A stretch of 64,000 nt of DNA, taken from positions 1,752 to 65,751 of the forward strand of contig CAZYOL010000001.1 in the NCBI GenBank assembly GCA_964649065.1, in the 5' to 3' direction. Source of the stretch: an uncultured Spirochaetales bacterium. Lineage in GTDB: Bacteria; Myxococcota_A; UBA9160; SMWR01. The notes under the pieces were generated by a model. It made no database searches, was not told where the DNA came from, and worked only from the letters and a program-made list of their open reading frames with translations. Positions 1-64,000 of this stretch are shown one piece after another; the first letter of the stretch is position 1, and every line of letters begins with the position of its first letter. The position numbers and the translations under genes were made by a program.

Positions 1-246
1 CAGTCCACCGCGCTGTGGTAGGCCGACCAGACGCACACGGCGTGCACCAGGAAGCCCGGGACCAGCCAGGCCCAGTAGCCGAAGCCGGTTGCCAGGAACC
101 AGACTCCGCCGGCCAGCAGGCGTCCGGAGTAGACCTGCCCCAGGCCCGGGACCAGCACCGAGAGCACGGCGGAGATGCCCGGGTGGGGCGGACGGTGGGT
201 GGGGGCGGAGACGACCAGCTCGTCGTCCGTGTCGTAGGGCTGCATG
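1..246 (-). CDS. small membrane protein, 3' end cut by window edge (PGLGQVYSG motif, TM2-like)
   Basis: ATG at 246..244 lies 5 nt after GAGGAGG (rc of 252..258). Translation MQPYDTDDELVVSAPTHRPPHPGISAVLSVLVPGLGQVYSGRLLAGGVWFLATGFGYWAWLVPGFLVHAVCVWSAYHSAV has two hydrophobic helices. It is absent from the ORF track because it runs off the edge. Confidence 0.55.
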
Positions 247-517
247 GCGACCTCCTCGCCTCACGGGTAGAGCAAGGGCCGTGCCGGCCGCCTCGGCGCA
301 CGAGAGCCCCCGGCAGGCCAGCCTCGCTGCAGCGAGCGGGCTTCAGTGCAGCCGCCCTGCTGCACCCCGGCGGAGGGCGGCCTCGGCGGATGTCCCCAGC
401 GGATGGGGCCGGGGTCGGGCCCCGGTTCCGGCGGTGGAGCCCGGGCCTGGGAACGGGCCCCGGGGGTGGCGGCTCCGGTACGCTCGCAGTCGGAATCGAG
501 CCCCCGGGGAGCCGCAC

Positions 518-2287
518 GTGTCGACATACCACGCCCGCCTGGCGGTCCTGGGGGCGGGGCTGCTGCTGCTCTCGGCGTGGTGGTGGGTCTTCGGCGCCTT
601 CTTCCCCACCGAGGGCGGCACCCTCGGCAACGACTACGCGCGCATCCTGCCGTTGCTGCTGGCGGGCACCTACTGGCAGCTGGCCAACGGCTGGCTGGCG
701 TTGCCCTGGTACACGCCAGCCTTCTGCGGGGGCATCCCGCTGTTTCCCCACCCGGGTGCCATCTACCCGTCGCTGCCGCAGCTCCTGGCCTTCTGGATCG
801 ACCCGCTGAGCGCCGTCGCGAACAGCGTGCTGGCCTTCGCCGCCCTGTCGCTCTACGGCGCCTATCGCCTGCTGCGCCGCAGCTTCGGCTTCGAGCGCGC
901 GCCGGCCCTGCTCGGAGCCGGCCTGTTCCTCTTCAACGGCTTCTACGCGCATCGCATGCTGGCGGGGCACCTGGAGTTCCAGGGCTTCGCGCTGCTCCCG
1001 CTGCTGGCCGCCGGGCTGCTCGGACGGCCGGGCCCGCCGCGAGGCTGGCGGCGGGCCGCGCCGGCGGTGCTCGGCGCGGCGGCGGGCTTCGCCTACCTGC
1101 TGCTCTCGGGCATGGGGCAGCTGCTGCCCCCGGTGGCGATCGCGCTGGCCGCGACCTGGCTGCTCTGCGCGCTGTGCGTCGAGGGCTGTCGGCCGGCGGT
1201 CTTCCCCGGACGCCTGCTCGCCGCGGGGGGGGTCGCCCTGGCCGTCGCCGCGAGCAAGGTCGTGGCGATGGCCTCGTTCCTGACGCAGTTCCCGCGCGAC
1301 TTCTTCGAGGCGTCTCAGCTCGAGAGCGCCGGCTCGAGCCCGTGGCACGCCCTGGCGACCCTGGCCCTCGGGGGCTGGGCGGTGGACGTGCCCGCCTTCG
1401 AGCGCCACGAGCACGAGTACGCGGTGACCCCGCTGCCCTTCCTGCTGATTCCGCTCGGTCTGGTGCTGGCGCTGCGCTCGGGTCGCCCGGTGCCGCGACG
1501 CGGGCTCTGGGCCGCGGCGGGCCTGGGGGTGCTGCTGGCCCTGCCGCTGGTCCTGACTCTCGGCGGCGAGCTCTGGCGACCGCTGCTCCGGGGCGTTCCG
1601 GGCCTCCGGAGCCTGGGCCTCTACCAGCGCTGGTACCTGGCCTACGCGCTGCCGCTGGCGGTCGGCGCGGCGTGGGCGGTGCAGCAGCTGCCCGCGCCGC
1701 GGCTGCGCGCGGCCGCCGCGCTGCTCGCCCTGGTCGCCGCCGTGGGCTTCGAGGCCGGCGTCGACCGGCGGGCCTACCGGGAGCAGCTCTACCCGCCGGG
1801 CCCGGTGGTGCAGGCCGCCGCCGAGGCCCTCGAGCGCGGCGCCCCGGTTCCCGTGCGCGAGATCGCGGCGCGGGTCGCGGACGGCGAGGTGAAGCTCGAC
1901 CTCAACCGCAACGACGTGCTGATCGACGGGCGCTCGCAGCTGGCCTGCTACGACCCGATCTTCGGCTACCGGCTCGAGGCCTTCCCGCGCGGCGCCCTGC
2001 GGCCGGGCCCCGCGCTGGCGTCCCGGGCCGGCTCGCTGAATCTCAAGAACCCGGCCTGCATGGTCTTCCCGCGCGAGAACGGCTGCCGGCCCGGCGACCC
2101 CTTCCGCGCGGAGCAGCTCGACGACGCGCGCCGCTTCGCCGCCTACCGGCCCTTCCGCTGGCGGCGCTCGGCCGCCCAGCGCGCAGCCGACGCCCTCAGC
2201 CGGGTCGCCCTGGCGGCCTGCCTGGGGGCCTCGCTGTGGCTCGCCCTCACGGCGCTCCGACAGCGGCTCTCCCCGGGGGGTCGTTGA
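518..2287 (+). CDS. polytopic inner-membrane protein, function unknown (possibly GT-C-like)
   Basis: This is the in-frame part of ORF 89..2287. The GTG at 518 is preceded by GGGGAG plus a 6-nt spacer. From here the sequence turns from an Arg/Pro-rich shadow into many hydrophobic helices ([22 protein letters not shown]..., [28 protein letters not shown]...). Confidence 0.65.
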
Positions 2288-2339
2288 CCGGGCTCCGGGG
2301 GGTCGCTATCCACCGCGGCTCCACTGCGAGGAACCCCCG

Positions 2340-2660
2340 ATGGCGCGACGCTGCGAGCTCACCGGCAAGGATCCGCTGTTCGGTCACAACGTCTCGCACT
2401 CGAACGTGAAGACCAACCGGCGCTTCAATCCCAACCTCCAGAACGTCACCTTCCACAGCGAGGCCCTGAGGACGCCGGTGCGCATGCGCGTGACGACCCG
2501 GGCCCTGCGCACGGTCCAGCGCCACGGCGGCATCGACCGCTTCCTGCTGGCCACCGACGACGCGCGCCTGGCTCCGGAGGGGCTGCGCGTCAAGCGCCGC
2601 GTGCGGAAGGCGCTGGCGGGCACCCGCAAGGTCCCCGCGGCCGAGTCCGCCGCCCAGTAG
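2340..2660 (+). CDS. rpmB: 50S ribosomal protein L28
   Basis: [36 protein letters not shown] matches the L28 N-terminal signature (CxxTGK..xxGxxxSHxxxxTxRxxxPNLQ). A GAGGAA RBS lies upstream. The protein has a single Cys and no CxxC pair. Confidence 0.95.
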
Positions 2661-2695
2661 CCCGACCACGGGCACCGGCCGGTCCCAGGGTCGCC

Positions 2696-4387
2696 GTGCC
2701 CCGCTCCCTCCAGCTGCCGCTGGGCCTGCTGGCCCTGCTCGCGGCGATCCTGCTGGCCTACTCGACGGCCCTCCAGGGCGGCTTCATCTGGGACGACGAC
2801 AGCTACGTCACGGACAACGCCACGCTGCGTAGCCCGGACGCCCTGCGGCAGATCTGGCTCGAGCCCGAGGCGAGCCCCCAGTACTACCCCATGGTCTTCA
2901 GCCTGCTCTGGGCCGAGTACCAGCTCTGGGAGCTCGAGCCCTTCGGCTACCACCTGGTGAACGTCCTGCTGCACGCCCTGAACGCGGCGTTGGTCTTCGC
3001 GGTCTGCCGGCGCCTGGCGATCCCCGGGGCCTGGCTGGCGGCGGCGCTCTTCGGCCTGCACCCGGTGCACGTGGAGTCCGTGGCCTGGGTGACGGAGCTG
3101 AAGAACGTGCTCTCGGGCAGCTTCTACCTGCTGTCCTTCTGGGCCTATCTGCACTTCGCCGGCCTCGGGGAGTCGCGCCGCGAGCGGCCGCGGGCGGCGG
3201 CCTACGGGGCCTCGCTGCTCGGCTTCGTGCTGGCCCTCTTCAGCAAGACGGTGACCGTCTCGCTGCCCGCGGTGCTGCTGGTGGTCCAGTGGTGGAAGCG
3301 GGGCCGGCTGGCCCTGCGCGACGTCTCGCCGCTACTGCCCTTCTTCGCCGTCGGCCTCTACATGGGCCTGCGCACCGCGCGTCTGGAGAAGGAGCACGTC
3401 GGCGCGGAGGGCATCGACTGGAGCCTCAGCTTCCTCGAGCGGGTCTACATTGCCGGCCGGGCGCTGTGGTTCTACGTCGCGAAGCTGGCCTGGCCCTCGG
3501 AGCTGATCTTCAGCTACCCGCGCTGGGAGATCGACACCGGGTCGCCCGGGCAGGCCCTCTTCCCCCTGGCCGCGCTGCTGCTGGGGCTCGCCCTCTGGCT
3601 GCTGCGCGAGCGCATCGGACGCGGCCCCCTGGCCGCCGCGCTCTTCTTCGCCATGAGCCTGTTCCCGGCGCTCGGCTTCTTCGACGTGTACCCGATGCGC
3701 TACTCCTTCGTCGCCGATCACTTCCAGTACCTGGCGAGCCTCGGCCCGATCGTGCTCTTCGCGGCCTGCGTCGCCCACGGGGCCAGCCTCGTCCCGGCAC
3801 CCTGGCGCTCGGCGCTGCCGCTGGCCGCGGCCGCGCTGCTCGCCGTGCTGGCGCTCCTCACCTGGCAGCAGGGCAAGATCTACGCCGACCGCGAGACGCT
3901 CTTCAGCGACGTCATCGAGAAGAATCCCAGCTCCTGGATGGCGCACCTCAACCGCGCCAACGTCTACACCCGCGAGGAGCGCTTCGAGCTGGCCCTGGCG
4001 GACTACTCGCGCAGCATCGAGCTGCGGCCCCGGCAGCTCGGCTCCTACATCAACCGCGGTTCCATCTACATGCTGCAGCGGCGCTTCCGAGAGGCCATGC
4101 AGGACTTCGAGCAGGCCATCCGCTTCAACCCGCGCTCCGAGGAGCCGCACATCAACATCGGGCTCGTCCACCTGCAGCTGGGCCGGCGGCGCGAGGCCCT
4201 GGAGCACCTCGACCTCGCCGCCGAGCTGAATCCCGGGAATCCGGGGGTCTTCTCGGCCCGCGCCCAGGCCTACTACTTCCTGCGGCGCTACGACGAGGCC
4301 AGGGCCGACGCGGAGCGGGCCGTGGCGCTGGGCGGATCGCTGCCGGCGCCCCTGGCCCGGAGCCTCCGGCAGCACGGCGGACGCTGA
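2696..4387 (+). CDS. TMTC/PMT-like GT-C membrane glycosyltransferase homologue with C-terminal TPR repeats
   Basis: Loop-1 acidic motif GGFIWDDDSYVTDN. DUF1736-like block HPVHVESVAWVTELKNVLSGSFYLLSF. About 10 TM helices, then TPR repeats (AHLNRANVYTREERFELALADYSRSIELRP..., NPGNPGVFSARAQAYYFLRRYDEA). Confidence 0.85.
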   Translation: MPRSLQLPLGLLALLAAILLAYSTALQGGFIWDDDSYVTDNATLRSPDALRQIWLEPEASPQYYPMVFSLLWAEYQLWELEPFGYHLVNVLLHALNAALVFAVCRRLAIPGAWLAAALFGLHPVHVESVAWVTELKNVLSGSFYLLSFWAYLHFAGLGESRRERPRAAAYGASLLGFVLALFSKTVTVSLPAVLLVVQWWKRGRLALRDVSPLLPFFAVGLYMGLRTARLEKEHVGAEGIDWSLSFLERVYIAGRALWFYVAKLAWPSELIFSYPRWEIDTGSPGQALFPLAALLLGLALWLLRERIGRGPLAAALFFAMSLFPALGFFDVYPMRYSFVADHFQYLASLGPIVLFAACVAHGASLVPAPWRSALPLAAAALLAVLALLTWQQGKIYADRETLFSDVIEKNPSSWMAHLNRANVYTREERFELALADYSRSIELRPRQLGSYINRGSIYMLQRRFREAMQDFEQAIRFNPRSEEPHINIGLVHLQLGRRREALEHLDLAAELNPGNPGVFSARAQAYYFLRRYDEARADAERAVALGGSLPAPLARSLRQHGGR

Positions 4388-4421
4388 GGGGGAGCCGTCG
4401 GGCTCCGCGGTCGGGCCCCTG

Positions 4422-4667
4422 CTACTTCTTGCGGGCGTAGCGACGGCGGAAGCGGTCGATCTTGCCGTCGGCGTCGAGCTCGCGCATCTGGCCGGTCCAG
4501 AAGGGATGGCTGGCCGAGGAGATCTCCAGCCGGATCACCGGGAGCGTCTCGCCGTCGATCTCGCGCGACTCGTTGGAGGTCATGGTCGAGCGGCTGACCC
4601 ACTCCTGCTGCGTCGCGGTGTCGACGAAGAGCACCTTGTGGTAGTCCGGGTGGATTTCCTTCTTCAC
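4422..4667 (-). CDS. rpmE: 50S ribosomal protein L31, cysteine-free (type B-like)
   Basis: These are the last 81 codons of the 1085-aa shadow ORF. GTG start at 4667. VKKEIHPDYHKVLFVD...SASHPFWTGQMRELDADGKIDRFRRRY matches L31. There are no Cys residues. Confidence 0.9.
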   Translation of the reverse strand: MKKEIHPDYHKVLFVDTATQQEWVSRSTMTSNESREIDGETLPVIRLEISSASHPFWTGQMRELDADGKIDRFRRRYARKK

Positions 4668-4669
4668 GG

Positions 4670-4975
4670 CTACCAGCTCGACTTGCGCATTCCGGGCAGC
4701 TGACCGCGCAGGGCCAGGTCGCGCAGCGCGATGCGCGAGATGCCGAACTTCCGGTAGAAGCTGCGCGAGCGCCCGGAGACGTTGCAGCGGGTGTTCTTGC
4801 GGGTGGGGCAGGAGTTGCGCGGCAGCTTGGCGAACTGCTCCTGCACGGCGAACTTCTCGTCCACCGAGAGCTCCGGATCCTTCAGCCTGCCGCGCAGCTC
4901 GGCCCGCTTCTCGGCGTGCTTCGCGATCAGCTGGCGGCGGCGCTGGTCTCGCAGAACCTGGGACTTCTTGGCCAT
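4670..4975 (-). CDS. rpsN: 30S ribosomal protein S14, long 101-aa form
   Basis: ATG at 4975. [28 protein letters not shown]...[39 protein letters not shown] carries the canonical S14 C-terminus. The stop is 2 nt upstream of the rpmE start. Confidence 0.92.
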
Positions 4976-5117
4976 GGCTCCCCTCGGCGGGTCCTCTCGG
5001 AAGGCGCCGGAGGCTATCCGGCGGCACCTGCCGCCGCAAGCGGCGCCCCCGCGGGGCCGGTCTCCGGCCCCGGCGAGGGTCTCGCCGCCGGCCCGGGCGC
5101 CGTATCCTACGCGCCCC

Positions 5118-7766
5118 ATGGCCCGGCTCCCCACCGTCGATCCCGCCGCCCTTCCCAAGCACTTCGACGCCCCGGAGGCCGAGGCCCGCTGGGACGCCGC
5201 CTGGGAGCGGGACGGCATCCACCGCTACGACCCCTCGCGTCCGCGCGAGGAGACCTTCGTGGTCGACACCCCGCCCCCCACCGTGTCGGGCTCGCTGCAC
5301 ATCGGTCACGTCTTCTCCTACACCCACACCGATGTGCTGGTCCGCTACCAGCGCATGCGCGGCAAGAACGTCTACTACCCGATGGGCTGGGACGACAACG
5401 GCGTTCCCACCGAGCGGCGGGTGCAGAACTACTTCCACGTCCGCTGCGACCCGCGGGCCGAGCACGTGCCGGGGCTGAGCCTCGAGGCGGCCAGCGCCAA
5501 GCAGCGCAAGGAGCGCCCGCGCCTGGTCTCGCGCGAGAACTTCATCGGCCTCTGTCACGACGTGACCCGGGAGGACGAGAAGGCCTTCAAGGAGCTGTGG
5601 CGGCGCATCGGCCTGTCGGTGGACTGGCGGGAGGAGTACGCGACGATCGACCACAAGAGCCGCCAGCTCGCCCAGCTCTCCTTCCGCGACCTCTACGAGA
5701 AGGGCCAGGTCTACACCACCGAGGCTCCCTTCATGTGGGACGTCGATTTCCAGATGGCCCTCTCCCAGGCCGACGTGGAGGATCGCGAGCGGCCGGGCGC
5801 CTACCACCGGATCGAGTTCGGCGTCGAGGGAGGGGGCTCCTTCGTGATCGCCACCACGCGGCCCGAGCTGCTGCCCGCCTGCGTGGGGGTCACGGCCCAT
5901 CCCGAGGATCCGCGCTACCGGGGGCTCTTCGGCAAGCGGGCGATCACGCCGCTCTTCCGCGTCCCGGTGCCCATCTTCCCGAGCGAGCTGGCCGACCCCG
6001 AGAAGGGGACGGGCATCCTGATGGTCTGCACCTTCGGCGACGCCACCGACGTGGGCTGGTGGCGCGAGCAGGGCCTGGCCCTGCGCCAGCTGATCGGGCG
6101 CAACGGCCGGCTGGTGCCGGTGGAGTTCGGCAGCGAGGCCTTCCCGAGCCTCGATCCCGAGGCCGCCGGACGCGCCTACGCCGAGCTGGCCGGCAAGACC
6201 GTGAAGCAGGCCCGGCCCGCGCTGGTGGAGCTGCTGCGCGACCCGGCGGGCAGCGCCAGCGGCGGCGGTCCGCCGCTGCAGGGCGAGCCCGAGGCCATGC
6301 AGCACGCGGTGCGCTTCTACGAGAAGGGCGAGAGCCCGCTCGAGTTCGTGATCACCCGCCAGTGGTTCGTGCGGCTGCTGGACAAGAAGCAGCAGCTGCT
6401 GGACCTCGGCGAGGAGATCCGCTGGCACCCGGACTTCATGAAGGTGCGCTTCCGCGACTGGACGGAGAACCTCTCCCTCGACTGGTGCATCAGCCGCCAG
6501 CGCTACTTCGGCGTGCCGATCCCGGTCTGGTATCCGCTGGATGCGGAGGGCGAGCCCGACTACCAGCGCCCGATCGTGGCCGAGGCCGAGCAGCTCCCCG
6601 TCGATCCGGTGAGCGAGGCGCCCAAGGGCTTCGACGAGGGGCAGCGCGACCAGCCCGGCGGCTTCACCGGCGAGACCGACATCTTCGACACCTGGTTCAC
6701 CAGCTCGCTCTCGCCGCAGCTCGGCTCGCACTGGCTGCTCGATCCGGAGCGCCACGCGCGCCTCTTCCCGGCGGACATCCGCCCGCAGAGCCACGAGATC
6801 ATCCGCACCTGGGCCTTCTACACCATCGCCAAGGCCATGCTGCACGAGAATCGCATCCCCTGGCAGCACGTGGTCATCTCCGGCTGGGTGCTGGATCCGG
6901 ACCGCAAGAAGATGTCGAAGAGCCAGGGCAACGTGGTCACGCCCATGCCGCTGATCGAGAAGTTCACGGCGGACGGCTGCCGCTACTGGGCGGCCTCGGC
7001 GCGCCTGGGTGCGGACACCGCAGCCGACGAGAAGATCTTCAAGGTCGGCAAGCGCCTGCAGACCAAGCTCTTCAACGCCGGCAAGTTCGTGCTCTCCCAG
7101 GAGGCGGAGCCCGGGGAGCCGACGACCGAGCTCGACCGCGCCTTCGCGGCCAGGCTGCGCGAGCTCGTCGAGCGGGCCACGGCCAGCTTCGAGGCGCTGA
7201 ACCACGCCCAGGCCCTGCAGGAGACCGAGAGCTTCTTCTGGAGCCAGTTCACGGACACCTTCATCGAGCTGGTGAAGCTGCGCGCCCGCGACGAGGTCGA
7301 CGCGGCGGGGCGCAGCTCGGCGGTGGCGGCCCTGCGCCTGGGCCTCGACGTGCTGCTCCGGCTCTTCGCGCCCTTCCTGCCCTACGTGACCGAGGAGGTC
7401 TGGTCCTGGGTCTTCGCCGCCGAGCGGGGCCATCCCAGCATCCACCGGGCGCCCTGGCCGGGCGAGGCCGACTTCGCGAGCGTGGCCGCTCCCGACGACG
7501 CGGCCAGCTTCGACCGGGCGGTGGCCGCCCTGGCCGCGATCCACAAGGCCAAGGCCGATCGCGAGGCCTCGGTGGGGCGCGAGGTCGAGCGCCTCACGCT
7601 GGCCGGCCGGCCCGGGGAGCTGGCGGCCCTGGCTCCGGTGCTGCCCGACGTGCTGGCCGCGTCGCGCACCCGCGCCCACGCGCTGGAGCCGCGCTCCGAG
7701 CTGGCGGCCGGGGCCTTCGAGGTCCGCGCGCTGGAGCTGGCCGAGCGCCCCGAAGAGCGGGGCTGA
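5118..7766 (+). CDS. valS: valine--tRNA ligase (about 880-aa short form)
   Basis: ATG at 5118, in frame within ORF 4782..7766. Class I HIGH motif [26 protein letters not shown] motif [11 protein letters not shown], and ValRS-type blocks [10 protein letters not shown] and [17 protein letters not shown]. Confidence 0.95.
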
Positions 7767-7836
7767 CTCCGCGAGCAGGCCCGAGGCCGAGGAGCGGGCG
7801 GCGCCACGACGACCTCGCGCGCCGAGCCCGCGGGCG

Positions 7837-8505
7837 CTAGGGCTGCAGGCGGCGGACGCCCCAGGGGCCGCCGCGGAAGCCCTCGCCTTCGGGCTCGAGG
7901 GCGCGGGTCCAGAGGCCGCGGTCGTGGGCGCGCCCCGCCGAGCCGACCCACAGCTCGACGCGCTCGGCGAAGAGCCGATAGCCGCCCCAGTGCGGAGGCC
8001 GCGGCACCGGCGGACCCTGCGCGCCGCCGCAGCGGGCCTCGGTCTCGGCCAGCCGCTTCAGCAGCTCCGCGCGCGAGGCGATGGCCCGGCTCTGCTGGCT
8101 GGCCGCGGCGGCGATCTGGGCAGCCCGAGGTCGCCCCGCGAAGTAGACGTCGGACTCGGACTCCGGTGAGAGCCGGACGGGACCGCTGATGCGCGCCTGG
8201 CGCTCCAGGGCGTCCCAGTGGAAGACCGCGCAGGCCCGGGGCTTCGCCGCCAGCGCCCGGCCCTTGGCGCTCTCGCGGTTGCTGTAGAAGACCAGGAAGC
8301 CGCGCTCCGCGTCGAGGCCGCGGCAGAGCAGCAGGCGCGCCTCGGGCTGGCCGTCGGGCGAGACCGTGGCGAGGCAGATCGCGCTCGGGTTGCGCTGCAC
8401 GCGTCCCTCGCGGGCCTCGGCCAGCCAGCGCGTCAGGGTCGGCAGCGGCGAGGCCGGCAACGGATCGGCGAGGGAGGGGTCGCGGGGAAGCTCGTCGTAG
8501 CTCAC
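7837..8505 (-). CDS. pdxH: pyridoxamine 5'-phosphate oxidase
   Basis: GTG start. NPSAICLATVSPDGQPEARLLLCRGLDAERGFLVFYSNRESAKGRAL...WGGYRLFAERVELWVGSAGRAHDR...RLQP carries the typical PdxH blocks, including the C-terminal RLxP. Confidence 0.9.
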   Translation of the reverse strand: MSYDELPRDPSLADPLPASPLPTLTRWLAEAREGRVQRNPSAICLATVSPDGQPEARLLLCRGLDAERGFLVFYSNRESAKGRALAAKPRACAVFHWDALERQARISGPVRLSPESESDVYFAGRPRAAQIAAAASQQSRAIASRAELLKRLAETEARCGGAQGPPVPRPPHWGGYRLFAERVELWVGSAGRAHDRGLWTRALEPEGEGFRGGPWGVRRLQP

Positions 8506-8553
8506 CCGCCGAAGCTAGCCGCTCTCGGCAGGCGCGCGCGGTGCACCCGCGGC

Positions 8554-8916
8554 CTAGGGCGCGAGCCAGAGGCCGATCCGCAGGCTCAGGTAGCCGATGT
8601 GGGCGAGCAGGATGGCGTAGTAGGCGAGGAAGGCGGCGAAGATCGCCACCACCGCCAGGGGCCGGCGCCGCAGCCTCCAGAGCAGCAGTGAGCCCAGGCC
8701 CACGATGGCGATCTTGGCGGCCGCAAAGGCCACCGGCGCCTCGTGCACCAGCTCGTCGATCAGGGGATTGGCCTCGCGCGCGAAGCCGGCGTAGACCCAC
8801 AGCAGCGTGAAGACCGCGTCGAGCAGGTTCAGGACCAGCACGACCTTGACGATGCCGAGCAGCCAGCGGAACTGCTGGGGCGTGCCGATGTGCGGCGGCT
8901 CGGCGACGCCCTCCAT
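8554..8916 (-). CDS. small 4-TM membrane protein (DUF5658-like)
   Basis: Hydrophobic ORF with LNLLDAVFTLLWV...EANPL motif. High third-position GC is consistent with coding. Confidence 0.6.
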   Translation of the reverse strand: MEGVAEPPHIGTPQQFRWLLGIVKVVLVLNLLDAVFTLLWVYAGFAREANPLIDELVHEAPVAFAAAKIAIVGLGSLLLWRLRRRPLAVVAIFAAFLAYYAILLAHIGYLSLRIGLWLAP

Positions 8917-8959
8917 GCCCGTCGCATCGACGCCCCCGGGGCCGCTCTTGAGGCCGCGC

Positions 8960-9802
8960 TCACTTCGGGGGGAGCGGTCGGATCAGCCCCTCCTGGGCCA
9001 CCGAGGCGATCCGCGTTCCCCCGCGGTCGTAGAGGCCGCCGAAGATCAGGCCGCGGGCGGCGTGGGCGACCGGGCTCTCGGCGACGTAGAGCAACCAGTC
9101 GTCGAGCCGCAGCGGCCGGTGGATCCAGACCGCGTGGTCGAGGCTGGCGCCGAAGCGCCGCGCGAAGGGGAGGCCGTGCGGCCGGGTCGCAGTCATCAGC
9201 AGCGTGCGGTCCGAGGCGTAGACCAGCATCGCGGCGTGCAGCAGCGGGTCGGGCGGCAGGGCGCCGCGCACGCGCATCCAGCAGCGCTGGAAGGGCGGAC
9301 TGGTCTCTCCCTCCTCGAAGGGAGGCAGGTCGATCATGCGCAGGTCGAGGGGGCTCCAGAAGCCCGGCAGCTGCTGCGCTCCTAGGGCCCGCGCGCGAAC
9401 CTGCTCCCAGGGCTCCACGCTCTCCGGGGCGGGCGCCTCGGGCTCGGGGCCATCGTGGGAGATGCCCTCCTCGGGCTGGCAGAAGCTCGCCGACAGGTTG
9501 AAGATCGCCTCGCCGGCCTGGTGCACCACGACCCGCCGGGTCGTGAAGGTCTTGCCGTCGCGGATCCGGTCGACCACGAAGCGCAGCGGACGGTCGTGAC
9601 GGCCGGGTCGCAGGAAGTAGCCGTGCAGCGAGTGGATCGGGCGATCCCCGCCCACGGTGCGACCTGCCGCGACCACCGCCTGCGCGGCGACCAGGCCGCC
9701 GAAGAGGCGGCCCTCTCCCTTCCCGGGCTGGCCCAGGGTGAGATCCAGGTCGAGCGCCTGCAGGTCCATGAGCTCCAACCATCGATCGAGCTCTCGGCTC
9801 AC
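8960..9802 (-). CDS. tesB: acyl-CoA thioesterase II
   Basis: GTG at 9802 is preceded by GGAGGA plus a 6-nt spacer. VSRELDRWLELMDLQALDLDL..LFGGLVAAQAVVAAGRTV...IHSLHGYFLRPG...DRIRDGKTFTTRRVVVHQAGEAIFNLSASF parallels E. coli TesB from its N-terminus. The upstream part of ORF 8960..9913 was rejected. Confidence 0.85.
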   Translation of the reverse strand: MSRELDRWLELMDLQALDLDLTLGQPGKGEGRLFGGLVAAQAVVAAGRTVGGDRPIHSLHGYFLRPGRHDRPLRFVVDRIRDGKTFTTRRVVVHQAGEAIFNLSASFCQPEEGISHDGPEPEAPAPESVEPWEQVRARALGAQQLPGFWSPLDLRMIDLPPFEEGETSPPFQRCWMRVRGALPPDPLLHAAMLVYASDRTLLMTATRPHGLPFARRFGASLDHAVWIHRPLRLDDWLLYVAESPVAHAARGLIFGGLYDRGGTRIASVAQEGLIRPLPPK

Positions 9803-9900
9803 GGGGATTCCTCCGCCGCGCACCATAGCGCCGGCGCCGCCGCCGACGCCGTTCGCTACACCCGGGGCGTGGCGCGCAGGTCCCGCGGAGCCCCTTCGTG

Positions 9901-11283
9901 ATGCACCTCGCAAGCCTCCGCTGCGGCGTGCTGCTCGCCGTGCTCGCCGTCTCGAGCCCGGGCTGCGCGCCCGAGCGCCCCGCCAACCTGCTGCTGGTGA
10001 GCGTCGACACGCTGCGCGCCGACGCGCTCGGCGCCTACGGCGGGCCGGTTCCGACGCCGACTCTCGACGGGCTCGCCGCCTCGGGGCTGCTTTTCGAGGC
10101 GGCCATCGCGTCGGCCCCGGAGACGGCGCCCAGCCACGCTTCGCTCTTCACGGGCCTTCCGGTGCAGGCCCATGGCGTCACCCAGAACGGGGGCTCCCTG
10201 CCCGCCGGGCGACGCACCCTGGCCGAGTCCTTCCGGGAAGGGGGCTTCGCCACCGCGGCCTTCGTGTCGAGCTTCGTGCTGGATCCGCGCTTCGGCTGGA
10301 GTCGCGGCTTCGAGATCTACGACGCCCGGTTTCCCCGCAGCGGCGAGACGATCCACCATCGCATCGGCTTCGCCGCCCGGCACCGGCTGCAGGGCTACGA
10401 CCGGCGAGCCGCTGCCACGCGCCGGGCGGCGCTCGCCTGGCTCGCGGAGGCCCCCGAGCCCTTCTTCCTCTTCGTGCACCTCTTCGATCCGCACGCTCCC
10501 TACCAGGCGCCGCCCGAGTGGCTGGGCCGGGTGCCGGTGCCCTGGGCGCGGCGGGCCGCCGTGCGGCGGGCGCCGGGCCTGCGGGACCAGCCCGGCCTGC
10601 GCCGGCTCCACCCCGCGACCCTCGCCGAGATGCTGCGCCACTACCAGGCCGAGGTGCTGGTCGTCGACGAGGAGATCGGGAGCCTGCTCGAGGCGCTCGA
10701 GGACTCCGGCCGGCGCGCGCGGACGCTGGTGGTGGTGACGGCCGACCACGGGGAGGGGCTCGGCCAGCACCGCATGCTGGACCACTCGCCCAACCTGTAC
10801 GAGGAGCAGATCCGCGTCCCCCTGCTGATGCAGGGGCCCGGGCTGGCGGAGGGGCGTCGCGTCGACGCGTTGGTCGGGCTCGAGGACCTGGCCGCCACGC
10901 TCTGCGAGCTGCTCGGCGTGCCCTCTCGGGTCGCGGGGCAGTCCTTCGCAGGGCTCTTGCGCGGTGGAGCCAGTCCCCGGAAGGCCGTGATCGGCCGCCG
11001 CCGTCTCTACCCCGAGGCCTACGCCGGGACGCGCGGCGTCAAGCACTTCGTCCGGGACTCGCGCTGGAAGTACATCCGCGCCAGCCACGAGCCCGACGAG
11101 CTCTACGACCTGAGCGCGGATCCCCGGGAGAGGCGCGACCTGCTCGAGCGCGAGCCCGAGCAGGCGGCGCGCCTCGCCGCCCTGCTCGACGAGCATCTGC
11201 GCCGGCATCCGCTGCGAGAGGGCGCGGCGGAGCTGGGCGAGGAGGAGCGGCGCGGCCTCGAGGCCCTCGGCTACGGCGACTGA
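9901..11283 (+). CDS. sulfatase-fold (alkaline-phosphatase superfamily) lipoprotein with Thr nucleophile motif
   Basis: Lipobox LAVSSPGC. LLLVSVDTLRADALG metal-binding block. Active-site block TAPSHASLFTG (10123..10155) replaces C/S-x-P-x-R. Later TADHGEGLGQH. Confidence 0.85.
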   Translation: MHLASLRCGVLLAVLAVSSPGCAPERPANLLLVSVDTLRADALGAYGGPVPTPTLDGLAASGLLFEAAIASAPETAPSHASLFTGLPVQAHGVTQNGGSLPAGRRTLAESFREGGFATAAFVSSFVLDPRFGWSRGFEIYDARFPRSGETIHHRIGFAARHRLQGYDRRAAATRRAALAWLAEAPEPFFLFVHLFDPHAPYQAPPEWLGRVPVPWARRAAVRRAPGLRDQPGLRRLHPATLAEMLRHYQAEVLVVDEEIGSLLEALEDSGRRARTLVVVTADHGEGLGQHRMLDHSPNLYEEQIRVPLLMQGPGLAEGRRVDALVGLEDLAATLCELLGVPSRVAGQSFAGLLRGGASPRKAVIGRRRLYPEAYAGTRGVKHFVRDSRWKYIRASHEPDELYDLSADPRERRDLLEREPEQAARLAALLDEHLRRHPLREGAAELGEEERRGLEALGYGD

Positions 11284-11852
11284 GGGCCGGAGGCCACCGC
11301 TCCGAGGCCCGCGGCAGAGACGCGCGTACCCCGCAGCGTGGTGCGCGTGCTCGCGTAGGACTCGCCCGGAGCTCCCCGGTTGGCGATCTCGATGGACACC
11401 GAGCCGTCCCGCTCGACGCTGGCCCACGACTCGGAGACCACGCGCGCGCTCAGCGCGCGGGGCACCAGGGCGAAGTCGGGCTGCACGCCGGGCACCGTCG
11501 TCATCACGAGCTGGGTCTCCGCCTCGCCGGAGAGGACGCGGCCCTCGATGCGGCCCTCGCCCTTTCCGATCACGTCGCAGGGCAGGGCCTCCTCGGCCCC
11601 GGGGCAGATCGTGTCGAGCTCGAAGGTGGCGGTGTAGCCGCTGCCGTCTTCCGAGCGCATGATCACGATCGTTCCCGAGATGTACCGCGAATCGCCCGTG
11701 GCCCCGGTCACCGTCTCGCCGGAGACCGCGTAGCGCCCCTCGATGGGCTGGGTGACTTCGCCCCCTGGCTCCGGTCCCGGCTCGCCGCTGCAGGCCACGG
11801 CCAGGGCCAGGCCGGGAGCCCAGGCCCAGTGACGGCTCGCGGAGCCTCGCAT
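11271..11852 (-). CDS. hypothetical lipoprotein
   Basis: ATG at 11852 gives MRGSASRHWAWAPGLALAVAC (lipobox LAVAC). The 3' end overlaps the convergent sulfatase-fold gene by 13 nt. I recognise no family. Confidence 0.55.
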   Translation of the reverse strand: MRGSASRHWAWAPGLALAVACSGEPGPEPGGEVTQPIEGRYAVSGETVTGATGDSRYISGTIVIMRSEDGSGYTATFELDTICPGAEEALPCDVIGKGEGRIEGRVLSGEAETQLVMTTVPGVQPDFALVPRALSARVVSESWASVERDGSVSIEIANRGAPGESYASTRTTLRGTRVSAAGLGAVASGPQSP

Positions 11853-12005
11853 CGAAGCGTCATGCCCGGTCACTGCTCGCAGCGTCATGCTCGATCCCCC
11901 TCCCCCATCGCTTCCAAGTGTACGCCTGGGTCCCGCGCATGGAAAGCTGGGACCGGGCCGCCGGATCGGGAGCGAGGGCGGCCCTGGGAGCTACGCTCCG
12001 CGGCC

Positions 12006-12674
12006 GTGGAACGATCGACGACTCGAGCGGCGGCCGCTCTGGGCCTCGCCCTGCTGCTCGGCTGCACCACCGAGCTCCGCACCGGAGCCTCCGAGGCCGC
12101 CTCCGTGATCGGCGTGCCCTCGCGCGTCCCCGCCGAGGTGACGCTCTTGGCCCGCCGGGCCGGCTTCCTCGACGCGCGCGTCGACACGCGCCGCTCCGAG
12201 CTGCGCTTCTACTTTCCGGTCAGCGAGGCGTGCATGGCCGTCGTCACCGGCGACGGTCCGGCCGAGTACGCGAGCACCGGGCCCTACGGGCGCCTGTTCC
12301 GGGGCGACCTCAGCTGCGATCCCGTCGGCCTGCTGAACCTGCGCGTCTGGCGCGACCGCCGCCCGCGCCAGACGACGCGGACGAGCAGCATCGTTCCGCG
12401 CGACACCGCCCGCTACGAGGTGGTCTACGTCGACGAGGAGGTCTTCATCGCCCGCGGGCGCTTCCAGCTGGCGGCCCTGGTGGGCTGGGTCGGGGGCTTC
12501 GATACGTTGGCCATCTTCCCCAACGCGCCCGAGTGCGACGCCCTGCTCGAGCGAGGCGTGGCCACGATGGAGTATCGGGACGCCGGACCCGAGCCCATGA
12601 TCCTGATCAACAAGCGGCAGCGCTGTCCCTTCCTCGGCTTCGCCATGAGCTATCCGGAGAGCGGCCTGCCTTGA
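12006..12674 (+). CDS. hypothetical lipoprotein
   Basis: GTG at 12006, in frame in shadow ORF 9657..12674. VERSTTRAAAALGLALLLGC lipobox. The rest has ordinary globular composition. The start is uncertain. Confidence 0.55.
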   Translation: MERSTTRAAAALGLALLLGCTTELRTGASEAASVIGVPSRVPAEVTLLARRAGFLDARVDTRRSELRFYFPVSEACMAVVTGDGPAEYASTGPYGRLFRGDLSCDPVGLLNLRVWRDRRPRQTTRTSSIVPRDTARYEVVYVDEEVFIARGRFQLAALVGWVGGFDTLAIFPNAPECDALLERGVATMEYRDAGPEPMILINKRQRCPFLGFAMSYPESGLP

Positions 12675-13540
12675 GCCGGGACTTCACCGCGATCTGGGTC
12701 GCCTACCTGATGGCCACGATCGTCGCGATCGGCGTCGGCCTGCTGGCGCCCGTCGAGCATCCGATCGCGACCGCGGCCCTGGCCAGCCTGGCCGCCATCG
12801 GCGTGCTCTTCATCCACAGCTTCGCCTTCGGGAACTCGAGCTTCGTCGATGCCTTCTGGAGCGTGGCCCCGGCGGTGATCGGCGTCTACTGGATCGCGAG
12901 CGCCGGGGACGGGCTCGCGTCGACGGCGCGCCAGGTCGTGGTGCTGGCTCTGGTCCTGTGGTGGGGGGCGGGTCTGACCTGGAACTGGGCCCGCGGCTGG
13001 GACGGCCTCGCTCACGAGGATTGGCGCTACGTCGATCTGCGCGAGAGCACGGGGCGTCTCTACTGGGCGGTCTCCCTGCTGGGCATCCACCTGCTCCCCG
13101 CCTGCTGGCTCTTCCTGGGCTGTCTCCCCCTCTACCCGGCCCTGGCGGTGGGGACGCGACCCTGGGGCTGGCTCGACGGCCTGGCCTGTCTGGTCACCGT
13201 CTCGGCCATCGCCTGCGAGCAGCTCGCGGACCGCCAGCTGCACCGCTTCCGGAGCAGCCGCCCGGAGCCGGAGGCCATCCTCGACACCGGGCTCTGGTCC
13301 CTGTCGCGGCATCCGAACTACCTGGGGGAGATGGGTCTCTGGTGGGGGCTCTTCCTCTTCGGCCTGGCCGCGGCGCCGGCCTACTGGTGGACGGGCATCG
13401 GCGCCGCCTCGATCACGCTGATGTTCCGCTACGTGAGCCTGCCGATGATCGAGACGCGCATGCTGGGGCGCCGACCCGCCTTCGCCGAGCGCCAGCGCCA
13501 GGTCGGCATGGTCCTGCCCGGCCTGGGCAAGCGGGCCTGA
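12671..13540 (+). CDS. DUF1295 / steroid 5-alpha-reductase-like membrane protein
   Basis: TTG at 12671 overlaps the upstream TGA (TTGA). Multi-TM protein with the SLSRHPNYLGEMGLWWGLFLFG motif typical of the DUF1295/ICMT-reductase superfamily. Confidence 0.8.
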   Translation: MSRDFTAIWVAYLMATIVAIGVGLLAPVEHPIATAALASLAAIGVLFIHSFAFGNSSFVDAFWSVAPAVIGVYWIASAGDGLASTARQVVVLALVLWWGAGLTWNWARGWDGLAHEDWRYVDLRESTGRLYWAVSLLGIHLLPACWLFLGCLPLYPALAVGTRPWGWLDGLACLVTVSAIACEQLADRQLHRFRSSRPEPEAILDTGLWSLSRHPNYLGEMGLWWGLFLFGLAAAPAYWWTGIGAASITLMFRYVSLPMIETRMLGRRPAFAERQRQVGMVLPGLGKRA

Positions 13541-13572
13541 GCGGCGCTCGCGCGCGCCCGGCGCGAAGCGCG

Positions 13573-14262
13573 CTACTCCGGACGAGTCGGTGCCGGGCTT
13601 CCGTTGGGCTTGGCGACCAGCGCCAGGAAGGTCCGCACGTCGAGGTCGGTGACCATCACCCGCTCCCGCGTGTGCCAGGCGTAGTTCATGGCCGAGTCGC
13701 AGTCGAGGCAGTGCCCCAGGCCCAGCACGTGGCCGAACTCGTGGGCGACGAGCCGCCGGACCTCCCCCAGGGTCAGGGTGGTGCGCGGGTCCGGTGTGGT
13801 CGAGACCTGCATCTCTCCCCCCACCCGGAACTCCTCCCCGCGCTTGGCCCAGGTGATGCGTCCGAAGCCGGCCCAGGTGCCCGGAACCCGGCGCTTCCAC
13901 TCGACCTGCACGGCGGCGCTCGGATCCGACTCGACGAACTCCAGCCGGAACCAGGGCAGGTGGGGCTGCAGCGCCCGTTCCCACATGCGCATGGCCTCGA
14001 TGGCCGCCTCCCGCGCCCGGCGCCGGCTGCCGTAGGCCGGCGGCTCGCGCGGCATGCCGACGGCCACCCGCCAGGGCATGTCCGCCGGCGCCGGGTGCAC
14101 GTAGCCCGGCCGCCCGTCCGGGAGCTTCACGTTGGGCTGCAGGAAGGTGTCGCCCCCGCGGATCGGCCCGTCCTGCTCCGCGGGCTGCGGCTCGGGAGAG
14201 CCGGGCGTCAGGCAGCCCAGCGGAAGGGCCAGCGTCGCGAGGGCACGCCGGGCGGAGGCCAT
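13573..14262 (-). CDS. metzincin (matrixin-like) zinc metalloprotease lipoprotein
   Basis: ATG at 14262. Lipobox LALPLGC. HEFGHVLGLGH (HExxHxxGxxH) followed by a Met-turn candidate SAMNY. Confidence 0.8.
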   Translation of the reverse strand: MASARRALATLALPLGCLTPGSPEPQPAEQDGPIRGGDTFLQPNVKLPDGRPGYVHPAPADMPWRVAVGMPREPPAYGSRRRAREAAIEAMRMWERALQPHLPWFRLEFVESDPSAAVQVEWKRRVPGTWAGFGRITWAKRGEEFRVGGEMQVSTTPDPRTTLTLGEVRRLVAHEFGHVLGLGHCLDCDSAMNYAWHTRERVMVTDLDVRTFLALVAKPNGSPAPTRPE

Positions 14263-14266
14263 CGGA

Positions 14267-15985
14267 TCAGTCGCGGAACATCCGGAGCAGGGCGGCGAGC
14301 CGCAGCGTGCTGCCCTCGACCTCGACGTCCGTCGCCAGCGCGAGGGCGGGGTTGCGCAGTCGCAGCACGATCTCCTTCCAGACCTCCGAGTCGGCGGTGA
14401 CCCCGATGTCGGGAGCCTCGGGGTACTCGCGCCGGAACTCGGCGACGCCCCGGCGGATGTGCAGCGCATAGCCCTCGTCGACGTCCGGGAAGCGGAAGCC
14501 GAGCACCACGTCCTCGTCCGCCGCCTGCTCGGGATCGAGATTCACGGGCATGGCGGCCATGAAGTTGCCGATGGGGATGCTGCGCACCAGGTCTCGCACC
14601 GAGTCGTCGATGCGGTCCGCTCCGATCTCGACCTCTCCCTCCAGCTCGAGGGCCTGGGTCAGGTAGTAGTTGCGACCGTTCGGGCTCACGCTCGCGTGGC
14701 CGAGGCTGCGCAGGGCCCGGGCCTTCAGTCCGCGGGCCCGCGCGGAGTCCGGCGCCAGGCGCAGCGCGTGGCCCGCCAGCTCGGCCGCCCAGGCGCTGCG
14801 GCCCGCCTGCTGGGCCTGCTCCGCGGCCTCCAGCAGCGGCTCCAGGCCGCCGGCCAGGGCGGCCATGCCCTCGGCGCGCTCGTCCGGGCCGGCGGGCGAG
14901 AGGTGGGCGGCGTCGCCGTCGAACCAGCCCAGGTAGCCGGTGAAGATCGAGCGCACCGACCACTCGACCGTGCCGTAGAACTCCTGCAGGAAGGGGTGGT
15001 GGCGCAGGTGGTCGGGCAGGCGGACCCGCTCCACCAGCTCGTCCGGGCCGAGCCCCTGATTCATGCCGCGGAGGGTCTGGTCGTGGACGAACTGGATGGC
15101 GTCGCGATAGGCCGTGAGCACCTCGGCGACGCGCTCCTGGCCCGAGATCGGGCGGGTGTGGCTGGGCACCAGGTGCTCCGGCCGCCGCTCGCGCATGGCA
15201 TCGAGGCTGTGCACCCACTCGAGGACGTCTCGGTAGAGCGTGCCGCGGATCGTGTAGAGGTTGGGGAAGGCCTTGTAGAGGTTGTCGCCCGGCAGCAGCA
15301 CGCGCTTCTCGGGGATCCACACGAAGAGCTGGTCGTTGGTCTCGCCGGGCGCGTGGACCAGCTCGAGCTCCACCCCCGCGATCGTCAGCCGCAGCTCGTC
15401 GTCGAAGGTGTGGGTGGGCCGGAGCAGCGAGAGCTCGTCGTCCGGCCGTCCGATCTCGAGGAAGCCCCCGATGCCGGCGTTGACGAAGGCGTCCGGGCCC
15501 TGGCGGGGCAGGCGGCCCCCGAACATGCGGGTGCTGCGCTTCGAGATGATCGGTCGGATGACGCTGACGATGCGGTCGATGTAGTACTCGGTGCTCTCGT
15601 GCGCGTAGACCGGCACGTCTCCGTCGGGGACGAAGCCGCGGCCTCCGAAGACGTGATCCGCGTGGTTGTGGGTGTAGACGAGTGCGACGATCGGCAGGTC
15701 GCTCAGCTCGGCGAAGGCGGCGCGGGCCTGGCGCGCGGCGCCGACGGTCCCGAGCACGTCCACCACGATGGCGCCCTCCTGGCCCTCGATCAGGATCGAG
15801 TTGGCGAGACCGAAGCCCACCGCGACGTGTACGCCCTCGGTGACCGTGTAGACCTGGCGCTCGAACTCGGCGCTGTGGGCAGCCAGGCTGGGCGGCGCCT
15901 CGGACTCGCCCGGCGGCTCCTCGGGCGCCCCGCAGGCGATCCACAGGGCGCCCGCGAGGGCGCACGCGGCGCGTCGCACGGTCAC
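14267..15985 (-). CDS. MBL-fold alkyl/aryl-sulfatase (SdsA1/BDS1-like) with SCP2-like C-terminal domain
   Basis: GTG at 15985 forms a GTGA overlap with the SDR stop. Signal/lipobox ALWIACG. YTHNHADHVFG (HxHxDH). Dimerisation block and C-terminal VLGFRFPDVDEGYALHIRRGVAEF...EVEGSTLRLAALLRMF. Confidence 0.88.
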   Translation of the reverse strand: MTVRRAACALAGALWIACGAPEEPPGESEAPPSLAAHSAEFERQVYTVTEGVHVAVGFGLANSILIEGQEGAIVVDVLGTVGAARQARAAFAELSDLPIVALVYTHNHADHVFGGRGFVPDGDVPVYAHESTEYYIDRIVSVIRPIISKRSTRMFGGRLPRQGPDAFVNAGIGGFLEIGRPDDELSLLRPTHTFDDELRLTIAGVELELVHAPGETNDQLFVWIPEKRVLLPGDNLYKAFPNLYTIRGTLYRDVLEWVHSLDAMRERRPEHLVPSHTRPISGQERVAEVLTAYRDAIQFVHDQTLRGMNQGLGPDELVERVRLPDHLRHHPFLQEFYGTVEWSVRSIFTGYLGWFDGDAAHLSPAGPDERAEGMAALAGGLEPLLEAAEQAQQAGRSAWAAELAGHALRLAPDSARARGLKARALRSLGHASVSPNGRNYYLTQALELEGEVEIGADRIDDSVRDLVRSIPIGNFMAAMPVNLDPEQAADEDVVLGFRFPDVDEGYALHIRRGVAEFRREYPEAPDIGVTADSEVWKEIVLRLRNPALALATDVEVEGSTLRLAALLRMFRD

Positions 15986-16836
15986 GAGCCCGGCAGCAGC
16001 GGAACGAGGCTGCCCGCGGTGTTGCCGCCGTCCACGGTGAAATCGGCTCCGGTGCAGGAGGCGGCGGCGTCGGAGGCCAGGAAGGCGACCAGCTTCGCCA
16101 CGTCTCCGATCCGGTCCGCGATCTTGCGCTTGCGCTGGGTCGCCAGGTAGGGCTGGCTCGCGCCCAGGGCCCGCTCCGGGTCGACGCCCTCGGGCAGGTA
16201 GGGGGCCACCATGTGCGGGCTGCCCGCCTCGGGGCAGACGGCGTTGACGCGGATTCCGTGCTTGCCGAGCTCCAAGGCCGCCACGCGGGTCATGCCGCGG
16301 ATCGCCCACTTGCTGGCCGAGTAGGCGACCAGCCCGTTCTTGGTGGTGCGTCCGTCGACCGAGGAGATGTTGACGATCGAGCCGCCGCCCGCCTCGACCA
16401 TCGGGGCGGCGACCGCTCGCATGCCGAGGAAGGTGCCCGTCTGGTTCACGCGGACCACCCGCTCGTAGTCCTCCAGGGTGGTGTCGCGCAGCGCGGCCAT
16501 GTGCAGCACCGCGGCGTTGTTCACCAGGACGTCGAGCTGGCCCCAGTGCTCCAGGGCCTGGGCGACCGCCCCGCTCCAGTCCGCCTCGTTTCCGACGTCG
16601 AGGTGGCGGTAGAGCGCGGCCTCGCCCAGCTCCGCCGCCACCTGCTCGCCCAGCGGATCGAGCACGTCGGCGACCAGCACCCGGGCTCCCTCGGCCGCGA
16701 AGAGCCGGGCCGTGGCCTCGCCGGTGCCGCGCGCCGCGCCCGTCACGATCGCCGTCTTGCCTTCGAGAATGCCGCCCAGCCCCACTGCCTCGCGCTCCGT
16801 TCTCGCCGCCGATCCGCTCCGGCGCCGGGCGAGCAT
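15982..16836 (-). CDS. SDR family NAD(P)-dependent oxidoreductase
   Basis: GKTAIVTGAARGTGEATARLFAAEGARVLVADV, NNAAV, and catalytic YSASKWAIRGMTRVAALELGKHGIRVNAVCP. The start could be a few codons downstream. Confidence 0.88.
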   Translation of the reverse strand: MLARRRSGSAARTEREAVGLGGILEGKTAIVTGAARGTGEATARLFAAEGARVLVADVLDPLGEQVAAELGEAALYRHLDVGNEADWSGAVAQALEHWGQLDVLVNNAAVLHMAALRDTTLEDYERVVRVNQTGTFLGMRAVAAPMVEAGGGSIVNISSVDGRTTKNGLVAYSASKWAIRGMTRVAALELGKHGIRVNAVCPEAGSPHMVAPYLPEGVDPERALGASQPYLATQRKRKIADRIGDVAKLVAFLASDAAASCTGADFTVDGGNTAGSLVPLLPGS

Positions 16837-16837
16837 T

Positions 16838-18283
16838 CTACCGCTCCTGGGCGGGGGATAAGTAGCGCTCCTCGCGGGCGATCTTGAGCAGCTGACCGCC
16901 CTCGAGGGGCTGATCCGTGAACACGCCGTTCATGATCGCCGTCTCCTGGACGTTCCAGCGGTTGCCGGTGCGGGCGGAGAAGCTCGACAGGTCTTCCCCC
17001 TGACGGGCGCGGGCCAGCACCAGGCGCCGCTCGGTCACGGCGGCCAGCTGCTCCGGCGTCGCCGGCCGGAAGCTGCGCGCCACCGACATGAAGGCCGGCA
17101 GGTAGCGGCTCGACAGGGCGGCTCCGGTGATCCGGTACATGGTGCTGTTGAAGGAGACCCAGGTCATCATCACGTCGAGTCCCCCCGGCACCCGGGTGGC
17201 GCGGCCGGTGGCGCGCACCGCGTCGAAGCCGCCGATCTTGAGCGGCTCCAGGGTCTGCAGGCGGAACTCCTTCTCGACGCTCTTCAGGAACTCCTCGGCG
17301 GAGAGCCTGGGATCCAGGCCCAGGCCCTGGGCCTGCAGGAAGACCTGGGCGTCGCGCTTCGGGGAGAAGGCGCCCACGGCCTCCTGGGTGTTGAGCACCT
17401 CCCAGCCGCCGGGGAAGCGCAGGGAGAAGCCGAGGCTCGGATGCACGAAGCGGTCGCCCTGGAAGACGCCCTCGCGGGCGCTGGGTCCGACCACGAGGCC
17501 CTCGATGCGACGCAGGTAGCCGTCGGGCTCGTTGGCGAGCTCCGGCACGCGCGTCCAGCGGATCACGCCGGCCCGGTTGGCCGCCGTGGCGACGCGCTCG
17601 GTGGTGACCGGGTGGGTGTCGAAGAAGCTCGGCAGTCGCGAGCGGCCGAACTGGAGCCGCTCGCCGAACTCCAGGCCGCGCAGGAAGTCGGCCATGCCCC
17701 TGGGGTCGTAGCCGGCCAGCCCCGCGAGCCCCTGCCCCAGGCGGTCGGCCTCGCGCTCCTGGTCCCGCCCGTAGGCGGCGATCTGTCCCATGGCGGCGTA
17801 GGCGAAGGGGCCGGGGGGCAGGCCCTGGGAGACGGCCTGGCGGGCGGCGGCGTGGCGCGCCGCGACGTGCACGATCTCGTGGGCGAGCACGTTGGCCAGC
17901 TCGTCCTCGGAGTTCGCGAGGACGAGCAGGCCGCGGGACACGAAGATCGGTCCCCCGGGCAGGGCGAAGGCGTTCGGCGCCGCCTGGTCGATGATCGTGA
18001 ACGAGTACTCGAAGCCGCGCCGGGGGGCGAAGCGGAGCAGTCGGCGTCCGATCTCGTCCACGTAGGCGACCAGATCGGCCCGCTCGACCAGGCCCATCTG
18101 TGCGCGAACCTGGGCCGCGGCCTCGCGGCCCACCTTCTCGTCCTGGGCCTCGCTCTGGAGCAGGACCTCGCGCTTGCGCGGAGCCTCGTCGGAGCCGCCG
18201 CCCTTGGCACAGGCCGTCCAGCTCGCGGGGAGCGCCGCTGCTGCGATCAGCGCCGCGACGACGACGAGGGGCGTTCGGCGCAT
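16838..18283 (-). CDS. M48 family zinc metalloprotease lipoprotein
   Basis: ATG at 18283 gives MRRTPLVVVAALIAAAALPASWTAC. PNAFALPGGPIFVSRGLL and HEIVHVAARH (HExxH). The stop is 1 nt from the SDR start. Confidence 0.85.
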   Translation of the reverse strand: MRRTPLVVVAALIAAAALPASWTACAKGGGSDEAPRKREVLLQSEAQDEKVGREAAAQVRAQMGLVERADLVAYVDEIGRRLLRFAPRRGFEYSFTIIDQAAPNAFALPGGPIFVSRGLLVLANSEDELANVLAHEIVHVAARHAAARQAVSQGLPPGPFAYAAMGQIAAYGRDQEREADRLGQGLAGLAGYDPRGMADFLRGLEFGERLQFGRSRLPSFFDTHPVTTERVATAANRAGVIRWTRVPELANEPDGYLRRIEGLVVGPSAREGVFQGDRFVHPSLGFSLRFPGGWEVLNTQEAVGAFSPKRDAQVFLQAQGLGLDPRLSAEEFLKSVEKEFRLQTLEPLKIGGFDAVRATGRATRVPGGLDVMMTWVSFNSTMYRITGAALSSRYLPAFMSVARSFRPATPEQLAAVTERRLVLARARQGEDLSSFSARTGNRWNVQETAIMNGVFTDQPLEGGQLLKIAREERYLSPAQER

Positions 18284-18353
18284 CGGGCTCGGCAGCGTAC
18301 CAAAGAAGCGCGAGCCGACCGGCTCCCCCGGGCCACGGGATAAGCTGCCGCGC

Positions 18354-20246
18354 GTGTCGGCTGCCAGCCCTGCTGATCGCATCGCCGCCGCTCGCCTCGG
18401 TGCAATTCGGCTCGCCGCAGGCCGCCTCGCCGCCCCGCTGTGGGGGCTGGCCGTGCTCGGGGCGGTCGCAGCGGCCTGGGCCTGGAACCTCACCCAGGTT
18501 CCGATGCTCGCCAACGACGATGCCTTCGTCTTCGTGCGCTACGCGCGCCACTGGGTCGAGCACGGCTGTCTCGAGTGGAACGCCTGTGAGCGGGGGACCG
18601 ACGGCTACACCAGCCTGCTGCACCTGCTGCTGCTGAGCGGCGCCCACGGCCTGCTGCGGGGCGACCCGGTGTCGGCGGCCTGGTGGGTCTGCCTGGGCGC
18701 ATCGACGCTCTCGCTGGCCGGAATGCCGGCGCTGCCGGCGCTCTGGGCGCGGCGCCGCGGGCAGCCCTGGCCCGCGGCGCTGCTGGCCGGGGCCCTGGCC
18801 TCGCTGCCCGTCGCCGCGCTCTCTCCGCGCTTCGCCTACTGGACCCACTCGCTGATGGACGCGGCCACGCTCCCCCTCTCGCTGCTGGGCGCGAGCCTCG
18901 CCTCGGCGACGCTCTGCTGCGCGCGCGAGGGACGCCTGCGCTTCGCCTGGGCCGGGGTCGCCCTCGGCCTCTTCGCCTGGGCCCGTCCCGAGGCGCTGCT
19001 GGTCGGCTGGGTGATCCTGGGCCTGGCGGCGCTGCGCCTGGCGCCCGACCCGCTGCGGCGTCGGACGGGGCTGGCGCCGGCCACGGGCGTGGCCCGCCCG
19101 CTCGCCGCCGGTCTGCTGATCGCCGGCCTGCTCTCGGGGGGCTACTTCGGCTGGCACCTCCTCCGCTACGGCCATGCCTTTCCGAACCCGGTCTACGTCA
19201 AGACGTCGGGGCCCGGCCCGGAGAAGGCGATCGAGGGGCTCGCCTACCTGCTTCGGGGCCCGGGGAGCGGAAACCTGCCCACCGGTCTGGTGCGCCCCGA
19301 CGGTCGCCGCGTCACCGCCGGGCCGGTGCACGCGACGCTGAGCCCCGAGCGCCCTGCCGCGATCCATCTCGCGCTCCTCGCCCTCTGGCCCCTCGGCTGG
19401 GCCGCGACCGGGCTGCGCGGCTTCTGGGCAGAGCCCGCCGCCGCGGCCCGGCTGCGCGCCTTCCTGCTGCCCTCGACCGGCATGCTGGGCCTGCTCGTGC
19501 TCGCGGGGGGCGACTCCTTCTACGCAGGCTGGCGTATGCCGACCCCCCTGCTGCCGGCGCTGCTGCTGGCGCCGGCCCTGGCGCTACCCGCACTGCGGCG
19601 TCCGGCGCGACTCGCCGTCTGGGCGCTGCTGCTGCTCCTGGCGCTCCCCGGCCTGGCGGCGCTGCCCCGACGGCCCTCCCTGTGCCGCGCCAGCGGCGCG
19701 GCCTGCGGTCTGGAGGCGCTGGCGAGCTGGCCGACCACGCTGGAGAGCTACGCCTGGGACCACACCCACGCCCACCAGGACGTCCAGGTGGCGCGGGCCC
19801 TGGCGGCGACCTTTCCGCCCGACACGCTCGTCGGTCAGTCCGACTTCCTGCGCATCGGAGCCCACCTCGAGAATCCGATCCTCGACCTCTCGGGGCTGGT
19901 CAACGCGGAGCTGGCCCACGCCCCCCACCCTCCCAAGGTCAGCCTCTTCCAGCTCGACCTCGTCTGGCGCACCCAGCCCGAGCTCTTCTTCCTCTGGTGG
20001 GGCTTCGTCTCGGAGCGCAGCCTGGCAGAGACCGGCCTGGCCGAGGAAGGCCGTCACCAGGTGCTGCGGCCCGCCGAGCGCCGCTACACCCCGACGCTGC
20101 GCCGGCGCCTGCGACGGCTGTCGCGCGACTACCTCGGCGCCTCCGTGCGCCTGGAAGACGGGCGCTTCTTCAACTTCCTGGTCCACCGCGCCGCCGTCGC
20201 CAAGATGCGGACGCGCGAGCTGGTGTCGGTCGAGGCGGTGCGGTGA
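18354..20246 (+). CDS. polytopic membrane protein, GT-C-like (NDDAFVFVRYARH loop motif)
   Basis: GTG at 18354, in frame in ORF 18174..20246. More than 10 hydrophobic helices, with an acidic DD motif after TM1. The start is uncertain. Confidence 0.65.
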   Translation: MSAASPADRIAAARLGAIRLAAGRLAAPLWGLAVLGAVAAAWAWNLTQVPMLANDDAFVFVRYARHWVEHGCLEWNACERGTDGYTSLLHLLLLSGAHGLLRGDPVSAAWWVCLGASTLSLAGMPALPALWARRRGQPWPAALLAGALASLPVAALSPRFAYWTHSLMDAATLPLSLLGASLASATLCCAREGRLRFAWAGVALGLFAWARPEALLVGWVILGLAALRLAPDPLRRRTGLAPATGVARPLAAGLLIAGLLSGGYFGWHLLRYGHAFPNPVYVKTSGPGPEKAIEGLAYLLRGPGSGNLPTGLVRPDGRRVTAGPVHATLSPERPAAIHLALLALWPLGWAATGLRGFWAEPAAAARLRAFLLPSTGMLGLLVLAGGDSFYAGWRMPTPLLPALLLAPALALPALRRPARLAVWALLLLLALPGLAALPRRPSLCRASGAACGLEALASWPTTLESYAWDHTHAHQDVQVARALAATFPPDTLVGQSDFLRIGAHLENPILDLSGLVNAELAHAPHPPKVSLFQLDLVWRTQPELFFLWWGFVSERSLAETGLAEEGRHQVLRPAERRYTPTLRRRLRRLSRDYLGASVRLEDGRFFNFLVHRAAVAKMRTRELVSVEAVR

Positions 20247-21781
20247 GCCGCCCCGCTCCGCTCGCGGTCTTCGCGGTCGCCTGCCTGGTCTTCGCCCCCT
20301 CGGCGACCGGCGGCTTCGCCCACGACGACACGCCCCTGCTGCTGAAGAACCCCTATCTCCACGACCTCGCGAACCTGCCGCGCTTCTTCGGCCAGGACTA
20401 CTGGGCCCCCACCCTGGTCTCGGGCCTCTACCGGCCCCTGGTCACCCTCTCGTACGCCCTGGGCGTCGCCGCCGGGGGCCTCGATCCGCTGGGCTTCCAC
20501 CTGGTGAACATCCTGCTCCACGGGGCCGTGAGCGCGCTGGTCTTCGCGCTCTTCCGCAGGCTCTGCGGGCGGCTCGACCTGGCGCTCGCCGGGGCGCTGC
20601 TCTTCGCGACCCACGCCGTCCACAGCGAGGTCGTGGCCAACGTCTCCGCGGGCCGGCCCGAGCTGCTCTCCGCGCTGCTGCTGCTGCTCTCGCTGCGCGC
20701 TCACCTGGCTGCCGACCGGCGACCTGCTGCCGGGGCGCGGGGCCTGCGCCTCGTCGCCGCGGCGGCCTTCGGCCTGGCTCTCCTCTGCAAGGAGAGCGCG
20801 GTGGCCTGGCTGGGGGTCGTGCTGCTGACCGACTGGCTCTACGGCGACAGCGAGGAGCGGCCCGGCCCGTCTCGCCTCGCCTCGCTGCTGCGGGCCCGCC
20901 TGCTGCCGGTCTACGCGCCCTACGCGGTGGCGCTGCTGGCCGTGGCCGGCCTGCGCCTGCTGGCGCTGGGGGTCGAGCAGACGCTGCCGCCGCCCCGGGT
21001 GCTGGACAATCCGCTGGTCGAGCTCTCCGCGCCCTGGCGCTGGGCCAGCGCCGCCTGGGTCGGCCTCCACCACGCGCGCCTGCTCGTCTTCCCGCTGCAC
21101 CTCTCCTACGACTACTCCTACGCGCAGATCCCGCCCGTCACCTCGGTCCGGGACCCCCGCCTGTGGGCTGCGCTCGCCGCGGTCCCGACCCTGCTCGCGC
21201 TGGCAGCGCTGGCCTGGCGCCGCTCGCGGGAGGTCTTCTACGGCCTGGGCTTCGCGATCGTCATGCTGTCGGTGGTGTCGAACCTGGTGCTGCCGATCGG
21301 GACGATCCTGGGGGAGCGCCTGCTCTACGTGCCCTCGATCGGCTTCTGCCTGGCGGCGGTCGCCGGCCTGCGCCGGCTGGTGCCCGGGAAGGGCTTCGCG
21401 CTCTGCGTCGGTCTGCTGGTGCTCCTGCACGGGGCCCGCACGCTGGAGCGGATACCCGATTGGCGCAGCGAGGACGCGATCTGGCTGCACGACGCCCGGG
21501 TCAGCCCGCGCAGTGCCCGGGCCCGCTCGAACGCCGGCGCCGTCCACCAGCGCCGCGGCCGCTGCCCCGAGGCCCTGGTCGAGTTCGACGCCGCGATCGC
21601 CGTGGGGCTGCCGCCCGAGCTCTTCGTGGCCCCCTACCAGGGGCGCGTCCTCTGCCTGGTGGAGCTCTCGCGTTTCCGGGAGGCCGCTCGGCTCTACGAG
21701 CGGATCCGGACCCTCGGTCCCCCGAATCCGGAGGTCGAGCGCCGCATCCGCCAGGGCCTGCGCAGCCGCCCGGGAGGCTGA
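20243..21781 (+). CDS. TMTC/PMT-like GT-C membrane protein with short C-terminal TPR-like region (paralogue of 2696..4387)
   Basis: GTG at 20243 forms a GTGA overlap with the upstream gene. GGFAHDDTPLLLKNPYL, GFHLVNILLHGAVSALVFALF, THAVHSEVVANVSAGRPELLSALL. C-terminal helical repeats RSNAGAVHQRRGRCPEALVEFDAAI. Confidence 0.8.
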   Translation: MSRPAPLAVFAVACLVFAPSATGGFAHDDTPLLLKNPYLHDLANLPRFFGQDYWAPTLVSGLYRPLVTLSYALGVAAGGLDPLGFHLVNILLHGAVSALVFALFRRLCGRLDLALAGALLFATHAVHSEVVANVSAGRPELLSALLLLLSLRAHLAADRRPAAGARGLRLVAAAAFGLALLCKESAVAWLGVVLLTDWLYGDSEERPGPSRLASLLRARLLPVYAPYAVALLAVAGLRLLALGVEQTLPPPRVLDNPLVELSAPWRWASAAWVGLHHARLLVFPLHLSYDYSYAQIPPVTSVRDPRLWAALAAVPTLLALAALAWRRSREVFYGLGFAIVMLSVVSNLVLPIGTILGERLLYVPSIGFCLAAVAGLRRLVPGKGFALCVGLLVLLHGARTLERIPDWRSEDAIWLHDARVSPRSARARSNAGAVHQRRGRCPEALVEFDAAIAVGLPPELFVAPYQGRVLCLVELSRFREAARLYERIRTLGPPNPEVERRIRQGLRSRPGG

Positions 21782-21804
21782 GGAGCGCCGGGGGCTCCGC
21801 TCTC

Positions 21805-21830
21805 GGGGCGGCGCGCCGACGCGCCGCTCC
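21805..21830 (+). terminator. GC-rich hairpin, possible U-tract-less terminator
   Basis: GGGGCGGCGCG-ccga-CGCGCCGCTCC gives an 11-bp stem (one G-T pair) with a tetraloop, 24 nt after the stop at 21781. No T-run follows it. Confidence 0.3.
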
Positions 21831-21909
21831 GGGCGGACTACACTCGGGATCCGATGGTGGGCGAGCCCTGGACGCAAGCCGTCCGGCGGGTCGAGCGGGT
21901 TCGAAACGC

Positions 21910-23358
21910 GTGAAGCGCGTACCGCGAGTCTCCGCATTCAAGACGGCGGAGCGGCTGCGCGCGCATCTCGCCGAGCTCGGCTGCGAGCTGCCCTGCGACG
22001 ATCGGCCGCAGGCGGCGCCCGAGTCGCCGCTGGCTGCCCCGCTCGAGCTGGGCGGCGGGCTGCGGGCTCCCAACCGCTTCGTCGTGCAGCCCATGGAGGG
22101 CTGGGACGGCACGCCCGACGGCGCGCCGACGTCCCTCACCGTCCGCCGCTGGCGACGTTTCGGGGCGTCGGGAGCGGGCTGGGTCTGGGGCGGCGAGGCC
22201 GTGGCGGTTCGACCCGACGGACGCGCCAACCCGCATCAGCTCTGCCTCGACGCGGCGACCGCCCCGGCCCTGGGCGCCCTGCGCCGCGAGCTGCTGGCGG
22301 CGGCGGCCGAGGCGGGCCACCCGCCGCCGGTGGTGGGCCTGCAGCTGACTCACAGCGGGCGCTGGTCGCGGCCGACGGCGTCGGGGCCCGCGCCGCGCAC
22401 GGCCTTTCGGCACCCGCTGCTCGACCGCCGGGTCGGGGCGGGCGCCGAGGCCGTGATGAGCGACGAGGAGCTGCGGAAGCTGGTCCCCCGCTTCGCGGAG
22501 GCGGCCCGGCTGGCCCGCGAGGAGGGCTTCGACTTCGTCGACGTGAAGCACTGCAACGGCTACCTGCTCCACGAGCTGCTGGCCGCCCGCCCGCGCCCGG
22601 GTCGCTTCGGCGGCCCCGGTCTCCGGGAGCGCACGCGACTGGGGCTCGAGATCGTCGGGGCGGTGCGCGACGCGGCACCCGGGCTCCCGGTGGGCGTGCG
22701 GCTGTCGGTCTTCGACGCCGTGCCCCATCGGCCGGGGGCGGCTGCGGCGGTCGGCGAGCCCGAGCCCCACCCGCAGCCCTACGAGCTGGGCTTCGGGCTC
22801 CGGGCCGAGGCCCCGGAGCAGCCCGACCCGAGCGAGCCGATCGCCTTCGTGCGCGCGCTGCTCGAGGCCGGCGTCCACTGGATCAACGCCACGGCCGGGA
22901 GCCCCTACTACGTCCCGCACATCCAGCGTCCGGCGGCCTTCCCGCCGAGCGACGGCTACGCGCCGCCGGAGGATCCGCTGGTCGGCGTGGCGCGCCTGCT
23001 GCGATCGGCGCGAGACCTGAAGCGAGCGCTGCCGGAGGTCGTCGTGGTGGCCTCGGGCACGAGCTACCTGCAGGACTTCCTGCCGCAGGTCGGCCAGGCC
23101 TGCGTACGCGAGGGCTGGTTCGACGCCGTGGGACTGGGCCGCATGATGCTGAGCTATCCGGAGCTTCCGGCGGACCTCCTCGCGGGTCGGCCGCTCGACC
23201 GACGCCGCATCTGCCGCACCTTCAGCGACTGCACGACGGCCCCGCGCAACGGCATGGTCTCCGGCTGCTATCCCCTCGACGCCTTCTACCGGGAGCGTCC
23301 CGAGCACGAGCGCCTGGAGCAGCTGAAGCGCGACGCCGCGGGGGCCACGACGCGGTGA
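21910..23358 (+). CDS. Old Yellow Enzyme family NADH:flavin oxidoreductase
   Basis: GTG at 21910 (start uncertain). NRFVVQPMEGWDG, GAGWVWGGEAVAV, VVGLQLTHSGRWS, FDFVDVKHCNGYLLHELL. These are OYE/TIM-barrel flavoenzyme blocks. Confidence 0.85.
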   Translation: MKRVPRVSAFKTAERLRAHLAELGCELPCDDRPQAAPESPLAAPLELGGGLRAPNRFVVQPMEGWDGTPDGAPTSLTVRRWRRFGASGAGWVWGGEAVAVRPDGRANPHQLCLDAATAPALGALRRELLAAAAEAGHPPPVVGLQLTHSGRWSRPTASGPAPRTAFRHPLLDRRVGAGAEAVMSDEELRKLVPRFAEAARLAREEGFDFVDVKHCNGYLLHELLAARPRPGRFGGPGLRERTRLGLEIVGAVRDAAPGLPVGVRLSVFDAVPHRPGAAAAVGEPEPHPQPYELGFGLRAEAPEQPDPSEPIAFVRALLEAGVHWINATAGSPYYVPHIQRPAAFPPSDGYAPPEDPLVGVARLLRSARDLKRALPEVVVVASGTSYLQDFLPQVGQACVREGWFDAVGLGRMMLSYPELPADLLAGRPLDRRRICRTFSDCTTAPRNGMVSGCYPLDAFYRERPEHERLEQLKRDAAGATTR

Positions 23359-24317
23359 GCGGGCCGCCCACGCCGCTGGACCGCGCCTTCGGCCGGCTCG
23401 CCGCCGGACGCCGTCCCCACGGCATCTCGGCCACGCTGCTTCCCTACACGCGCGAGGGTCGGATCGACTGGACCGGCTTCGAGCGCCACCTGGATCGGAC
23501 CCGCGCCGCCGGCCTGGACGTGGCCGTCAACATGGACACCGGCTTCGGCGACCTGCTGGGCCCCGCCGAGCGCGAGCGCGTGCTCGATGCGGCGCGCGGG
23601 GTGCTGGGCCCCGGCGTCTGCTTCTACGCCGGGGCCTTTGCCGGCGCCGGGAGCGACCCGCTTCCCGGCTACCACGACGCGATCGCCGCCATCGAGCGGC
23701 GCGGCGGCATCCCGGTGATCGTGCAGTGCCCGGCCATGCACCGGCTCGACGCCGCCGAGAAGGCGGCCCTCTACGCGGCCATCGTGAAGCCCGCTGCCGC
23801 CGCCCTGGCTTTCGAGCTCGGGCCCGTCTTCGCTCCGCACGGCGAGATCTGGAGTGACGAGGCCTTCGCGCGCATCCTGGAGATCCCCCAGCTCCTGGGC
23901 GCCAAGCACTCTTCGCTGGACCGGGAGACCGAGCTGAGGCGCCTGGATCTGCGGGAGCGCGCCCGGCCCGGCTTTCGCGTCTACACGGGCAACGACCTGG
24001 CCATCGACCTGGTGGCCTACGGCAGCGACTATCTGCTCGGCCTCTCGACCTTCGCTCCCGAGGCCTTTGCCGCCCGGGACCGCGCACTCGCCGAGGGCGA
24101 CGCCTCCTTCCTGGTGCGCAACGACGCCCTCCAGCACCTCGGCAACGTGGCCTTCCGGGCTCCGGTGCCGGCCTACAAGCACTCGGCGGCGATCTACCTG
24201 CACGCCACCCACGGCCTCGACGCCCCGGAGATCCACCCGGCGGCGCCGCGGCGCCCGGACTCGGAGGGCGAGATCCTCGCCGACTGCGCCCGTCGCATCG
24301 GGGCGCTCGGCTCGTGA
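23355..24317 (+). CDS. DapA/N-acetylneuraminate-lyase superfamily (class I aldolase-like) protein
   Basis: GTG at 23355 (GTGA overlap). SATLLPYTREGRIDWTGFERHLDRTRAAGLDVAVNMDTGFGDLLGPAERERVL parallels the DapA N-terminal barrel. The candidate Schiff-base Lys is in LLGAKHSSLD. Confidence 0.75.
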   Translation: MSGPPTPLDRAFGRLAAGRRPHGISATLLPYTREGRIDWTGFERHLDRTRAAGLDVAVNMDTGFGDLLGPAERERVLDAARGVLGPGVCFYAGAFAGAGSDPLPGYHDAIAAIERRGGIPVIVQCPAMHRLDAAEKAALYAAIVKPAAAALAFELGPVFAPHGEIWSDEAFARILEIPQLLGAKHSSLDRETELRRLDLRERARPGFRVYTGNDLAIDLVAYGSDYLLGLSTFAPEAFAARDRALAEGDASFLVRNDALQHLGNVAFRAPVPAYKHSAAIYLHATHGLDAPEIHPAAPRRPDSEGEILADCARRIGALGS

Positions 24318-26323
24318 TCCAGGCGGGGGTCCTGGCTCCCACGCGCCCGGCGCCGCCCGGCTACCCGAGCTCCGCGCCCGGCGACCCGCACGTGTCGCGG
24401 CCGCAGCCCGGCGACTTCGCGGCGCGCCGGGAGGCCTACCTCCGGCACGTCCGGAGCACTCCGGCCCCGACCAGCCTGGCCGGCATCTTCCACGAGGTGG
24501 CCCGGATCCGGGCCGGCGGCGAGCCGCACCTCGGGATCGTGGAGGCGGCCCTCGACTACGTCGAGTCGCGGACCGACTGCGCCGACTTCGTGCTGCACGC
24601 GATCCTGCGCCTGCTCTACCAGTTCGGCGCCCACCCGGCCTTCCCGGAAGACCTGCGCGAGCGCGCGCGGGCGGTCGCGCTCGGCTTCAAGTACTGGCCC
24701 GACGAGCCCGGTCGCGACTCGCTCTGCAGCTGGACCGAGAATCACCAGCTGCTCTTCGCGAGCGCCGCACTGCTCGCGGGCCAGCTCTACCCGGAGGAGA
24801 AGTTCGAGAACAGCGGGCAGAGCGGCCGCGAGAAGCAGCGCAGCGCACGCCAGCGGCTGTGGCGCTGGCTCGACCTGCGTTTCCGCACCGGCTTCTCCGA
24901 GTGGCTCTCCAACGTCTACTACGACGAGGACGCGACGGGCCTGCTCTCCCTGGTCGACTTCGCCGAAGACGACCAGCTGCGCCTGCGCGCCGCGATGGTA
25001 CTGGATTGGCTCTTCCTCGACCTGGCCCAGCACTCCTTCCGGGGCCTCTTCGCCTGCAGTCACGGCCGCTCCTACGAGCGGAGCCTCAAGTGGGCGGCGC
25101 AGGAGAGCACGACCGACCTCGCGAAGCTGGCCTTCGGCCTGGGCCGGCTGGCCTCCCGGGAGTGTCTCAGCGTGGCCTGCCTCGCGCTCTCCGATCGCTA
25201 CCGGGTGCCGGAGGCCATCGAGCAGGTGGCGCGTGACGTCGACCGCGAGCGCGTCGAGATCCGTCAACGCATGGGCATTCGCGTGGAGGAGTGCGAGCGC
25301 TGGGGCATCGGCCTCGACGACCCGGAGGACGGGATGCTGCTGCTCCAGATGGAGGCCTACACGCATCCGCGGAGCATCGAGCTCTTCGTGGAGATGCTGG
25401 GGGCCTACGACTGGTGGGACAACGACTTCTTCGCTCCCTTCCGGGCTCGGCGCCGCGGCCTCGAGTGGCTGGCCCGCGCCCGCGCCCTGCCGGCCCTGGC
25501 GAGCTGGCTGGAGGGCGACCTCACCCGGAACCTGCGCCCCGAGGTGAACGTGCTGACGGTCCGCACGCCGGACTACCAGCTCTCCTCGGCCCAGGACTGG
25601 AGGGCGGGCTACGGAGGCGACCAGCAGCACCCGTGGCAGGCGACCCTGGGGCCCGACGCCGTCTGCTTCACGACCCACCCCGGCCCGCGCCAGCGCCGTT
25701 CGCCGGGACACTGGACCGGGTCGGCCTGCCTGCCGCGGGTCGCGCAGGTCGGCAACGTGGTCCTGGCGGTCTACCAGATCGACACGCTCCCGGCCCTCTT
25801 CCTGCCGAATCACAACCTCTACACCCACGCCTGGCTGCCCCGCGACCGCTTCGACGAGGTGGTCGAGTCGGGCCACTGGGTCTTCGCCCGGCTGGGCGAC
25901 GGCTACCTGGCCCTCTACTCCCGGCAGCCCACGCGCTGGCAGCAGCGGCCCGGCGAGGACCAGGGACGCGAGCTGATTGCCGAGGGCCGCGCGAATGCGT
26001 GGATCTGCGAGCTGGGCCGGCGCGCCGACGACGGGGATTTCGAGGGCTTCTGCGAGCGCATCCGGTCGGCGACCCTGCAGCACGAGGACGGGCAGCTCGC
26101 CTACCACTCGCCCTCCCAGGGCCTGCTCGAGTTCGGCTGGCTGGGGCCCCTGCGGCGCGATCGCGAGGTGGTGGCCCTGGGGCCCTACGGGCGCAGCGAG
26201 GGTCCCTACGCGCGGGCCGCCTTCCCGGCCGACACGCTCGAGGTTCGCTGCCGCGGCCGCAAGCTCCACCTCGACTGGCAGCGCGGCCTGCGAGAGGAGT
26301 CGATCGAGGGCCAGGACGCGTAG
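24314..26323 (+). CDS. large cytoplasmic protein, tentatively polysaccharide-lyase-like (heparinase II/III-type alpha-toroid + beta-sandwich)
   Basis: GTG at 24314 (GTGA overlap). It is clearly coding, with normal composition over 669 aa. SWTENHQLLFASAALLAGQLYPEE and WLSNVYYDEDATG resemble the N-terminal toroid of heparinase II/III-like proteins. The functional call is weak and there is no signal peptide. Confidence 0.55.
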   Translation: MIQAGVLAPTRPAPPGYPSSAPGDPHVSRPQPGDFAARREAYLRHVRSTPAPTSLAGIFHEVARIRAGGEPHLGIVEAALDYVESRTDCADFVLHAILRLLYQFGAHPAFPEDLRERARAVALGFKYWPDEPGRDSLCSWTENHQLLFASAALLAGQLYPEEKFENSGQSGREKQRSARQRLWRWLDLRFRTGFSEWLSNVYYDEDATGLLSLVDFAEDDQLRLRAAMVLDWLFLDLAQHSFRGLFACSHGRSYERSLKWAAQESTTDLAKLAFGLGRLASRECLSVACLALSDRYRVPEAIEQVARDVDRERVEIRQRMGIRVEECERWGIGLDDPEDGMLLLQMEAYTHPRSIELFVEMLGAYDWWDNDFFAPFRARRRGLEWLARARALPALASWLEGDLTRNLRPEVNVLTVRTPDYQLSSAQDWRAGYGGDQQHPWQATLGPDAVCFTTHPGPRQRRSPGHWTGSACLPRVAQVGNVVLAVYQIDTLPALFLPNHNLYTHAWLPRDRFDEVVESGHWVFARLGDGYLALYSRQPTRWQQRPGEDQGRELIAEGRANAWICELGRRADDGDFEGFCERIRSATLQHEDGQLAYHSPSQGLLEFGWLGPLRRDREVVALGPYGRSEGPYARAAFPADTLEVRCRGRKLHLDWQRGLREESIEGQDA

Positions 26324-26355
26324 GCCCTCCCCCGGCTCCCGGGCGGCCTCCCCGC

Positions 26356-27801
26356 CTAGCCCGCCGCCTCGGCCAGCAGGCGCTCGGCCTCGAGGGCCGC
26401 GGCCAGCAACCGCTCGTCCTCGAAGGGCGGGGCGGCGAGCTGCAGCCCCACCGGCAGGCCCGCCTCCGTGGCGCCGCAGGGCAGCGAGAGGGCCGGGGAG
26501 CCGGTGAGATTCGCGAGCACCGTATAGACGTCGCCCAGGTACTGCATCATGAAGTCCTGCTCGCTGGCGCCGAGCTCGTAGGCGACGGTCGGGGCGACCG
26601 GGAAGGCCAGCACGTCGCAGTGCTCGAAGGCGGCGGCGAGCTCGCGGGCCAGCAGCGTGCGGGCTCGACAGGCCTTGGCGTAGAAGGCGTCGTAGTAGCC
26701 CGCCGACAGCACGTAGGTGCCCAGGACGATGCGCCGCTTCACCTCGTCGCCGAAGCCCTGCGAGCGCGTCTGACAGATCATCTCGCGCGCCGTCTTGCAG
26801 CCCTCGGCGCGGAAGCCGTACCGGACGCCGTCGAAGCGGGCCAGGTTCGAGCTGGCCTCGGCGCAGACGATCAGGTAGTAGGCCGCGATCGCCTGGCGGG
26901 TGGTCGGAATCGAGACCTCCACCCGCTCGTGTCCCGCCGCCTCGAGCAGCGCGATGGCCCGCTCGACCCGCTCCTGCACCTCCCGGGCCAGGGGCTCGCG
27001 GAAGTACTCGACCGGAACGCCGATCCGCAGCGGCGGCTCCGCGGGCTCGCGCACCTCCGGCAGGGCCGGCCGGGGCGCCGAGGTCGAGTCCATGGGGTCG
27101 TGGCCGGAGATCACGGAGAGCAGCAGCGAGGCGCTGCGCACGTCGGTCGCCAGCGGACCGATCTGGTCGAAGGAGCTGGCGTAGGCCACCAGGCCGTAGC
27201 GCGAGACGCGCCCGTAGGTCGGCTTCATGCCCACCACGCCGCAGAAGCTGGCGGGCTGGCGAATCGAGCCGCCGGTGTCCGAGCCCAGCGCCAGCAGCGC
27301 CTCGGCGGCGGCCACCGAGGCGGCTGCGCCGCCACTGCTGCCGCCCGGCACGCGGCTGGGGTCATGCGGGTGGGTCGTGCGTCCCAGCGCCGAGCGCTCC
27401 GTCGAGGCGCCCATGGCGAACTCGTCCAGGTTGGTCTTGCCGATCAGCAGTGCGTCGGCCGCGCGCAGGCGCTCCACCACCGTCGCGTCGTAGGGAGGCA
27501 CGTAGCTCTCGAGCATTCGCGAGGCGCAGGTCGTGCGCAGCCCGGCGGTGGAGAGGTTGTCCTTGAGCGAGACGGGCAGCCCGGCCAGGGGGCCCACGGG
27601 CTCGCCGGCGGCGAGGCGCCGATCGATGGCGGCGGCCTCTTCGAGCACGACCTCGCGCTCGCGCAGGGTGAGGTAGGCGCCGAGCTGGGCCTCGCGCGCG
27701 TCGATGCGCTCCCAGATCGCCTGCGTCAGCTCGGTCGCGCGAATCTCTCCGGCGAGCAGGCGATCGCGCAGTGTCCAGGCCGGCTGTTCGAGGAGCGACA
27801 C
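26356..27801 (-). CDS. gatA: Asp-tRNA(Asn)/Glu-tRNA(Gln) amidotransferase subunit A
   Basis: Amidase signature GGSSGGAAASVAAAEALLALGSDTGGSIRQPASFCGVVGMKPTYGRVSRYG, plus LKDNLSTAGLRTTCASRMLESYVPPYDATVV. Confidence 0.93.
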   Translation of the reverse strand: MSLLEQPAWTLRDRLLAGEIRATELTQAIWERIDAREAQLGAYLTLREREVVLEEAAAIDRRLAAGEPVGPLAGLPVSLKDNLSTAGLRTTCASRMLESYVPPYDATVVERLRAADALLIGKTNLDEFAMGASTERSALGRTTHPHDPSRVPGGSSGGAAASVAAAEALLALGSDTGGSIRQPASFCGVVGMKPTYGRVSRYGLVAYASSFDQIGPLATDVRSASLLLSVISGHDPMDSTSAPRPALPEVREPAEPPLRIGVPVEYFREPLAREVQERVERAIALLEAAGHERVEVSIPTTRQAIAAYYLIVCAEASSNLARFDGVRYGFRAEGCKTAREMICQTRSQGFGDEVKRRIVLGTYVLSAGYYDAFYAKACRARTLLARELAAAFEHCDVLAFPVAPTVAYELGASEQDFMMQYLGDVYTVLANLTGSPALSLPCGATEAGLPVGLQLAAPPFEDERLLAAALEAERLLAEAAG

Positions 27802-27834
27802 GGAGCCTCCGGGCTCCGCAGCATAGCCGGGATC

Positions 27835-28605
27835 TCAGGCGAAGCGGCTTCCCTTGCGCCAGCCGAAGCTCTGCAGCCTGGCGTAGAGGTTCGGCGCCAG
27901 GGCGAAGAGCAGCTTCAGCAGCCGGAAGGAGATCGGCTCGTCGTAGGTTCCGACGGCCTGGTCGCCGTCGGCGAAGCGCGCGATGCGCATCGCCACCTGG
28001 CGCCCGTCCGGAGCGCTGTCGCAGCGCCGCGCCCGGATCTTGCGCCCGCGCTCGTTCAGGCGGATCGCGGGCGCCCAGGAGAGGGGACCCTGGATGGCGC
28101 CGGGCCGGTAGAGGCGCAGACGCAGCCGGGGGTCGAGGCCGGCCGCGATGGGCCCCACGCCCGTGTAGAAGTGGTGCAGGGCGATCTTCGAGGCGTGGTA
28201 GACGGGTCCGAAGGAGGAGGGTGCGCCGTCCGCGATCGAGCCGATGGCCACCACGTCCAGGCGCCGCTCGCGCGGCTGCTCGGCGGCCAGGATGGCGAAG
28301 ATCGAGGGGAAGACCGCATTGATGCGGTAGATCGACTCGGTCTGGTCGACCCGGGGCAGGCCGCCCTCGCCGATCTCGCTCTCGATCTGGCCGGCGTTCA
28401 GGAAGACCAGGTCCGGGTCTTCGGCGAGCAGCGCCCGGGCGTCGTCGGCGCTCTCCTGCGAGCTCACCAGGATCTTCTCGCAGGCGTCGTGCTTCGCGTC
28501 CTCGCGCCGCGAGACGCCGAGCACCCGCCAGCCGCGCTCCCGGTAGACGTCGGCCAGCGCGGCTCCCAGGGTTCCGGTCACGCCCGTGACGAGGACGGTC
28601 TTCAT
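27835..28605 (-). CDS. atypical SDR family oxidoreductase
   Basis: ATG at 28605 shares 1 nt with the upstream stop (TGATG). MKTVLVTGVTGTLGAALA Rossmann motif and catalytic YHASK. Confidence 0.8.
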   Translation of the reverse strand: MKTVLVTGVTGTLGAALADVYRERGWRVLGVSRREDAKHDACEKILVSSQESADDARALLAEDPDLVFLNAGQIESEIGEGGLPRVDQTESIYRINAVFPSIFAILAAEQPRERRLDVVAIGSIADGAPSSFGPVYHASKIALHHFYTGVGPIAAGLDPRLRLRLYRPGAIQGPLSWAPAIRLNERGRKIRARRCDSAPDGRQVAMRIARFADGDQAVGTYDEPISFRLLKLLFALAPNLYARLQSFGWRKGSRFA

Positions 28606-30104
28606 CACAGCTCCTTCAGGACGTGATCCGCGACCCGCAGCGCGTTGGCCAGGATCGTCAGGCCGGGCCCGACGCCGAGGGAGGTGGGCATGAAGCTCCC
28701 ATCGACGGCGTAGACGTTGTCGTGTCCGTGCAGCCGACACTGGGCGTCGAGCACCGAGTGACGCGGGTCGCGGCCGAAGCGACAGGTTCCCACCTGGTGG
28801 CCGGCGTGGCCGTGTTCGTGCTGGGCGACGTTGCCCAGGGCCAGCCAGGCCCCGGCCCGGCGCAGGCTGTGCTGCAGGCGACGCGTCAGCCAGCGGGCGC
28901 GGAAGACGTCGTAGGGATGGAAGCGGCGGTCGAGGCGGATGCGGCCGCCCTCACCCAGCCGGACCCGGTTGCCCGACTGCGGCAGATCCTCCACGGAGGC
29001 GACGAAGAGCAGGGCCCGGGCGTGGATCGCGCGCGCCAGCGGCATCGGGAAGGGAATGCCCGAGTGCTTGCGCACCGCCAGCGGACCGGGGATCGGAATG
29101 CTCTGGGCGTAGCCCAGCTTGTGCGGAAAGCTCTCGTCTCCCAGATAGAAGTCGGAGACGCCCAGCTCCTTGATGAAGGTCTCCGCGGTCCCGATCGGAG
29201 CCGGGAAGACGCCGACCGGGGCCGCCCCCAGGTGGGTCATGTGATTGCGGCCGAGCTGGTCGCTGCCCCCTCCCAGGCCCGAGCGCTCGAGCAGGATCGG
29301 AGTGCCCAGCGCGCCGGCTCCCAGCAGGAAGACCTCGGCGCGCACGACCTCCACGGCTCCGGTGTCGCGGTGGCGCAGCCGCAGCGAGCGGACGCGGCCC
29401 CGATCGCTCTGGAGCAGCTCGGCCTCGCAGCGCTCCCACAGGGTCAGCCTTCCGCCCGCCAGGGCCGGGGCGATCGCGTTCTTCCAGCTCGAGGCGCGCG
29501 AGCCGTTGGGGCAGAAGTAGCCGGGGCAGGTCGGGCAGCGCAGGCACCGCGACATGTCGATGGCCAGGGGCAGCGGGAAGGGCGCGAGCCCCTCGCGCCG
29601 GAAGGACTCCTCGAGCCTGCGCGAGATCGGCTCCGGCTCGGGCAGACGACCGACGTAGGGGCGCAATCGCCGGCCCAGGTGTGGGAGTGCGGCCCGGTGG
29701 TCGCCCGCGACGTGGTAGAGATCTTCGGCGCGATCGAAGTAGGGGGCCAGCTCGTCGTAGCCGATCGGCCACTCCCAGAGGTGTCGCTCCAGGTAGGGGG
29801 CGTAGAAGCGGCCCGGCTCGAAGTCGCTGCGGCCCGGGCGCAGCAGCACGGCCCCGAAGATCGCCGTGCTGCCCCCCAGCACGCCGCCCACCAGGGGTCG
29901 CTCGCGCCGGCCGTTCAGCACGACGGGGCGATCCTCGCAGGCTTCGCGGTCGACGAGCATGCGGCGCTCGTCCTGCCAGGCGCCGGCATCGCGGAAGCGG
30001 CCCCCGCGCTCCACGACCAGAACGCGGCGTCCCGCCCGAGCCAGCTCGGCGGCGGCGGCGCCTCCTCCGGCGCCGCTCCCGATCACCACCGCATCGAAGT
30101 CCAG
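28605..30104 (-). CDS. GMC family FAD-dependent oxidoreductase with internal CxxCxxCxxxxCP motif
   Basis: FDAVVIGSGAGGGAAAAELARAGRRVLVVERG. C-terminal GMC block HQVGTCRFGRDPRHSVLDAQCRLHGHDNVYAVDGSFMPTSLGVGPGLTILA. The 5' end is set at in-frame CTG 30104, which lies 9 nt after AGGAGG. The first GTG is at 30089. Confidence 0.85.
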   Translation of the reverse strand: MDFDAVVIGSGAGGGAAAAELARAGRRVLVVERGGRFRDAGAWQDERRMLVDREACEDRPVVLNGRRERPLVGGVLGGSTAIFGAVLLRPGRSDFEPGRFYAPYLERHLWEWPIGYDELAPYFDRAEDLYHVAGDHRAALPHLGRRLRPYVGRLPEPEPISRRLEESFRREGLAPFPLPLAIDMSRCLRCPTCPGYFCPNGSRASSWKNAIAPALAGGRLTLWERCEAELLQSDRGRVRSLRLRHRDTGAVEVVRAEVFLLGAGALGTPILLERSGLGGGSDQLGRNHMTHLGAAPVGVFPAPIGTAETFIKELGVSDFYLGDESFPHKLGYAQSIPIPGPLAVRKHSGIPFPMPLARAIHARALLFVASVEDLPQSGNRVRLGEGGRIRLDRRFHPYDVFRARWLTRRLQHSLRRAGAWLALGNVAQHEHGHAGHQVGTCRFGRDPRHSVLDAQCRLHGHDNVYAVDGSFMPTSLGVGPGLTILANALRVADHVLKEL

Positions 30105-30156
30105 GGTGCCTTCCCTCCTTCACTGGTCGGAGGTCGCCGACCCGAGGAGAAGAGCC

Positions 30157-30185
30157 GCACCGGGATGAAATCCGATCCCCGGTGC
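30157..30185. promoter_or_regulatory. perfect 8-bp inverted repeat in divergent intergenic region
   Basis: GCACCGGG (30157..30164), 13-nt AT-richer spacer atgaaatccgatc, then CCCGGTGC (30178..30185). It lies between the GMC gene (-) and the enolase-superfamily gene (+). Confidence 0.3.
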
Positions 30186-30284
30186 GTCGGCGTGACGAAT
30201 CGGCGACAGTCCGATGGCGAGCGAGGGTAGCGCAGGCGTGCCCCGCGCTTCGTGCTACCCGTCCCGGCAGGCGTGGGAGGGCTC

Positions 30285-31700
30285 GTGCAGGCCGCCTGGC
30301 GGCTCCGCATCCTGGCTGTCGAGGCCTTCGAGCGGCCGGTGCCGCTCCGCCTCCCCTTCCGCTTCGGAGTGGTCACGCTGCGCCGGGTCGTCCAGGCCTT
30401 CGTGCGGGTCCGGGTCGGCGACGCGCGCGGAGCCGAGGGCATCGGCTGGGCCGCCGAGCTGATGGTTCCCAAGTGGTTCGACAAGCGCCCCGAGCTCTCC
30501 GATGCGGACAACGTGCGCCAGCTCCGGGCCTCGGTCGCGACGGCACTGCGCGCGCACCTGGAGCTCGAGGGCAGTGACACGGCCTTCGGGCTGGCGCGTG
30601 CGGCGCGCGAGCGGGCCGGCGTGGAGCGGGCCGGCAACGGCCTGGTGGCGGGCTTCGGCCCGGCCCTGGTCGAGCGGGCCGTGGTCGACGCGGCCTGTCG
30701 GCTGGCGGGCCAGCCCTTTGCGTCGGCGCTGCGCGGGGGCCGGCTCGGGATCGACTTCCGCGCGGAGCTCCCGGAGCTGGACGCCGACGCCCTGCTGCGC
30801 GAGCTGCGGGCCGCACCCTCGATCCGGGCCCGCCACACCGTCGGGCTGGCCGACGCACTGACCCGGAGCGAGCTGGATCCGGAGCAGCGCCTGGACGACG
30901 GCCTTCCCGAGTGCGTCGAGGAGGCCATCGACGCCTACGGGCACCGGGACTTCAAGGTCAAGGTCGCCGGGGATCGCGATGCAGACCTGGCGCGCCTGGG
31001 GGCGCTGGCGCGGGTGCTCGAGCCGCTGCCCCGCTATCGGCTGACCCTCGACGGCAACGAGCAGTTCCCCGACGAGGCGGCGGCCGGGGCCTTTCTCGAG
31101 GCGCTCTGGTCCGAGCCCTCGCTGGAGCGCCTGCGCAGCGCCGTCCTCTACGTCGAGCAGCCGATCCATCGCGACCGGGCACTCGACTGCGACGTGAGGG
31201 CGCTGGCCCGATTCGCCCCGCTGATCGTGGACGAGTCCGATGCCCGGGACGGAAGCTTCGAGGCGGCTCGGGAGCGTGGCTACGCGGGGATCTCCAGCAA
31301 GACCTGCAAGGGCATCTACCGCTCGCTCCTCAACCGCGCTCGCTGCCAGCTCTGGAACCGGGATCCCGCCGGCCCGCGCAGCTTCGTGAGCGCCGAAGAC
31401 CTCACCTGCCAGGCCGGCCTGTCGGTGCAGCAGGACCTGCTGCTGGCGGCCCTGCTGGGCTGCGAGCATGCCGAGCGCAACGGCCACCACTACGCCGACG
31501 GCATGGTGGGGGCCTCGGCGGCCGAGATGGACGGCTTCGCCGCAGCGCACCCGGATCTCTACCGGCGCAGCGATCGCGGCCTGCACCTGCGCATCCGCGC
31601 GGGCCGCATCGCCCTGGGCTCCCTCGACGCGCCGGGCTTCGCCTCCGCCGCGCTCCCCGATCCGGGTACCCTCACGCCGATGGAGTTCGACCTTGACTGA
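30285..31700 (+). CDS. enolase superfamily protein (MR/MLE-like, divergent, long)
   Basis: Start GTG at 30285 after GGGAGGG (the alternative is 30252). KxK in HRDFKVKVAGD. Metal ligand candidates are LTLDGNEQF, LYVEQPI and LIVDESDA. Second Lys candidate in ISSKTCKGIY. Confidence 0.8.
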   Translation: MQAAWRLRILAVEAFERPVPLRLPFRFGVVTLRRVVQAFVRVRVGDARGAEGIGWAAELMVPKWFDKRPELSDADNVRQLRASVATALRAHLELEGSDTAFGLARAARERAGVERAGNGLVAGFGPALVERAVVDAACRLAGQPFASALRGGRLGIDFRAELPELDADALLRELRAAPSIRARHTVGLADALTRSELDPEQRLDDGLPECVEEAIDAYGHRDFKVKVAGDRDADLARLGALARVLEPLPRYRLTLDGNEQFPDEAAAGAFLEALWSEPSLERLRSAVLYVEQPIHRDRALDCDVRALARFAPLIVDESDARDGSFEAARERGYAGISSKTCKGIYRSLLNRARCQLWNRDPAGPRSFVSAEDLTCQAGLSVQQDLLLAALLGCEHAERNGHHYADGMVGASAAEMDGFAAAHPDLYRRSDRGLHLRIRAGRIALGSLDAPGFASAALPDPGTLTPMEFDLD

Positions 31701-32709
31701 GACCCGACCCCTGATCCTCGTCTCGCCGCACCCCCGGGCGCGCTGGATGCTCTTCGACGACGACGCCTGGGCCGAGCTGCAGTCGCTCGCCGAGGTGGTC
31801 CTCCACGAGGGCGGCGTCATGCCCGACGAGACCGTGGAGGCGCACATCGGGCGCGCCGCCCTGGTGATCGGGCAGATCCCGCTGCCCGCCGAGCGGCTGG
31901 CGCGAGCGCCGGCGCTGCGCGGCGTGATCAACGTCAAGGGCAACTGGGAGTCCGACGTCGACTACGCCCGCTGCGAGGAGCTGCGCATTCCGGTGCTGGG
32001 CATCGGGCCGGCCATGGCGCCGGCCGTGGCGGAGATGTGCCTCGGCATGGCCCTCGACCTGGCCCGGGGCATCACGCCGGCCGACCGCGACTTCCGGGCA
32101 GGCCAGGAGCGCTACGGCATCCTCGGCAACCTCCAGTCCTTCCTGCTGCGCGGCAAGGACTTCGGCCTGATCGGCTACGGCAACCTGGGCCACGCCCTGC
32201 GGCCGCTGCTGGCGCCCTTCGGCGGCCGGCTGCGCGTCTACGACCCGTGGCTGCCCCCGGGCTACCTGCGGGAGCAGCACTGCGAGCCGGCGGACCTGGA
32301 CACGGTGCTGTCGCAGTCGAAGCTGCTCTTCGTCCTGGCGGGCGTCTTCAGCGAGAACGAGGGCTTCCTGGGCCGCGAGCAGCTCGAGAAGATCCAGCTC
32401 GACGCCGCCGTGGTGCTCGCGAGCCGCGCCGAGGTCGTGGACTTCGACGCCTTCGTCGAGCTGGCCGAGGAGGGCCGCTTCCGCGCCGCCGTCGACGTCT
32501 TCCCCGAGGAGCCGGTGCCGGCGGATCACCCGATTCGCAAGACCACGAAGATCCTGCTCTCGGCCCACCGCGCCGGTGGCCTGCGGGACTCCTACGCGCT
32601 GATCTGCGAGATGCTGATGGACGACGTGCCGCTGCTGCTGCGCGGCCTGACGCCACGACGCCTGCAGCGCGCCGAGGCCCGGGCGGCTGCGGCGGCGAGG
32701 AGCCGCTGA
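31693..32709 (+). CDS. D-isomer-specific 2-hydroxyacid dehydrogenase family protein
   Basis: TTG at 31693 overlaps the upstream gene by 8 nt. NAD site DFGLIGYGNLGHAL. Catalytic region AAVVLASRAEVVDFDAFVELAEEGRFRAAVDVFPEEP...LLSAHRAG. Confidence 0.85.
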   Translation: MTETRPLILVSPHPRARWMLFDDDAWAELQSLAEVVLHEGGVMPDETVEAHIGRAALVIGQIPLPAERLARAPALRGVINVKGNWESDVDYARCEELRIPVLGIGPAMAPAVAEMCLGMALDLARGITPADRDFRAGQERYGILGNLQSFLLRGKDFGLIGYGNLGHALRPLLAPFGGRLRVYDPWLPPGYLREQHCEPADLDTVLSQSKLLFVLAGVFSENEGFLGREQLEKIQLDAAVVLASRAEVVDFDAFVELAEEGRFRAAVDVFPEEPVPADHPIRKTTKILLSAHRAGGLRDSYALICEMLMDDVPLLLRGLTPRRLQRAEARAAAAARSR

Positions 32710-33731
32710 TGCCGGCCCCGCCGCTGCGCTTCGCCCTGCTGGGCTGCCATCACATCCACGCCTTCAACATGGTGAACACCCTGGTCCGCGCCGGCGGGGA
32801 GCTGGTCGCCTTCCACTCCTCCGATTCGAACCTGGTGGAGGCCTTCGCCAAGACCTTCGGGCAGGCGCGGCGCGTGACGGAACGCCGGGAGATCCTCGAG
32901 GATGCCGGCATCCCGCTGGTGCTGAACGCGGAGATTCCCGACCAGCGAGCCCCGGCCGCCGTCGAGGCCATGCGCCACGGCAAGGACGTCTTCGTCGACA
33001 AGCCCGGCGCCGTGAGCCTCGAGCAGCTGGCGGAGCTGCGCGAGGTGCAGCGCGAGACCGGCCGGCTCTTCGCGATCTACTTCGCCGAGCGCCTGGAGAA
33101 CGCCGCCACGCTGCGCGCCGTGGAGCTGGCCGCCGGAGGCGCCGTCGGCCGGGTGCTGCACGTCGCCGGGCTGGGCCCGCATCGCCTGGGCCTGGTGCCC
33201 CGGCCCGAATGGTTCTACCAGCGCGCACGCAGCGGCGGCATCCTCGCGGATCTGGCCTGCCACCAGGTCGACCAGCTCCTGCACTGCACGGGGGCGCGCA
33301 CGGCGCAGGTGGTGGCGGCCCAGGTCGCCAACTGGGCGCATCCCGAGCATCCGGAGCTGGAGGACTTCGGCGAGCTGCTGCTGCGCAGCGAGGGCGCGAC
33401 CGGCTACGCCCGGGTGGACTGGTTCACGCCCGAGGGCCTGGGCACCTGGGGAGACCTGCGCCTCACGGTGATGGGCAGCGAGGGCACCCTGGAGGTGCGC
33501 AAGAACTGCGATCTCGCCGGGCGCGAGGGCGGCAACCACCTCTTCGTCACCGATCGCGAGGGCGTGCGCCACGAGGATTGCGCCGCGCGGCCGCTTCCCT
33601 TCGGCCCGGCGCTGCTGGCGGACGTCCGCGACCGCACCCAGACGGCGCTCTCCCAGGCGCTCTGCTTCGAGGCGATGGAGGTCGCGCTTCGGGCCCAGGC
33701 TCAGGCGACCCGGCTGGGTCACCTGGCCTGA
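32709..33731 (+). CDS. Gfo/Idh/MocA family oxidoreductase
   Basis: ATG at 32709 (TGATG junction). RFALLGCHHIHAFNMV N-terminal Rossmann fold, HGKDVFVDKPGAVSLEQLAEL (EKP-like motif), and a C-terminal alpha/beta domain. Confidence 0.85.
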   Translation: MPAPPLRFALLGCHHIHAFNMVNTLVRAGGELVAFHSSDSNLVEAFAKTFGQARRVTERREILEDAGIPLVLNAEIPDQRAPAAVEAMRHGKDVFVDKPGAVSLEQLAELREVQRETGRLFAIYFAERLENAATLRAVELAAGGAVGRVLHVAGLGPHRLGLVPRPEWFYQRARSGGILADLACHQVDQLLHCTGARTAQVVAAQVANWAHPEHPELEDFGELLLRSEGATGYARVDWFTPEGLGTWGDLRLTVMGSEGTLEVRKNCDLAGREGGNHLFVTDREGVRHEDCAARPLPFGPALLADVRDRTQTALSQALCFEAMEVALRAQAQATRLGHLA

Positions 33732-33743
33732 GCCCATCGGGCG

Positions 33744-34451
33744 CTATCCGACCTGCGAGAGGTAGCGCACCAGAAGCGCGTAGTGCGCGCCGCTTCCCAG
33801 CAGCGTGCACACGTGGAAGAGCTCGTGGAAGCCGAAGACCCGGGGCCACAGCCGCGGGCGTTCGGTGACGAAGAAGATGGCGCCGACCGCGAAGGAGGAG
33901 GCGCCGATCGCGACCAGGTAGACCGGCGCGCCGGGGAAGCGCTGGGCGAAGGGCACCAGGGCCGGCAGCACCAGGCTCGCCGCCAGGATCTGGAAGGGGA
34001 TCGAGACCTTCTCGTGCACCTGGGGAAGCAGTGCCTTCTGCAGCACGCCCAGGATGGCGATCGTCCAGGCCGCCACCAGAATCGCCTCGCGCCGCCAGTC
34101 GTCGAGGCCGAGCACCACGATCGGCGTGAGCGAGCCGGCGATGGCGAGGTAGATCATCGAGTGGTCGAGGCGCTGCATGCGCGCCTTGGCGACCGGCGGC
34201 CAGGGCAGCGTGTGGTAGAGGCAGCTGGTGAGGTACAGGGCGAATTGGCTGAGCGCGCAGCCGATCAGGGCGATGCGGGCCCAGGGCGCGCAGCCCGCCT
34301 GCTTCCACAGGTAGAGGGCCACCGTGAAGGCGGCCAGGGCGGCCGAGCCGTGCAGCACGCCCCGGATCGGATTGTGTAGCGGCCCCAGCGTGACGCGATC
34401 CGACTGCAAAGACGACCCCCCGACCTGCATTGGGGGGGCGGGCTCCCGCAT
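33744..34451 (-). CDS. hemolysin III / PAQR family membrane protein
   Basis: 7-TM protein with LYLTSCLYHTL, RLDHSMIYLAIAGSLTP and FGFHELFHVCTLLGSGAHY. ATG at 34451 is preferred over the TTG at 34469. Confidence 0.88.
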   Translation of the reverse strand: MREPAPPMQVGGSSLQSDRVTLGPLHNPIRGVLHGSAALAAFTVALYLWKQAGCAPWARIALIGCALSQFALYLTSCLYHTLPWPPVAKARMQRLDHSMIYLAIAGSLTPIVVLGLDDWRREAILVAAWTIAILGVLQKALLPQVHEKVSIPFQILAASLVLPALVPFAQRFPGAPVYLVAIGASSFAVGAIFFVTERPRLWPRVFGFHELFHVCTLLGSGAHYALLVRYLSQVG

Positions 34452-34547
34452 ACGCGGGATGTATCGCAACGCCGTTTTACGGCGGCCTCACGCCGCGGTG
34501 ACGGGTCTGTTGGGCTTGTTTGAAATTTCGGTGTCGGGGCGGCGGGC

Positions 34548-35360
34548 CTAGCGCGCGCGAAGGCGGCGCCAGGCCGCGAGAGCTCCCAGGCCCAGCGCCA
34601 GGGCCGAGGCCGTCCCGGGCTCCGGCACGTTCTGGAAGCCCATGGCCGGCAGCGAGTTGTCGTCGATGCGCAGCTCGTCCACGGTCCCGTTGTTGGCGGC
34701 GGCGAAATCCAGCTGGAAGCCGACCTCGAGATCGACCTGAGTGCCCCAGAAGAGCGGCCGGGCGTCCGGCCCGTCGTTCGTCGCGACCTCGACGCCGTCC
34801 ACGAAGAAGCTGCCGACCCCGGAGAGCGCATCGTAGGTGAAGGCGTAGTGCCGCCAGGTCGCGTCCATGTCGTGCCCGGTCGACAGCACCACGGCCGTTC
34901 CGCCTCCTCCGCCGTCCGACACGTAGTAGGTGAGCTGCAGGTCGTTCGGGGTATCCAGCAGCAGGCCGTTCGCCCCGCTGCTGCGCGAGAAGATCGTGGC
35001 GGTGCTCTCGACCGTGCGTGCCCAGAGCTCGATGGTCAGGCTCGCGGAGTCCAGCTCCGGGTACCAGGCCACGGTCCCGTTGATGCCGTTGCTCCCGCCC
35101 TGCTGGGTCGCGCCCACGCTTCCCAGGTTCGGCGATCCCGTCGAGGGAACCGAGGAGTTCGGGTTCGCGGCCAGATCGATGAAGGCCTCGTTCGAGAGCA
35201 GGGGGTTGCCGAAGGCCACCTCGTTGGCGACTTCGAGACCGCCCGCGCTGGGATCGAGGTCGGCCTCCATCCGCCACAGGCCGATCAGCGTGGCGGCGGC
35301 CGGCACGGGAGCCAGGGTCGTCAGCAGCGCGACGGCGAGAGCGGTGAGCCTGCCAGACAT
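34548..35360 (-). CDS. secreted LamG/concanavalin-A-like lectin domain protein with canonical PEP-CTERM sorting signal
   Basis: ATG at 35360. Signal peptide MSGRLTALAVALLTTLAPVPAAA. LamG-like core (LTIELWARTV..., WRHYAFTYDALSGVGSFFVDGVEV, GTVDELRIDD). C-terminus VPEPGTASALALGLGALAAWRRLRAR, with the PEP codons at 34617..34625. Confidence 0.85.
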   Translation of the reverse strand: MSGRLTALAVALLTTLAPVPAAATLIGLWRMEADLDPSAGGLEVANEVAFGNPLLSNEAFIDLAANPNSSVPSTGSPNLGSVGATQQGGSNGINGTVAWYPELDSASLTIELWARTVESTATIFSRSSGANGLLLDTPNDLQLTYYVSDGGGGGTAVVLSTGHDMDATWRHYAFTYDALSGVGSFFVDGVEVATNDGPDARPLFWGTQVDLEVGFQLDFAAANNGTVDELRIDDNSLPAMGFQNVPEPGTASALALGLGALAAWRRLRAR

Positions 35361-35407
35361 GCCGGGAGCATCGGCAGAACGGCGGCTCCAACTGAGGGAC
35401 GGGCCGC

Positions 35408-37651
35408 TCAGTCGCTTCCAGTGGGGCTGGATGCTTCGCGGGGTGCCGCAAGCGCCGCAGGGCCGCGCCGAGCGGGCTCGAGCCGGGCCGGGGCCGAGCT
35501 CCTGCGCAGCCGGCGCAGCTCGGCGACCGCGACCACGGGAAGCTGGGCGATGGCCGGGGCCAGGGCCCGGCCCGGCGAGCCGCCGGCGGACTCGATTCGC
35601 AGCCACTCGCGGGCCACGTCGAGGAAGCCCCGCGACCAGGGGTCGCTCGGGTCCAGGCGCATCAGCTCGCGCGCCTCGGCCAGCGCTTCGGCCCCGCGGC
35701 CCAGCCGGATCCAGGCGTGGACGCGCCGGCGCCGCGGGGCCTTGGCGCGCGGGCGCAGCGCCACGGCCTCGGCGTCGAGGCGCAGCCCCTCCTCGTAGCT
35801 GCCGAGCAGCGCGTGGAGCAGCCCGAGGGCCTCGAGCGCCCGGGCCCGCGACAGCGGCCCGCCGCCGCGGGCCGCCTCGAGCTGGGGCAGGTGCTCGGGG
35901 ACCCAGCCCTGGCGGAGCGCCCAGTCCGGCCGCTCGCGCAGCACCGCCGCCACGTCGAGGCCGCGTGCCGTGTCGAAGGGCACTCCCTCGCGCTCGTAGT
36001 AGCGCCGCACCCGCTCCAGGTTCTCGCGGCCATCGGGACCGCGGCGCAGGTAGACGGCGTCTTCGAAGGAGCGCCAGACCAGCATCCAGCCCGGGTCTCC
36101 CTCCAGCTGCGCGGTGGTGTAGGTGCGCCGCTGACCGGGGAGCGCGGGAGTGGGAGCGCCCACGCCCAGGAAGACATCGATCTCGCGGCGCTCGAGGACC
36201 TGCTGCCAGCGCTCCCCCCGCGAGTCGCGGGAGCGCGAGAGCACCGCGAAGTAGTCGAGCAGGACGTCGGACTCGATGTTCAGCCGACCGTCGATGAAGG
36301 TGCGCGCGTCGGGCGCGACCCAGTAGTCGAGGAAGCCGCCCATGGCGTAGGCGTTGAAGAGCCGGCCGCGCAGGCCGCTGTCGCGCAGGAAGCGGACGGC
36401 GTGGGCGTGGAAGCCCTCGGGCAGCCAGGGCAGGGCCAGGTACTCGGCCGGTCGCTCGGGGAGGGCCCGCAGGGCCGACGCCATGCCGCCGCGGCTCGGC
36501 AGCAGCAGCGCCGCCGTCAGGGCCGCCGCGGCCAGGCCGACCTCGAGGCCGACTCGCGGCAGCCCGCGCTCCGCGAGCTGCCGGGACGCCACGCGCAGCG
36601 AGAAGAGCAGGGGGAAGAGGGCCAGCCACAGGAAGCGGTGCGAGCCGAGGATCGCCACCACCGACGCGGCGCCCAGGCCCAGGCGCAGCGGGTCGGCCGC
36701 CAGCAGGCTCGCCGCGTCGCGCTGGCGCCAGACCCGCCCGGCGCCGGCGAGGGCCGCGATCGCGAAGGCGACCCCGATCGCATCGGCCGTGACCCAGGCC
36801 AGCGGGCTCAGGCCGCCGACGTCGCGGCGCCAGGAGAAGGGGTCGAAGGGCGTCCACTCGTCGCCGATGCGCCACAGCTCGAGGCCGGAGGACGCACGCA
36901 CGAAGGTCAGCAGCGCCTCCGGGCCCTTGGGGTTCGCGAGGGTCGCGGCGAGCCCGAGGCCCAGGGCCAGGGCCAGGGCCGCGGCGCTGGCCCCGGTGCG
37001 GAGCCCGCGGCGCTCCCGCGGATCCAGGAGCAGGCGAGCCGCCAGCTCGCGAAGCCCCAGACCCAGCAGCGCCGCCACGCCCAGGGCCAGACCCACCGCG
37101 AACAGCGAGTGGACGTTCACCCAGAGGCCGAAGAGCAGCGGGCAGAGGGCGATCCGCAGCCGCGACACTGGACCGGCCGGCTCGAAGAGCAGCCGGGTGA
37201 GGAGCAGGGTCGCCGCGATGCTCAGCAGATCCGGGCGCAGCTGGAAGAGCCGGTACCAGGACAGCACCCCGAGCAGGGCGACGCCGGCACAGGCCAGCGT
37301 CCAGCTGCGCGACTCGCGCCGCAGCAGGTCGAGGGCCAGCAGCCCGATGCCCGCGACCCCCAGAACGTGGAGGGCGCGCAGGCCGTGGAAGCCCCCGACC
37401 TGGAAGGCGCCGTGGAGCGCCACCTCGAAGAGCCACTCGTGGGGGTCGGGGGCGCCCCGCGCCGTGTGCGAGAAGGGGTCCTGCGCCAGGGTCAGACCGC
37501 CCTCGCGGACGAAGACCTCGCCCAGGGCCAGGTGCCACCAGAAGTCGGCGGTGAGGATCGGGGCCCCGGCCAGCCACAGCACCCGGCCCGCGACCGCGAG
37601 GGCCGCGGCCAGGCCCGCGGCGAGGCCGAGGCGACGCAGCCAGGGCAGCAC
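35408..37651 (-). CDS. large polytopic membrane protein with C-terminal TPR-like domain (function unknown, GT-C-like?)
   Basis: GTG at 37651. About 12 to 14 hydrophobic helices (ILTADFWWHLALGEVF, HEWLFEVALHG, LWVNVHSLFAVGLALG...). Soluble middle domain, then helical repeats ARALEALGLLHALLGSYEEGLRLDAEAVALRP...GAEALAEARELMRLDPSDP. Confidence 0.75.
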   Translation of the reverse strand: MLPWLRRLGLAAGLAAALAVAGRVLWLAGAPILTADFWWHLALGEVFVREGGLTLAQDPFSHTARGAPDPHEWLFEVALHGAFQVGGFHGLRALHVLGVAGIGLLALDLLRRESRSWTLACAGVALLGVLSWYRLFQLRPDLLSIAATLLLTRLLFEPAGPVSRLRIALCPLLFGLWVNVHSLFAVGLALGVAALLGLGLRELAARLLLDPRERRGLRTGASAAALALALGLGLAATLANPKGPEALLTFVRASSGLELWRIGDEWTPFDPFSWRRDVGGLSPLAWVTADAIGVAFAIAALAGAGRVWRQRDAASLLAADPLRLGLGAASVVAILGSHRFLWLALFPLLFSLRVASRQLAERGLPRVGLEVGLAAAALTAALLLPSRGGMASALRALPERPAEYLALPWLPEGFHAHAVRFLRDSGLRGRLFNAYAMGGFLDYWVAPDARTFIDGRLNIESDVLLDYFAVLSRSRDSRGERWQQVLERREIDVFLGVGAPTPALPGQRRTYTTAQLEGDPGWMLVWRSFEDAVYLRRGPDGRENLERVRRYYEREGVPFDTARGLDVAAVLRERPDWALRQGWVPEHLPQLEAARGGGPLSRARALEALGLLHALLGSYEEGLRLDAEAVALRPRAKAPRRRRVHAWIRLGRGAEALAEARELMRLDPSDPWSRGFLDVAREWLRIESAGGSPGRALAPAIAQLPVVAVAELRRLRRSSAPARLEPARRGPAALAAPREASSPTGSD

Positions 37652-37695
37652 GCGCCGAGCCTATCCGCGGGCTCGGCCCCGCGCCGGGGCTGGGC

Positions 37696-39057
37696 TCAGG
37701 CGAGCGACGGGCGTCCGCGGAGCAGCAGGCCGCCGATCACCAGCAGCGCCACGGCCAGGCCGACCAGGCCGGCGGTGCCCGAGGCCGGCACCAGGGGCGC
37801 CGCCTCGCCGCTCGCCACGAAGACGCCGGTCTCGCCGTTCGAGAGCGTGGCCAGGAAGACCACCGAGCCCGCGTCGCTCGTGTCGAGGAAGCCGAAGCCG
37901 GTGTAGGTGGCACCGCCCGTGTCCGGAGCGATCTCGCCGGCCTGCACCAGCGGCTCGAAGGCATCGAGGTGGCGGCGGTAGCGGAAGACCCCCGCGGCCG
38001 ACCCGGTCGAGGTGATGGGCAGGGCCAGGTCGCCGGCCGGGTCGATCGGGATCATGCTCGGAATGGCGGCCACGCTGCCGCCCCCCGCGCCGGGGTACGG
38101 ATCTCCGGAGCCGAGGACGCGCTGCGTCTCGCCTGCCCGGTGCAGGAAGACCCCGCCCTCGTTGCCCGACTCGTCGAAGCCGGCCAGGAAGACCAGCTGG
38201 CCCGCGTCGTTCACGCGCGGGAAGATCAGGTCGTAGTAGCTGGCGCCGTCGGAGTCGGGGGCCGGGTCGCCGACGTGGGCGACGAGCCGCGTGCTGCCGC
38301 TCGGCGTCCGGTGGAAGAGCCCGCTGGCTGCCGGTCCGGCCGCCAGTGTGGCCACGTAGGCGGCGTGCCCGCTGTCGCTGCGATCCGCGTACCGGAAGTC
38401 CACGAGCGAGCCGCCGCCGGGCGCCGCATCGCCCTCCAGCGCCAGCGCGCTGGCCGTGGCGCCCGAGCGCTGGAAGAAGCCGACGCGCCTCTCGTCGCCC
38501 GGCACGACGACCTTCGACACGAAGGCGTGGACCGCCGAGGCGCTGTCGTAGCTGTGGAGGTCCCAGCTGCCGCTCGGGTCGAAGCTGCCTCCGGGAGGGC
38601 TGGGCGCCGGGTCTCCGCCCATCAGGAGCATCGCGTCCGGCCCCGGGCCGCTGTCGAGGAAGACGCCCCAGATCGAGGTCTCGTCGAGGGCGACGGAGAA
38701 GTAGGAGACCGCGCCGGCTTCGTGCACCTGGGGGAAGCCCCCGAAGAGAAAGTGGGTGCCGCCGCCGGGAGCGGCCTCCCCGGTGAGCGCGACGCTCTCG
38801 AGGACTCCCCCCCGCCGGGCGAAGACGCCGCCGGTGTGGAGAGCCCCGGTGACCTCGGAGGAGAAGGTCACGTCTTCGGCGTCGTTGATCGAGACGCCGA
38901 GAAAGCTGGCCACGAAGCTGCCGCCGCCCGGCGCCGGCTCGCCGGAGACGGCGACCTTGCTGACCTCGGCGGCCCGGGAGTCTGCGGCCGAGAGCGCCGC
39001 CAGCGCCGCGCCTGCGGCCACGGTGATGCGCGCGATCCTTCCGAGCTGGGCATGCAT
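37696..39057 (-). CDS. secreted seven-repeat (about 55 aa each, beta-propeller-like) protein with PEP-CTERM-like variant anchor
   Basis: ATG at 39057 after GGAGGAG. Signal peptide ends in SAADSRA. There are seven repeats of G[DE]xAPGGGxF...[ND]xxGxVxFxAxL...GVF. C-terminus VPASGTAGLVGLAVALLVIGGLLLRGR. Confidence 0.8.
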   Translation of the reverse strand: MHAQLGRIARITVAAGAALAALSAADSRAAEVSKVAVSGEPAPGGGSFVASFLGVSINDAEDVTFSSEVTGALHTGGVFARRGGVLESVALTGEAAPGGGTHFLFGGFPQVHEAGAVSYFSVALDETSIWGVFLDSGPGPDAMLLMGGDPAPSPPGGSFDPSGSWDLHSYDSASAVHAFVSKVVVPGDERRVGFFQRSGATASALALEGDAAPGGGSLVDFRYADRSDSGHAAYVATLAAGPAASGLFHRTPSGSTRLVAHVGDPAPDSDGASYYDLIFPRVNDAGQLVFLAGFDESGNEGGVFLHRAGETQRVLGSGDPYPGAGGGSVAAIPSMIPIDPAGDLALPITSTGSAAGVFRYRRHLDAFEPLVQAGEIAPDTGGATYTGFGFLDTSDAGSVVFLATLSNGETGVFVASGEAAPLVPASGTAGLVGLAVALLVIGGLLLRGRPSLA

Positions 39058-39194
39058 CGGCAGCTCCTCCGCGAGAAACGAGCTGCCCCGCTTATCGGCC
39101 CGCGCGCGCAGCGGGCTGAAGCCGCGCTGCCGTGACTGCCGGTCCGTGGAGGTCGAAGCGTGGCGTGGTCCTGGAGCGCGGCCTGCGCCGGGCC

Positions 39195-39983
39195 CTACCA
39201 GAGCAGGGTGTCGGGCAGATAGCGCGCGGCGAGGTCCTCGTAGTAGGGCCGCAGCTGCGCCGGGTCGGGTCGGGAAGCGCCCTTGGAGTAGAGGTCGTGG
39301 CGGGCGAACTCGCGAACCGCCGGCATCAGGCGGCGATCGCGCGCGTCCATCAGCTGGCCGTAGGCCCCTTCGCGGTGCGCGGCCTGGAAGGAGTGGTAGC
39401 GGATCAGGTAGAGCGGCTCCTCGGGGAGGTAGGGCCCCAGCACCCCGTAGAGGTACTCGTCGTGCCCCCAGGACAGGTGCACCTGGTCGAGGCCACAGCC
39501 CTCGGCGTAGATCCCGCAAGCAGTGCTGAACGCGGCCACCCCGCGGTCCGGGTTGGCGGCAAAGAGATCGGCGTGGACGATCCGATCCGAGAAGGCGCAG
39601 CCCACCGGGAAGGTGTCGCCCACCACGGCCCACTGCGGCTCGCCGAAGAGGTGGAGCAGCTTGCCGAGGTCGTGGACCAGGCCGGTCAGGACCCACAGCT
39701 CCGACCGTCCCTCCGCGCGCAGCGACTCCGCGGTCTGGAAGGCGTGCTCCAGCTGCGGAAGCTGCAGATCCGGATCGCTGGCGTCCACGTAGCGGGCCAG
39801 CGCATCGAAGGCCTCCCAGAGGCCCATGCGCCGGCGCCGCGGCGGGAGGAAGGCCGCCTTGCGTTCGAGCACGAAGCGCAGGGTCTGCTGCTCGTGGTTC
39901 TGGCGGTACAGCTCGCGCACCCGCTGGTCCGCGTCGGCGTAGTTGCGGAAGGCCCTGCCGGAGCCCGGCCCCGCTGCGGCCAC
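39195..39983 (-). CDS. myo-inositol oxygenase (MIOX, HD-domain di-iron oxygenase)
   Basis: GTG at 39983 after GGAGGG plus a 6-nt spacer. FRNY..., LVHDLGKLLHLFGEPQWAVVGDTFPVGC, LSWGHDEYLY, IRYHSF, HDLYSK and LRPYYEDLAARYLPDTLLW match mammalian MIOX almost block for block. Confidence 0.85.
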   Translation of the reverse strand: MAAAGPGSGRAFRNYADADQRVRELYRQNHEQQTLRFVLERKAAFLPPRRRRMGLWEAFDALARYVDASDPDLQLPQLEHAFQTAESLRAEGRSELWVLTGLVHDLGKLLHLFGEPQWAVVGDTFPVGCAFSDRIVHADLFAANPDRGVAAFSTACGIYAEGCGLDQVHLSWGHDEYLYGVLGPYLPEEPLYLIRYHSFQAAHREGAYGQLMDARDRRLMPAVREFARHDLYSKGASRPDPAQLRPYYEDLAARYLPDTLLW

Positions 39984-39997
39984 CCTGCGCCCTCCCG

Positions 39998-40519
39998 CTA
40001 CTCCGTGTCGGGGCTCGCGAAGCCGGCTTCCGACTCGGGGAAGCCCAGGGCCTCCGCCCAGCCGGCGGGCTCCTCCTCCGGCTCCGGCTCCTCGATGGCC
40101 AGCTCGCCGGTCCACGGGATCTCGTCGATCAGCTCCTCGTCGCCGCCCTGGGAGCGGGCAGCGGAGCCGGAGGAGCTCAAGGCCTCGATCAGGCTGAGCT
40201 TCTCCTCCAGCAGGCCGATCTGCTCACGCATGTAGACGATCCCGCCGCGGATCGACTCCAGGCGCTCGACGTAGCCGCCCGTCTGGGCGTCCGAGCTCTC
40301 GAGCTGCTCCTCGAGGACCGCGACGCGGGCTCGAAGCTGCTGCTGCACCTGGTGCTGCTGGAGCAGCAGGTAGCCCGCTCCGACCAGGACCAGGAAGAGC
40401 AGCAGGTAGGCGAAGAAGCCGCCGCCGCCCTTGTCCGAGGGCGCCGAGGACGCGGCGGGAGGGCCGCCGGGCGCTGCGCCGGAGGGCGGGTCGCTGGGGG
40501 GCGAAGGGGGGGTGGACAT
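39998..40519 (-). CDS. membrane-anchored coiled-coil protein with acidic C-terminal tail, unknown function
   Basis: Pro/Ser/Gly-rich N-terminus, one TM helix (FFAYLLLFLVLVGAGYLLL), heptad-like LRARVAVLEEQLES...EQIGLLEEKLSLIEAL, then the tail EEPEPEEEPAGW. Confidence 0.6.
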   Translation of the reverse strand: MSTPPSPPSDPPSGAAPGGPPAASSAPSDKGGGGFFAYLLLFLVLVGAGYLLLQQHQVQQQLRARVAVLEEQLESSDAQTGGYVERLESIRGGIVYMREQIGLLEEKLSLIEALSSSGSAARSQGGDEELIDEIPWTGELAIEEPEPEEEPAGWAEALGFPESEAGFASPDTE

Positions 40520-40595
40520 CGCGTGGGACCTCGAGTGGGAATTTCGACGCGAGTGTCTGGGCCGCCTCCCGAGGTGTCAACCCCGGGGGGCTGCC

Positions 40596-41204
40596 TCAGC
40601 CCTCGTCGGGCACGGCGCGGATGGCCGCCGCGATCTCGCGGCTCAGCTGGCCGGCCACCCGGCTCATGGCGCCGACCGAGTCGGCGTAGTCGTCGCCGGC
40701 GCTCGGCTCCACCAGCCTCGTGCGCTGCATCGCCACGCGCTTTCTCGGGTCGTGGCTCCACAGCGTCCAGCGGGCATCCAGGGTCACCGAGCCGTCCTGG
40801 CCGCGCTCGAAGCGCTCGACGTCGATGGTCACCCGCAGGTCGTCCCGGGCCGACTCCTGCCAGGGGAAGGCCCGCACCTGGGCCTCGGGCAGCAGGGCAC
40901 TGAGGTTCTCGGTGATCACCCGCGCCAGGCCCCGATCCAGGTCTTCGCCCCAGCGGTGCTCGTCGGAGACGCTCAGCTCGTGATCGCCCACTCGCGTCAC
41001 CAGGCCGCTGCGGCGCAGGTAACGCGGCAGCTGGATCGGGCCGACGCCGATCGCGAGGCCGGGCTCCTCGGGCGCAGCCCCCTCGGCCCGGCTCACCGGG
41101 CCCAGCACGTACTCGCGCACCTGGATGCCCGGGCTGGCGCAGCCCCCCCACGGAGCCGCGAAGAGCAGGAGGGCCACGGCGCTGGCCATCGATCGAGGTC
41201 TCAC
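40596..41204 (-). CDS. PqiC/DUF330-type ABC-transport auxiliary lipoprotein
   Basis: GTG at 41204 (GTGA overlap) gives MRPRSMASAVALLLFAAPWGGC. VGPIQLPRYLRRSGLVTR, HRWGEDL, and VTIDVERFE...VTLDARWTL are typical of the DUF330 family. Confidence 0.8.
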   Translation of the reverse strand: MRPRSMASAVALLLFAAPWGGCASPGIQVREYVLGPVSRAEGAAPEEPGLAIGVGPIQLPRYLRRSGLVTRVGDHELSVSDEHRWGEDLDRGLARVITENLSALLPEAQVRAFPWQESARDDLRVTIDVERFERGQDGSVTLDARWTLWSHDPRKRVAMQRTRLVEPSAGDDYADSVGAMSRVAGQLSREIAAAIRAVPDEG

Positions 41205-42142
41205 GGGCTCTTCTCCGCTCCGCGGCCGAAGACCACGGAGCTCGGGTTGCGCTCGACGGTGTCGGCCAGCAGCCGGATGGCCCGCGCCGCCTCGGCCAGC
41301 TCTTCGAGGGTCTGGCCGAGCTGGTAGCGCAGCTCCGAGCCGGGCTGGACGGCGCCGTCCAGGCTGACCAGGGTCTCGCGGGCCTGGTCCAGGGCCAGCA
41401 CGGCCGACTCGGCGATCGGCCCGACCTCTGTATCGAGATCCTCGATCAGCGTCCTGGCGGAGCGCGCCGCCTCGCCCGTCTCGTGCACCGCGACGCGCAT
41501 CTCGTCCAGCGTCTCGTCCAGATCGGAGATGACGGCCTTCAGCTGGGGCGAGCCCACCAGGCTGCGGACGTCGGAGATCGCGGCGTCCAGGTTGTCGACG
41601 ATCCTCTCGAGCGGGAGCTCCTGCAGCCGGCTCATCAGGGCGCGCACCGTATTCGAGACCTCCTGGCTCACCGAGGGGATGGTGGGCAGCTCGCGGTAGC
41701 TCTCGTGGAGGCCGAAGTAGTGGATCTCGGTGTCCGGATAGAAGTCGAAGCCCACATAGAGCTGGCCGGTCACCAGGCTCTGGAGCTCCAATCGCGCCCG
41801 CAGGCCCTTCGCCAGCATGAGCTTGAGCCAACGGCCCCGCTCGACGTCGCGCCCCGTCCGCTTGAAGCGATCCGGGTCGACGTCGATTACCACCTCGTTG
41901 ACGATCTCCTTGCTTTCCTGGCTGGCCACGGCGTTCACCTCGACCACGGAGCCGACCTCCACCCCGCGCATCTTCACCGGCGAGGCCACCGTGAGCCCGT
42001 TCACCGAGCCGTCGAAGTAGAGCACGTAGCGCTCCAGCTGGCGCAGCCAGGTGCCGCTGCCCAGGGCGACCACGCCGACCAGCAGCAGGACGACGGCGCC
42101 CACCACGAAGCCCCCGACCAGGCCGGGGTTGGCCTTCTTCAC
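41201..42142 (-). CDS. MlaD/MCE-domain protein with long helical C-terminal extension
   Basis: GTG at 42142 (GTGA overlap). N-terminal TM helix, MCE core YVLYFDGSVNGLTVASPVKMRGVEVGSVVEV...ARLELQSLVTGQLYVGFDF, then about 150 aa of helical region. Confidence 0.88.
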   Translation of the reverse strand: MKKANPGLVGGFVVGAVVLLLVGVVALGSGTWLRQLERYVLYFDGSVNGLTVASPVKMRGVEVGSVVEVNAVASQESKEIVNEVVIDVDPDRFKRTGRDVERGRWLKLMLAKGLRARLELQSLVTGQLYVGFDFYPDTEIHYFGLHESYRELPTIPSVSQEVSNTVRALMSRLQELPLERIVDNLDAAISDVRSLVGSPQLKAVISDLDETLDEMRVAVHETGEAARSARTLIEDLDTEVGPIAESAVLALDQARETLVSLDGAVQPGSELRYQLGQTLEELAEAARAIRLLADTVERNPSSVVFGRGAEKSP

Positions 42143-42909
42143 GTCTCCCCCCGGTTCAGGAAGGTGCGCACCTTCGGGTTGTCGCTGCGATCGCGCAGCT
42201 CCCGCGGGTCGCCGAGAGCGATCTGGGTGCGGGCCTCCGCGCACAGGAAGACCGAGCTGTCGGCGATGGTGAAGATGCTCTGCAGCTCGTGGGTCACCAC
42301 TACGATGGTGATGCCGAGGCTGTCGCGCAGCTCGAGCAGCAGGTCGTCGAGGCGCCGCGAGCTGATCGGGTCGAGACCGGCGGAGGGCTCGTCGAAGAGC
42401 AGCACCTCCGGGTCGAGGGCCATGGCGCGGGCCACTCCGGCCCGCTTCAGCATGCCGCCGCTGACCTCCGAGGGATAGAAGTCCTCGAAGCCCGCCAGCC
42501 CGACGAGGGCCAGCTTGAAGGAGGCCACGTCGCGGATGCGCTCCCTGGAGAGATCCGTGTACTCGGTGAGGGGCAGGGCGATGTTCTCCGCCAGCGTCAT
42601 CGAGCTCCACAGGGCACCGGCCTGGTAGGCGACGCCGAAGCCTCGCTTGAGTCGCTCCCGCTCCTCGTCGCTGGCGGACCAGAAGCTCTCGCCCGAGAAG
42701 AAGACGTCGCCCCGGGCCGGCTGCCGCAGGCCGATCATGTGGCGCAGCAGGGTGCTCTTTCCGCAGCCACTGTCGCCCATGATGACGAAGATCTGGCCGC
42801 GCTGGATCTCGAAGCGCAGGTCGCGCTGCACGACGAAGGAGCCGTAGGCCATGGTCAGGTCGCGCACCTCGATGTGCGGATCCGAGGCCAGCTGCTCGGC
42901 GGCCGACAT
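42139..42909 (-). CDS. MlaF-like ABC transporter ATP-binding protein
   Basis: Walker A GDSGCGKST, signature VSGGMLKRAGVARA, Walker B VLLFDEPSAGLDP. Confidence 0.92.
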   Translation of the reverse strand: MSAAEQLASDPHIEVRDLTMAYGSFVVQRDLRFEIQRGQIFVIMGDSGCGKSTLLRHMIGLRQPARGDVFFSGESFWSASDEERERLKRGFGVAYQAGALWSSMTLAENIALPLTEYTDLSRERIRDVASFKLALVGLAGFEDFYPSEVSGGMLKRAGVARAMALDPEVLLFDEPSAGLDPISSRRLDDLLLELRDSLGITIVVVTHELQSIFTIADSSVFLCAEARTQIALGDPRELRDRSDNPKVRTFLNRGET

Positions 42910-42910
42910 C

Positions 42911-44062
42911 TCAGAGCCCCAGCACGTCGTAGACCACCGTGAGGATGCCGCAGGCCACCACGATGAAGACGATCCCGGTGACCACGGCGGAGGTCGTGGC
43001 CTGGCCCACGGCGGCGGCGCTGCGGCCGCACTGCATGCCGCGCAGGCAGCCCGTCAGCGCCACGATCACGCCGTAGATGGAGGCCTTGAAGAGGCCGCCG
43101 CCGAAGTCGCCGTAGTGGAGGGCTCCCTGCGTCTGGAGCAGATACTGGTCGAAGCCCACGCCGAGGGCCGAGATGCTGACCAGCAGGCCGCCGACGATGC
43201 CCATGACGCTGGCGTAGAGGGCCAGCAGCGGCATCATCAGCATCAGCGCCAGCATGCGCGGCAGCACCAGGTACTCGGTGGGATCGATGCCCAGGGTGCG
43301 CAGGGCATCGATCTCCTCGTTGACCGTCATGGTGCCGAGCTGCGCGGCGAAGGAGGCCCCGGTGCGCCCGGCCATGATGATGGCGGCCATGATCGGGCCC
43401 ATGTCCCGTGCCATGCCGATGCCCACCAGGTCGGCGACGTAGATCTCGGCGCCGAACTGGCGCAGCTGGATCGCCCCCATGAAGGCCAGGATCAGTCCCA
43501 CCAGGGCGCTGATCAGCGACACGATGGGCAGCGCCTCGGCTCCCACCTCCTGCAGGATCGTCCCGAACTCGGTGCGCGGGAAGGTGGCGCGGCCGCGCAG
43601 TAGGCGTCCGAAGGCCAGGGTGGCCTCGCCCAGGAAGACCAGGAAGTCGCGCGCACCCGAGCCGAGCTCTCCGGTGGCCTTGCCGATGCGCACGAGCAGG
43701 GGATCTCGCGCCCCGCCCCGCCCGGTGTCCTTCTTCTCGGGCACGGCCTCGGAGAGGGCGATCAGCCTGCGCACGCCCTCGGGCAGGCCCTCGCGCTCGG
43801 TCTCGACCTGGCGCTCGGCGCAGCCGCGCAGCACCCCCCGCAGCCAGGTGAGCAGACCCGTGTCCCAGGCCGTGACGCCGCTGGTCTCGAAGCGCAGGCT
43901 CGCCGGGCGCCCGGTAGCCACCTCGTCGAGGATCGGCTCCGTCGCAGGCAGCTCGTCGGCGAGGCGCCAGCTCCCCGAGAGCCGCAGGATCAGTACGCCG
44001 GCTTCGGCTCGCTCGATGCTCAGGTCCGTGGCGCTCAGCGGGCCCTCCTCGCTGGGTCCCAT
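42911..44062 (-). CDS. MlaE-family ABC permease with fused N-terminal STAS (MlaB-like) domain
   Basis: ATG at 44062. N-terminal region of about 120 aa VLILRLSGSWRLADELPATEPILDEV...SLRFETSGVTAWDTGLLTWL. MlaE core MARDMGPIMAAIIMAGRTGASFAAQLGTMTVNEEIDALRTLGIDP. Confidence 0.88.
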   Translation of the reverse strand: MGPSEEGPLSATDLSIERAEAGVLILRLSGSWRLADELPATEPILDEVATGRPASLRFETSGVTAWDTGLLTWLRGVLRGCAERQVETEREGLPEGVRRLIALSEAVPEKKDTGRGGARDPLLVRIGKATGELGSGARDFLVFLGEATLAFGRLLRGRATFPRTEFGTILQEVGAEALPIVSLISALVGLILAFMGAIQLRQFGAEIYVADLVGIGMARDMGPIMAAIIMAGRTGASFAAQLGTMTVNEEIDALRTLGIDPTEYLVLPRMLALMLMMPLLALYASVMGIVGGLLVSISALGVGFDQYLLQTQGALHYGDFGGGLFKASIYGVIVALTGCLRGMQCGRSAAAVGQATTSAVVTGIVFIVVACGILTVVYDVLGL

Positions 44063-44158
44063 ACTAGGCGCTTGGGGTCGCGACGGTAAGGCAAAATGGT
44101 CCTGCACCGGCTTGGGCGGCTCCGGAGAGGGCCGGCAGGGGCGCTGGGGCGCGATTCC

Positions 44159-44893
44159 TCAGCCGTGCTCGAGCAGGACGACCAGCACCGAGGCCGCGAA
44201 GCCCAGCACGGTGAAGATGCCGGCGAGCTTGCCGCCGTGCTCGAAGGCCTCGGGCATCATGGTGTTCGCGAGCATCATCAGGATGGCCCCACCGGCGAAG
44301 GTCTGGATCAGCGCCAGCAGCTCGGGCGAGGCCGCTCCGAAGAGGGCGTAGCCCGCGACGGTGCAGGCGGCGCAGGCGACCGCGATGGCCGTCCACAGCA
44401 GCAGGATCGAGAGCGGGCTCCAGCCCCCGGCTCGCATGCCCGCGGTTCCCGCGATGGCCTCGGGGAGATTCGAGATGAAGACGGCGACCAGCATGGCCGC
44501 GCTGACGCTGCCCCCGCCGAGCAGGCCGAGGCCGATCACCGTGGACTCCGGCACTCCGTCGAGGACGATCCCCAGCACCATCGGGACCACGAGGGCCGCC
44601 GCCCCGCCGCCGGCGGCCTTGCGCCCGCCTCCTCCCATGCGACCGATCCCCAGGTCGGCCAGGAAGAAGGTCGCCGCCCCGAGCAGGAAGCCGGTCGCGG
44701 GCGCTGCGGTGAACTTGGCGATCCGGATCGCCTCGAAGACCAGCTCGTAGGCGACGGCGGAGATCAGTACGCCGGCGCCGAAGGCCATGATCGCCCCGAG
44801 GGTTCGCCTGCCGAGCTCGAGCCCGCTGCCGATCAGGCCCCCGAGCACGAGGGAGGAGGTGGCCAGCAGGCCCCAGAGGAAGGCGTCGAGCAT
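44159..44893 (-). CDS. ZIP family metal (zinc) transporter
   Basis: ATG at 44893. GVLISAVAYELVFEA, LGIVLDGVPES and FISNLPEAIAG are ZupT/GufA-like motifs. Confidence 0.85.
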   Translation of the reverse strand: MLDAFLWGLLATSSLVLGGLIGSGLELGRRTLGAIMAFGAGVLISAVAYELVFEAIRIAKFTAAPATGFLLGAATFFLADLGIGRMGGGGRKAAGGGAAALVVPMVLGIVLDGVPESTVIGLGLLGGGSVSAAMLVAVFISNLPEAIAGTAGMRAGGWSPLSILLLWTAIAVACAACTVAGYALFGAASPELLALIQTFAGGAILMMLANTMMPEAFEHGGKLAGIFTVLGFAASVLVVLLEHG

Positions 44894-44919
44894 CGCAGGC
44901 GGGCTCCCGTGGGCTCGCG

Positions 44920-45324
44920 CTACTCGCGCGGATCGCTGGTGTAGAGACGATGGACCAGGGCCATCAGCAGGGCCGTCGTCCAGCCGAACATGACCGTGCC
45001 GTTGGCCGCCGAGAAGGCCGACAGCAGCCGCCACTCCTCACCCAGCGTGACGTCGCCGTAGCCCAGCGTGGTGTAGGTGACCATCGCGAAGTAGAAGGCG
45101 GTCGAGAGCTCCGGCAGGGCTCCGACGAGGTGGTAGGTGAAGGCCCAGAGCCCGGTCTCGACCAGTGAGGCCAGGAACATCAGCACGATCAGCGCGGAGA
45201 CGACCAGCAGCCGGCTCAGCCCCGAGCTGCGGCTCCAGCGCTCGGCGTGCATGATCTTCAGGCCGTCGAAGACCAGCACCATGGCGCCGGCGTGGACGGC
45301 CGTCGTCAGCACCAGCAGCAGCAC
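44920..45324 (-). CDS. small potassium channel (TTLGYGD selectivity filter)
   Basis: Pore helix plus filter FYFAMVTYTTLGYGDV flanked by TM helices. The first listed start is GTG 45324, but the upstream in-frame sequence stays hydrophobic. Confidence 0.85.
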   Translation of the reverse strand: MLLLVLTTAVHAGAMVLVFDGLKIMHAERWSRSSGLSRLLVVSALIVLMFLASLVETGLWAFTYHLVGALPELSTAFYFAMVTYTTLGYGDVTLGEEWRLLSAFSAANGTVMFGWTTALLMALVHRLYTSDPRE

Positions 45325-45350
45325 GCAGATGGCGACGAGCGCCAGCAGGA

Positions 45351-46553
45351 TCAGCCCTCTCCGCGGGCGCGCGCGCCGAAGGCGGCCGCCAGCGGGTTGG
45401 CGCTCAGGCCGTGGCCGAGGATGCTCAGCAGCACGGTCGCCAGGGTGGTTCCGATCAGGGTCTCCTGGCCCGGCAGCTGCTCGCCGACGACGATCACCAG
45501 GAAGACGATGCTGGCGAGGCCGCGGGGGCCGAACCAGCCCAGGAAGAGCTTCGCGTCGCTGCGCAGGCCGAGGCCCGTGACGCTGAGGAAGACCGGCAGC
45601 ATGCGCACGGCGGTGAGGCTCAGCACGGCGTAGCTCACGGCGCGCCAGTCGATCGAGGTGGCGTACTGCCCTACCACGGCGGCGCCGAAGACCACCCAGG
45701 TCACCAGGGTGAAGGCCTCGCCCGTCCCCTCCGCCCCTTCCAGGACGGCGGTCTTGTGCTCCTGGGCCAGGGCTCCGAAGAGGAGGCCCCCGGTGAAGCA
45801 GGCGATGAAGCCACTGCCTCCCGCCAGCTGGGCCAGGCCAAAGCTGCCCAGGGCCAGCGCTACCACCGGGGTCCCCAGCCAGGGCTCCGCGATCCAGCCG
45901 CGGCGGGAGGCGGCGCGGAGCACGGGGACGGCGGCCAGCACCAGGCCGACGCCCACCGCCGCCCCGATGCCGATCTCCTCCAGCACCAGGTGTGCGGCCA
46001 GCGCGCCCGCGCTCTGCTCTGCCGCGGAGGGGGCTGCCAGCGCCAGGAAGGTGAAGAGAATGGGCACGCAGATGCCGTCGTTGAGCCCGCTCTCGACGTT
46101 CAGGCCCTGACGCACCGCCGAGGGGACGGCCGGATTCGTGACCACCGGCTTCCCGAGAGCCGCGTCCGTCGGAGCCAGCATGGTGGCGAGCACCGCCACC
46201 TCCAGCAGGCCCAGCTCGGGGAAGAGCAGGGCGCCGGTGGCGACGCCCAGCCCGATCGTCAGCGGCAGGCCCAGCAGCAGCAGCCGCTGCGGGAGCTGAA
46301 AGCTGCGCCGCAGCACGGCGAGGTCCGCAGTCGAGGCGTCGGTGAAGAGCACCAGGGCGAGCGTCAGCTCGGCGATCGTGCGGAGGCCCTCGCCGCCGAC
46401 GTCGAGCTGGAGCAGGCCCAGGCCCGCCGGGCCGGCCAGCAGGCCGAAGCCGACGTAGACCACCGCTCCGTTCACCGGCGTGCGTTCCAGCCTGCCGGCG
46501 ACCACGCTGTAGGCGAAGGCGAAGAGGGCCAGGACGGCCAGACTCTGGTACAC
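45351..46553 (-). CDS. cation:proton antiporter (CPA1, Na+/H+ exchanger family)
   Basis: GTG at 46553 after a G-rich RBS. LVLFTDASTADL, ATMLAPTDAALGKPVV, LNVESGLNDGICVP. About 12 TM helices. Confidence 0.88.
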   Translation of the reverse strand: MYQSLAVLALFAFAYSVVAGRLERTPVNGAVVYVGFGLLAGPAGLGLLQLDVGGEGLRTIAELTLALVLFTDASTADLAVLRRSFQLPQRLLLLGLPLTIGLGVATGALLFPELGLLEVAVLATMLAPTDAALGKPVVTNPAVPSAVRQGLNVESGLNDGICVPILFTFLALAAPSAAEQSAGALAAHLVLEEIGIGAAVGVGLVLAAVPVLRAASRRGWIAEPWLGTPVVALALGSFGLAQLAGGSGFIACFTGGLLFGALAQEHKTAVLEGAEGTGEAFTLVTWVVFGAAVVGQYATSIDWRAVSYAVLSLTAVRMLPVFLSVTGLGLRSDAKLFLGWFGPRGLASIVFLVIVVGEQLPGQETLIGTTLATVLLSILGHGLSANPLAAAFGARARGEG

Positions 46554-46665
46554 CGGATTCCCCCCCCTGGCCTCAGGGCCGCAGGGCCCGCCCGCGCTCC
46601 GGGCCATCGAGCAGGCCCTTCACCTCGTCCGGATCCTCGAGCACGGCGGCGCGCGCCGCGCGGCG

Positions 46666-46676
46666 TCCGGAGCCGG
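46666..46676. repeat. 11-bp direct repeat copy A (TCCGGAGCCGG) abutting the 3' end of the SMT gene
   Basis: The exact 11-mer recurs at 47866..47876, 1200 bp away. The 10-mer core is common in this GC-rich DNA, so significance is limited. Confidence 0.3.
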
Positions 46677-47777
46677 CTACAGGGGCTTCCGCGCCAGCCA
46701 GTAGTGCATCGGCGTGAAGATCCCCTGGCGGGCGCCCTCGATCATGCCCTCTCCCAGGGCGCTCATCACGTCATTGTAGGCGCGGGCGGTCCCCGGCGAG
46801 ACCAGCCGCAGCTTCTCCGCCAGGGCCAGCCACCTCTCCCAGGAGAGCAGCGAGAAGGTGGAGTAGAGCACCCTGCGCACGCGGCTGGTCTCCTCGAAGA
46901 AGTAGTACCAGCGCTTGCCGCCAAGCCCGATGCCGAAGTCGTTGTGGTCGCGCTGGGTGACGATCTCGAAGCCCGCCCTCTTCAGGGCCTCGGTGAGATC
47001 CGACATCTTGACCATCCGGCAGACCCCGAGGCCGTACTCGATGAGGTGCCGGACCCGCCGGTGCTCCGGGTTCTCCGGATCGAAGCGCTCGGTCATCTCC
47101 CAGTTGAATCCCGTGAACTTCCCACCGGGCTTGAGCACCCGGAAGACCTCCCGGCAGAGCCTCTCGTAGTCCGGGGAGTGGGCCAGGGACTCGCACATGT
47201 AGACGCCGTCCAGGCTCTCGCTGTCGATCGGGGTCTCGTGGTAGTCGGAGCAGACCAGCTCGATCTGGTGGTCGATCCCGGCCTGCTCGTTCCACTTCTT
47301 CATCTGGGCCAGGTGGCCCTCGTTGATGTTCACCGCCTTGATTCGCGCGCCGGTGAACTGGGCGATGGTTCGCGTGGGTCCGCCCGTGCCGCAGCCGAAG
47401 TCCCCGATCGTCATCGTCTCGTTCGCACCCAGCGAGAGGGCCAGGTAGCACTGGTACATCTGCTGGCAGGCCGCGTAGGACTGCCACTTGCCATCCTCGG
47501 TGGGAAACAGGATTCCGGTGGAGTAGTGCGGACCCCAGACCAGGTGCAAGAGGTCCGTCGTCATGTTGTAGTAGTTCTTGACCAGGTCGAGGTAGCGATC
47601 CCGGCGCAGCTCCTTGAGGTTCCGCTCGTCGGCGTCCAGGTCCGTCGTGTCGTAGAGCTCCAGGTGGCGGTCCAGGTCCTCTTGCTTCACGTCCCGCGGG
47701 AGCCGGCTCTTCAGCCAGAGCCAAAGCCCGATCCCCAGGCCGAAGACTCCGATTGCCACCACGATCGCCACGTTCAT
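46677..47777 (-). CDS. sterol C-24-methyltransferase (ERG6/SMT1 family) homologue with N-terminal TM anchor
   Basis: GDFGCGTGGP (SAM site), VYMCESLAHSP, FRVLKPGGKF, NWEMTERFDPENPEHRRVRHLIEYGLG, ALKRAGFEIV, RWYY, and the C-terminal GIFTPMHYWLARKP. These are colinear with yeast ERG6 blocks. N-terminal TM helix MNVAIVVAIGVFGLGIGLWLWL. Confidence 0.88.
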   Translation of the reverse strand: MNVAIVVAIGVFGLGIGLWLWLKSRLPRDVKQEDLDRHLELYDTTDLDADERNLKELRRDRYLDLVKNYYNMTTDLLHLVWGPHYSTGILFPTEDGKWQSYAACQQMYQCYLALSLGANETMTIGDFGCGTGGPTRTIAQFTGARIKAVNINEGHLAQMKKWNEQAGIDHQIELVCSDYHETPIDSESLDGVYMCESLAHSPDYERLCREVFRVLKPGGKFTGFNWEMTERFDPENPEHRRVRHLIEYGLGVCRMVKMSDLTEALKRAGFEIVTQRDHNDFGIGLGGKRWYYFFEETSRVRRVLYSTFSLLSWERWLALAEKLRLVSPGTARAYNDVMSALGEGMIEGARQGIFTPMHYWLARKPL

Positions 47778-47865
47778 CGCTCCAGTCTCCTCTCCAGAGC
47801 CCGTCGCTGGGCCGCCGGTACTCTAACTGCGCCGCGCCTGCCTCCGCACGCAAAAATCTCTCCCT

Positions 47866-47876
47866 TCCGGAGCCGG
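47866..47876. repeat. 11-bp direct repeat copy B (TCCGGAGCCGG) in the spacer upstream of the SMT gene
   Basis: See 46666..46676. It lies between the palindromic hairpin GGGCCC-gggc-GGGCCC (47884..47899) and the A/T run at 47852..47857. Confidence 0.3.
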
Positions 47877-47903
47877 TCGCCGCGGGCCCGGGCGGGCCCC
47901 GAT

Positions 47904-49004
47904 TCAGGCCGTGGTGCGGGCGAAGCGGTGGAAGCGGGCGCCCAGGAGCAGGCAGCCCGCGCCGTAGATCAGGAGCACGCCCAGGATCGGGGCGATCTCG
48001 ACCAGCGTGCGCTCGCGCAGGATCAGGTCCGTGACGCCCACCATCGCCCAGGCCGTCGGCGTGATCTGGGCGGCCTGCTGCAGCCACAGCGGCTCCTGGA
48101 AGAGGGGCCACCAGCAGCCCCCGACCGAGCAGACCAGCATCACCACAGTGAGTCCCAGTGGGATGATCTGCTCCCGGGAGCCGACGAAGGCCGACACCAG
48201 GAGGCTGAAGCCGGTCATGCAGAAGACGACGGCCACCACCAGCACCCCGAAGGTCGCGATGGAGGGACCCAGGGAGACGCCGAAGACCCAGTGTCCGAAG
48301 GCGAAGAGGACCGCCATCTGGGCGACCCCGATCAGGAAGCGGGCCAGCAGCTTGCCGCCCAGCAGCACCGCCCGCGGCACCGGCGCGATTCGCAGGCGGG
48401 TGAGCGTTCCCGAGTCCTCCTCCTCGCGCAGCCCGAAGGCCACGCCGAAGAGCACGCCCATCAGCACGAACATGACGCTGAAGCCCGGAACGTTCTGGTC
48501 GGCGGGGCGCGCGTTCTTGCGGGTGCCGGTGAGGTTGTCCTCTTCGATGTGCAGCAGCTCCTCGTAGAGCGGGTCCGCCACGGCCGCCGCCTCGCGGTCG
48601 GCCAGCAGCAGCAGGGCGCGTATGGTGTTGAGCTCCGGCCCCTTGGCCGGGTCGGTCAGCAGCGTGAGGGTCGAGGCCCGGTCGGTGAGATAGTTCTTGC
48701 TGGTTCCCTCGGGGATCACCAGGGCTGCCGCCGCCCTGTTCTCCCGGCCCACCCAGCGCTGGGCGGTCTCGAGATCGACCCGCTCGATCACCACGTGCTC
48801 CGCCAGCGTCTGGGCCAGCAGCTCGGGCACCGGGCCCCCGTCGTCGTCGACGAAGGGCAGCAGGATGAAGCCGCCCTCTCGTCCCCCCTGGGTGCCCGCC
48901 ACGATGGCGATCACCACCGCCGGCACCAGCACCGTGAACAGCAGGGCCGCGCGGTCGCGCAGGAAGAGGCGCAGATCCTTGACGGCGACGGTCCAGGCGA
49001 TCAA
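47904..49004 (-). CDS. ABC-2 type transporter permease
   Basis: TTG at 49004 (TTGA overlap). N-terminal TM helix LLFTVLVPAVVIAIVAG, large periplasmic loop, then 5 TM helices (FSVMFVLMGVLFGVAFGL...IAPILGVLLIYGAGCLLLG). Confidence 0.85.
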   Translation of the reverse strand: MIAWTVAVKDLRLFLRDRAALLFTVLVPAVVIAIVAGTQGGREGGFILLPFVDDDGGPVPELLAQTLAEHVVIERVDLETAQRWVGRENRAAAALVIPEGTSKNYLTDRASTLTLLTDPAKGPELNTIRALLLLADREAAAVADPLYEELLHIEEDNLTGTRKNARPADQNVPGFSVMFVLMGVLFGVAFGLREEEDSGTLTRLRIAPVPRAVLLGGKLLARFLIGVAQMAVLFAFGHWVFGVSLGPSIATFGVLVVAVVFCMTGFSLLVSAFVGSREQIIPLGLTVVMLVCSVGGCWWPLFQEPLWLQQAAQITPTAWAMVGVTDLILRERTLVEIAPILGVLLIYGAGCLLLGARFHRFARTTA

Positions 49005-49600
49005 GCCGGGTCCCGCTTCGCGGCCTTCCTGTTGGCGCGGCGCATGCGGTCGAGCAGCTCGGTGAAGGTCTGGGAGCGGAGCAGGCTGTCGAACTGCTCG
49101 CGGTAGTTCGCGACCAGGCTGATGCCCTCGACGACGATGTCGGTGGCGGTCCAGCGCTCTCCCTGGCGGTGCAGGGGGTAGTCCACCGAGTAGGCGTCCT
49201 TGGTGGTGCGGATGCGGGTGGGGACCAGGGCCCGATCGCCCTCCTGCCGCACCTCTCCGAAGCCGAAGACCGGCTTGCGGAAGAGCAGCAGGCGCCGCAG
49301 GTAGGCCCGCACCAGGACCTCGTCGAAGAGCTCCTGGAACTCCTCCTGCTCCGCCGGCTCGAGGCTCTCGAAGCGCTCGCCGAGGGCGCGCCGCCCCATC
49401 AGCTCCGTATCGAGCAGCTCGCGCGCCAGGTCCGAGAGCACCATCAGCTTCTCGTTGCGGCTGCGCTCGCTGGCGACCTCGGCCTGGGCCCGGTCGAGCA
49501 CGTCCTGGACCGAGCCGAGGGGGGTTCCGGCGTCGACCGCGAGGAGAAGGGGAACGAGGCATACAAGGGTCCACACGGCGATGCCGTGACATCGATGCAT
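49001..49600 (-). CDS. MlaC/Ttg2D-family periplasmic lipid-binding protein
   Basis: Signal peptide MHRCHGIAVWTLVCLVPLLLAVDA. LDTELMGRRALGERFESLEPAEQEEFQELFDEVLVRAYL...WTATDIVVEGISLVANYREQFDSLL follows the MlaC pattern. Confidence 0.85.
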   Translation of the reverse strand: MHRCHGIAVWTLVCLVPLLLAVDAGTPLGSVQDVLDRAQAEVASERSRNEKLMVLSDLARELLDTELMGRRALGERFESLEPAEQEEFQELFDEVLVRAYLRRLLLFRKPVFGFGEVRQEGDRALVPTRIRTTKDAYSVDYPLHRQGERWTATDIVVEGISLVANYREQFDSLLRSQTFTELLDRMRRANRKAAKRDPA

Positions 49601-49610
49601 GAGGCTCCTC

Positions 49611-50384
49611 CTAGTCCCGGAGTCCGTGGCCCGTGAGGTGCATGAAGAGGCGCTCGAGCTTGGGCACCACCCGGACGGGCTCCTCGGCGTCGATCAGCTC
49701 CATCAGCTCGGGCAGGGTCCCGGCGGCGATGATCTGCCCGCCGTCCAGGATCGCGATCCGATCGCAGAGCCTCTCGGCCTCCTCCATGTAGTGGGTCGTG
49801 TAGATCACCGTGGTGCCCTGGGCCGCCACGCTGCGCACCGCCTCGAAGAGGTTCTCCCGCGATTGCGGATCGACGCCGGCGGTGGGCTCGTCGAGCAGCA
49901 GCAGGCGCGGCTCGTGCACGAGGCTGCAGGCCAGGTTGAGGCGGCGCTGCATGCCGCCCGAGTAGATGCGCACGCGGTCGTGGCGGCGGTGGCCGAGGCC
50001 GACCATCTCGAGCAGCGCATCGGCCCGCTCCCGCGCCTGGGCCGCCGCCACCCCGTGGAGCCGCGCGAAGAACAGCAGGTTCTCCTCGGCCGTCAGCTCC
50101 GGGTAGAGGCTGATCTGCTGCGGCGCCAGCCCCACCCAGCGCCGCACGCGCTCCACCTCGTGGACCAGGCTGGCGCCGAAGACCTCCGCCTCACCGGAGC
50201 TGGGCGGCAGCAGGGTGGAGAGCATCGACAGGGTGGTCGTCTTGCCGGCGCCGTTCGGGCCCAGCAGCCCGAAGGTCTCACCGGCGGCAATCCGCAGGGA
50301 GATCCCCCGCACCGCCTCGAGATCTCCGAAGCGCCGCGCCAGATCGGTGAGGACGACCTCCTTGTCGCTGCCGGCGGCTCCCAC
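49611..50384 (-). CDS. ABC transporter ATP-binding protein (ABC-2/DrrA-like)
   Basis: Walker [10 protein letters not shown], signature [12 protein letters not shown], Walker [14 protein letters not shown]. Start set at GTG 50384. The ATG at 50441 (AAGGAG 11 nt upstream) would add 19 codons with atypically low third-position GC. Confidence 0.88.
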
Positions 50385-50460
50385 GCGGCGCGCATTATGG
50401 CGAGAAACTGGCTGAGACAGCAAGATAGACTCCGGTCTCATTTTCTGTCATGCTCCTTCC
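50385..50460. promoter_or_regulatory. divergent promoter/operator region (most AT-rich stretch of the window)
   Basis: Lies between the ABC operon (-) and tetR (+). Inverted repeat TGAGAC (50413..50418), 16-nt spacer, GTCTCA (50435..50440). Related half-site CTGTCA at 50445..50450. Confidence 0.35.
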
Positions 50461-51156
50461 ATGGCGAACCCGCCGTCCGTGGGGAATTCAACCCTGCGCG
50501 CGCCGACCGGCTCGGCCCCCGAGGACGAGGACCCGGAGCTGGCGGATCCGCAGCCGGCGCCGCGGACGCTCGTCATCGAGCGCCGGCTGAGCCGCGCCCA
50601 GGCGCGCCGGCGCGACCGGGTTCGGGCCTCGGCCCGGGCGTTGGCCGAAGCAGGGGGCTACGGGGCGGTCACCATGGACGCGGTCGCCTCCCGCTCCGAG
50701 GTCGCCCGCGCCACCATCTATCGCTACTTCAGCTCGAAGGACCACCTGCTCTCCGAGGTCGCCGTGGAGTGGGGCGAGACCCTGGCCGAGGCCCTGCGCA
50801 GCGAGGGCCCGCGCGGCGACGGCCCGGCGGCCCGCGTTGCCTCGGCCTTCCGCCGCGTGCTCGAGGCCGCCCTCGACTCGCCGCGCCTCACCGAGGCGGT
50901 CGGGCGCGCGGCGATCTCCTCGGATCCCGAGGCGCTGCGCTCCCAGGAGCAGTTCCTCTCGGTGCTCTCCGGTCTGGTCGGGGCCGCCCTGGGTGACGCC
51001 CCCATCCGCCGTCGCGCCGATCGGGAGAAGGTTCTGGGCAACGTCCTGTTCTCGGCCCTGGTCAACATCACCACGGGCCGTTTCGACGAGCGCCAGGCCG
51101 TGGAAATTCTCGAGACCGCTGCGGACCTGCTCTTCGCCGAGGAGGGAGCCGATTGA
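50461..51156 (+). CDS. TetR/AcrR family transcriptional regulator
   Basis: HTH block GYGAVTMDAVASRSEVARATIYRYFSSKDHLLSEV, followed by a helical ligand-binding domain. Confidence 0.9.
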   Translation: MANPPSVGNSTLRAPTGSAPEDEDPELADPQPAPRTLVIERRLSRAQARRRDRVRASARALAEAGGYGAVTMDAVASRSEVARATIYRYFSSKDHLLSEVAVEWGETLAEALRSEGPRGDGPAARVASAFRRVLEAALDSPRLTEAVGRAAISSDPEALRSQEQFLSVLSGLVGAALGDAPIRRRADREKVLGNVLFSALVNITTGRFDERQAVEILETAADLLFAEEGAD

Positions 51157-52259
51157 AGTTCGCGATGTTCTACGAGATTCCGGTGGCGAGGCCCTGGCAC
51201 GATCGCAGCGAGCAGCAGGCCTATCGCGAGGTGCTCGAGCAGGTCGTCTTCGGGGAGCAGATGGGCTTCGAATCGGTGTGGACCGTCGAGCACCACTTCC
51301 TCGAGGAGTACTCCCACTGCTCGAATCCGGAGGTCCTCTACGGTGCGATCGCCGCGTGCACCGAACGTATCCGCATCGGCTACGGCGTGCGCCTGGCTCC
51401 CAAGCCCTACAACCATCCGGTTCGCTCGGCCGAGTCGGCCGCCGTCCTCGACCTGCTCTCCGACGGGCGCGTCGAGTTCGGCACCGGTCGCTCCAGTACC
51501 CGCCTGGAGCTCGAGGGCTTCGGGGTACACCCCGACGAGACGCGCGAGATGTGGCTCGAGGCCGTCGGGCACATCGTGCACTGCTGGACCGAGGAGTACA
51601 ACCAGTTCCAGGGCCGGCACTGGCAGCTGCCGCGTCGCCGGGTCCAGCCCAAGCCCATCCAGCGCCCCCACCCTCCGATCTGGGGGGCGACGGGCAGCCC
51701 CGAAGGGCACCGCATGATGGGCGAGCTGGGCCTGGGCCTGCTCTCCTTCAGCGTGGGCACCTCTCCCGACCAGCTGACGGAGCGCCTCGAGCTCTACCGT
51801 GCCGGCCTGGCGCGCTGCCGGCAGCCTCTCGGGGCCGAGATCAACGATCGCGCCGCCTGCTTCACGATGGTGAACTGCGCGCCGACCCGAGAGGAGAGCT
51901 ACGAGGTCTCGCGCCGCTCCTTCGAGTGGTATCTGCGCCACTCGGCCGAGATGGTGGCCTCGGTGCCCGCCTGGCTCGACGAGATGAAGCAGGCCGAGCA
52001 CGGCAGCTACGCCTATCTCGACGAGGCCGCGCAGATGGTGGGCCAGAAGCTCCACGAGCTGGCCACGCTCGAGGCCCTGCTCGAGATGAACGCCTGCATC
52101 GCGGGCGACCCGGAGGAGGTGATCGAGCGCTGCCGGGCCTACCGGGCCACCGGCGCGGATCTCCTGCTCTGCCTCTTCAACCCCTACGACGTTCCGCACG
52201 AAAAGGTCATGCAGACCCTCGAGCTGTTCGGGAAGCACGTCATCCCCGCCTTCGACTAG
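51153..52259 (+). CDS. LLM-class (luciferase-like) flavin-dependent oxidoreductase
   Basis: TTG at 51153 (TTGA overlap, GGAGGGAG RBS). MKFAMFYE..., GFESVWTVEHHF, DLLSDGRVEFGTGRS, PHPPIWGA. Confidence 0.9.
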   Translation: MKFAMFYEIPVARPWHDRSEQQAYREVLEQVVFGEQMGFESVWTVEHHFLEEYSHCSNPEVLYGAIAACTERIRIGYGVRLAPKPYNHPVRSAESAAVLDLLSDGRVEFGTGRSSTRLELEGFGVHPDETREMWLEAVGHIVHCWTEEYNQFQGRHWQLPRRRVQPKPIQRPHPPIWGATGSPEGHRMMGELGLGLLSFSVGTSPDQLTERLELYRAGLARCRQPLGAEINDRAACFTMVNCAPTREESYEVSRRSFEWYLRHSAEMVASVPAWLDEMKQAEHGSYAYLDEAAQMVGQKLHELATLEALLEMNACIAGDPEEVIERCRAYRATGADLLLCLFNPYDVPHEKVMQTLELFGKHVIPAFD

Positions 52260-52268
52260 GAGAGAGCC

Positions 52269-53510
52269 ATGGCAGCACCGGTCCAGAGCTTCGACCGCAA
52301 CATCGTCCACCCCGACGTCTACGCCGACCACGGCTATCCCCACGACATCTGGACCTGGCTGCGCCAGAACGACCCGCTGCACCGCTGGGAGAGGACGGCG
52401 GGCCTGCCCTTCTGGGCGGTGACCAAGCGCGCCGACATCGTCGAGATCTCCACCCAGCCCGAGATCTTCCTGAACGGCCCCCGGCTGGTGATCTCCCACG
52501 AGCCCGAGGTCCGCAACGAGGAGTTTCCGCCGACGCTGATCCAGATGGACAACCCGCGGCACAGCGCCTACCGGAAGCTGGTGAGCCACCGCTTCAAGCC
52601 CGCTGGCCTGCGCCGCATCCACCACGACATCGAGCGGATCGGCAAGGAGATCGTCGACGCTCTGATCGAGAAGGAGGAGTGGAGCTGCGACTTCGTGAAG
52701 GAGGTCAGCGCTCCGCTGCCGATCGCCGTGATCGCCTGGCTGCTCGGCGTGCCCCGGGCCGACTGGGATCAGCTCTTCGACTGGACCAACCGGACCATCG
52801 GCTCGGCCGATCCCGAGTACCAGCGGGAGGGGCAGGACCAGCAGGCCACGGGCCGCGCCGCCATGATCGAGCTCTTCACCTACTTCAGCCAGCTGGTGGA
52901 GGAGAAGAAGAAGAATCCCTCGGACGACCTGATCTCGCTCTTCGCCACCGCGGAGATCGACGGCGAGAAGCTCGAGCCGATGGACGTGCTCGCCTGGTGC
53001 CTGATCATCGTCGTGGCGGGGAACGAGACCACCCGCAACGGGACCACCGGCGGAATGCTGGCCTTCATCGAGCACCAGGACCAGCTGCGCAAGCTCCAGG
53101 CCCAGCCGGAGCTGCTGCCCCTGGCCGTCGAGGAGGTCGTGCGCTGGACCAGCCCGATCATCCACTTCGCCCGCACCGCCACGCGCGACTACGAGCTGCG
53201 CGGCAAGACCATCCGCGAGGGCGATGCGCTGGCGCTCTTCTACCCCTCGGCCAACCGCGACGAGGAGGTCTTCGAGGAGCCGAATCGCTTCCGGATCGAC
53301 CGCAATCCGAATCGCCACGTCGGCTTCGGGGTGGGCGAGCACTTCTGTCTCGGCGTGCATCTGGCCCGGCTCGAGCTGGAGGTCGCCTACAAGCACCTGC
53401 TCCCGCGGATCGAGGAGATCGAGCTGGCCGGGCCCGTCGAGCGGCTGCGCTCGAGCCTGGTCGGGGGCGTGAAGCACCTGCCGATCCGCTACAGGCTGCG
53501 GCCCACCTAG
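52269..53510 (+). CDS. cytochrome P450 (class I bacterial, AGNETT I-helix)
   Basis: GGAGAG RBS. I-helix IIVVAGNETTRNGT, ExxR in EEVVRW, heme loop FGVGEHFCLGVHLARLE. Confidence 0.93.
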   Translation: MAAPVQSFDRNIVHPDVYADHGYPHDIWTWLRQNDPLHRWERTAGLPFWAVTKRADIVEISTQPEIFLNGPRLVISHEPEVRNEEFPPTLIQMDNPRHSAYRKLVSHRFKPAGLRRIHHDIERIGKEIVDALIEKEEWSCDFVKEVSAPLPIAVIAWLLGVPRADWDQLFDWTNRTIGSADPEYQREGQDQQATGRAAMIELFTYFSQLVEEKKKNPSDDLISLFATAEIDGEKLEPMDVLAWCLIIVVAGNETTRNGTTGGMLAFIEHQDQLRKLQAQPELLPLAVEEVVRWTSPIIHFARTATRDYELRGKTIREGDALALFYPSANRDEEVFEEPNRFRIDRNPNRHVGFGVGEHFCLGVHLARLELEVAYKHLLPRIEEIELAGPVERLRSSLVGGVKHLPIRYRLRPT

Positions 53511-53551
53511 ACCCTCCGCGAAGGAGACGCTCCCGGCTACTCTGCGCGCCG

Positions 53552-54574
53552 ATGGGGCTGGGCGCAGCGCGGCGGGTCGGACTCGTCGTGGCGGCCAACC
53601 TCGCCGGGGCCGCGCTCCTGCTGGCGCTCCTCGAGGGCATCGCGCGGGGGCTGGCCCCGGCGGAGCCGCCGGCCCTCTTCGACCTGCCCGAGCTGCACCG
53701 GCGCGGCCGGCCCTTCGTGGTCGCGCACCCGCAGCGCGGCTTCGCGCTGCGCCCCGGATTCGCCAGCGAGGAGATCCGCGTCGGTGCGTGGGGCCTGCGG
53801 GGCCCGGAGCGCAGCCCGCCCTTCGCGGGCCCGCTGCTGCTCGCGGTGGGCGACTCGACGGTCTTCGGCTGGGGCGTTCGGGACGACGAGGCCTGGCCCG
53901 CGGTCCTGGAGCGACGCCTTCCGGGCGTCACCGTGCTGAACGCCGGCGTGCCCTCCTACACCTCGCCCCAGGCGCGCGCCTACCTGGACGAGCTGCTGCC
54001 GCGCTTCTCGCCGGACATCGTGCTGATCGGCGTGCTCTGGAACGACATCTGGTTCTCCTCCCTGGATCCCTGGTACCCCGAGGCGCTCGTGCTGCGCCGG
54101 CCCCGCGCCTGGCGGCGCTGGCTCTTCGAGCACTCCGCCCTCTTCCGGGCCCTGGCGCTGCGGGGACGGCCGCGCGCGGCGCGCCAGGACGTCTTCAACA
54201 CCCGAGCCCTGGACCACTACGCGAGCCAGCTCGATGCGATGGCACGCGCCTGTGCCCGGGCCGGGGCCCGGCTCGTCTTTCTGGCCCCGCCCTTCGACGA
54301 GTCGCACCTGCGCGAGGACGGCGGCACGCCCCTGGGCCAGCTTCACTTCAGTCGCCCCTTCGTGGGCGAGCTCGCCCGGCGCTACACCGCAGCGCTCGCG
54401 GAGGTGGCCTCCCGCCACGGCGTGGCGGCGCTGGATCACCGCATCTCCCTCAGCACGCCGCGGCAGCCGCGCCTCTTCCTGGATGCCATCCACGCCACCG
54501 CCGAGGGCCACCGCCTGCTCGCCGGGGACGTGGCTCGCTTCCTGCGTCAGCAGGGCTGGCTGGAGTCGCCCTAG
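53552..54574 (+). CDS. membrane-anchored SGNH/GDSL family hydrolase
   Basis: ATG at 53552, in frame in shadow ORF 50837..54574. N-terminal TM helix. Block I LLLAVGDSTVFGWG, block III VLIGVLWNDI, block V LDAIHATAEGH. Confidence 0.8.
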   Translation: MGLGAARRVGLVVAANLAGAALLLALLEGIARGLAPAEPPALFDLPELHRRGRPFVVAHPQRGFALRPGFASEEIRVGAWGLRGPERSPPFAGPLLLAVGDSTVFGWGVRDDEAWPAVLERRLPGVTVLNAGVPSYTSPQARAYLDELLPRFSPDIVLIGVLWNDIWFSSLDPWYPEALVLRRPRAWRRWLFEHSALFRALALRGRPRAARQDVFNTRALDHYASQLDAMARACARAGARLVFLAPPFDESHLREDGGTPLGQLHFSRPFVGELARRYTAALAEVASRHGVAALDHRISLSTPRQPRLFLDAIHATAEGHRLLAGDVARFLRQQGWLESP

Positions 54575-54575
54575 G

Positions 54576-55490
54576 CTAGGAGCCCGGAGCGGAGTCGTCG
54601 GCGGCCGCCCGTCGCTCGGCGCGCTCCGCGAGGGTCTGGTCGAGGTAGGCGAGATAGGCCGAGATCAGCCGGAAGGACTCGAGGTACTCACCGATCTGGC
54701 TGTCGGCCAGCACGATCAGCATGGTGGGGATGTCGAAGTTGCTCGGCACCACGGGCACCTGCACCGTCTTGGCGACGCTGAAGCGTGGATCCAGCGCGAA
54801 GCCGGCCTGCCGGAGCTCGGTGGTGGTGAACTCGACCCGCCGCATGGGCACCTCGAGGGAGCGGCTCACCGAGCGCAGGTCCAGCTGCAGCTCGGGGTCG
54901 GCCTGGCGGAGCATCCGCAGCTGCCTCAGACCGCGGCTGCGCAGGTCGACCAGCGCAGTGACGGGCTCGCGCGCCTCGTCGCCCAAGGCCTTCAGGGCCA
55001 ACCGCGTCGCCGCCGGGCTGGCGCTGTCGCGGCTCTCGTGCCCGAAGGCCAGGAACAGATACGTGTGTCGGCGCGGCTCGGCCGCCAGCGCTCGGTAGAG
55101 GTTCGGGAGCATCGCGGCCGCAGGCCAGCCGTCGGCATCCGCGGAGCGCGGAGCGTCGTAGCTGGTGCTGACCAGGATCGTGGTCGGGCTGAGGCCCGGC
55201 AGGGCACAGAGCAGCAGCGGGCGCTGCGAGCTCTTCAGCTCGCGCAGCTCGACCTCGCCGCAGCCGGCCTCCTCGAAGAGCGCTCGTAGCCGTTCGTAGC
55301 GCGGCAGGCTCGGATCCGGGATGGGCAGGGCGCTGTCCATCAGCGCGTGCGGATCCTGGGCGATGCGTACCGTGCGATCGCCGGGGACCGACATCACCGA
55401 ATGGCCCGAGCAGGCGAGCGCCGACACCAGAGTCGAGAGAGCCACGGCGCGTCGCAGGGAGACCCGCCGTCTGAGCCGTCCAAGAACCAC
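54576..55490 (-). CDS. hypothetical lipoprotein (possibly degenerate M28-like fold)
   Basis: GTG at 55490. Lipobox LVSALAC. ILVSTSYDAP...ADGWPAAAMLPNLYRAL...YLFLAFGHE faintly recalls the M28 peptidase layout with substituted ligands. This is a low-confidence family call. Confidence 0.55.
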   Translation of the reverse strand: MVLGRLRRRVSLRRAVALSTLVSALACSGHSVMSVPGDRTVRIAQDPHALMDSALPIPDPSLPRYERLRALFEEAGCGEVELRELKSSQRPLLLCALPGLSPTTILVSTSYDAPRSADADGWPAAAMLPNLYRALAAEPRRHTYLFLAFGHESRDSASPAATRLALKALGDEAREPVTALVDLRSRGLRQLRMLRQADPELQLDLRSVSRSLEVPMRRVEFTTTELRQAGFALDPRFSVAKTVQVPVVPSNFDIPTMLIVLADSQIGEYLESFRLISAYLAYLDQTLAERAERRAAADDSAPGS

Positions 55491-55758
55491 CGCTACCCCT
55501 CTCTCGGCCCGCGCCTCTACCCTACCATGCCGCCCGGAATCCGCGATGGAGGCCGGAGGGTGCGCCGCGGCCCGTGAAACGCCGCTGGCGGCACTGCCGT
55601 GCGCGCTGGCCGTGCCCGCGCTCTTCTTCGGCCTGCTCGAGGGCTTCCTGGCGGGGGTGGAGACCCGAGACGCTGCACGGAGCCCTGGCGGCTCGTCCCG
55701 AGGTGGTCGTCGCCCGGCTGCTCGCGCGGCGCCTCGAGCGGCTCGCCGCGCCGGGCCC

Positions 55759-56064
55759 TCAGCCGAAGAGCGATCGCGCGCCCGAGGCGTCGTAGCGGAG
55801 CAGCTTCATCTCCGCGACGCCGAACCCGCCCATGGCCTTCTGGAAGGCGGCCATGTGCGGGGCCTTGAAATGGGCATCCAGGGCCTCCTGCGAATCCCAG
55901 TGCTCGAAGACGTGGAAGACGCCCTCGTCGGCCAGGTCCGCGGAGAAGACGTAGGCCGAGCAGCCGCTCTCCTGGCGGGTGGCCTCCATCACGGCGTGGG
56001 CGGCGGCGATCGCCTCGGATCGCTTGCTCGGGTCGATGCGGATGTGGCCGGCGATGACGATCAT
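55759..56064 (-). CDS. ABM-domain (antibiotic biosynthesis monooxygenase / YgiN-like) protein
   Basis: MIVIAGHIRIDPSKR...ESGCSAYVFSADLADEGVFHVFEHWDSQEALDAHFKAPHM is the typical ABM ferredoxin-like fold pattern. Confidence 0.85.
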   Translation of the reverse strand: MIVIAGHIRIDPSKRSEAIAAAHAVMEATRQESGCSAYVFSADLADEGVFHVFEHWDSQEALDAHFKAPHMAAFQKAMGGFGVAEMKLLRYDASGARSLFG

Positions 56065-56120
56065 GGCAGCTCCTCGCAGGTTCGACGCAGGCCGACCCTA
56101 CCCCGCACCCGCGTCGATCG

Positions 56121-57185
56121 TCAATGCTCGGAGCGGGGCAGCAGCATGCGCAGGCCGGCCACGGCCAGCGGCAGCACCACCGGGAAGGCCAGGAACCAGA
56201 CGCGCCCGATGTTCGCGCCGATCAGGAGCGGGATGGCGACGACCAGCGGCAGGATCCAGGTCGCGCGTCGCAGCGGGTGGCCCGGGGCCAGGCTGCGCCA
56301 GCCGAGGCCGGCCAGCAGCCAGCAGGCGCCGAAGCACAGGGCCCCGTCGACGGCGAGGCGCGCCAGGCGCTGCGGCCGCGCCAGGCCCTGCAGGTTGCGG
56401 AGCAGGGTGGCCGGGTCGTAGGCGTAGCCGACCTCGGTGGGCAGGATCCAGCTGCGCAGGACGCCGTAGGCGAGCAGGGCCGGGGCGCAGGCCAGCAGGG
56501 CCCACAGCAGGTCGCGACGCCGGCGGCACAGCAGCGGTGCGAAGGCCACGACCAGGAAGACGGTCTCGCGGACCAGGGCGCCGACGGCAACGGCCAGCGC
56601 CAGCCAGGCGAAGCGGCGCGCCTGCAGCGCCAGCAGCGCGGCCAGCAGCGTGGCGTAGGAGCTGGCGTCGACGATCGGCACGCCCGCGTAGTTGACGACG
56701 AAGAAGGAGGTCAGGAAGAGCAGCGCGCCGAGCAGCCCCTCCTCGGGAGAGAAGCCCATGCGGGCCATCCAGGCCGCCAGCAGCCAGGCCGCGAGCGCCA
56801 GCGAGAGGCAGTTCACCACGCCGAAGCGGAAGGCGATCACGCGATCGGGGGTGATGTCGAAGATGGCGTCGGCGGCGGCGGGCGGGGGCGGAACCAGGCG
56901 CACCAGCCAGGGCACCGCGATCCGGTAGCGGTAGGGCTTGGGGATCTCGGTCAGCGGGGCTCCGCCCGCCATGCGCACGTACTGCGCGACGTCGCCCTCG
57001 CGCCCGCCGGTGGCCGGGTCGCTCAGGTCGTGGCGTGCGACGTGGAAGTAGGTGACCGAGCCCGAGGCCGAGAGCAGCAGCGCGAAGAGCAGCAGGCCGC
57101 GTCCCGCCGCCAGCGCTCGCGCCCGGAGCTCCGCGCGCCGGGCCGAGCCGGCCGGCGCCGCCTCGATCGTCACCCCACTCGCCAC
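56121..57185 (-). CDS. polytopic membrane protein, unknown function
   Basis: About 9 hydrophobic helices (LLLFALLLSASG, CLSLALAAWLLAAWM, LLGALLFLTSFFVV, ...WILPLVVAIPLLIGANIGRVWFLAFPVVLPL). The start is uncertain (GTG 57185 or 57173). Confidence 0.65.
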   Translation of the reverse strand: MASGVTIEAAPAGSARRAELRARALAAGRGLLLFALLLSASGSVTYFHVARHDLSDPATGGREGDVAQYVRMAGGAPLTEIPKPYRYRIAVPWLVRLVPPPPAAADAIFDITPDRVIAFRFGVVNCLSLALAAWLLAAWMARMGFSPEEGLLGALLFLTSFFVVNYAGVPIVDASSYATLLAALLALQARRFAWLALAVAVGALVRETVFLVVAFAPLLCRRRRDLLWALLACAPALLAYGVLRSWILPTEVGYAYDPATLLRNLQGLARPQRLARLAVDGALCFGACWLLAGLGWRSLAPGHPLRRATWILPLVVAIPLLIGANIGRVWFLAFPVVLPLAVAGLRMLLPRSEH

Positions 57186-57264
57186 GCACCTGGAGTCGGG
57201 CGCGCGGGCCTCCAGCTTGAGCGGAAGCCTCGCGTCCCGTCGCAGCGCGGGCCCGTGCCGGCGC

Positions 57265-58374
57265 TCAGGCCAGCCCGCTCACCTCGCTGCGCTTCAGCAC
57301 GCGACAGCGCGGCTCCGGGTGAGAGTCGGCGCGCACCCAGCGCACGCACATGGTCCCGTGGTGGTGCCCGGAGGTGTCCATCCAGTTGGGTACGCCCGGA
57401 TCCTCGTGGGCGACGGCGATGCGCACGCTGCCGTCTTCGCGGCGCTGGGCCTGGCCGCTGTTCACGTGCACCCTGCGGAAACGGTAGTCGAGGGACTCGG
57501 CCCAGATGTTGCCGAGCTGGAAGTTCCAGTAGTGGCAGGCCGGGGGGACCAGGTCGACGACCAGGACCTCCTCGGGCGCCAGCTCCCAGCGCCCCAGCCA
57601 GATGCGGATGTTCGGATCGCCTCCCACCAGGCGGTGGTTCTCCGGGTCCGGCAGGTGGAACCGGTTGGGCGGGGCCTGGTCGAGGAAGGAGACCACCCAG
57701 TCGGCGAACCACTGGGCGCAGCCGATGGCGTAGAGGGCGGAGCCCATCAGCTGCCCCGGGACGCGCTCCGGATCCAGCGGCGCCGGAGCGCCCTCGGCCT
57801 CCAGGCACTCGATCGCAAGCTCCACCGGCTGCTCGCGCTCCCGGTGCAGGAAGGTCTGGCGGACCAGGATCTGGGCCGTGTCCGGGCTCATGCGCAGCCA
57901 GTTGCCCGGCTGCGGCTGCTGGCTGGCGAGGATCTCGAAGCTGCCGTCCGGGGCCAGCTCCAGCTCGCTGTCGTTCAGGTGGCCGGCGCCTCCGGTCAGC
58001 CGCTCGCGCGCCGCGAAGTTCTGGTTCTGGGCGGCGAAGCTCAGGTAGTGGATGGAGCCCCGCCGGCCGCGGATGCGGTAGCTCAGGTTCCCCTTCACCG
58101 AGGCGCTGACGTAGTAGTTGTCCGGATTGTCGAGGCCCATCTTGACGCCCTCCGGCATGGCCCGGAAGACGGGGTGCTCGGGGCCGCTGGACTCGGCGAA
58201 GGAGACGAGGCCCGCTCTCAGCAGGCGGCTCAGGTAGCGGAGGCCCTCGGCCCGGTCGAAGGGGCTGGTGCCCAGATCTTCCCGCTGCAGCACCTCGCCG
58301 GCCTTCTTCAGCAGCTCGCAGAACTCGGACCAGGCCTCGCCGCTCTGCACCTTCTCGATCGGGCTCTCGCTCAT
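57265..58374 (-). CDS. DUF1214-like protein, unknown function
   Basis: ATG at 58374 after GGAGAGG. Soluble 369-aa protein with EGLRYLSRLLRAGL, LDNPDNYYVSASV and YWNFQLGNIWAESLDY, as I recall for DUF1214 proteins. Confidence 0.65.
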   Translation of the reverse strand: MSESPIEKVQSGEAWSEFCELLKKAGEVLQREDLGTSPFDRAEGLRYLSRLLRAGLVSFAESSGPEHPVFRAMPEGVKMGLDNPDNYYVSASVKGNLSYRIRGRRGSIHYLSFAAQNQNFAARERLTGGAGHLNDSELELAPDGSFEILASQQPQPGNWLRMSPDTAQILVRQTFLHREREQPVELAIECLEAEGAPAPLDPERVPGQLMGSALYAIGCAQWFADWVVSFLDQAPPNRFHLPDPENHRLVGGDPNIRIWLGRWELAPEEVLVVDLVPPACHYWNFQLGNIWAESLDYRFRRVHVNSGQAQRREDGSVRIAVAHEDPGVPNWMDTSGHHHGTMCVRWVRADSHPEPRCRVLKRSEVSGLA

Positions 58375-58459
58375 CCGCCTCTCCGTCGGCTCCGCACTCC
58401 GATCGATCCTACCGCTCCCGGATGGGATACGCTCTCGCGCCCGTAGGGAGCGCTCCTCC

Positions 58460-59977
58460 ATGTCGCTGCGCATCGCGATCATCGGCTCCGGCTTCTCCGG
58501 CCTGTGCCTCGGCATAGAGCTCAAGAAGGCGGGCTTCGCCGACTTCACCGTCTACGAGAAGGCCGAGGGCCTGGGCGGGACCTGGCGCGAGAACACCTAT
58601 CCCGGGGCGGCCTGCGACTCGCCCTCTTTCGCCTACTGCTTCTCCTTCGCCCAGAAGACCGACTGGTCGCGCAAGTGGGCTCCCCAGCCCGAGATCCTCG
58701 GCTACCTGGAGCAGTGCGCGGACGACTTCGGCCTGCGCCCCCATCTCCGCTTCGGGACCGAGATCGCGAGCGCGCGCTTCGATCCACTGGCCGGCCTCTG
58801 GGAGCTCAGGACGAGCGAGGGCGAGACGATCGAGGCGGAGGTGCTGATCAGCTCGGTGGGCCAGCTGAACCGGCCCTTCGTCCCGCAGCTCCCGGGCCTC
58901 TCGGACTTCCGGGGGCCCTGCTTCCACTCGGCGGGCTGGGACGACCGGGTGCCCCTGGAGGGGCGCCCGGTGGCGGTGATCGGCAACGCCGCCAGCGCCA
59001 TCCAGCTGGTTCCGCGCGTCGCGGAGCGGGCCTCGCGACTCAGCATCTTCCAGCGCAGCGCCAACTGGATGATGCCGAAGGGCGACCGCGAGTACAGCGA
59101 GGCCGAGAGGCGGCGCTTCGCGCGTTCCCCCTGGCTGGCCCGCCTGTACCGCTGGTGGATCTGGCTCTCCTTCGAGCTGCGCTGGCCGCTCTTCCGCGGC
59201 AACCGCTGGATGCGGCGCAACGCCGAGCGGCTCTCCCTGCGGCACATGCACGCCGCGGTCGCCGACCCCGAGCTGCGGGAGGCGCTGACGCCGGACTACC
59301 CGATCGGCGGCAAGCGCATCCGCATCTCCGACGACTACTACTCGACACTGGTGCGCGACGACGTCGAGCTGGTCACCAGCGGAATCGAGCGCATCGTGGA
59401 GGACGGGGTGGTCGACCGGGAGGGGCGTCACCACCCCGCCGAGGTGCTGGTGCTGGCGACCGGCTTCGAGTCCACCTCCTTCCTCGTCCCCATGCGCATC
59501 GAGGGCCTCGGCGGCCGCCTCCTGCAGGACGAGTGGGGTGACGGCGCCCACGCCTACCTGGGAATCAGCGTCGCGGGCTTCCCGAACTTCTTCATGACCT
59601 ACGGGCCCAACACGAATCTCGGTCACAACAGCATCATCTTCATGATCGAGTGCCAGAGCCGCTACATCCTGGGCTGCCTCGAGGCGATGCGCGCCCGGGA
59701 GCTGGCCTGGATCGACCTGCGCCCGGAGGTGCAGGAGGACTTCAACCTGCAGCTCCAGGAGGAGCTGGCCTCGACGGTCTGGTCGCAGACGGGCAAGAGC
59801 TGGTACAAGACCGATTCGGGACGCATCACCAACAACTGGTCCGGGACGACGCTGCGCTACTGGTGGCGCACCCGCCGTCCCGCGCTGCGCTGCTACCGCC
59901 AGGTCGCGCGCAGCGCGTCTCGGCCCGCCGGCTCCAGGGCGGTCGCTCCCGACTCGGTCGCTGCGGCCGGGAGCTGA
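58460..59977 (+). CDS. flavin-containing / Baeyer-Villiger-type monooxygenase
   Basis: FAD site IAIIGSGFSGLCLG, GGTWRENTYPGAACD, BVMO fingerprint FRGPCFHSAGWD (FxGxxxHxxxWD), NADP site VAVIGNAASAIQ, ATGF. Confidence 0.9.
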   Translation: MSLRIAIIGSGFSGLCLGIELKKAGFADFTVYEKAEGLGGTWRENTYPGAACDSPSFAYCFSFAQKTDWSRKWAPQPEILGYLEQCADDFGLRPHLRFGTEIASARFDPLAGLWELRTSEGETIEAEVLISSVGQLNRPFVPQLPGLSDFRGPCFHSAGWDDRVPLEGRPVAVIGNAASAIQLVPRVAERASRLSIFQRSANWMMPKGDREYSEAERRRFARSPWLARLYRWWIWLSFELRWPLFRGNRWMRRNAERLSLRHMHAAVADPELREALTPDYPIGGKRIRISDDYYSTLVRDDVELVTSGIERIVEDGVVDREGRHHPAEVLVLATGFESTSFLVPMRIEGLGGRLLQDEWGDGAHAYLGISVAGFPNFFMTYGPNTNLGHNSIIFMIECQSRYILGCLEAMRARELAWIDLRPEVQEDFNLQLQEELASTVWSQTGKSWYKTDSGRITNNWSGTTLRYWWRTRRPALRCYRQVARSASRPAGSRAVAPDSVAAAGS

Positions 59978-60003
59978 GCCACCGCGATGGCGCCGTCTGG
60001 GCC

Positions 60004-60708
60004 ATGGGAGAGCTGGGACGCGCCTTCTCGGTCGCGCTGCGCCTGCTGCTCGGCGGAGACGCCGAGCTCTGGGAGATCGTCGCCCTCTCGCTGCGGGTGA
60101 GTCTGCTGGCCCTGCTGCCCGCCGCGCTCCTCGGCCTGCCGCTGGGCGCGCTGCTGGGCCTGGTCCCCTTCCCGGGGAGACGCGCGCTCGTGATCCTGGT
60201 GAACGCGCTGATGGGGCTGCCGCCGGTGGTCGTCGGCCTCGTGGTCTACGTGCTGCTGTCGCGCCAGGGCCCGCTCGGCGGGCTGGGCTGGCTCTTTACG
60301 CCCAAGGCCATGGTCGTCGCTCAGGCGGCTCTGGTCACGCCGATCGTCGCGGCCCTGACCCGGCAGGTGATCGAGGATCTGTGGGAGGAGTACGAGGAGC
60401 AGCTGCGCTCGCTGGGCGCCGGTCCCTGGCGGGCCATCCCGACCCTCCTCTGGGAGGGGCGCTACCGCCTGGTGACGACGCTGCCGGCGCCCTCCGGCCG
60501 CGCCATCGCCGAGGTGGGCGCCGTCATCATCGTCGGCGGCAACATCGCCCACCACACCCGGGTCATGACCACGGCCATCGCCCTGGAGACCAGCCGCGGC
60601 GACCTGGCCCTGGCCCTGGCCCTGGGCCTGGTGCTGCTGCCCCTGGCCCTGCTCGTGAACGCCGCCGCCACCCTCTCCGGGGGCCTGGCGCGGAGCTTCG
60701 AGGCGTGA
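60004..60708 (+). CDS. tupB: tungstate-type ABC transporter permease
   Basis: ATG at 60004. 5 to 6 TM helices with the EAA-like loop EQLRSLGAGPWRAI. It sits in an operon with the TupC- and TupA-like genes. Confidence 0.75.
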   Translation: MGELGRAFSVALRLLLGGDAELWEIVALSLRVSLLALLPAALLGLPLGALLGLVPFPGRRALVILVNALMGLPPVVVGLVVYVLLSRQGPLGGLGWLFTPKAMVVAQAALVTPIVAALTRQVIEDLWEEYEEQLRSLGAGPWRAIPTLLWEGRYRLVTTLPAPSGRAIAEVGAVIIVGGNIAHHTRVMTTAIALETSRGDLALALALGLVLLPLALLVNAAATLSGGLARSFEA

Positions 60709-61427
60709 GCCCGGCGAGCCTGCCCCTGGTCTTCGAGGACGTGGGCTTCGCGGTGCGCGGCCGTCCGCTGCTCCGCGGCATCTCCCTGCAGCTCTCGGCG
60801 GGCACGCGCAGCGTGATCCTCGGCCCGAACGGCGCCGGCAAGAGCCTGCTGCTGCGCCTGGCCCACGGCCTCCTCCGGCCGACCTCGGGGCGCATCTGCT
60901 GGGCGGGTGCGGACTGGTCGCCGGCGGTGCTGCACAGCCAGGCGATGGTCTTCCAGCAGAGCGTGCTGCTGCGGCGCAGCGTGCGGGCCAACGTCGAGTA
61001 CGCCCTCGCCGTGCGCGGGCTGCCCCGGGCCGGCCGGCGCCAGCGCAGCCAACGGGCCCTGGAGCAGGCGGGCCTGTCGCCCCTCGCCGGGCGCATGGCG
61101 CGCACCCTGTCGGGTGGCGAGCAGCAGCGCCTGGCCCTGGCGCGGGCCTGGGCCCTGGAGCCCGAGCTGCTGCTCCTCGACGAGCCCACGGCCTCCCTCG
61201 ATCCGGCCGCCAGCCGCGCGGTCGAGCAGCTCGTCGACCTGATCCACGAATGGGGGAGCAAGATCCTGATGACGACCCACGACCTGGCCCAGGCCCGGCG
61301 CCTCGCCGACGAGGTGATCTTCCTGCACGGGGGCCGGCTGCTCGAGCGCGCACCCGCCGCCGAGTTCTTCGCGGGCCCCAAGAGCGACGAGGCCTCGGCC
61401 TTCCTGCGCGGCGAGCTCTCGTGGTGA
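60705..61427 (+). CDS. tupC: ABC transporter ATP-binding protein (TupC-like)
   Basis: GTG at 60705 (GTGA overlap). Walker A GPNGAGKSL, signature LSGGEQQRLALARA, Walker [14 protein letters not shown]. Confidence 0.85.
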   Translation: MSPASLPLVFEDVGFAVRGRPLLRGISLQLSAGTRSVILGPNGAGKSLLLRLAHGLLRPTSGRICWAGADWSPAVLHSQAMVFQQSVLLRRSVRANVEYALAVRGLPRAGRRQRSQRALEQAGLSPLAGRMARTLSGGEQQRLALARAWALEPELLLLDEPTASLDPAASRAVEQLVDLIHEWGSKILMTTHDLAQARRLADEVIFLHGGRLLERAPAAEFFAGPKSDEASAFLRGELSW

Positions 61428-62404
61428 GGCCGCTCCCGGTCGCGCTGGGGCTGGCGCTCGCGCTCGGCCTCTCGGGGCCGCTGCACGCCGAGGAGGCGCC
61501 CTTCCTGGTGCTGGCCTCCACCACCTCCACCCAGGCCTCCGGGCTCTACGACGCGCTGCTGCCGGCCTTCCGCCGCGAGACGGGCATCGAGGTGCGGGTG
61601 GTGGCGGTCGGGACGGGGCAGGCCCTGCGGCTGGCCGAGCGCGGCGACGCCGACGCCCTGCTGGTGCACGCACCGGCCGCCGAGCGGGCCTTCGTCGAAG
61701 CCGGTCACGGCCTGGCCCGCCACGAGGTGATGTGGAACGACTTCGTGATCGTGGGGCCGGCCGAGGACCCGGCGCGCCTGCGCGGAAGCACCGACGTGGG
61801 CGCGGCGCTGCGGCGCATCGCCGAGGCCGAGGCGCCCTTCCTCTCCCGCGGCGACGACTCCGGCACCCACAAGAAGGAGCTCTCCCTGTGGCGGGAGGCC
61901 CGTCTCGATCCCGCCACCTTCGCCGGCAGCTGGTACCGCGAGGCGGGCTCCGGCATGGGCAGGACCCTCAACACCGCCAACGGGATGGGCTCCTACACGC
62001 TGACGGATCGCGGCACCTGGCTCGCCTACCGCAACAGGAGCCAGCTCCAGCTGCTCGTCGAGGGCGATCCGGCGCTGCGCAACCCCTACGGCGCCATCGT
62101 GGTGAATCCCGCGCGGCATCCCCACGTGAAGCACGAGCTGGCGCAGCGCTTCGTCGACTGGCTGCTCTCCCCGGCCGGGCAGCGGCGCATCGGGGAGTTC
62201 CGCGTCCAGGGACAGCCCCTCTTCCATCCGCTGCGCGCCGGCGCCCCGGCCGAGCGCGGGGCCGCCGCGCCGCCTCAGCCCAGGGTCAGCAGCTCGTGGG
62301 CGCCGCGCGTGCGCTCCGGGATGGCCACGCCGATCGGGCAGCTGCCGAGACAGGGCGCGCTGCAGCCCGCGCAGGCCGAGGCGTCGCGGGCCAGCTTCGC
62401 GTAG
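61424..62404 (+). CDS. tupA: tungstate/oxyanion ABC transporter periplasmic binding protein (TupA-like)
   Basis: GTG at 61424 (GTGA overlap). Signal peptide ends in LHA. LASTTSTQASGLYDALLPAF and SRGDDSGTHKKE are TupA-type anion-binding blocks. The frame has no stop before 62404, so the last approximately 130 nt overlap the convergent gene. Confidence 0.75.
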   Translation: MRPLPVALGLALALGLSGPLHAEEAPFLVLASTTSTQASGLYDALLPAFRRETGIEVRVVAVGTGQALRLAERGDADALLVHAPAAERAFVEAGHGLARHEVMWNDFVIVGPAEDPARLRGSTDVGAALRRIAEAEAPFLSRGDDSGTHKKELSLWREARLDPATFAGSWYREAGSGMGRTLNTANGMGSYTLTDRGTWLAYRNRSQLQLLVEGDPALRNPYGAIVVNPARHPHVKHELAQRFVDWLLSPAGQRRIGEFRVQGQPLFHPLRAGAPAERGAAAPPQPRVSSSWAPRVRSGMATPIGQLPRQGALQPAQAEASRASFA

Positions 62405-63840
62405 CCCTGCATCGCCTGCTTCTCCCAGCCGTAGTCCTCGAAGTACATGCGGTGCCGCAGCACGTCCCCGATCGGCACGCCCTCGGGACAGGAGTCGTGG
62501 CAGACACCGCAGTGGGGCGCGCAGTAGCTGCCCGCGATGGCCCGGTCGTAGCGGCGGAGCAGCGCCGCGTCGCGCTGGCCGAAGGGCTTGCCCGAGGCGT
62601 AGAGGTACTCGTCCACGTGCTGCAGCTCGAAGAAGGAGACCACCGCGCAGGAGACGTCCGGGTTGTCGAGGGCCCACTTGAGGGCGGCCTGGGCGTAGGA
62701 GTCCGCGTAGGACTGGAAGTCGAGCAGGCCCCGGTGCTTGGCGCCCTTGAGCGTCTTCATGGCCACGACGCCCATGTCCTGCCGCTCGCGAGCGCGCCGG
62801 ATCACCTCGCGCATCTCCGGCCACAGGCCGTGGTGGTAGGCCAGCATCATCACGTCGAAGCGGCCCGACTCGATCGCCCGGTCTGCCACCTCCACCAGCC
62901 GCGGCGTATGGCTCGAGAAGCCGAGGAAGCGCACCTTGCCCTCCTGCTTCAGCTGATCGAAGGCGGTGTGGACGTTGTCGTCCATCAGCCGCTCGACCTC
63001 GTCGCAGGAGTGGATGTGGACCAGGTCGACGTGGTCGAGGCCCAGCCTCCCCAGGCTCTCCTCGATGGCCCGCTTGTAGGTGGCGACCGGCGTGCCCGCC
63101 GGCAGGTGGCCCTGCGGCGTGCAGAACTTGGTGGCCACGAAGACCTCGTCGCGGGGCCGGCCCCGAAGCGCCCGGCCCATGGCCTGCTCGCTGCCCGAGC
63201 CGGAGTAGTCGGGCGAGGTGTCGAAGTAGTTGACGCCGCGCTCCAGGGCCAGGCGCCCGATCCGCTCCCCCTGCTCGCCCTCGATCCGGCCCGTCCCCAG
63301 CACGATGTCCGAGACCGGCCACTCGGTGCGTCCCAGCCTGCGGCGGGCCGCGATGCGGCTGCCCTTCCAGGGCTCGAGCAGCTCCGGGTGGGTCTTCCGA
63401 GGCTCCAGCGAGCGGTCGAAGATCTGCCCGCCGACCGAGGACCATCCCTGGTCCGGGTTGCCGACTCCGAAGAAGGTGCGCGCGAGGCCGGCACCGGCAC
63501 CCAGGACGAGCGCCGCCAGGCCGCTGGTGGCACCGGCCGCCGTGCCGGTGAGGAAGCTGCGCCGCGCGGCGTCGACGGCGGCGCGGCGCGACGCGCGCAC
63601 CCAGAAGAAGGCGACCCCGGCGGAGGCCAGCACCAGGCACAGGCCCAGCGCGATGCCCGCGGCCGTCATGCCGATGTTCGGCACGAAGAGCCGTCCCAGC
63701 GGCTCCATGAGGCCGCCCAGCGGGAAGGCGCCGGGATCCAGACCGATCGCGGCCCAGCGCGAGTAGTGTCCGAAGCCGAAGAAGCCGACGGCCAGGGCCA
63801 GGAGCAGGGAGCCGAGCACGGCGATCGGAGTGCGGTTCAT
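62275..63840 (-). CDS. aldo/keto reductase with C-terminal double Cys-cluster (2x[4Fe-4S]-like), internal twin-arginine motif and N-terminal 2-TM extension
   Basis: ATG at 63840 after GGAGG plus an 8-nt spacer. TM helices in residues 1..80. RRSFLTGTAAGATSGLAALVLGAG at residues 93 onward. AKR blocks GVNYFDTSPDYSGSGSEQAMG, FVATKF, LDHVDLVHIHS. C-terminal CAPHCGVCHDSCP and CAGCSAPCLGSCP (62338..62523). Confidence 0.85.
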   Translation of the reverse strand: MNRTPIAVLGSLLLALAVGFFGFGHYSRWAAIGLDPGAFPLGGLMEPLGRLFVPNIGMTAAGIALGLCLVLASAGVAFFWVRASRRAAVDAARRSFLTGTAAGATSGLAALVLGAGAGLARTFFGVGNPDQGWSSVGGQIFDRSLEPRKTHPELLEPWKGSRIAARRRLGRTEWPVSDIVLGTGRIEGEQGERIGRLALERGVNYFDTSPDYSGSGSEQAMGRALRGRPRDEVFVATKFCTPQGHLPAGTPVATYKRAIEESLGRLGLDHVDLVHIHSCDEVERLMDDNVHTAFDQLKQEGKVRFLGFSSHTPRLVEVADRAIESGRFDVMMLAYHHGLWPEMREVIRRARERQDMGVVAMKTLKGAKHRGLLDFQSYADSYAQAALKWALDNPDVSCAVVSFFELQHVDEYLYASGKPFGQRDAALLRRYDRAIAGSYCAPHCGVCHDSCPEGVPIGDVLRHRMYFEDYGWEKQAMQGYAKLARDASACAGCSAPCLGSCPIGVAIPERTRGAHELLTLG

Positions 63841-63944
63841 GGGGGCGACCTCCGCGCCATACCGTAGGGCCTCCCTCTGCGGGGCCAAGCGCCGGCGGAG
63901 CTGGGCTCGTGCAGTCGGGGCCGAGCTGGGCTGTATTCCCGCCC

Positions 63945-64000
63945 GTGGGCCCCGGCGTCATCGTGGTGACCGGAGCGGCGCGCGGCATCGGGCGGGCCTG
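63945..64000 (+). CDS. SDR family oxidoreductase, 5' fragment cut by window edge
   Basis: GTG at 63945 gives VGPGVIVVTGAARGIGRA, the classical SDR TGxxxGIG dinucleotide motif. Only 18 codons are visible. Confidence 0.45.
   Translation, partial: MGPGVIVVTGAARGIGRA

Follow-up and report, generated by a model that had tools for sequence, protein, structure and literature searches.

The closest described relatives of the gene analysed here are the eukaryotic sterol C-methyltransferases (SMTs) ERG6, SMT1 and SMT2, with which its product shares a Methyltransf_11 plus Sterol_MT_C architecture and colinearity over the whole length, at 29% identity to ERG6. In plant SMT2, too, the N terminus forms a hydrophobic anchor. 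Bacterial SMTs have been described as well: Brown et al. assayed 24 metagenomic SMTs in 2023 (PMC10070321), and more followed in 2025 (bioRxiv 10.64898/2025.12.19.695621), so the remark in an earlier, sequence-only reading of this DNA that bacterial SMTs have scarcely been reported is out of date. Functional SMTs are known from two genes of a marine Sandaracinus MAG (PMC10070321), and a cultured Sandaracinus synthesizes cholesterol de novo (bioRxiv 10.1101/2024.11.01.621555). The superfamily also includes the STRM-1/4-SMT enzymes of C. elegans, dinoflagellates and haptophytes, whose Region I, like that described below, is without the aromatic 24-SMT signature (PMC6997595, PMC9136925).

We analysed a 64-kb stretch of DNA (the window) that carries an SMT-like gene (Table 1). 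Like the tested bacterial SMTs, it is an SMT-superfamily gene carried by a member of the Myxococcota, with a sterol-producing host family. The tested enzymes probably belong to other clades than that of the window gene. The Sandaracinus SMTs and 5 of 14 tested environmental SMTs are part of clusters for sterol biosynthesis that include sdmAB; the window gene is not.

Table 1. Features of the SMT-like gene and its surroundings, in window coordinates
Feature	Position	Strand	Remarks
SMT-like methyltransferase ORF	46677..47777 (stop codon included)	-	366 aa; Pfam and BLASTP
Sterol_MT_C domain, ending GIFTPMHYWLARKP	46683..46832	-	residues 316-365, Pfam 40.2 bits
Region III, YMCESLAHSP	47172..47201	-	residues 193-202; Y193, E196 = ERG6 Y192, E195
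SAM-binding Region II, DFGCGTGGP = DxGxGxxGP	47376..47402	-	residues 126-134; Pfam and alignment
Divergent Region I, TDLLHLVWGPHYST	47517..47558	-	residues 74-87 = ERG6 residues 78-91, TDFYEYGWGSSFHF
N-terminal membrane helix, NVAIVVAIGVFGLGIGLWLWL	47712..47774	-	residues 2-22; Kyte-Doolittle
Spacer, ABC-2 permease stop codon to SMT start codon	47778..47903	-	126 nt, 73% GC
ABC-2 permease	47904..about 48992	-	upstream, same strand as SMT-like gene
MlaC-like	49001..49600	-	upstream, same strand as SMT-like gene
ABC ATPase	49611..50441	-	upstream, same strand as SMT-like gene
KstR-like TetR	50461..51156	+	divergent run 50461..54574
Luciferase-like monooxygenase	51153..52259	+	divergent run 50461..54574
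CYP125-type P450	52269..53510	+	divergent run 50461..54574
GDSL hydrolase	about 53510..54574	+	divergent run 50461..54574

Domain architecture and membrane anchor

A Pfam scan assigned Methyltransf_11 (E 1.3e-19) and Sterol_MT_C (40.2 bits against a gathering cut-off of 21.7) to the SMT-like ORF; the Sterol_MT_C match on which the sequence-only reading had staked its assignment thus lies above the cut-off. BLASTP against the S. eubayanus ERG6 orthologue (383 aa, P0261) gave a single colinear alignment of residues 13-365 with residues 19-368 (29% identity, E 5e-55), which bears out the colinearity with yeast ERG6 proposed in that reading, and every ERG6-like block that it had quoted was found in the ORF: GDFGCGTGGP, VYMCESLAHSP, FRVLKPGGKF, NWEMTERFDPENPEHRRVRHLIEYGLG, ALKRAGFEIV, RWYY and GIFTPMHYWLARKP. 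Outside the clade described below, the best matches inspected and all source-named ones were SMT-type (29-37% identity, E 1e-45 to 1e-52), including homologues from Cladosporium, Puccinia and Ectocarpus and JGI entries named 'sterol 24-C-methyltransferase'. No CFA-synthase or UbiE names occurred among the source-named out-of-clade matches. The proposed SMT/ERG6-type homology is thus supported at superfamily level by Pfam, database matches and BLASTP.

We rejected a CFA-synthase or UbiE-type identity, the alternative named in the sequence-only reading, as far under the family cut-offs: the NCBIfam CfaB model scored 40.7 (cut-off 650), and the UbiE models scored 33-37 (cut-offs 158-378). The CMAS match in Pfam, at 36.9 bits, is of a generic kind and falls short of the combined methyltransferase and Sterol_MT_C domains.

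The N-terminal transmembrane helix predicted earlier was recovered as a single helix, with a 19-residue Kyte-Doolittle mean of 2.35 at residues 3-21, the sole segment above 1.6. It is followed by K23, R25, R28 and K31 and by a conserved juxtamembrane motif, WLK-x-R/K-LP, and is kept in most clade members. The AlphaFold model, which was confident overall (pTM 0.81), places this helix at residues 2-25. On this sequence evidence, the ORF encodes a membrane-anchored relative of sterol side-chain methylating enzymes.

Among the nearest solved folds found by Foldseek were the isoprenoid olefin C-methyltransferases TleD (5gm1/5gm2) and geranyl diphosphate 2-C-methyltransferase (3vc2/4f86), with E values of 5e-18 to 1e-13 and TM scores of about 0.55-0.76. 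Both rank with the model's top structural matches and belong to the same chemistry class, in which a C=C bond is methylated by SAM, but they differ in their 16-21% identity, in being without the Sterol_MT_C lid and the membrane anchor, and in their substrates.

The ORF, which starts with ATG, is intact and has a GC content of 65.0%, the lowest among the 51 called genes of the window, and a GC3 of 0.946, in keeping with the host. Its first 110 nt have 64.5% GC, in line with the earlier hand count of about 64%. The 126-nt spacer and the A/T run noted there are both present, the latter as ATTTTT at 47857..47852, and a GGAGAGGAG run lies 9 nt 5' of the ATG. A scan for sigma-70 promoters and intrinsic terminators around the gene gave no consensus match.

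Region I and the clade that shares it

In Region II, D126, G128, G130, G133 and P134 are present, as are E196 and G218 (= E195 and G217) in Regions III and IV. Of the 25 residues that the Welander-lab 2025 preprint describes as conserved in all functional SMTs (section 9, bioRxiv 10.64898/2025.12.19.695621), the clade matches 17, including all of DxGxGxxGP, D189, E195, G217, Y74, T78, G268, W286, F357 and P359, and differs at eight; the counterparts of Y74, T78, G268 and W286 in the window protein are Y70, T74, G269 and W290. One of the three residues G147, Q154 and D189 is kept (D190), with A148 and H155 differing. Alanine at position 147 also occurs in some canonical eukaryotic SMTs. At the Sterol_MT_C positions G333, L341, G352, F357 and P359, the window protein keeps three, as G329, F354 and P356, and L341M and G352A differ, A352 being found in aligned fungal SMTs too.

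Region I reads TTDLLHLVWGPHYST here versus VTDFYEYGWGSSFHF in ERG6. The motif 84-GWGxxFHF-91 is replaced by V80-W-G-P-H-Y-S-T87, in which W85 and G86 alone are kept and the substitutions are G84V, F89Y, H90S and F91T. Throughout the clade, GWGxxFHF becomes V/I-WG-PH-Y-S-T/M, E82 becomes H, and Y81, E82, Y83 and G84 are all replaced; the residue set shared by the clade in Region I and at position 249 is H78, V/I80, W81, G82, P83, H84, Y85, S86 and V/L250. The divergent Region I that the sequence-only reading had pointed to is an invariant signature of the whole clade. In the AlphaFold model, Region I residues 79-84 had pLDDT values below 50.

Compared with eukaryotic ERG6/SMT1/SMT2, the clade keeps DxGxGxxGP, D189, Y192, E195, G217, W286 and the FTPM...KKP tail, but differs, besides Region I and position 249, by a 6-8-residue insertion past Region I, a 3-residue insertion before W286 and the long stem of the clade, which has bootstrap support of 100%. 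The tested bacterial SMTs all keep G84, W85, H90 and F91, whereas the clade keeps only W85 of these four. Since G84, H90 and F91 are kept in every SMT assayed to date, functional or not (bioRxiv 10.64898/2025.12.19.695621), no assayed enzyme vouches for activity with the clade's Region I. Judged by these residues, the SMT-like protein is not a canonical 24-SMT, and the earlier suggestion of an acceptor other than a canonical delta-24 sterol gains from the clade-wide replacement of the Region I motif.

The clade comprises about 27 clusters, is supported by a neighbour-joining (NJ) bootstrap of 100% and shows 29-37% identity to all other SMTs. Its members, which JGI labels sterol 24-C-methyltransferase, occur in Myxococcota MAGs and, with GT-AG introns, on eukaryotic contigs, one of which (L006) comes from a pennate diatom, as placed through a dynamin-like neighbour. 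A scan of GTDB-representative genomes found the closest genomic relatives in Myxococcota and Sandaracinaceae MAGs, at 62-71% identity, and a metagenome-contig search with generic patterns from the clade alignment returned only methyltransferases at 24-35% identity. Across 16 bacterial and eukaryotic members, 81 alignment columns are invariant and a further 36 are conserved at 90% or more. The distribution is patchy, and a truncated relic of the clade gene occurs in another Myxococcales MAG (L003 10001..10111). Canonical bacterial SMTs with a normal Region I sit apart from the clade, and a rotifer homologue (P0046, probable aschelminth; 28-33% identity to the clade) falls outside it. NJ bootstraps of 40/32/8% showed no clear direction for a transfer of the gene between bacteria and eukaryotes. 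From alignment and tree, the clade is a separate subfamily common to Myxococcota and eukaryotic genes with introns, of which one or more are diatom genes.

Gene neighbourhood

The SMT-like gene is preceded on its own strand by transport genes of the ABC and MlaC-like types, and KstR-like and CYP125-type P450 genes lie 2.7-5.7 kb away on the opposite strand. We treat the divergent run to which the latter belong as no more than context of the SMT-like gene. The four best PDB matches of the TetR protein were all KstR, at E 1e-16, the next entry following at 5e-10, and the P450 two genes beyond it has about 50% identity to a reconstructed CYP125 ancestor (E 1e-116). KstR is a repressor of cholesterol catabolism. 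Both genes had been missed in the sequence-only reading; neither such neighbours nor the sharing of the gene with intron-bearing eukaryotic genes had been foreseen there. KstR- and CYP125-type genes typically serve sterol catabolism, a process in which no methyltransferase is known to act.

The KstR operator consensus TnnAACnnGTTnnA had one match, at 51597..51610, which lies within the luciferase-like gene and is not intergenic, and no inverted repeat was found in the divergent region 50370..50480. Neither the luciferase-like monooxygenase nor a GMC oxidoreductase that might be a cholesterol oxidase (28605..30089) had a strong PDB relative.

At another Myxococcota locus (L095/L096), a 71%-identity orthologue is flanked by an FA_desaturase and P450 pair and, on the other side, by a CYP142/CYP125-type P450 (E 1e-110), and at L001 a P450 lies directly downstream of the clade gene. 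We found no conserved synteny among the bacterial clade loci. An acyl-CoA dehydrogenase considered as a conserved neighbour (L001, L091, L003) was discarded, with mutual identity of at most 30% and no counterpart in the window. The KstR-like TetR, the CYP125-type P450 and the CYP142/125-type P450 at L095/L096 together suggest a sterol-flavoured gene context.

As the sequence-only reading had stated, genes for sterol synthesis were absent: Pfam scans of the 54 called ORFs of the window, about 11 of which had no Pfam match, gave neither a cyclase nor a squalene epoxidase, a CYP51 or a C-4 demethylase. The co-occurrence of oxidosqualene cyclase, squalene monooxygenase, CYP51 and sdmAB that goes with a bacterial de novo alkyl-sterol pathway was likewise not seen within the window.

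Candidate functions and their meaning

We observed the fold class, the motifs, the membrane anchor and purifying conservation across the clade. Our leading reading, held with moderate confidence, is that the SMT-like ORF most likely encodes a functional sterol or steroid C-methyltransferase of a separate subfamily, with a non-canonical acceptor or regiochemistry. A sterol or steroid is the probable acceptor class, to judge from the protein family, the sterol-type genes nearby and a host family that produces sterols. The product would be a SAM-dependent lipid C-methyltransferase of the SMT/ERG6 superfamily, tethered to the inner membrane by its one N-terminal helix with the catalytic domain on the cytoplasmic side. 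The subfamily has retained the SAM site, Tyr/Glu of Region III, Gly of Region IV and the C-terminal lid specific to SMTs; in Region I, which binds the sterol side chain, and at position 249 it has a different invariant residue set. The SAM methyl group would be transferred electrophilically to a C=C bond (or enol) of a sterol or steroid in a membrane-facing pocket, followed by deprotonation, and the acceptor or the methylated position would not be the one used by canonical delta-24 C-24 SMTs. Against this reading stand the lack of any sterol-synthesis gene within the 64 kb, the bacterial loci without conserved synteny, the differences at 8 of 25 functional-SMT residues including G84, H90 and F91, the low pLDDT of Region I, and the catabolism-typical nature and opposite strand of the KstR/CYP125-type genes.

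We consider it unlikely that the enzyme methylates delta-24 sterols at C-24 in the ordinary way, its Region I differences being tolerated drift. The JGI label on clade members, the retained E195, Y192, D189, W85, W286 and Region II, the aromatics that remain in Region I (W81 and Y85, with most clade members having F at position 81) and the functional SMTs of a Sandaracinus MAG (PMC10070321) would fit such an enzyme. The Region I changes, however, are invariant across bacteria and eukaryotes and so look like a selected alternative state, not drift; all tested SMTs keep G84, H90 and F91 (bioRxiv 10.64898/2025.12.19.695621); the clade has a long stem, with canonical bacterial SMTs of normal Region I separate from it; and the gene lies outside any cluster for sterol biosynthesis, the setting in which several functional bacterial SMTs are found.

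The rebuilt sterol-recognition region and the absence of sterol synthesis genes nearby would also suit a methyltransferase of a non-steroid lipid olefin, such as squalene or another acyclic or polycyclic isoprenoid, to which we give a small chance. SMT-like triterpene methyltransferases exist in Botryococcus, the structural neighbours TleD and geranyl diphosphate methyltransferase methylate isoprenoid chains, and the neighbouring P450s have CYP124-type relatives whose substrates are methyl-branched lipids. Retention of the Sterol_MT_C lid and of 17 of 25 SMT residues argues against this option, as do the KstR-like and CYP125/142-like neighbours, which point to steroids and not to acyclic lipids.

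CYP125-type enzymes act on cholest-4-en-3-one-type substrates, and the presence of such a gene nearby would agree with a ring (C-4 type) methyltransferase of 3-oxosteroids, analogous to the nematode, dinoflagellate and haptophyte STRM/4-SMT enzymes. The 4-SMT Region I is without the aromatic signature Y81EYGWG86 (PMC6997595), four residues of which (Y81, E82, Y83 and G84) are replaced in the clade; dinoflagellate STRM has an N-terminal hydrophobic membrane anchor, and 4-methyl sterols occur in a few diatoms (PMC9136925). We nonetheless regard this function as improbable: the rotifer homologue shows no special affinity to the clade, and the clade has about 30% identity to ERG6 as against the 21% reported for C. 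elegans 4-SMT (PMC6997595), so that, on published figures, it is not obviously of the 4-SMT lineage.

The idea that a eukaryote-derived gene is decaying here or has lost its catalytic activity, for which the lowest GC in the window, the truncated relic and the patchy distribution might speak, is scarcely credible given the intact ORF with host-like GC3, the complete SAM motif and catalytic Glu, the 81 columns invariant in 16 sequences from two domains of life, and the confident overall model.

Bacterial functional 24-SMTs have been known since 2023, and the window gene adds a further SMT-like lineage, with a rebuilt sterol pocket, found in Myxococcota and diatoms and adjoined in two bacterial loci by homologues of CYP125/142-type side-chain oxidases. 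23-Methyl and 23,24-dimethyl sterols occur in a few diatoms and in dinoflagellates, and the additional SMT for them is 'yet to be identified' (PMC8172173). As a speculation that we rate as quite doubtful, the clade may be an SMT of a regiochemistry that has no known enzyme (C-23, or C-26), exchanged between diatom-type algae and marine Myxococcota. Side-chain-alkylated steranes serve as biomarkers of eukaryotes, algae and sponges; were this speculation true, uncultured bacteria could make precursors of steranes that are now read as algal or sponge biomarkers.

If the enzyme acts on another lipid, it would mark a limit on the trust placed in 'Sterol_MT_C' annotations. If it is active on sterols, a wider range of methylated sterols would be open to bacteria, the subfamily would offer a natural experiment on how Region I controls acceptor and regiochemistry, and an inter-domain transfer of a sterol-tailoring enzyme would be documented.

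The SMT-like protein and its clade

The open reading frame (ORF) proposed in the sequence-only reading as a membrane-anchored homologue of ERG6, the yeast sterol C-methyltransferase (SMT), is real, and its sequence matches that description exactly. In Pfam, the protein contains class I methyltransferase domains (Methyltransf_11, 1.3e-19) and Sterol_MT_C at residues 316-365 (40.2 bits versus a gathering score of 21.7). BLASTP aligned it colinearly over residues 13-365 with the ERG6 orthologue from S. eubayanus (P0261, 383 aa), with 29% identity and an E value of 5e-55. No NCBIfam model reached its own cut-off on the protein, and the scores for CFA synthase and UbiE, the alternative that would have spoken against an SMT, were far under their cut-offs. 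The PDB contained no close sequence relative, only generic small-molecule methyltransferases. Membership in the SMT superfamily is established.

The sole hydrophobic stretch is N-terminal (residues 3-21; Kyte-Doolittle 19-residue mean of 2.35). Four basic residues come after it and, under the positive-inside rule, would place the catalytic domain on the cytoplasmic side. The anchor is not universal among bacterial members, as two of their sub-lineages, P0010 (locus L002) and the P0008/P0430 cluster (locus L095), begin after the helix.

Word-indexed and profile searches, together with an exhaustive phmmer search of 1.8 billion representatives, delimited a compact clade. Its roughly 27 sequence clusters share 50-73% identity, with a sharp fall to 29-37% for all remaining SMT-family proteins. 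A neighbor-joining (NJ) tree bootstrapped 200 times recovered the clade as monophyletic in 100% of replicates and on a long stem, with the canonical SMTs of bacteria, including some from contigs as long as 4.3 Mb, placed outside it; the bootstraps did not settle the branching order within the clade. Bacterial members shared a mean of 73% identity among themselves and 50-60% with the eukaryote-like members, which showed 60% identity within one group and 49% between both groups.

The bacterial carriers are the window (72.8% GC), a Myxococcota MAG (L001), a Sandaracinaceae MAG (L002) and three more high-GC contigs (L091 to L093). The protein from L095/L096 (71% GC) is identical to an NCBI entry labelled 'MAG: ... 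[Myxococcota bacterium]'. At L003, from an uncultured Myxococcales MAG, a clade member is reduced to its final ~40 codons (…KIYEDLMYALRVGLHDGAKEGIFTPMHYWLARKPG*); this fragment is a deletion relic, the remainder of the gene being gone.

Other members lie on contigs of 46-51% GC with eukaryotic genes (annexin, SET, coatomer gamma, adaptin, dynamin, serine carboxypeptidase and dual-specificity phosphatase). The copies on two of these, L004 and L006, carry canonical GT...AG introns of about 60-140 nt whose removal restores the reading frame; L004 also encodes annexin, SET, coatomer and adaptin. Because the dynamin-like protein encoded near the L006 copy shares 71% identity with one from Amphora coffeaeformis and its remaining named matches are mostly diatoms (with two Amoebophrya), we assign this contig to a pennate diatom. 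Database searches found no clade member in any named, sequenced eukaryote, so among eukaryotes, too, the clade is patchily distributed.

Among 51 called genes, the SMT-like gene of the window ranks lowest both in overall GC content (65.0% against an average of 72.4%; z = -2.8) and in first-codon-position GC, and its third-position GC (0.946) is like that of the host. This composition is consistent with a gene acquired long ago from a donor of lower GC and since fully ameliorated at its silent sites; functional constraint on composition could produce the same pattern.

Features of the window and of other loci carrying clade members
Feature	Location	Coordinates	Strand	Remarks
SMT-like methyltransferase ORF	window	46677..47777	-	ATG start, 366 aa
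MlaE/MlaF/MlaD-like lipid-transport-type set	window	41201..44107		one flank of SMT-like gene
ABC ATPase, MlaC-like, ABC-2 permease (lipid-transport-type set)	window	47904..50441		other flank of SMT-like gene
KstR-like TetR, luciferase-like monooxygenase, P450, GDSL hydrolase (in order)	window	50461..54574	+	PDB/Pfam matches
KstR operator match	window	51597..51610	+	TACAACCAGTTCCA
DUF1295 protein	window	11918..13540	+	540 aa
Myo-inositol oxygenase (MIOX)	window	39195..40115	-	1.3e-90
TMTC_DUF1736 protein	window	20249..21781	+	protein O-mannosyltransferase-type
Clade member P0010	L002	10001..11011		begins after helix
Clade member P0008/P0430	L095	10001..11032		begins after helix
Unannotated ~340-aa ORF	L095/L096	about 11180..12211	-	no Pfam match
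Candidate lipid-tailoring cluster	L095/L096	7257..13606		
Clade member fragment	L003	10001..10111		last ~40 codons
Eukaryotic clade copy	L004	10031..11095		GT-AG introns
Eukaryotic clade copy	L006	8250..9463		GT-AG introns

Region I and the predicted structure

In a preprint of December 2025, the Welander laboratory named 25 residues that all functional SMTs share, and G84, W85, H90 and F91 were kept by every SMT tested there, active or inactive (bioRxiv 10.64898/2025.12.19.695621). With the ERG6 orthologue as a ruler, we placed these residues on the clade alignment. The window protein retains 17 of the 25 (all five of DxGxGxxGP, D189, E195, G217, Y74, T78, G268, W286, G333, F357, P359, W85 and G86); the eight changes are G84V, F89Y, H90S, F91T, G147A, Q154H, L341M and G352A. 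Within the sterol-binding Region I, E82 is also replaced by His, and positions 81 and 83 carry aliphatic residues or Phe. Position 249, assigned to the active site (bioRxiv 10.64898/2025.12.19.695621), is Val or Leu in the clade. As every tested SMT has G84, H90 and F91, no clade member is among the enzymes assayed so far. The window protein lacks the defining feature of the canonical 24-SMT functional class, the Region I motif, and is therefore not filed there; we consider an ordinary 24-SMT unlikely.

An AlphaFold2 model built with the clade alignment (pTM 0.81, mean pLDDT 79.5) predicted a Rossmann-type core and, at the N terminus, a long helix, with low confidence at Region I (residues 79-84) and residues 289-311. 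Foldseek matched it in the PDB to TleD and geranyl-diphosphate C-methyltransferase, SAM-dependent enzymes that methylate isoprenoid double bonds, as well as to RebM, MitM, SpnF and sarcosine/dimethylglycine methyltransferase. No SMT structure has been solved to date (bioRxiv 10.64898/2025.12.19.695621). These matches would suit a methyltransferase acting on a non-steroid isoprenoid or lipid olefin, which we regard as distinctly unlikely for a protein with Sterol_MT_C.

Nes and colleagues argued that the loss of the aromatic Region I signature in nematode 4-SMT is tied to another chemistry and substrate orientation (PMC6997595). Judged against that published description, the same signature is missing from the clade; we consider a 4-SMT-like ring methylase improbable. 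The divergence of Region I noted in the sequence-only reading proved to characterize the whole clade: the substitutions are invariant or nearly so in all 16 full-length members, which argues for a selected alternative pocket rather than decay and makes a dead relic very improbable.

Genes surrounding the clade members

In the window, the SMT-like gene is the fourth in a same-strand run, after genes for an ABC ATPase, an MlaC-like protein and an ABC-2 permease and a 126-nt spacer; a Na+/H+ exchanger, a K+ channel and the MlaE/MlaF/MlaD set follow it. The spacer with its ATTTTT run was as originally described, as was the GC content of the gene's first 110 nt (64.5%), and a scan of the spacer found no consensus promoter or terminator. 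The MlaE/MlaF/MlaD-like set belongs to the same families as the actinobacterial Mce sterol importers. In line with the sequence-only reading, no sterol-synthesis gene turned up among 54 window ORFs examined by frame-specific GC analysis and Pfam.

A TetR gene lies 19 bp from the first gene of this run and is divergently transcribed. The four PDB entries that match it best, over the full length, all represent KstR, the repressor of cholesterol catabolism in mycobacteria (E 1e-16; next entry, 5e-10). The P450 gene downstream encodes a protein ~50% identical to a reconstructed CYP125 ancestor (E 1e-116) and matching the Mtb CYP125 steroid C26-monooxygenase (2e-81). Judging by these matches, this myxobacterium appears to carry, from the TetR gene to the hydrolase gene, a module for sterol side-chain oxidation. 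The window contains a single match to the KstR operator consensus of mycobacteria, TnnAACnnGTTnnA, where chance would give 0.01; it sits within the luciferase-like monooxygenase gene, outside any promoter region.

Elsewhere in the window, a protein carries DUF1295, a family related to steroid 5-alpha-reductase/ICMT-type membrane enzymes, in its C-terminal half (8.8e-47), its N-terminal 300 aa being without a Pfam match. MIOX and TMTC_DUF1736, families better known from eukaryotes, are also encoded.

The L095/L096 orthologue (71% identity to the window protein) is flanked on one side by an FA_desaturase-family gene and a P450, and on the opposite side by an unannotated ORF and then a P450 whose best PDB matches are the CYP142 and CYP125 steroid C26-monooxygenases (1e-110 to 1e-105); the latter P450 is 40% identical to that of the window. 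Farther along lie a Rieske oxygenase fragment, a CMAS-like methyltransferase and an NMO-type oxidoreductase. Together, these genes may form a lipid-tailoring cluster. At L001, a CYP107/267-like P450 is directly downstream of the orthologue. A P450 thus lies at <=5 kb in three of the four bacterial loci whose flanks could be used, and in two of these it is of the sterol side-chain omega-hydroxylase type. Assuming a few tens of P450 genes per ~10 Mb myxobacterial genome, chance adjacency would be roughly a few percent per locus, in a small sample. We found no synteny among the bacterial loci beyond P450 proximity.

Probable function and significance

The reading with the best support, to which we give about an even chance, is that the protein works as a SAM-dependent C-methyltransferase tethered to the membrane and methylates a sterol or steroid, the acceptor or the position being non-canonical. 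Conservation of the SMT-specific lid and catalytic residues favors it, as do an alternative pocket that purifying selection maintains across two domains of life, the sterol-type regulatory and oxidative genes close by at two independent bacterial loci, and nearest relatives in Sandaracinaceae, a family demonstrated to make cholesterol (bioRxiv 10.1101/2024.11.01.621555). There is a slim chance that the enzyme performs a methylation lacking any known enzyme, at C-23, as in rare diatom/dinoflagellate sterols (PMC8172173), or at C-26.

The sequence-only reading had treated bacterial SMTs as rare. However, functional ones, including those from a Sandaracinus MAG, were already published in 2023 (PMC10070321), so a bacterial SMT homologue is in itself unsurprising. 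What is new in this subfamily is an invariant non-canonical Region I, absent from every assayed SMT; a distribution confined to MAGs of Myxococcota and intron-bearing contigs of eukaryotes, one of which is assigned to the diatoms; and the repeated closeness of clade genes to CYP125/142-type P450s.

Follow-up and report, generated by a model that had tools for sequence, protein, structure and literature searches.

In Actinobacteria, the KstR/CYP125 regulon combines a KstR-type TetR regulator and an adjoining CYP125-clan cytochrome P450 with catabolic genes and the MCE-type lipid importer Mce4, and the operator of the regulator lies in a divergent promoter region. The Mla pathway (MlaFEDB-MlaC-MlaA) has its MlaC-fold carrier inside an ABC transporter operon together with the MlaE permease and the MlaD MCE ring, and in both LolCDE-LolA and LptB2FG-LptCA a soluble carrier in the periplasm receives hydrophobic cargo that an ABC transporter has pulled out of the inner membrane. 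BstABC of Methylococcus capsulatus follows the same idea for a bacterial sterol, which a transporter in the inner membrane and a carrier in the periplasm bring to the outer membrane; its parts are an RND pump (BstA), a PBP-type binder (BstB) and a third protein (BstC) (PMC10942540). Bacterial sterol methyltransferases (SMTs), which join a methyltransferase domain to Sterol_MT_C, are encoded in sterol clusters with OSC, SdmAB and erg homologues (PMC10070321; bioRxiv 10.64898/2025.12.19.695621). Myxococcota produce cholesterol, 25-hydroxycholesterol and nannosterols with oxidized side chains, through enzymes that are unknown (PMC10202945, PMC10152446).

Here, we analyzed a locus in a 64-kb stretch of DNA (the window) from a Gram-negative host, probably a myxobacterium of the Myxococcota, for which an initial annotation had proposed a unit of eight genes that modifies and moves sterol-like lipids around one TetR-controlled divergent promoter. 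All eight genes are present with the families then assigned, at the same boundaries or a few codons off (Pfam/NCBIfam), the start of the SGNH hydrolase being corrected to the ATG at 53552, and the wider neighbors named with them were likewise confirmed:

46677-47777, minus strand: SMT-like SAM methyltransferase (Pfam Methyltransf_11 and Sterol_MT_C, the latter 40 bits, cut-off 21.7)
47904-49004, minus strand: ABC-2 permease (ABC2_membrane_3, 117 bits)
49001-49600, minus strand: MlaC-fold periplasmic lipid carrier with signal peptide (Pfam MlaC, 119.5 bits)
49611-50382 (or to 50441), minus strand: DrrA-type ABC ATPase (ABC_tran 115 bits, drrA subfamily 286 bits)
50383-50460, no strand: AT-rich divergent intergenic region with a leftward promoter-like site inside
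50414-50440, no strand: candidate TetR operator GAGACAGCAAGATAGACTCCGGTCTCA (palindrome GAGAC-N16-GTCTC)
50461-51156, plus strand: TetR-family repressor with KstR-type C-terminal domain (TetR_N and TetR_C_20)
51153-52259, plus strand: FMN/F420-type luciferase-like monooxygenase, LLM (Bac_luciferase, 197 bits)
52269-53510, plus strand: CYP125/124-clan cytochrome P450 (best solved relative CYP125MRCA, 393 bits)
53552-54574, plus strand: membrane-anchored SGNH/GDSL hydrolase (Lipase_GDSL_2, 66.7 bits)
54576-55490, minus strand: lipoprotein-like protein (N-terminus ...LVSALAC), convergent on the rightward operon
40596-44107: MCE system, MlaE/MlaF/MlaD/ABC_trans_aux
57265-59977: DUF1214 protein and Baeyer-Villiger monooxygenase
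12671-13540: DUF1295 protein

Genes are closely packed on both sides. Rightward, tetR and the LLM overlap by 4 bp, the TTG start of the latter falling on the tetR stop, followed by gaps of 9 bp (LLM-P450) and 41 bp (P450-SGNH); leftward, the ATPase and MlaC genes are 10 bp apart and MlaC overlaps the permease by 4 bp, the TTG start of the permease (as called on L089, a contig of identical sequence) overlapping the MlaC stop codon. Between the eight genes and the Mla operon lie the genes of a Na+/H+ exchanger and of an uncharacterized 7-TM protein, neither of them sterol-related.

We regard the locus as a variation on known lipid-trafficking and KstR/CYP125 themes. As in the actinobacterial regulon, a KstR-type regulator adjoins a CYP125-clan P450, a candidate operator lies in the divergent promoter region and ABC-type lipid transport is encoded nearby; unlike that regulon, the window has no catabolic genes downstream and its transporter is of ABC-2 and MlaC rather than MCE type, in a Gram-negative host, probably of the Myxococcota. 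The carrier sits inside an ABC transporter operon as in the Mla pathway, but it is paired with an ABC-2 permease of DrrAB/NodIJ-like type that has a periplasmic loop, MlaE and MlaD are absent from the operon, and the canonical MlaEFD operon of the window is separate and has no MlaC of its own. With BstABC the locus would share the idea but not the families, its cargo being a putative sterol, and the analogy with the Lol and Lpt systems is one of gene content, with no sequence relationship.

The region at 50383-50460 is a true divergent intergenic region between the ATPase gene and tetR. It holds a sigma-70-like site on the minus strand (ATGACA-18-TATCTT, 50451-50422), the sole one found in 8.4 kb, where 0.2 were expected, and the 27-bp candidate operator overlaps the -10 element and spacer of this leftward promoter-like site. 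The palindrome occurs once in the window even with three mismatches allowed (0 expected), and a near-identical 27-bp element (GAGACGACAGGATAGACTCAAGTCTCA, GAGAC-N16-GTCTCA) is found in the related locus L147, in an otherwise diverged spacer upstream of the orthologous TetR (58% identity), which in turn lies directly upstream of a P450 orthologue (80% identity). This almost base-for-base retention makes control of the divergent promoter by TetR, as first proposed, likely. Of the NCBIfam families KstR matches the regulator best, at 93.8 bits over the full model against a cut-off of 280, the next family reaching 35 bits; the KstR motif is TnnAACnnGTTnnA, which the candidate operator does not match. 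Because ATPase orthologues align only from about window residue 23-24, the GTG at 50382 is favored as the ATPase start over the TTG at 50423 and the ATG at 50441, the codons upstream of 50382 being AT-rich and overlapping the operator.

Recurrence of the eight-gene arrangement in other genomes, raised with the original proposal, was not observed: the complete set was found in the window genome only. What is conserved are sub-modules, namely the triad of ATPase, MlaC and permease, the KstR-like TetR with its CYP125-like P450 and operator, and the adjacency of P450 and triad. P450 orthologues with 75-80% identity adjoin triads in three genomes and three orientations (divergent in the window, convergent and touching in L122, convergent with one gene between in L148); these genomes share only 68-81% DNA identity, and their P450-adjacent triads belong to one permease clade. 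L147 has the TetR-P450 pair without LLM, SGNH hydrolase, triad or SMT, and L150 and L151 carry the P450 without TetR or triad. Persistence of P450 and triad as neighbors in three distinct genomes despite rearrangement argues for a functional coupling of lipid oxidation to lipid trafficking. A chance juxtaposition, in which a lipid transporter with housekeeping duties, a TetR-P450 pair for detoxification and a methyltransferase gained by horizontal transfer share no pathway, appears very unlikely. Such a history would fit the triad being missing from half of the P450 contexts, an SMT-triad adjacency seen in the window only and cross-domain transfer in the SMT clade, and also the ancestral divergent partner of TetR: in L147 this gene is the orthologue of window 35408-37660, 13 kb away in the window behind unrelated genes (DUF7453, MIOX, Mla, Na+/H+ exchanger, SMT and the triad). 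However, two modules that each occur once in a ~10-Mb genome would be unlikely to end up adjacent repeatedly, as P450 and triad do, and in the window the triad-facing promoter is directly overlain by the conserved operator. We tentatively prefer, at somewhat less than an even chance, a composite locus in which a core of KstR-like TetR/operator and CYP125-clan P450 has come to lie beside an envelope lipid transporter in the window lineage and, jointly, in which the side chain of a sterol-like (isoprenoid or methyl-branched) lipid is hydroxylated at its terminal methyl by the P450.

The triad itself was found in about 56 metagenome loci, in which permease orthologues (38-64% identity) adjoin MlaC, and a gene for the MlaA lipoprotein directly upstream in four of them, as attached in a sister triad clade, ties it to inter-membrane lipid traffic. 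The permease has a predicted topology of TM1, a ~135-aa extracytoplasmic loop and five further TM helices. An AF2 model (pLDDT 86.6) backs the MlaC fold, and Foldseek aligned it to phospholipid-bound MlaC/Ttg2D structures with TM scores of 0.72-0.85. Such a pairing of ABC-2 pump and MlaC carrier is a previously undescribed kind of lipid transporter. For the composite locus, we propose that TetR without ligand would occupy GAGAC-N16-GTCTC over the leftward -10 and repress the transporter operon, probably along with its own tetR-LLM-P450-SGNH operon, until released by a lipid ligand or an oxidized product of that lipid. The lipid would be modified by the P450, perhaps aided by the LLM and by the SGNH esterase outside the cytoplasm, and the ABC-2 pump would use ATP to extract it from the inner membrane and hand it to periplasmic MlaC, much as LolCDE does to LolA, for passage toward the outer membrane; ligand, transport direction and sterol identity are what we infer here.

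The P450 matches CYP125MRCA (47.6% identity) ahead of P450terp (283 bits), CYP125A1 (277 bits) and CYP124 (265 bits), carries the motifs FGVGEHFCLG, EVVR and AGNET, and has relatives in >120 clusters at 70-79% identity, several of them named as Myxococcota MAGs; no redox partner is encoded nearby. In vitro, CYP125MRCA, which is a reconstruction of the CYP125 ancestor, oxidizes cholesterol, phytosterols and vitamin D3 (PMC12100521). From its sequence, the window enzyme probably omega-hydroxylates a sterol or a methyl-branched lipid at the terminal methyl, and any methyl-branched lipid could be its substrate, given that CYP125A1 scores no better than P450terp or CYP124. The initial sterol reading stands at family level for P450 and regulator; the 64-kb window contains no oxidosqualene cyclase, squalene epoxidase, CYP51 or SdmAB, and no side-chain beta-oxidation or ring-cleavage genes. 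Overall, that hypothesis is partly supported. A sterol is a plausible substrate, to which the CYP125MRCA likeness, the KstR-like regulator, a ketosteroid dehydrogenase homologue near a P450 orthologue and the oxysterols of Myxococcota all lean; we infer rather than observe it because the SMT fails in Region I, sterol genes are absent from the window and the arrangement does not recur.

If the substrate is a sterol, a predatory myxobacterium could instead import prey or eukaryotic sterols through the MlaC/ABC and nearby MCE systems, with CYP125-type C26 oxidation starting side-chain breakdown under a KstR-like sensor, as with actinobacterial Mce4/KstR/CYP125. We judge such scavenging and catabolism unlikely, even though the curated regulator family nearest to the window TetR is KstR, CYP125/CYP142/CYP124 are the closest characterized P450s and many P450 orthologues are labeled cholest-4-en-3-one 26-monooxygenase by JGI. 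The neighborhood offers further hints: an MCE system (MlaE/F/D and lipoprotein) lies 5 kb off, and a Baeyer-Villiger monooxygenase 4 kb off has steroid monooxygenase as its top PDB match, but at 251 bits this barely exceeds phenylacetone monooxygenase (241 bits). The Myxococcota MAG locus L150 has a 3-ketosteroid-delta4(5alpha)-dehydrogenase (Kst4D) homologue (346 bits) 6.4 kb from its P450 orthologue, and a Rieske ring-hydroxylase-family gene nearby. Against catabolism, ABC-2 (DrrAB/NodIJ-type) systems are typically exporters, the window has no FadD19/ChsE/Ltp2-type beta-oxidation or KstD/KshA/Hsa ring-degradation genes, and its GMC oxidoreductase resembles sugar dehydrogenases and is no cholesterol oxidase. 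Catabolism would also leave the methyltransferase without a role.

That methyltransferase had been taken for a sterol side-chain enzyme, of which the family architecture was borne out and the Region I motif was not. It spans the complete SMT architecture, conserves Region II, E195 and Region IV, and has an N-terminal membrane anchor (TM helix, residues 3-21) and, like bacterial SMTs in sterol clusters, a high-GC Myxococcota-like genome around it. Unlike them, its gene lies apart from OSC, SdmAB and erg homologues, it is only 30-37% identical to canonical SMTs and its Region I reads VWGPHYST in place of GWGxxFHF; G84, F89, H90 and F91 are missing from its clade, whereas every SMT tested, active or not, keeps G84, H90 and F91. 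The clade is divergent and rare (~9 representatives at >=52% identity among 1.84 billion) and includes intron-split eukaryotic genes. A 126-bp gap without significant RNA structure separates the gene from the permease, none of the ~56 triad loci has an SMT homologue and none of the bacterial SMT-clade loci has a triad. Of the eight genes, this one has the weakest link to the unit.

These features bear on a doubtful, though not negligible, possibility that the cargo is a non-sterol envelope lipid: the P450 would omega-hydroxylate iso-branched acyl/alkyl chains or an isoprenoid (hopanoid, carotenoid or squalene-type), the SMT-like enzyme would methylate a non-sterol olefinic isoprenoid and the triad would export the product to the outer membrane. 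Besides the altered Region I and the lack of sterol biosynthesis genes in the window, this would suit the parity of the methyl-branched lipid omega-hydroxylase CYP124 and P450terp with extant CYP125, the hopanoid-associated HpnM as best NCBIfam match of the MlaC-like protein (59 bits, under cut-off), the phospholipids bound by every solved MlaC relative, and the OlsE-like (ornithine-lipid hydroxylase-like) enzymes, START-like proteins and GT1 glycosyltransferases linked to the sister triad clade. Yet the regulator is specifically KstR-like (94 bits, other families <=35), the P450 most resembles a sterol-oxidizing CYP125 ancestor, and steroid-type enzymes occur near P450 orthologues in L150 and in L148, where the P450 comes after an RND transporter of HAE3/HpnN-like type and the triad adjoins a ketosteroid-isomerase-related protein; the SMT-clade locus L081 also has a CYP125/CYP142-like P450 and a TetR.

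Within the composite locus, the LLM, SGNH hydrolase and SMT-like methyltransferase are genome-specific additions whose participation is putative, and they have no conserved link to the triad or the TetR-P450 module. The LLM gene was inserted between tetR and the P450 in this lineage specifically: L147 has no counterpart, and the LLMs encoded close to related loci share just 26-30% identity with it. No specific NCBIfam subfamily reaches cut-off for the LLM, and its PDB matches are generic. The SGNH hydrolase, with an N-terminal TM anchor and complete GDS, G, GxND and DxxH blocks, is lineage-specific and closes the rightward operon; none of the related loci examined yielded an orthologue. The convergent lipoprotein-like protein at 54576-55490 has no Pfam or NCBIfam match and an unusable AF2 model (pLDDT 40); L147 has an orthologue of it (42% identity) in the vicinity of the P450, so that synteny with the TetR-P450 pair is kept.

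The best-supported reading of the region at 46677-54574 is a composite locus in which a core of a KstR-like repressor, its putative operator and a CYP125-clan P450 has stayed beside an envelope lipid transporter of ABC-2/MlaC type in the present lineage and in two or more others, and to which a luciferase-like monooxygenase (LLM), an SGNH hydrolase and a sterol methyltransferase-like (SMT-like) gene are additions specific to the window genome. The initial annotation had placed all eight genes, with their families, in one sterol tailoring and trafficking unit around a single TetR-controlled divergent promoter. Gene calling from codon-position GC and ORF listing, followed by Pfam and NCBIfam scans, bore out both the genes and their families:

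49611-50382 or 50441, leftward: DrrA-type ABC ATPase
49001-49600, leftward: MlaC-family protein with a signal peptide
47904-49004, leftward: ABC2_membrane_3 permease
46677-47777, leftward: methyltransferase (SMT-like) carrying Sterol_MT_C and anchored in the membrane at its N terminus, after a 126-bp gap from the permease
50461-51156, rightward: TetR regulator with a TetR_C_20 domain
51153-52259, rightward: LLM
52269-53510, rightward: P450
53552-54574, rightward: membrane-anchored SGNH hydrolase with complete catalytic blocks

Both arms are packed like operons, with 4-bp overlaps and 9-41-bp gaps, in a window of 72% G+C. RNA structure in the 126-bp spacer between the permease and the SMT-like gene is not significant (z = 0.59), and co-transcription is thereby neither favored nor disfavored. 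The neighbors that the annotation had cited are also present: the MlaE/MlaF/MlaD/ABC_trans_aux genes (40596-44107), the Baeyer-Villiger monooxygenase with its DUF1214 partner, and the DUF1295 gene. A Na+/H+ exchanger and an uncharacterized 7-TM protein lie between the Mla operon and the SMT-like gene, and the remaining window genes are housekeeping and miscellaneous.

The two arms meet at 50383-50460, the sole AT-rich stretch at the locus. Orthologues of the ATPase begin at about residue 23 of the window protein, so that its start, judged from these alignments, is most likely GTG 50382, leaving 78 bp of truly divergent intergenic DNA. This region holds a sigma-70-like site that faces the transporter (minus strand) and is the only one in 8.4 kb, and a palindrome (TGAGAC-N16-GTCTCA, 50413-50440) with no other copy in the window. 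At L147, a metagenomic locus whose TetR and P450 are 58% and 80% identical to those of the window, divergence in the spacer before tetR has spared only the element GAGACGACAGGATAGACTCAAGTCTCA, the counterpart of GAGACAGCAAGATAGACTCCGGTCTCA in the window. The 27-mer occurs once in the window even when three mismatches are allowed, with none expected by chance. We regard this as good evidence that TetR has its operator in the 27-bp element, which overlaps the leftward promoter at its -10. The proposed TetR-controlled divergent promoter is likely, given that the element is kept before an orthologous tetR in L147 and lies over the leftward -10. A 21-codon ORF (MTENETGVYLAVSASFSP) lies within the same intergenic region at 50449-50391 (minus strand), after GGAAGGAG and overlapping the operator; it is probably non-coding because its Shine-Dalgarno spacing is too short.

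The regulator has the TetR_N plus TetR_C_20 architecture of KstR (53 and 42.5 bits), and scores 93.8 bits against the KstR NCBIfam equivalog, below its 280-bit cut-off. The KstR operator motif is TnnAACnnGTTnnA. It is absent from 50383-50460, and its single match in the window, at 51597, falls within the LLM coding sequence. KstR and KstR2 operators were both rejected for the intergenic region, where neither motif is found and the conserved element is GAGAC-N16-GTCTC. A match to this core at L081, a bacterial locus with an SMT orthologue, was likewise rejected as an operator, its interior being unrelated and its position lying between convergent 3' ends. L081 also carries a perfect palindrome, TTGGAGT-CT-ACTCCAA (L081:2339-2354), upstream of a non-orthologous TetR that adjoins the SMT-clade gene, and this is likely an operator of different specificity.

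The P450 has the Cys ligand loop (FGVGEHFCLG), the EXXR motif (EVVR) and the I-helix AGxET motif (AGNET), and its relatives comprise more than 120 clusters at 70-79% identity, several of them named as Myxococcota MAGs. Together with an identical Logan contig from run SRR6462996, these names make Myxococcota the probable source of the window. In P450 nomenclature, family membership corresponds to more than 40% identity to a member. The window protein is 47.6% identical to the reconstructed CYP125 ancestor (CYP125MRCA; 393 bits, its best solved relative) and equidistant from extant CYP125A1, P450terp and CYP124 (277, 283 and 265 bits, respectively), which makes it a candidate member of CYP125. 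CYP125MRCA hydroxylates cholesterol, phytosterols and vitamin D3 (PMC12100521). The substrate in the window organism may instead be a methyl-branched or other isoprenoid lipid, and the role of the locus may be catabolic instead of biosynthetic. Genes for steroid side-chain or ring degradation are absent from the 64-kb window, which places the P450 outside any cholesterol catabolic cluster, and the window is equally devoid of OSC, SdmAB and erg homologues and of any other sterol synthesis gene, in agreement with the earlier remark that core cyclase genes are missing. We compared six distinct contexts of the P450.

Genomic contexts of the P450 and its orthologues in the window and in metagenomic loci
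Window: TetR-LLM-P450-SGNH, divergent from the ATPase-MlaC-permease triad
L147: TetR-P450 only
L122: permease and P450 convergent, touching
L148 (L149 is from the same organism): HAE3/HpnN-like RND transporter, DUF456, P450 and an uncharacterized gene, convergent on the triad
L150 (Myxococcota MAG): SDR, MBOAT and LLMs
L151/L152: without TetR and without the triad

Across these contexts the P450 stands beside the triad in three genomes (DNA identity 68-81%), in three different orientations. Such persistence through rearrangement would be difficult to account for if the P450 and the triad were not functionally coupled. At L148 genes for an SDR and for a ketosteroid-isomerase-related protein come after the triad. 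The RND transporter there (L148:5765-9341) comes after a TP_0789-like protein, and only DUF456 separates it from the P450 orthologue downstream; it has precomputed Pfam matches to Sterol-sensing and, faintly, to Patched, and a C-terminal cNMP-binding domain. The Myxococcota MAG GCA_022447545.1 encodes a homologue of 3-ketosteroid-delta4(5alpha)-dehydrogenase (L150:17625-19073; 346 bits to 4at0) 6.4 kb from its P450 orthologue, and a Rieske/Ring_hydroxyl_A gene (L150:20679-21257) within 10 kb of it. These neighbors hint at steroid ring metabolism in Myxococcota.

The triad itself recurs far beyond the P450. Scanning metagenomes with an alignment of the MlaC-like subfamily yielded 56 loci (L091-L146), all of 63-73% G+C. 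In every locus with flanking sequence, MlaC is bordered on one side by a DrrA-like ATPase (58-80% identity) and on the other by an ABC-2 permease (38-64%). The three genes thus form a conserved module, widespread in high-GC bacteria; two further loci, L090 and L148, carry it as well. A rough neighbor-joining tree of the permeases divides the triads into at least four groups, with the window in a mixed clade. In the first clade the triad is followed by FA_hydroxylase, START-like and GT1 glycosyltransferase genes, the hydroxylases having as best NCBIfam match the ornithine-lipid hydroxylase OlsE, below its cut-off. An MlaA lipoprotein gene lies upstream of the triad in the second clade (L129, L130, L132 and L137), and in the third a pair of permease genes is encoded on the other strand.

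As in ABC-2 systems of the DrrAB/NodIJ type, a DrrA-like ATPase (286 bits to the drrA subfamily model, slightly under its 312-bit cut-off) is encoded in the window together with an ABC2_membrane permease (ABC2_membrane_3, 117 bits). The MlaC-like protein has a signal peptide and scores 119.5 bits in Pfam, and its AF2 model (pLDDT 86.6) matches phospholipid-bound MlaC/Ttg2D structures in Foldseek with a TM of 0.72-0.85, at just 17-22% identity. The triad thus shares a secreted lipid carrier of the MlaC fold with the Mla pathway, which uses an MlaE permease and MlaD (MCE), whereas the triad has an ABC-2 permease and a DrrA-like ATPase. MlaE, MlaF and MlaD of the window are encoded apart from it (41201-44107), in the minus-strand operon at 40596-44107 that also includes the ABC_trans_aux lipoprotein. 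No MlaC is encoded in that operon, the sole MlaC gene of the window being the one in the ABC-2 operon; tblastn found no MlaA in the 64 kb. A full-text literature search pairing MlaC with ABC-2 gave a single paper, on an unrelated matter, and no description of such a system. Among systems for inter-membrane lipid transport, the triad looks like a variant that has yet to be described. We infer the direction of transport, probably export, from ABC-2 systems being exporters in character and from the analogy with LolCDE-LolA.

The full eight-gene arrangement is not kept in the loci compared, and the sterol unit does not hold as a conserved entity. Of its internal links, those of TetR and operator with the P450 and of the P450 with the triad recur, and those with the LLM, the SGNH hydrolase and the SMT-like gene do not: orthologues of the LLM and of the SGNH hydrolase occur in none of the loci fetched, and an SMT homologue is absent from all triad loci. 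The gene divergent from tetR in L147 is an orthologue (54% identity) of the window gene at 35408-37660. In the window, about 13 kb, containing DUF7453, MIOX, the Mla operon, the exchanger, the SMT-like gene and the triad, lies between TetR and this former divergent partner. The partner itself (minus strand) encodes 750 amino acids with no Pfam match, and may be an ancestral target of the same TetR operator because its orthologue is divergent from TetR-P450 in L147. Synteny near the P450 in L147 extends to the minus-strand gene at 54576-55490 (42% identity), a lipoprotein-like product (...LVSALAC) with no family match, for which a single-sequence AF2 model (pLDDT 40) was not usable.

The SMT-like protein has full SMT architecture, but its identity to canonical SMTs does not exceed 37%; about nine relatives, several of them fragments, reach at least 52% identity among 1.84 billion cluster representatives. 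PF08498 (Sterol_MT_C) reaches 40.2 bits, above its cut-off of 21.7, the SAM-binding Region II (DxGxGxxGP) is kept as DFGCGTGGP, as are the Region III Glu (E195, YMCESLAHSP) and the Region IV Gly (G217, KPGG), and the GIFTPM..ARKP tail aligns to canonical SMTs. The sterol-binding Region I (GWGxxFHF) is not matched, reading VWGPHYST in the window and [VI]WGPHYS[TM] across the clade, with G84, F89, H90 and F91 all substituted. Of the Region I residues, G84, W85, H90 and F91 are kept in every SMT tested, functional or not (bioRxiv 10.64898/2025.12.19.695621). Given the altered Region I, a place for the protein among functional sterol C-24 methyltransferases is not established from its sequence.

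At L081 a 72%-identical SMT orthologue lies by an FA_hydroxylase, a TetR and a P450; the triad is absent, and L081, like the window, has no OSC, SdmAB or erg homologue near the SMT-clade gene. We rejected this TetR and P450 as a recurrence of the window arrangement, since the P450 is 36% identical, the TetR is alike in the HTH only, and neither is an orthologue; the P450 is nonetheless CYP125/CYP142-like. A scan of genome contigs with an SMT-clade alignment, which selected generic SAM-methyltransferase motifs, returned only unrelated methyltransferases (at most 37% identity). Relatives at 54-62% identity lie on contigs of low GC (0.46-0.51), at L085:10031-11095, L087:8250-9463 and L086:1025-2209. 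Introns split the gene in L085, which also carries annexin, SET, coatomer and adaptin genes, and in L087, with dynamin, cyclophilin and MTHFR; L086 carries a serine carboxypeptidase. The SMT-like clade therefore spans eukaryotes and high-GC bacteria, and the GC3 of 0.93 of the window gene shows that it has long been resident in this genome.

The sterol tailoring and trafficking interpretation thus retains its two conserved links, TetR/operator-P450 and P450-triad, loses the conserved eight-gene unit, and keeps sterol as a candidate only. A sterol-like lipid is the leading candidate substrate because of the regulator and P450 families, the steroid-type enzymes near P450 orthologues, and the Myxococcota oxysterols, which are known but enzymatically unexplained (PMC10202945, PMC10152446). 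We consider it unlikely, and put it forward as speculation, that all of the following would hold together: the triad as a widespread, undescribed Lol-like Mla variant, whose window clade would move side-chain-oxidized sterols to the Myxococcota outer membrane under a KstR-like sensor, with the CYP125-like P450 as the missing 25/26-hydroxysterol enzyme and the SMT-like gene adding side-chain modification. Among bacteria, the sterol chemistry closest to that of eukaryotes is found in Myxococcota, in which neither the oxysterol enzymes nor an envelope sterol transport system has been identified (PMC10202945, PMC10152446, PMC10942540). The locus and its relatives offer clonable candidates: a CYP125-like P450 of very high conservation, accompanied by its own sensor and putative operator, and an ABC-2/MlaC transporter undescribed as a unit. 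Even with a non-sterol cargo, MlaC with an ABC-2 pump replacing MlaFEDB would add to the architectures known in outer-membrane lipid transport. The SMT-like clade, common to intron-bearing eukaryotic genes and without the canonical sterol-binding motif, bears on the debate over methylated steranes as eukaryotic biomarkers.

Two other oxidoreductases of the window were considered for steroid activity and dropped: the GMC oxidoreductase at 28605-30119, assessed as a possible cholesterol oxidase, is glucose/fructose-dehydrogenase-like, and the top match of the Baeyer-Villiger monooxygenase as a steroid monooxygenase (251 bits) is not discriminating against phenylacetone monooxygenase (241 bits). 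The MIOX gene (myo-inositol oxygenase; 39195-40115, minus strand, 304 bits) encodes an enzyme regarded as mostly eukaryotic, and a membrane protein at 33744-34487 (minus strand) belongs to the haemolysin-III family, which we take to be that of the PAQR receptors. A sulfatase and an alkyl-sulfatase (MBL plus Alkyl_sulf_dimr/C) lie at 9829-11283 (plus strand) and 14267-16837 (minus strand), less than 6 kb apart and with the DUF1295 gene between them.

What the first reader, a model, noticed from the sequence alone, without database searches (positions are those of the whole stretch)
47904..50384. MlaC-type lipid carrier wired into an ABC-2 exporter operon instead of an MlaFEDB system
The operon encodes an ATPase (Walker [10 protein letters not shown], signature YSGGMQRRL), a secreted MlaC/Ttg2D-like protein (WTATDIVVEGISLVANYREQFDSLL) and an ABC-2 permease (one TM helix, a large periplasmic loop, then five TM helices). 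They are packed with a 10-nt gap and a TTGA overlap. MlaC normally partners with the MlaE/MlaD (MCE) machinery. Here it is genetically embedded in a DrrAB/YadGH-style ABC-2 pump, while the canonical MCE system nearby has no MlaC. MlaC-family proteins are already linked to polycyclic triterpenoid trafficking, since the hopanoid-associated HpnM belongs to this family. The next gene on the same strand is the sterol methyltransferase homologue. A pump-plus-carrier that extracts a hydrophobic lipid from the inner membrane and ferries it across the periplasm would be a new variation on envelope lipid transport.
Basis: partly seen in the sequence, partly recalled or inferred. Interest (0 to 1): 0.7.

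Follow-up and report, generated by a model that had tools for sequence, protein, structure and literature searches.

The report
MlaC carrier embedded in ABC-2 transporter
A three-gene unit that places a periplasmic MlaC-type lipid carrier between the ATPase and permease of an ABCA/ABCH-like ABC-2 pump is real and conserved in about ninety loci of uncultured bacteria, which points to an undescribed way of moving lipids across the bacterial envelope; the proposed sterol link rests on neighbours seen almost only in this one genome.

Summary
On the minus strand, 47904-50384 encodes an ABC ATPase, a secreted MlaC-fold protein and an ABC-2 permease, with a 10-nt gap and a TTGA overlap. This is not a one-off. 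Among about 90 related loci from metagenomes and MAGs, the ATPase lies directly upstream of the MlaC gene in 51 of 53 loci with enough sequence. A permease lies downstream in 54 of 59. One clade adds an MlaA outer-membrane lipoprotein directly upstream. No MCE/MlaD component is ever part of the unit. The permease model is closest to eukaryotic lipid exporters: ABCH-9C with ceramide, then ABCA3/7/4/1 and ABCG5/8. I found no paper describing this architecture. Best reading: a self-contained lipid shuttle in which an ABC-2 pump loads, or unloads, an MlaC-like periplasmic carrier. The sterol interpretation is weak. None of 27 related loci with downstream sequence has an SMT. Three close SMT homologues have no such transporter nearby. 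Different permease clades carry different lipid-tailoring neighbours. This window does have steroid-flavoured neighbours: a KstR-like repressor, a CYP125-family P450 (also found in two other loci) and the SMT. Cargo and direction remain inferred.

The parts
49611..50384 (-). ABC transporter ATPase (NBD) of the module. The start is ambiguous: GTG 50384, TTG 50423 (the public gene call) or ATG 50441.
   Evidence: ABC_tran 3.6e-33. Best NCBIfam match is the DrrA subfamily, 286.7 bits against a cut-off of 312. Walker A and signature motifs were read. An orthologue lies directly upstream of the MlaC gene in 51/53 loci.
49001..49600 (-). Secreted MlaC-family lipid-carrier protein (199 aa) with an N-terminal signal-like hydrophobic segment.
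   Evidence: PF05494 1.6e-34. AF2 model pLDDT 86.6. Foldseek against PDB gives MlaC/Ttg2D as the top 12, TM 0.65-0.85. HpnM 58.9 bits and MlaC 34 bits, both below cut-off. Hydrophobic residues 4-26.
47904..49004 (-). ABC-2 (type V fold) permease: TM1, a conserved periplasmic alpha/beta domain of about 125 residues, then five TM helices. Its TTG start overlaps the MlaC stop (TTGA).
   Evidence: ABC2_membrane_3 1.3e-33. AF2 pLDDT 83. Closest solved folds are ABCH-9C with ceramide (6e-12), then ABCA3/7/4/1, NosY and ABCG5/8. More than 767 homologues, the top 120 at 56-68% identity. Invariant CxxGGCWWP motif and a conserved loop.
50422..50451 (-). Sigma-70-like promoter match upstream of the ATPase, in the divergent intergenic region shared with the TetR gene.
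   Evidence: One site found against 0.1 expected. This is a consensus match only. No terminator-like site was found anywhere between the ATPase and the SMT.
46677..47777 (-). Sterol C-24 methyltransferase homologue with an N-terminal TM helix. It is the next gene on the same strand, 126 nt downstream. Its link to the module is unproven.
   Evidence: Methyltransf_11 plus Sterol_MT_C 3.7e-10. 29-35% identity to eukaryotic SMT/ERG6 over 80-94% of its length, and 50-73% to a small environmental clade. TM helix at 1-24. The adjacency is not conserved.
50461..51156 (+). Divergently transcribed TetR-family regulator, KstR-like. It is a candidate regulator of both operons.
   Evidence: TetR_N plus TetR_C_20. 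Best NCBIfam match is KstR, 93.8 bits against a cut-off of 280. The four best of six PDB matches are KstR, aligned over nearly the full length, about 1e-16.
51153..52259 (+). Luciferase-like monooxygenase in the divergent operon.
   Evidence: Bac_luciferase 5.3e-58. Other LLM subfamilies sit next to the module in L094 and L005, where TIGR03617 scores 488 bits.
52269..53510 (+). CYP125-family cytochrome P450 in the divergent operon.
   Evidence: PDB: CYP125MRCA 1.3e-116, P450terp 4e-83, Mtb CYP125 steroid C26-monooxygenase 1.7e-81. Orthologues at 65-70% identity lie divergent to the module in L056 and L063.
55759..56064 (-). Small ABM-type monooxygenase-like protein. It may belong to the same neighbourhood.
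   Evidence: 62% identical to the gene directly upstream of the module's ATPase in L009/L010, which is annotated PF03992 ABM there.

Best explanation
The three genes form one self-contained envelope lipid-transport module.

- **Pump:** a homodimeric ABC-2 permease (type V fold, ABCA/ABCH-like, with a conserved periplasmic domain) is driven by a DrrA-like ATPase. It takes an amphipathic membrane lipid out of the inner membrane.
- **Carrier:** the pump passes the lipid to the co-translated, secreted MlaC-fold protein. This protein shields the hydrophobic part and carries it across the periplasm to the outer membrane. In one clade an MlaA-type lipoprotein encoded next door is the likely outer-membrane partner.
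- **Difference from Mla:** the ABC-2 pump takes the place that the MCE complex MlaFEDB holds in the Mla pathway.
- **Cargo:** it is probably a tailored membrane lipid that differs between clades of the family. In this window it is undetermined. A sterol or steroid-like isoprenoid lipid is one candidate, not the default.

What is shown: the domains, the folds, the operon packing, the conservation of the gene order, the MlaA adjacency and the clade-specific neighbours. What is inferred: physical hand-off between pump and carrier, the export direction, and the cargo.
For: - Domains and packing are confirmed.
- The MlaC fold is confirmed.
- The permease is closest to lipid exporters that deliver to an extracellular acceptor: ABCH-9C with ceramide at 6e-12, then ABCA3/7/4/1 and ABCG5/8.
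- Gene order ATPase-MlaC-permease holds in 51/53 and 54/59 related loci.
- All five permease homologues whose contigs were looked up for the first time (P0018, P0101, P0036, P0078, P0011; 60-68% identical) have an MlaC gene directly upstream. The same holds for P0114, which lies on the already-known L002 contig.
- Pairwise distances of the three proteins co-vary, r = 0.55-0.87.
- MlaA (PF04333, 1.2e-60) lies directly upstream in L075/76, L080 and L085.
- No MlaD/MlaE is in any module locus.
- Permease clades track distinct lipid-type neighbour sets:
  - OlsE-like hydroxylases, a START-like protein and a GT1.
  - Ino1, an IMPase and KS/ACP/acyl-ligase genes.
  - A sulfotransferase.
  - An F420-dependent LLM.
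  - A CYP125-like P450.
Against: - There is no experimental or multimer-model evidence that the carrier docks on the permease.
- Direction is unknown. The CYP125/KstR neighbours here, and a FadL/TodX gene next to the module in L004, fit uptake equally well.
- Clade-specific neighbours could reflect inherited synteny within taxa and not cargo specialisation.
- L008 lacks an adjacent ATPase. L003 lacks both partners. L005 has the ATPase but no permease hit downstream.
- The related loci were retrieved by similarity to this MlaC subfamily or to its permease. The statistics therefore describe the subfamily, not MlaC proteins in general.
Confidence: 0.6

Rival explanations
1. One reading: a dedicated sterol or triterpenoid export system. 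The pump extracts a sterol, methylated by the neighbouring SMT, from the inner membrane, and the MlaC-like protein ferries it to the outer membrane.
For: - The SMT homologue is the next gene on the same strand, with no terminator-like site between them.
- The SMT is a genuine SMT-family member and is membrane-anchored.
- A KstR-like TetR and a CYP125-family P450 are transcribed divergently. That P450 recurs next to the module in L056 and L063.
- The carrier's best named relative is the hopanoid-associated HpnM.
- The fold relatives ABCG5/8, ABCG1 and ABCA1 move sterols.
Against: - 0 of 27 module loci with at least 1 kb downstream carry an SMT.
- 3 of 3 close SMT homologues have no ABC-2/MlaC neighbour.
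- No cyclase, epoxidase or demethylase was found in the window.
- The permease's nearest relatives (67-68% identity) sit in inositol/fatty-acyl contexts.
- The HpnM score is far below its cut-off.
- CYP125 and KstR are catabolic markers, not biosynthetic ones.
Confidence: 0.17
2. Retrograde or uptake system. The MlaC-like carrier collects a hydrophobic substrate at the outer membrane (via MlaA or a FadL-type channel) and delivers it to the ABC-2 transporter for import or flipping into the inner membrane. In this window that would feed a steroid or isoprenoid side-chain oxidation pathway.
For: - The Mla pathway with MlaA and MlaC is mostly regarded as retrograde (PMC10665443, PMC11131202).
- MlaA is adjacent in one clade.
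- FadL/TodX and a LolA-like DUF2092 lie next to the module in L004.
- KstR-like and CYP125-like neighbours here are typical of sterol catabolism.
- ABCA4, a fold relative, is an importer-type flippase (its direction is from general knowledge).
Against: - Nearly all type V / ABC-2 transporters, including the closest fold matches, export (general knowledge).
- Many neighbour sets are biosynthetic: Ino1, KS/ACP, glycosyl- and sulfotransferases, OlsE-like hydroxylases.
Confidence: 0.18
3. DrrAB-style drug or solvent efflux pump, with the MlaC-like protein as a periplasmic accessory that mops up hydrophobic xenobiotics. The TetR would be its drug-sensing repressor.
For: - The ATPase is closest to DrrA, and JGI names some homologues 'linearmycin/streptolysin S transport'.
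- A divergent TetR regulator is typical of efflux operons.
- MlaC proteins were first named toluene-tolerance proteins (one search hit names).
Against: - The permease scores only 35.6 bits on DrrB against a cut-off of 223.
- The closest folds are lipid exporters, not drug exporters.
- The MlaA partner and the lipid-tailoring neighbours do not fit drug efflux.
- The TetR is absent from most related loci.
Confidence: 0.04
4. Chance juxtaposition: the MlaC gene merely landed inside an ordinary ABC-2 operon and works with the MCE system 5 kb away.
For: An MCE system without its own MlaC lies at 40596..44107.
Against: - The gene order is conserved in about 90 loci, with stop/start overlaps.
- No MCE genes lie next to the module elsewhere.
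- The local MCE system has an elongated MlaD and a PqiC-like lipoprotein, a type that generally lacks MlaC (PMC10665443).
Confidence: 0.01

Closest known systems
Mla pathway (MlaFEDB - MlaC - MlaA/OmpC) of Proteobacteria
   Same: It uses a soluble periplasmic MlaC-fold carrier and is energised by an ABC ATPase. One clade of the new module has an MlaA lipoprotein gene directly upstream.
   Different: The inner-membrane partner is an ABC-2 / type V permease with its own periplasmic domain. There is no MlaE, no MCE ring (MlaD) and no STAS protein (MlaB). The carrier scores 34 bits on the MlaC equivalog model against a cut-off of 195.
Proposed hopanoid route HpnN (RND) - HpnM (MlaC-like) - HpnS (MlaA-like), bioRxiv 10.1101/2025.07.29.667474
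   Same: An MlaC-family carrier is detached from MlaFEDB and paired with a different inner-membrane transporter. HpnM is the carrier's best named relative. An MMPL-MlaC fusion was seen among distant homologues.
   Different: The partner there is a proton-driven RND/MMPL transporter, not an ABC-2 pump. The context there is hopanoid genes (shc, hpn), which are absent here. The HpnM cut-off is not met (58.9 against 160 bits).
Eukaryotic type V lipid exporters with an extracellular domain and a soluble acceptor: ABCH-9C, ABCA1/3/7, ABCG5/G8, ABCG1
   Same: These are the best structural matches of the permease. The topology is the same: TM1, a large exoplasmic domain, then five TMs. The logic of handing lipid to an extracytoplasmic acceptor (apoA-I, HDL, bile micelles) is from general knowledge.
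   Different: The bacterial system is a half-size permease with a separate ATPase. Sequence identity is only 10-18%. The acceptor is an MlaC-fold protein encoded inside the operon.
LolCDE-LolA and LptB2FGC-LptA
   Same: An ABC 'extractor' in the inner membrane hands a lipidic cargo to a periplasmic chaperone or bridge for delivery to the outer membrane (general knowledge).
   Different: The transporter folds differ (type VII and type VI), as do the carrier folds. There is no sequence relationship to the proteins here.
ABC-2 gene pairs downstream of mla operons in Bordetella (BP3762/3763) and Burkholderia (BCAL0307/0308)
   Same: This is a genetic association between Mla components and an ABC-2 transporter already noted in the literature (PMC9743053, PMC11131202).
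   Different: There the full MlaFEDCB set is present and the ABC-2 pair is an add-on of unknown role. Here the MlaC gene sits between the ABC-2 ATPase and permease genes and no MlaFEDB accompanies it. Homology between those permeases and this one was not tested.
BstABC sterol transporter of Methylococcus capsulatus (PMC11713862)
   Same: A three-part inner-membrane / periplasm / outer-membrane route for a sterol, encoded next to sterol-tailoring genes.
   Different: The proteins are unrelated: BstA is RND/MmpL-like, BstB is a PhnD-like binding protein and BstC is TatT-like. No ABC-2 transporter and no MlaC fold are involved.
NosDFYL
   Same: A bacterial ABC-2 (NosY) transporter that works with dedicated periplasmic and lipoprotein partners. 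It appears among the fold matches.
   Different: It serves copper/sulfur maturation of N2O reductase, not lipid transport. Its partners have different folds.

Membership tests
MlaC/Ttg2D family (Pfam PF05494) | Match to the family HMM above the gathering score | tested here: met
   119.5 bits against a cut-off of 26, E 1.6e-34, covering 162 of 166 model positions.
MlaC/Ttg2D family (Pfam PF05494) | MlaC fold: twisted beta-sheet plus helical bundle | tested here: met
   AF2 pLDDT 86.6. The 12 best PDB matches are all MlaC/Ttg2D, TM 0.65-0.85, 17-22% identity.
MlaC/Ttg2D family (Pfam PF05494) | Exported to the periplasm (signal peptide) | tested here: met
   A hydrophobic segment at residues 4-26 is followed by AVDA. 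Residues 1-20 are disordered in the model. No signal-peptide predictor was available, so this is a sequence-level call.
MlaC/Ttg2D family (Pfam PF05494) | Binds lipid in a hydrophobic pocket | not testable with these tools
Binding needs native MS or a crystal structure.
Canonical Mla pathway component (E. coli MlaC equivalog NF011697) | Score at or above the equivalog cut-off | tested here: not met
   34.2 bits against a cut-off of 195.
Canonical Mla pathway component (E. coli MlaC equivalog NF011697) | Encoded with MlaFEDB (MlaE permease, MlaD MCE protein) | tested here: not met
   The flanking genes are an ABC-2 ATPase and permease. The MlaE/F/D queries gave no MlaE or MlaD hit in any of 89 related loci (MlaF gave only cross-matches to the module's own ATPase).
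HpnM (TIGR03481, hopanoid-associated MlaC-like protein) | Score at or above the model cut-off | tested here: not met
   58.9 bits against a cut-off of 160.1. It is the best named hit but not a member.
HpnM (TIGR03481, hopanoid-associated MlaC-like protein) | Neighbourhood of hopanoid genes (shc, hpnN and others) | tested here: not met
   No SQHop_cyclase or MMPL hit among the window genes scanned, and no cyclase motifs in the window or loci. The motif scan is a weak test.
ABC-2 type transporter (Pfam ABC2_membrane clan; type V ABC fold) | Permease matches ABC-2 HMMs above the gathering score | tested here: met
   ABC2_membrane_3 117 bits (cut-off 31.6), ABC2_membrane 64.8 and ABC2_membrane_2 58.2.
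ABC-2 type transporter (Pfam ABC2_membrane clan; type V ABC fold) | Six TM helices with type V architecture | tested here: met
   AF2 model. Fold matches are ABCH-9C, ABCA3/7/4/1, NosY, ABCG, KpsM and TarG.
ABC-2 type transporter (Pfam ABC2_membrane clan; type V ABC fold) | Partner ATPase of the DrrA/NodI/GldA type | tested here: inconclusive
   The DrrA subfamily is the top hit at 286.7 bits, just below its cut-off of 312.45.
DrrAB daunorubicin-type efflux pump | Permease is a member of the DrrB subfamily | tested here: not met
   TIGR01247 drrB scores 35.6 bits against a cut-off of 223.
Sterol C-24 methyltransferase (SMT/ERG6) - the neighbouring gene | Methyltransf_11 core plus the Sterol_MT_C domain | tested here: met
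   71.1 and 40.2 bits, both above cut-off.
Sterol C-24 methyltransferase (SMT/ERG6) - the neighbouring gene | Full-length similarity to characterised eukaryotic SMTs | tested here: met
   29-35% identity over 80-94% of the length to fungal and other eukaryotic SMTs, E about 1e-45.
Sterol C-24 methyltransferase (SMT/ERG6) - the neighbouring gene | Sterol-binding 'region I' motif (YEYGWG, recalled from memory) | tested here: inconclusive
   The corresponding stretch reads LHLVWGPHY, so only the WG is kept. The motif is from memory and no curated alignment was used.
Sterol C-24 methyltransferase (SMT/ERG6) - the neighbouring gene | Occurs in a genome or cluster with oxidosqualene cyclase and other sterol genes (as for the functional bacterial SMTs in PMC10070321) | not testable with these tools
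   Only 64 kb of a 76.7-kb contig was available. None was found in the window. The attempt to fetch the rest of the contig failed.
KstR / CYP125 cholesterol-catabolic pair (neighbouring operon) | Regulator reaches the KstR equivalog cut-off; P450 groups with CYP125 | tested here: inconclusive
   KstR scores 93.8 bits against a cut-off of 280, although the four best of six PDB matches are KstR. The P450 matches a reconstructed ancestral CYP125 at 1.3e-116, and matches P450terp and Mtb CYP125 about equally at 1e-81 to 1e-83. No KstR-type operator lies in the promoter region.

The most novel reading that the evidence does not exclude
The module is a bacterial sterol or steroid trafficking machine. 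A type V ABC transporter, the fold of ABCG5/G8 and ABCA1, hands side-chain-modified sterols to an MlaC-fold periplasmic carrier. Control would come from a KstR-like, steroid-sensing repressor shared with a CYP125-type side-chain oxidase. That would make it a prokaryotic counterpart of ABC-transporter-to-lipoprotein sterol efflux. It would also be a third, unrelated solution to sterol/hopanoid transport besides BstABC and HpnN.
Probability: 0.15. Interest if true: 0.85.

Novelty: new variant of a known kind. Interest (0 to 1): 0.6.

Why it matters
MlaC-family carriers are currently understood only as clients of the MCE complex MlaFEDB. The RND transporter HpnN has recently been proposed as a second kind of partner. 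This finding shows that a whole, well-conserved subfamily is instead hard-wired to an ABC-2 / type V pump, sometimes together with MlaA.

- It gives envelope biologists a third way to load a periplasmic lipid chaperone.
- It offers a compact three-gene system for testing how type V ABC transporters hand lipids to soluble acceptors, which is the unresolved step for ABCA1 and ABCG1.
- The sub-clades sit next to different lipid-tailoring genes: OlsE-like hydroxylases, inositol-phosphate synthase, sulfotransferases, F420-dependent oxidoreductases and a CYP125-like P450. The family could therefore help assign cargo and outer-membrane destination to poorly known lipids of uncultured soil bacteria such as Binatia.
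- If the sterol reading held for this locus, it would bear on how sterol-handling bacteria place or acquire sterols.

Tried and rejected
1. **SMT synteny.** I looked for an SMT next to the module in 89 loci, and for the module next to three close SMT homologues. Both searches were negative.
2. **Sterol/hopanoid genes.** Pfam scans of about 30 window genes and a motif scan (DCTAE, DxDDTA, QW) of the window and all loci found nothing. The motif scan is a weak test.
3. **GMC oxidoreductase 28605..30119 as a cholesterol oxidase.** Rejected. It resembles glucose/fructose dehydrogenases.
4. **KstR operator in the TetR/ATPase intergenic region.** No inverted repeat was found. The only TnnAACnnGTTnnA match lies inside the LLM gene.
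5. **MlaA, START, FadL or sulfotransferase homologues in the window.** None found.
6. **Rosetta-stone fusions of MlaC with ABC-2 domains.** Among long distant homologues only SPOR, OmpA, MMPL and radical-SAM fusions appeared.
7. **Extending beyond the window to the rest of the 76.7-kb contig.** The look-up failed.
8. **AFDB fold search to find named or cultured relatives.** The library was unavailable.
9. **Organism identity.** No rRNA or tRNA is in the window. The genome scan returned only MAGs: Binatia, 'Proteobacteria bacterium' and unclassified.
10. **Literature.** No paper in the held library links MlaC to an ABC-2 operon. The Tripathi et al. analysis of mlaC-like copy number, cited in 10.1101/2025.07.29.667474, could not be read.

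Full report
**1. The observation**

The window is about 72% G+C. On the minus strand I confirmed three tightly packed genes.

- **ATPase, 49611..50384.** It carries GPNGAGKTT and YSGGMQRRL and matches ABC_tran at 3.6e-33. The public gene call starts at TTG 50423, and an ATG lies at 50441.
- **Gap.** Ten nucleotides holding a GGAGG separate the ATPase stop from the next start.
- **MlaC-like protein, 49001..49600, 199 aa.** It matches Pfam MlaC at 1.6e-34 (119.5 bits, cut-off 26). It has a hydrophobic N-terminus.
- **Permease, 47904..49004, 366 aa.** Its TTG start overlaps the preceding TGA (TTGA). It matches ABC2_membrane_3 at 1.3e-33.
- **Permease topology.** Hydropathy and an AF2 model (pLDDT 83) give one TM helix, a roughly 125-residue alpha/beta periplasmic domain and five more TM helices.
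- **SMT homologue, 46677..47777.** It follows after 126 nt, with Methyltransf_11 plus Sterol_MT_C. No terminator-like site lies in between.
- **MCE system, 40596..44107.** It comprises MlaE, MlaF, MlaD and an ABC_trans_aux lipoprotein, and has no MlaC.

**2. The carrier**

- An AF2 model built from eight homologues has pLDDT 86.6.
- Its 12 best PDB matches are all MlaC/Ttg2D structures, with TM 0.65-0.85 at 17-22% identity.
- Against NCBIfam it scores 58.9 bits on HpnM (cut-off 160) and 34 bits on E. coli MlaC (cut-off 195).

It therefore has the MlaC fold and belongs to the Pfam family, but it is a member of neither named subfamily. A search of 1.84 billion cluster representatives found 5618 MlaC-family clusters at E <= 1e-3, of which only 15 reach 1e-30. 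This is a small, distinct branch.

**3. The pump**

The permease model is closest to Tribolium ABCH-9C solved with ceramide (6e-12). Next come ABCA3, ABCA7, ABCA4, ABCA1, NosY, ABCG5/G8, ABCG1, KpsM and TarG. This is the type V ABC fold. Its nearest solved relatives are lipid exporters with a large exoplasmic domain that deliver lipid to an outside acceptor. The DrrB model is not met (35.6 against 223 bits). The ATPase is DrrA-like, just below cut-off. The periplasmic loop and a CxxGGCWWP motif are invariant in 30 homologues.

**4. Is the wiring conserved?**

Yes, and this is the main result.

- The permease has more than 767 homologues at E <= 1e-10, the best 120 at 56-68% identity.
- All five permease homologues whose contigs I looked up for the first time have an MlaC gene directly upstream, usually with a 4-nt overlap. 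The same is true of P0114, the permease on the already-known L002 contig.
- A scan of species-representative genomes with an MlaC alignment gave four loci, all MAGs: Binatia, 'Proteobacteria bacterium' and two unclassified.
- A metagenome scan gave 80 more loci.
- After removing duplicates, the ATPase lies directly upstream on the same strand in 51 of 53 loci with at least 500 nt upstream.
- A permease lies downstream in 54 of 59 loci: 47 on the same strand, and 7 as a convergent pair of paralogues.
- Pairwise distances of the three proteins co-vary, r = 0.55-0.87.
- The MlaE and MlaD queries gave no hit in any of these loci, so no MCE component is present.

In L075/L076, L080 and L085 an MlaA lipoprotein gene lies immediately upstream of the ATPase. 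It matches PF04333 at 1.2e-60, with the MlaA equivalog as its best NCBIfam hit. In that clade all parts of a carrier route are present except that an ABC-2 pump replaces MlaFEDB.

**5. Neighbours and cargo**

Clustering the permeases shows that neighbour sets follow sequence clades.

| Clade | Loci | Neighbours |
|---|---|---|
| A | L002, L016, L022, L023, L027, L033, L034, L044 | A GT1 glycosyltransferase (GtfB-like / sterol-glucosyltransferase-like); two FA_hydroxylase proteins whose best named relative is the ornithine-lipid hydroxylase OlsE (153 and 144 bits, below cut-off); a weak START-domain protein |
| B | L007, L021, L038, L043, L090, L095, L051 | Inositol-1-phosphate synthase and an inositol monophosphatase, next to KS/ACP/acyl-ligase genes |
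| C | L004, L006, L014, L017, L048, L064, L072; also L005, which has the sulfotransferase but no permease hit | Two convergent permeases; a conserved sulfotransferase in L005, L006, L064 and L072 |
| L094 and L005 | L094, L005 | An F420-dependent LLM; in L094 it overlaps the ATPase start |
| L009/L010 | L009, L010 | A small ABM protein upstream |
| L056 and L063 | L056, L063 | A divergent P450, 65-70% identical to the window's |

The window's permease forms its own cluster and is closest to clade B, at 67% identity.

The picture is a conserved transport cassette attached to varied membrane-lipid tailoring genes. An alternative remains open. The neighbour sets may simply be inherited synteny within lineages, and the cargo may be ordinary phospholipid throughout.

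**6. The sterol hypothesis**

The SMT is a real SMT-family protein.

- It is 29-35% identical to eukaryotic SMTs over most of its length.
- It is 50-73% identical to a small environmental clade that JGI calls sterol 24-C-methyltransferase.
- It has an N-terminal TM helix.
- Functional SMTs in uncultured bacteria are documented (PMC10070321).

The adjacency, however, is not conserved in either direction.

- 0 of 27 module loci with at least 1 kb beyond the permease have an SMT.
- Three close SMT homologues (58-69% identity) have no ABC-2/MlaC neighbour.
- No cyclase or other sterol-synthesis gene was found in the window.

The divergent operon at 50461..53510 does have a steroid flavour.

- The TetR's four best PDB matches (of six) are KstR, aligned over nearly the full length.
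- Its best NCBIfam hit is KstR, at 93.8 bits against a cut-off of 280.
- The P450 matches a reconstructed ancestral CYP125 at 1.3e-116 and M. tuberculosis CYP125 at 1.7e-81.
- That P450 recurs beside the module in two other loci.

These are catabolic markers, not biosynthetic ones. A steroid-like or isoprenoid cargo is therefore possible here, but the direction could then be uptake. I put the sterol-specific reading at about 0.15-0.2.

**7. Mechanism**

The best-supported model has three steps.

1. The ABC-2 permease dimer and its ATPase extract or flip a lipid from the inner membrane. By analogy with ABCH, ABCA and ABCG transporters, the lipid leaves through the periplasmic domain.
2. The pump hands the lipid to the MlaC-fold carrier made from the same transcript.
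3. The carrier crosses the periplasm to the outer membrane, with MlaA as the receptor where it is encoded.

What is shown: the folds, the operon structure, the conservation, the MlaA adjacency and the absence of MCE. What is inferred: docking, direction (export about 60:40 over import) and cargo.

The nearby MCE system has an elongated MlaD (314 aa) and a PqiC-like lipoprotein. This is a bridge-type design that generally does without MlaC (PMC10665443). The carrier is therefore not its missing part.

**8. Comparison with what is known**

- The system works like Mla, Lol and Lpt: an ABC extractor plus a periplasmic chaperone.
- It also works like the proposed HpnN-HpnM-HpnS hopanoid route (10.1101/2025.07.29.667474), with a different engine.
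- It is not a member of the canonical Mla system. The MCE partners are absent and the equivalog cut-off is not met.
- It is not HpnM (cut-off not met, no hopanoid genes) and not DrrAB (DrrB not met).
- The literature notes ABC-2 gene pairs downstream of complete mla operons in Bordetella and Burkholderia (PMC9743053, PMC11131202). That is a looser precedent for an Mla/ABC-2 connection.
- Known bacterial sterol transport (BstABC, PMC11713862) uses unrelated proteins.
- I found no paper in the held library describing an MlaC gene inside an ABC-2 operon. One cited analysis of mlaC-like copy numbers (Tripathi et al.) could not be read.

**9. Verdict**

The pump-plus-carrier idea holds. The sterol cargo is not supported.
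- Novelty: a new variant of a known kind.
- Interest: 0.6. Specialists in envelope lipid transport would find an MCE-independent, ABC-2-coupled MlaC system with an optional MlaA notable and directly testable. All functional statements remain computational.

Noticed in passing
window 50461-53510 (+): Divergent operon of a KstR-like TetR, a luciferase-like monooxygenase and a CYP125-family P450. The TetR's four best PDB matches (of six) are KstR. The P450 matches CYP125MRCA at 1.3e-116. The P450 recurs (65-70% identity) divergent to the transporter module in L056 and L063.
   Followed up: partly
window 51597-51610: Single match to the KstR-type palindrome TnnAACnnGTTnnA (consensus recalled from memory): TACAACCAGTTCCA. 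It lies inside the LLM gene and not in the promoter region. One match against 0.01 expected by shuffling.
   Followed up: no
window 40596-44107 (-): MCE transporter made of four parts: MlaE with an N-terminal extension of about 180 residues (STAS-like by eye), MlaF, an elongated MlaD (314 aa) and a PqiC-like ABC_trans_aux lipoprotein. This is a bridge-type system without MlaC or MlaA.
   Followed up: partly
window 55759-56064 (-); L009 8238-8543; L010 3189-3494: A small ABM-type protein in the window is 62% identical to the gene directly upstream of the module's ATPase in L009/L010. This suggests remnant synteny over the 50-56 kb region.
   Followed up: partly
window 39195-40115 (-); L007, L095, L021, L038, L043, L090, L051: The window encodes myo-inositol oxygenase 9 kb from the module. 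The permease's closest relatives sit between inositol-1-phosphate synthase and an inositol monophosphatase, beside KS/ACP/acyl-ligase genes. This may indicate an inositol-lipid connection.
   Followed up: no
L075/L076 1352-2281, L080 about 4097-4669, L085 about 821-1393: An MlaA lipoprotein gene lies directly upstream of the ABC-2 ATPase-MlaC-permease unit in one permease clade. That gives a complete MCE-free 'Mla-like' set.
   Followed up: yes
L033 3660-8145 (also L002, L022, L023, L034, L044): Clade A neighbours are two OlsE-like FA_hydroxylases, a protein with a weak START-domain hit (23.2 bits, cut-off 22) and a GT1 related to GtfB and to sterol 3-beta-glucosyltransferase. The lipid made is unknown.
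   Followed up: partly
L005, L006, L064, L072: In the clade with two convergent permease paralogues, a Sulfotransfer_3 protein (84-86% identical across loci) is conserved next to the module. An MBL-rhodanese protein lies upstream in L006 and L072. This hints at a sulfated lipid.
   Followed up: no
L094 7444-8463; L005 3119-4165: An F420-dependent LLM oxidoreductase (TIGR03617, 488 bits) overlaps the start of the module's ATPase in L094. Its 57%-identical orthologue flanks the module in L005.
   Followed up: no
proteins P0208, P0274, P0316, P0272, P0289, P0223, P0271, P0282, P0319: Distant MlaC-family proteins are fused to SPOR domains (six cases), OmpA, an MMPL fragment and a radical-SAM domain. 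The peptidoglycan-binding fusions suggest tethered, not shuttling, MlaC variants.
   Followed up: no
window 46677-47777 (-): The SMT homologue has a predicted N-terminal TM helix (residues 1-24). Its 'region I' reads LHLVWGPHY where the eukaryotic motif, recalled from memory, is YEYGWG.
   Followed up: no
L056 2679-3950 (-): The CYP125-like P450 next to the module in L056 is split into two adjacent in-frame ORFs (2679-3290 and 3291-3950). This means an internal stop codon: either a pseudogene or an assembly error.
   Followed up: no
window 57265-58548 (-) and 58238-59977 (+): The DUF1214 ORF and the FMO-like monooxygenase ORF overlap by about 300 nt on opposite strands as listed. At least one start codon is probably mis-assigned.
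   Followed up: no
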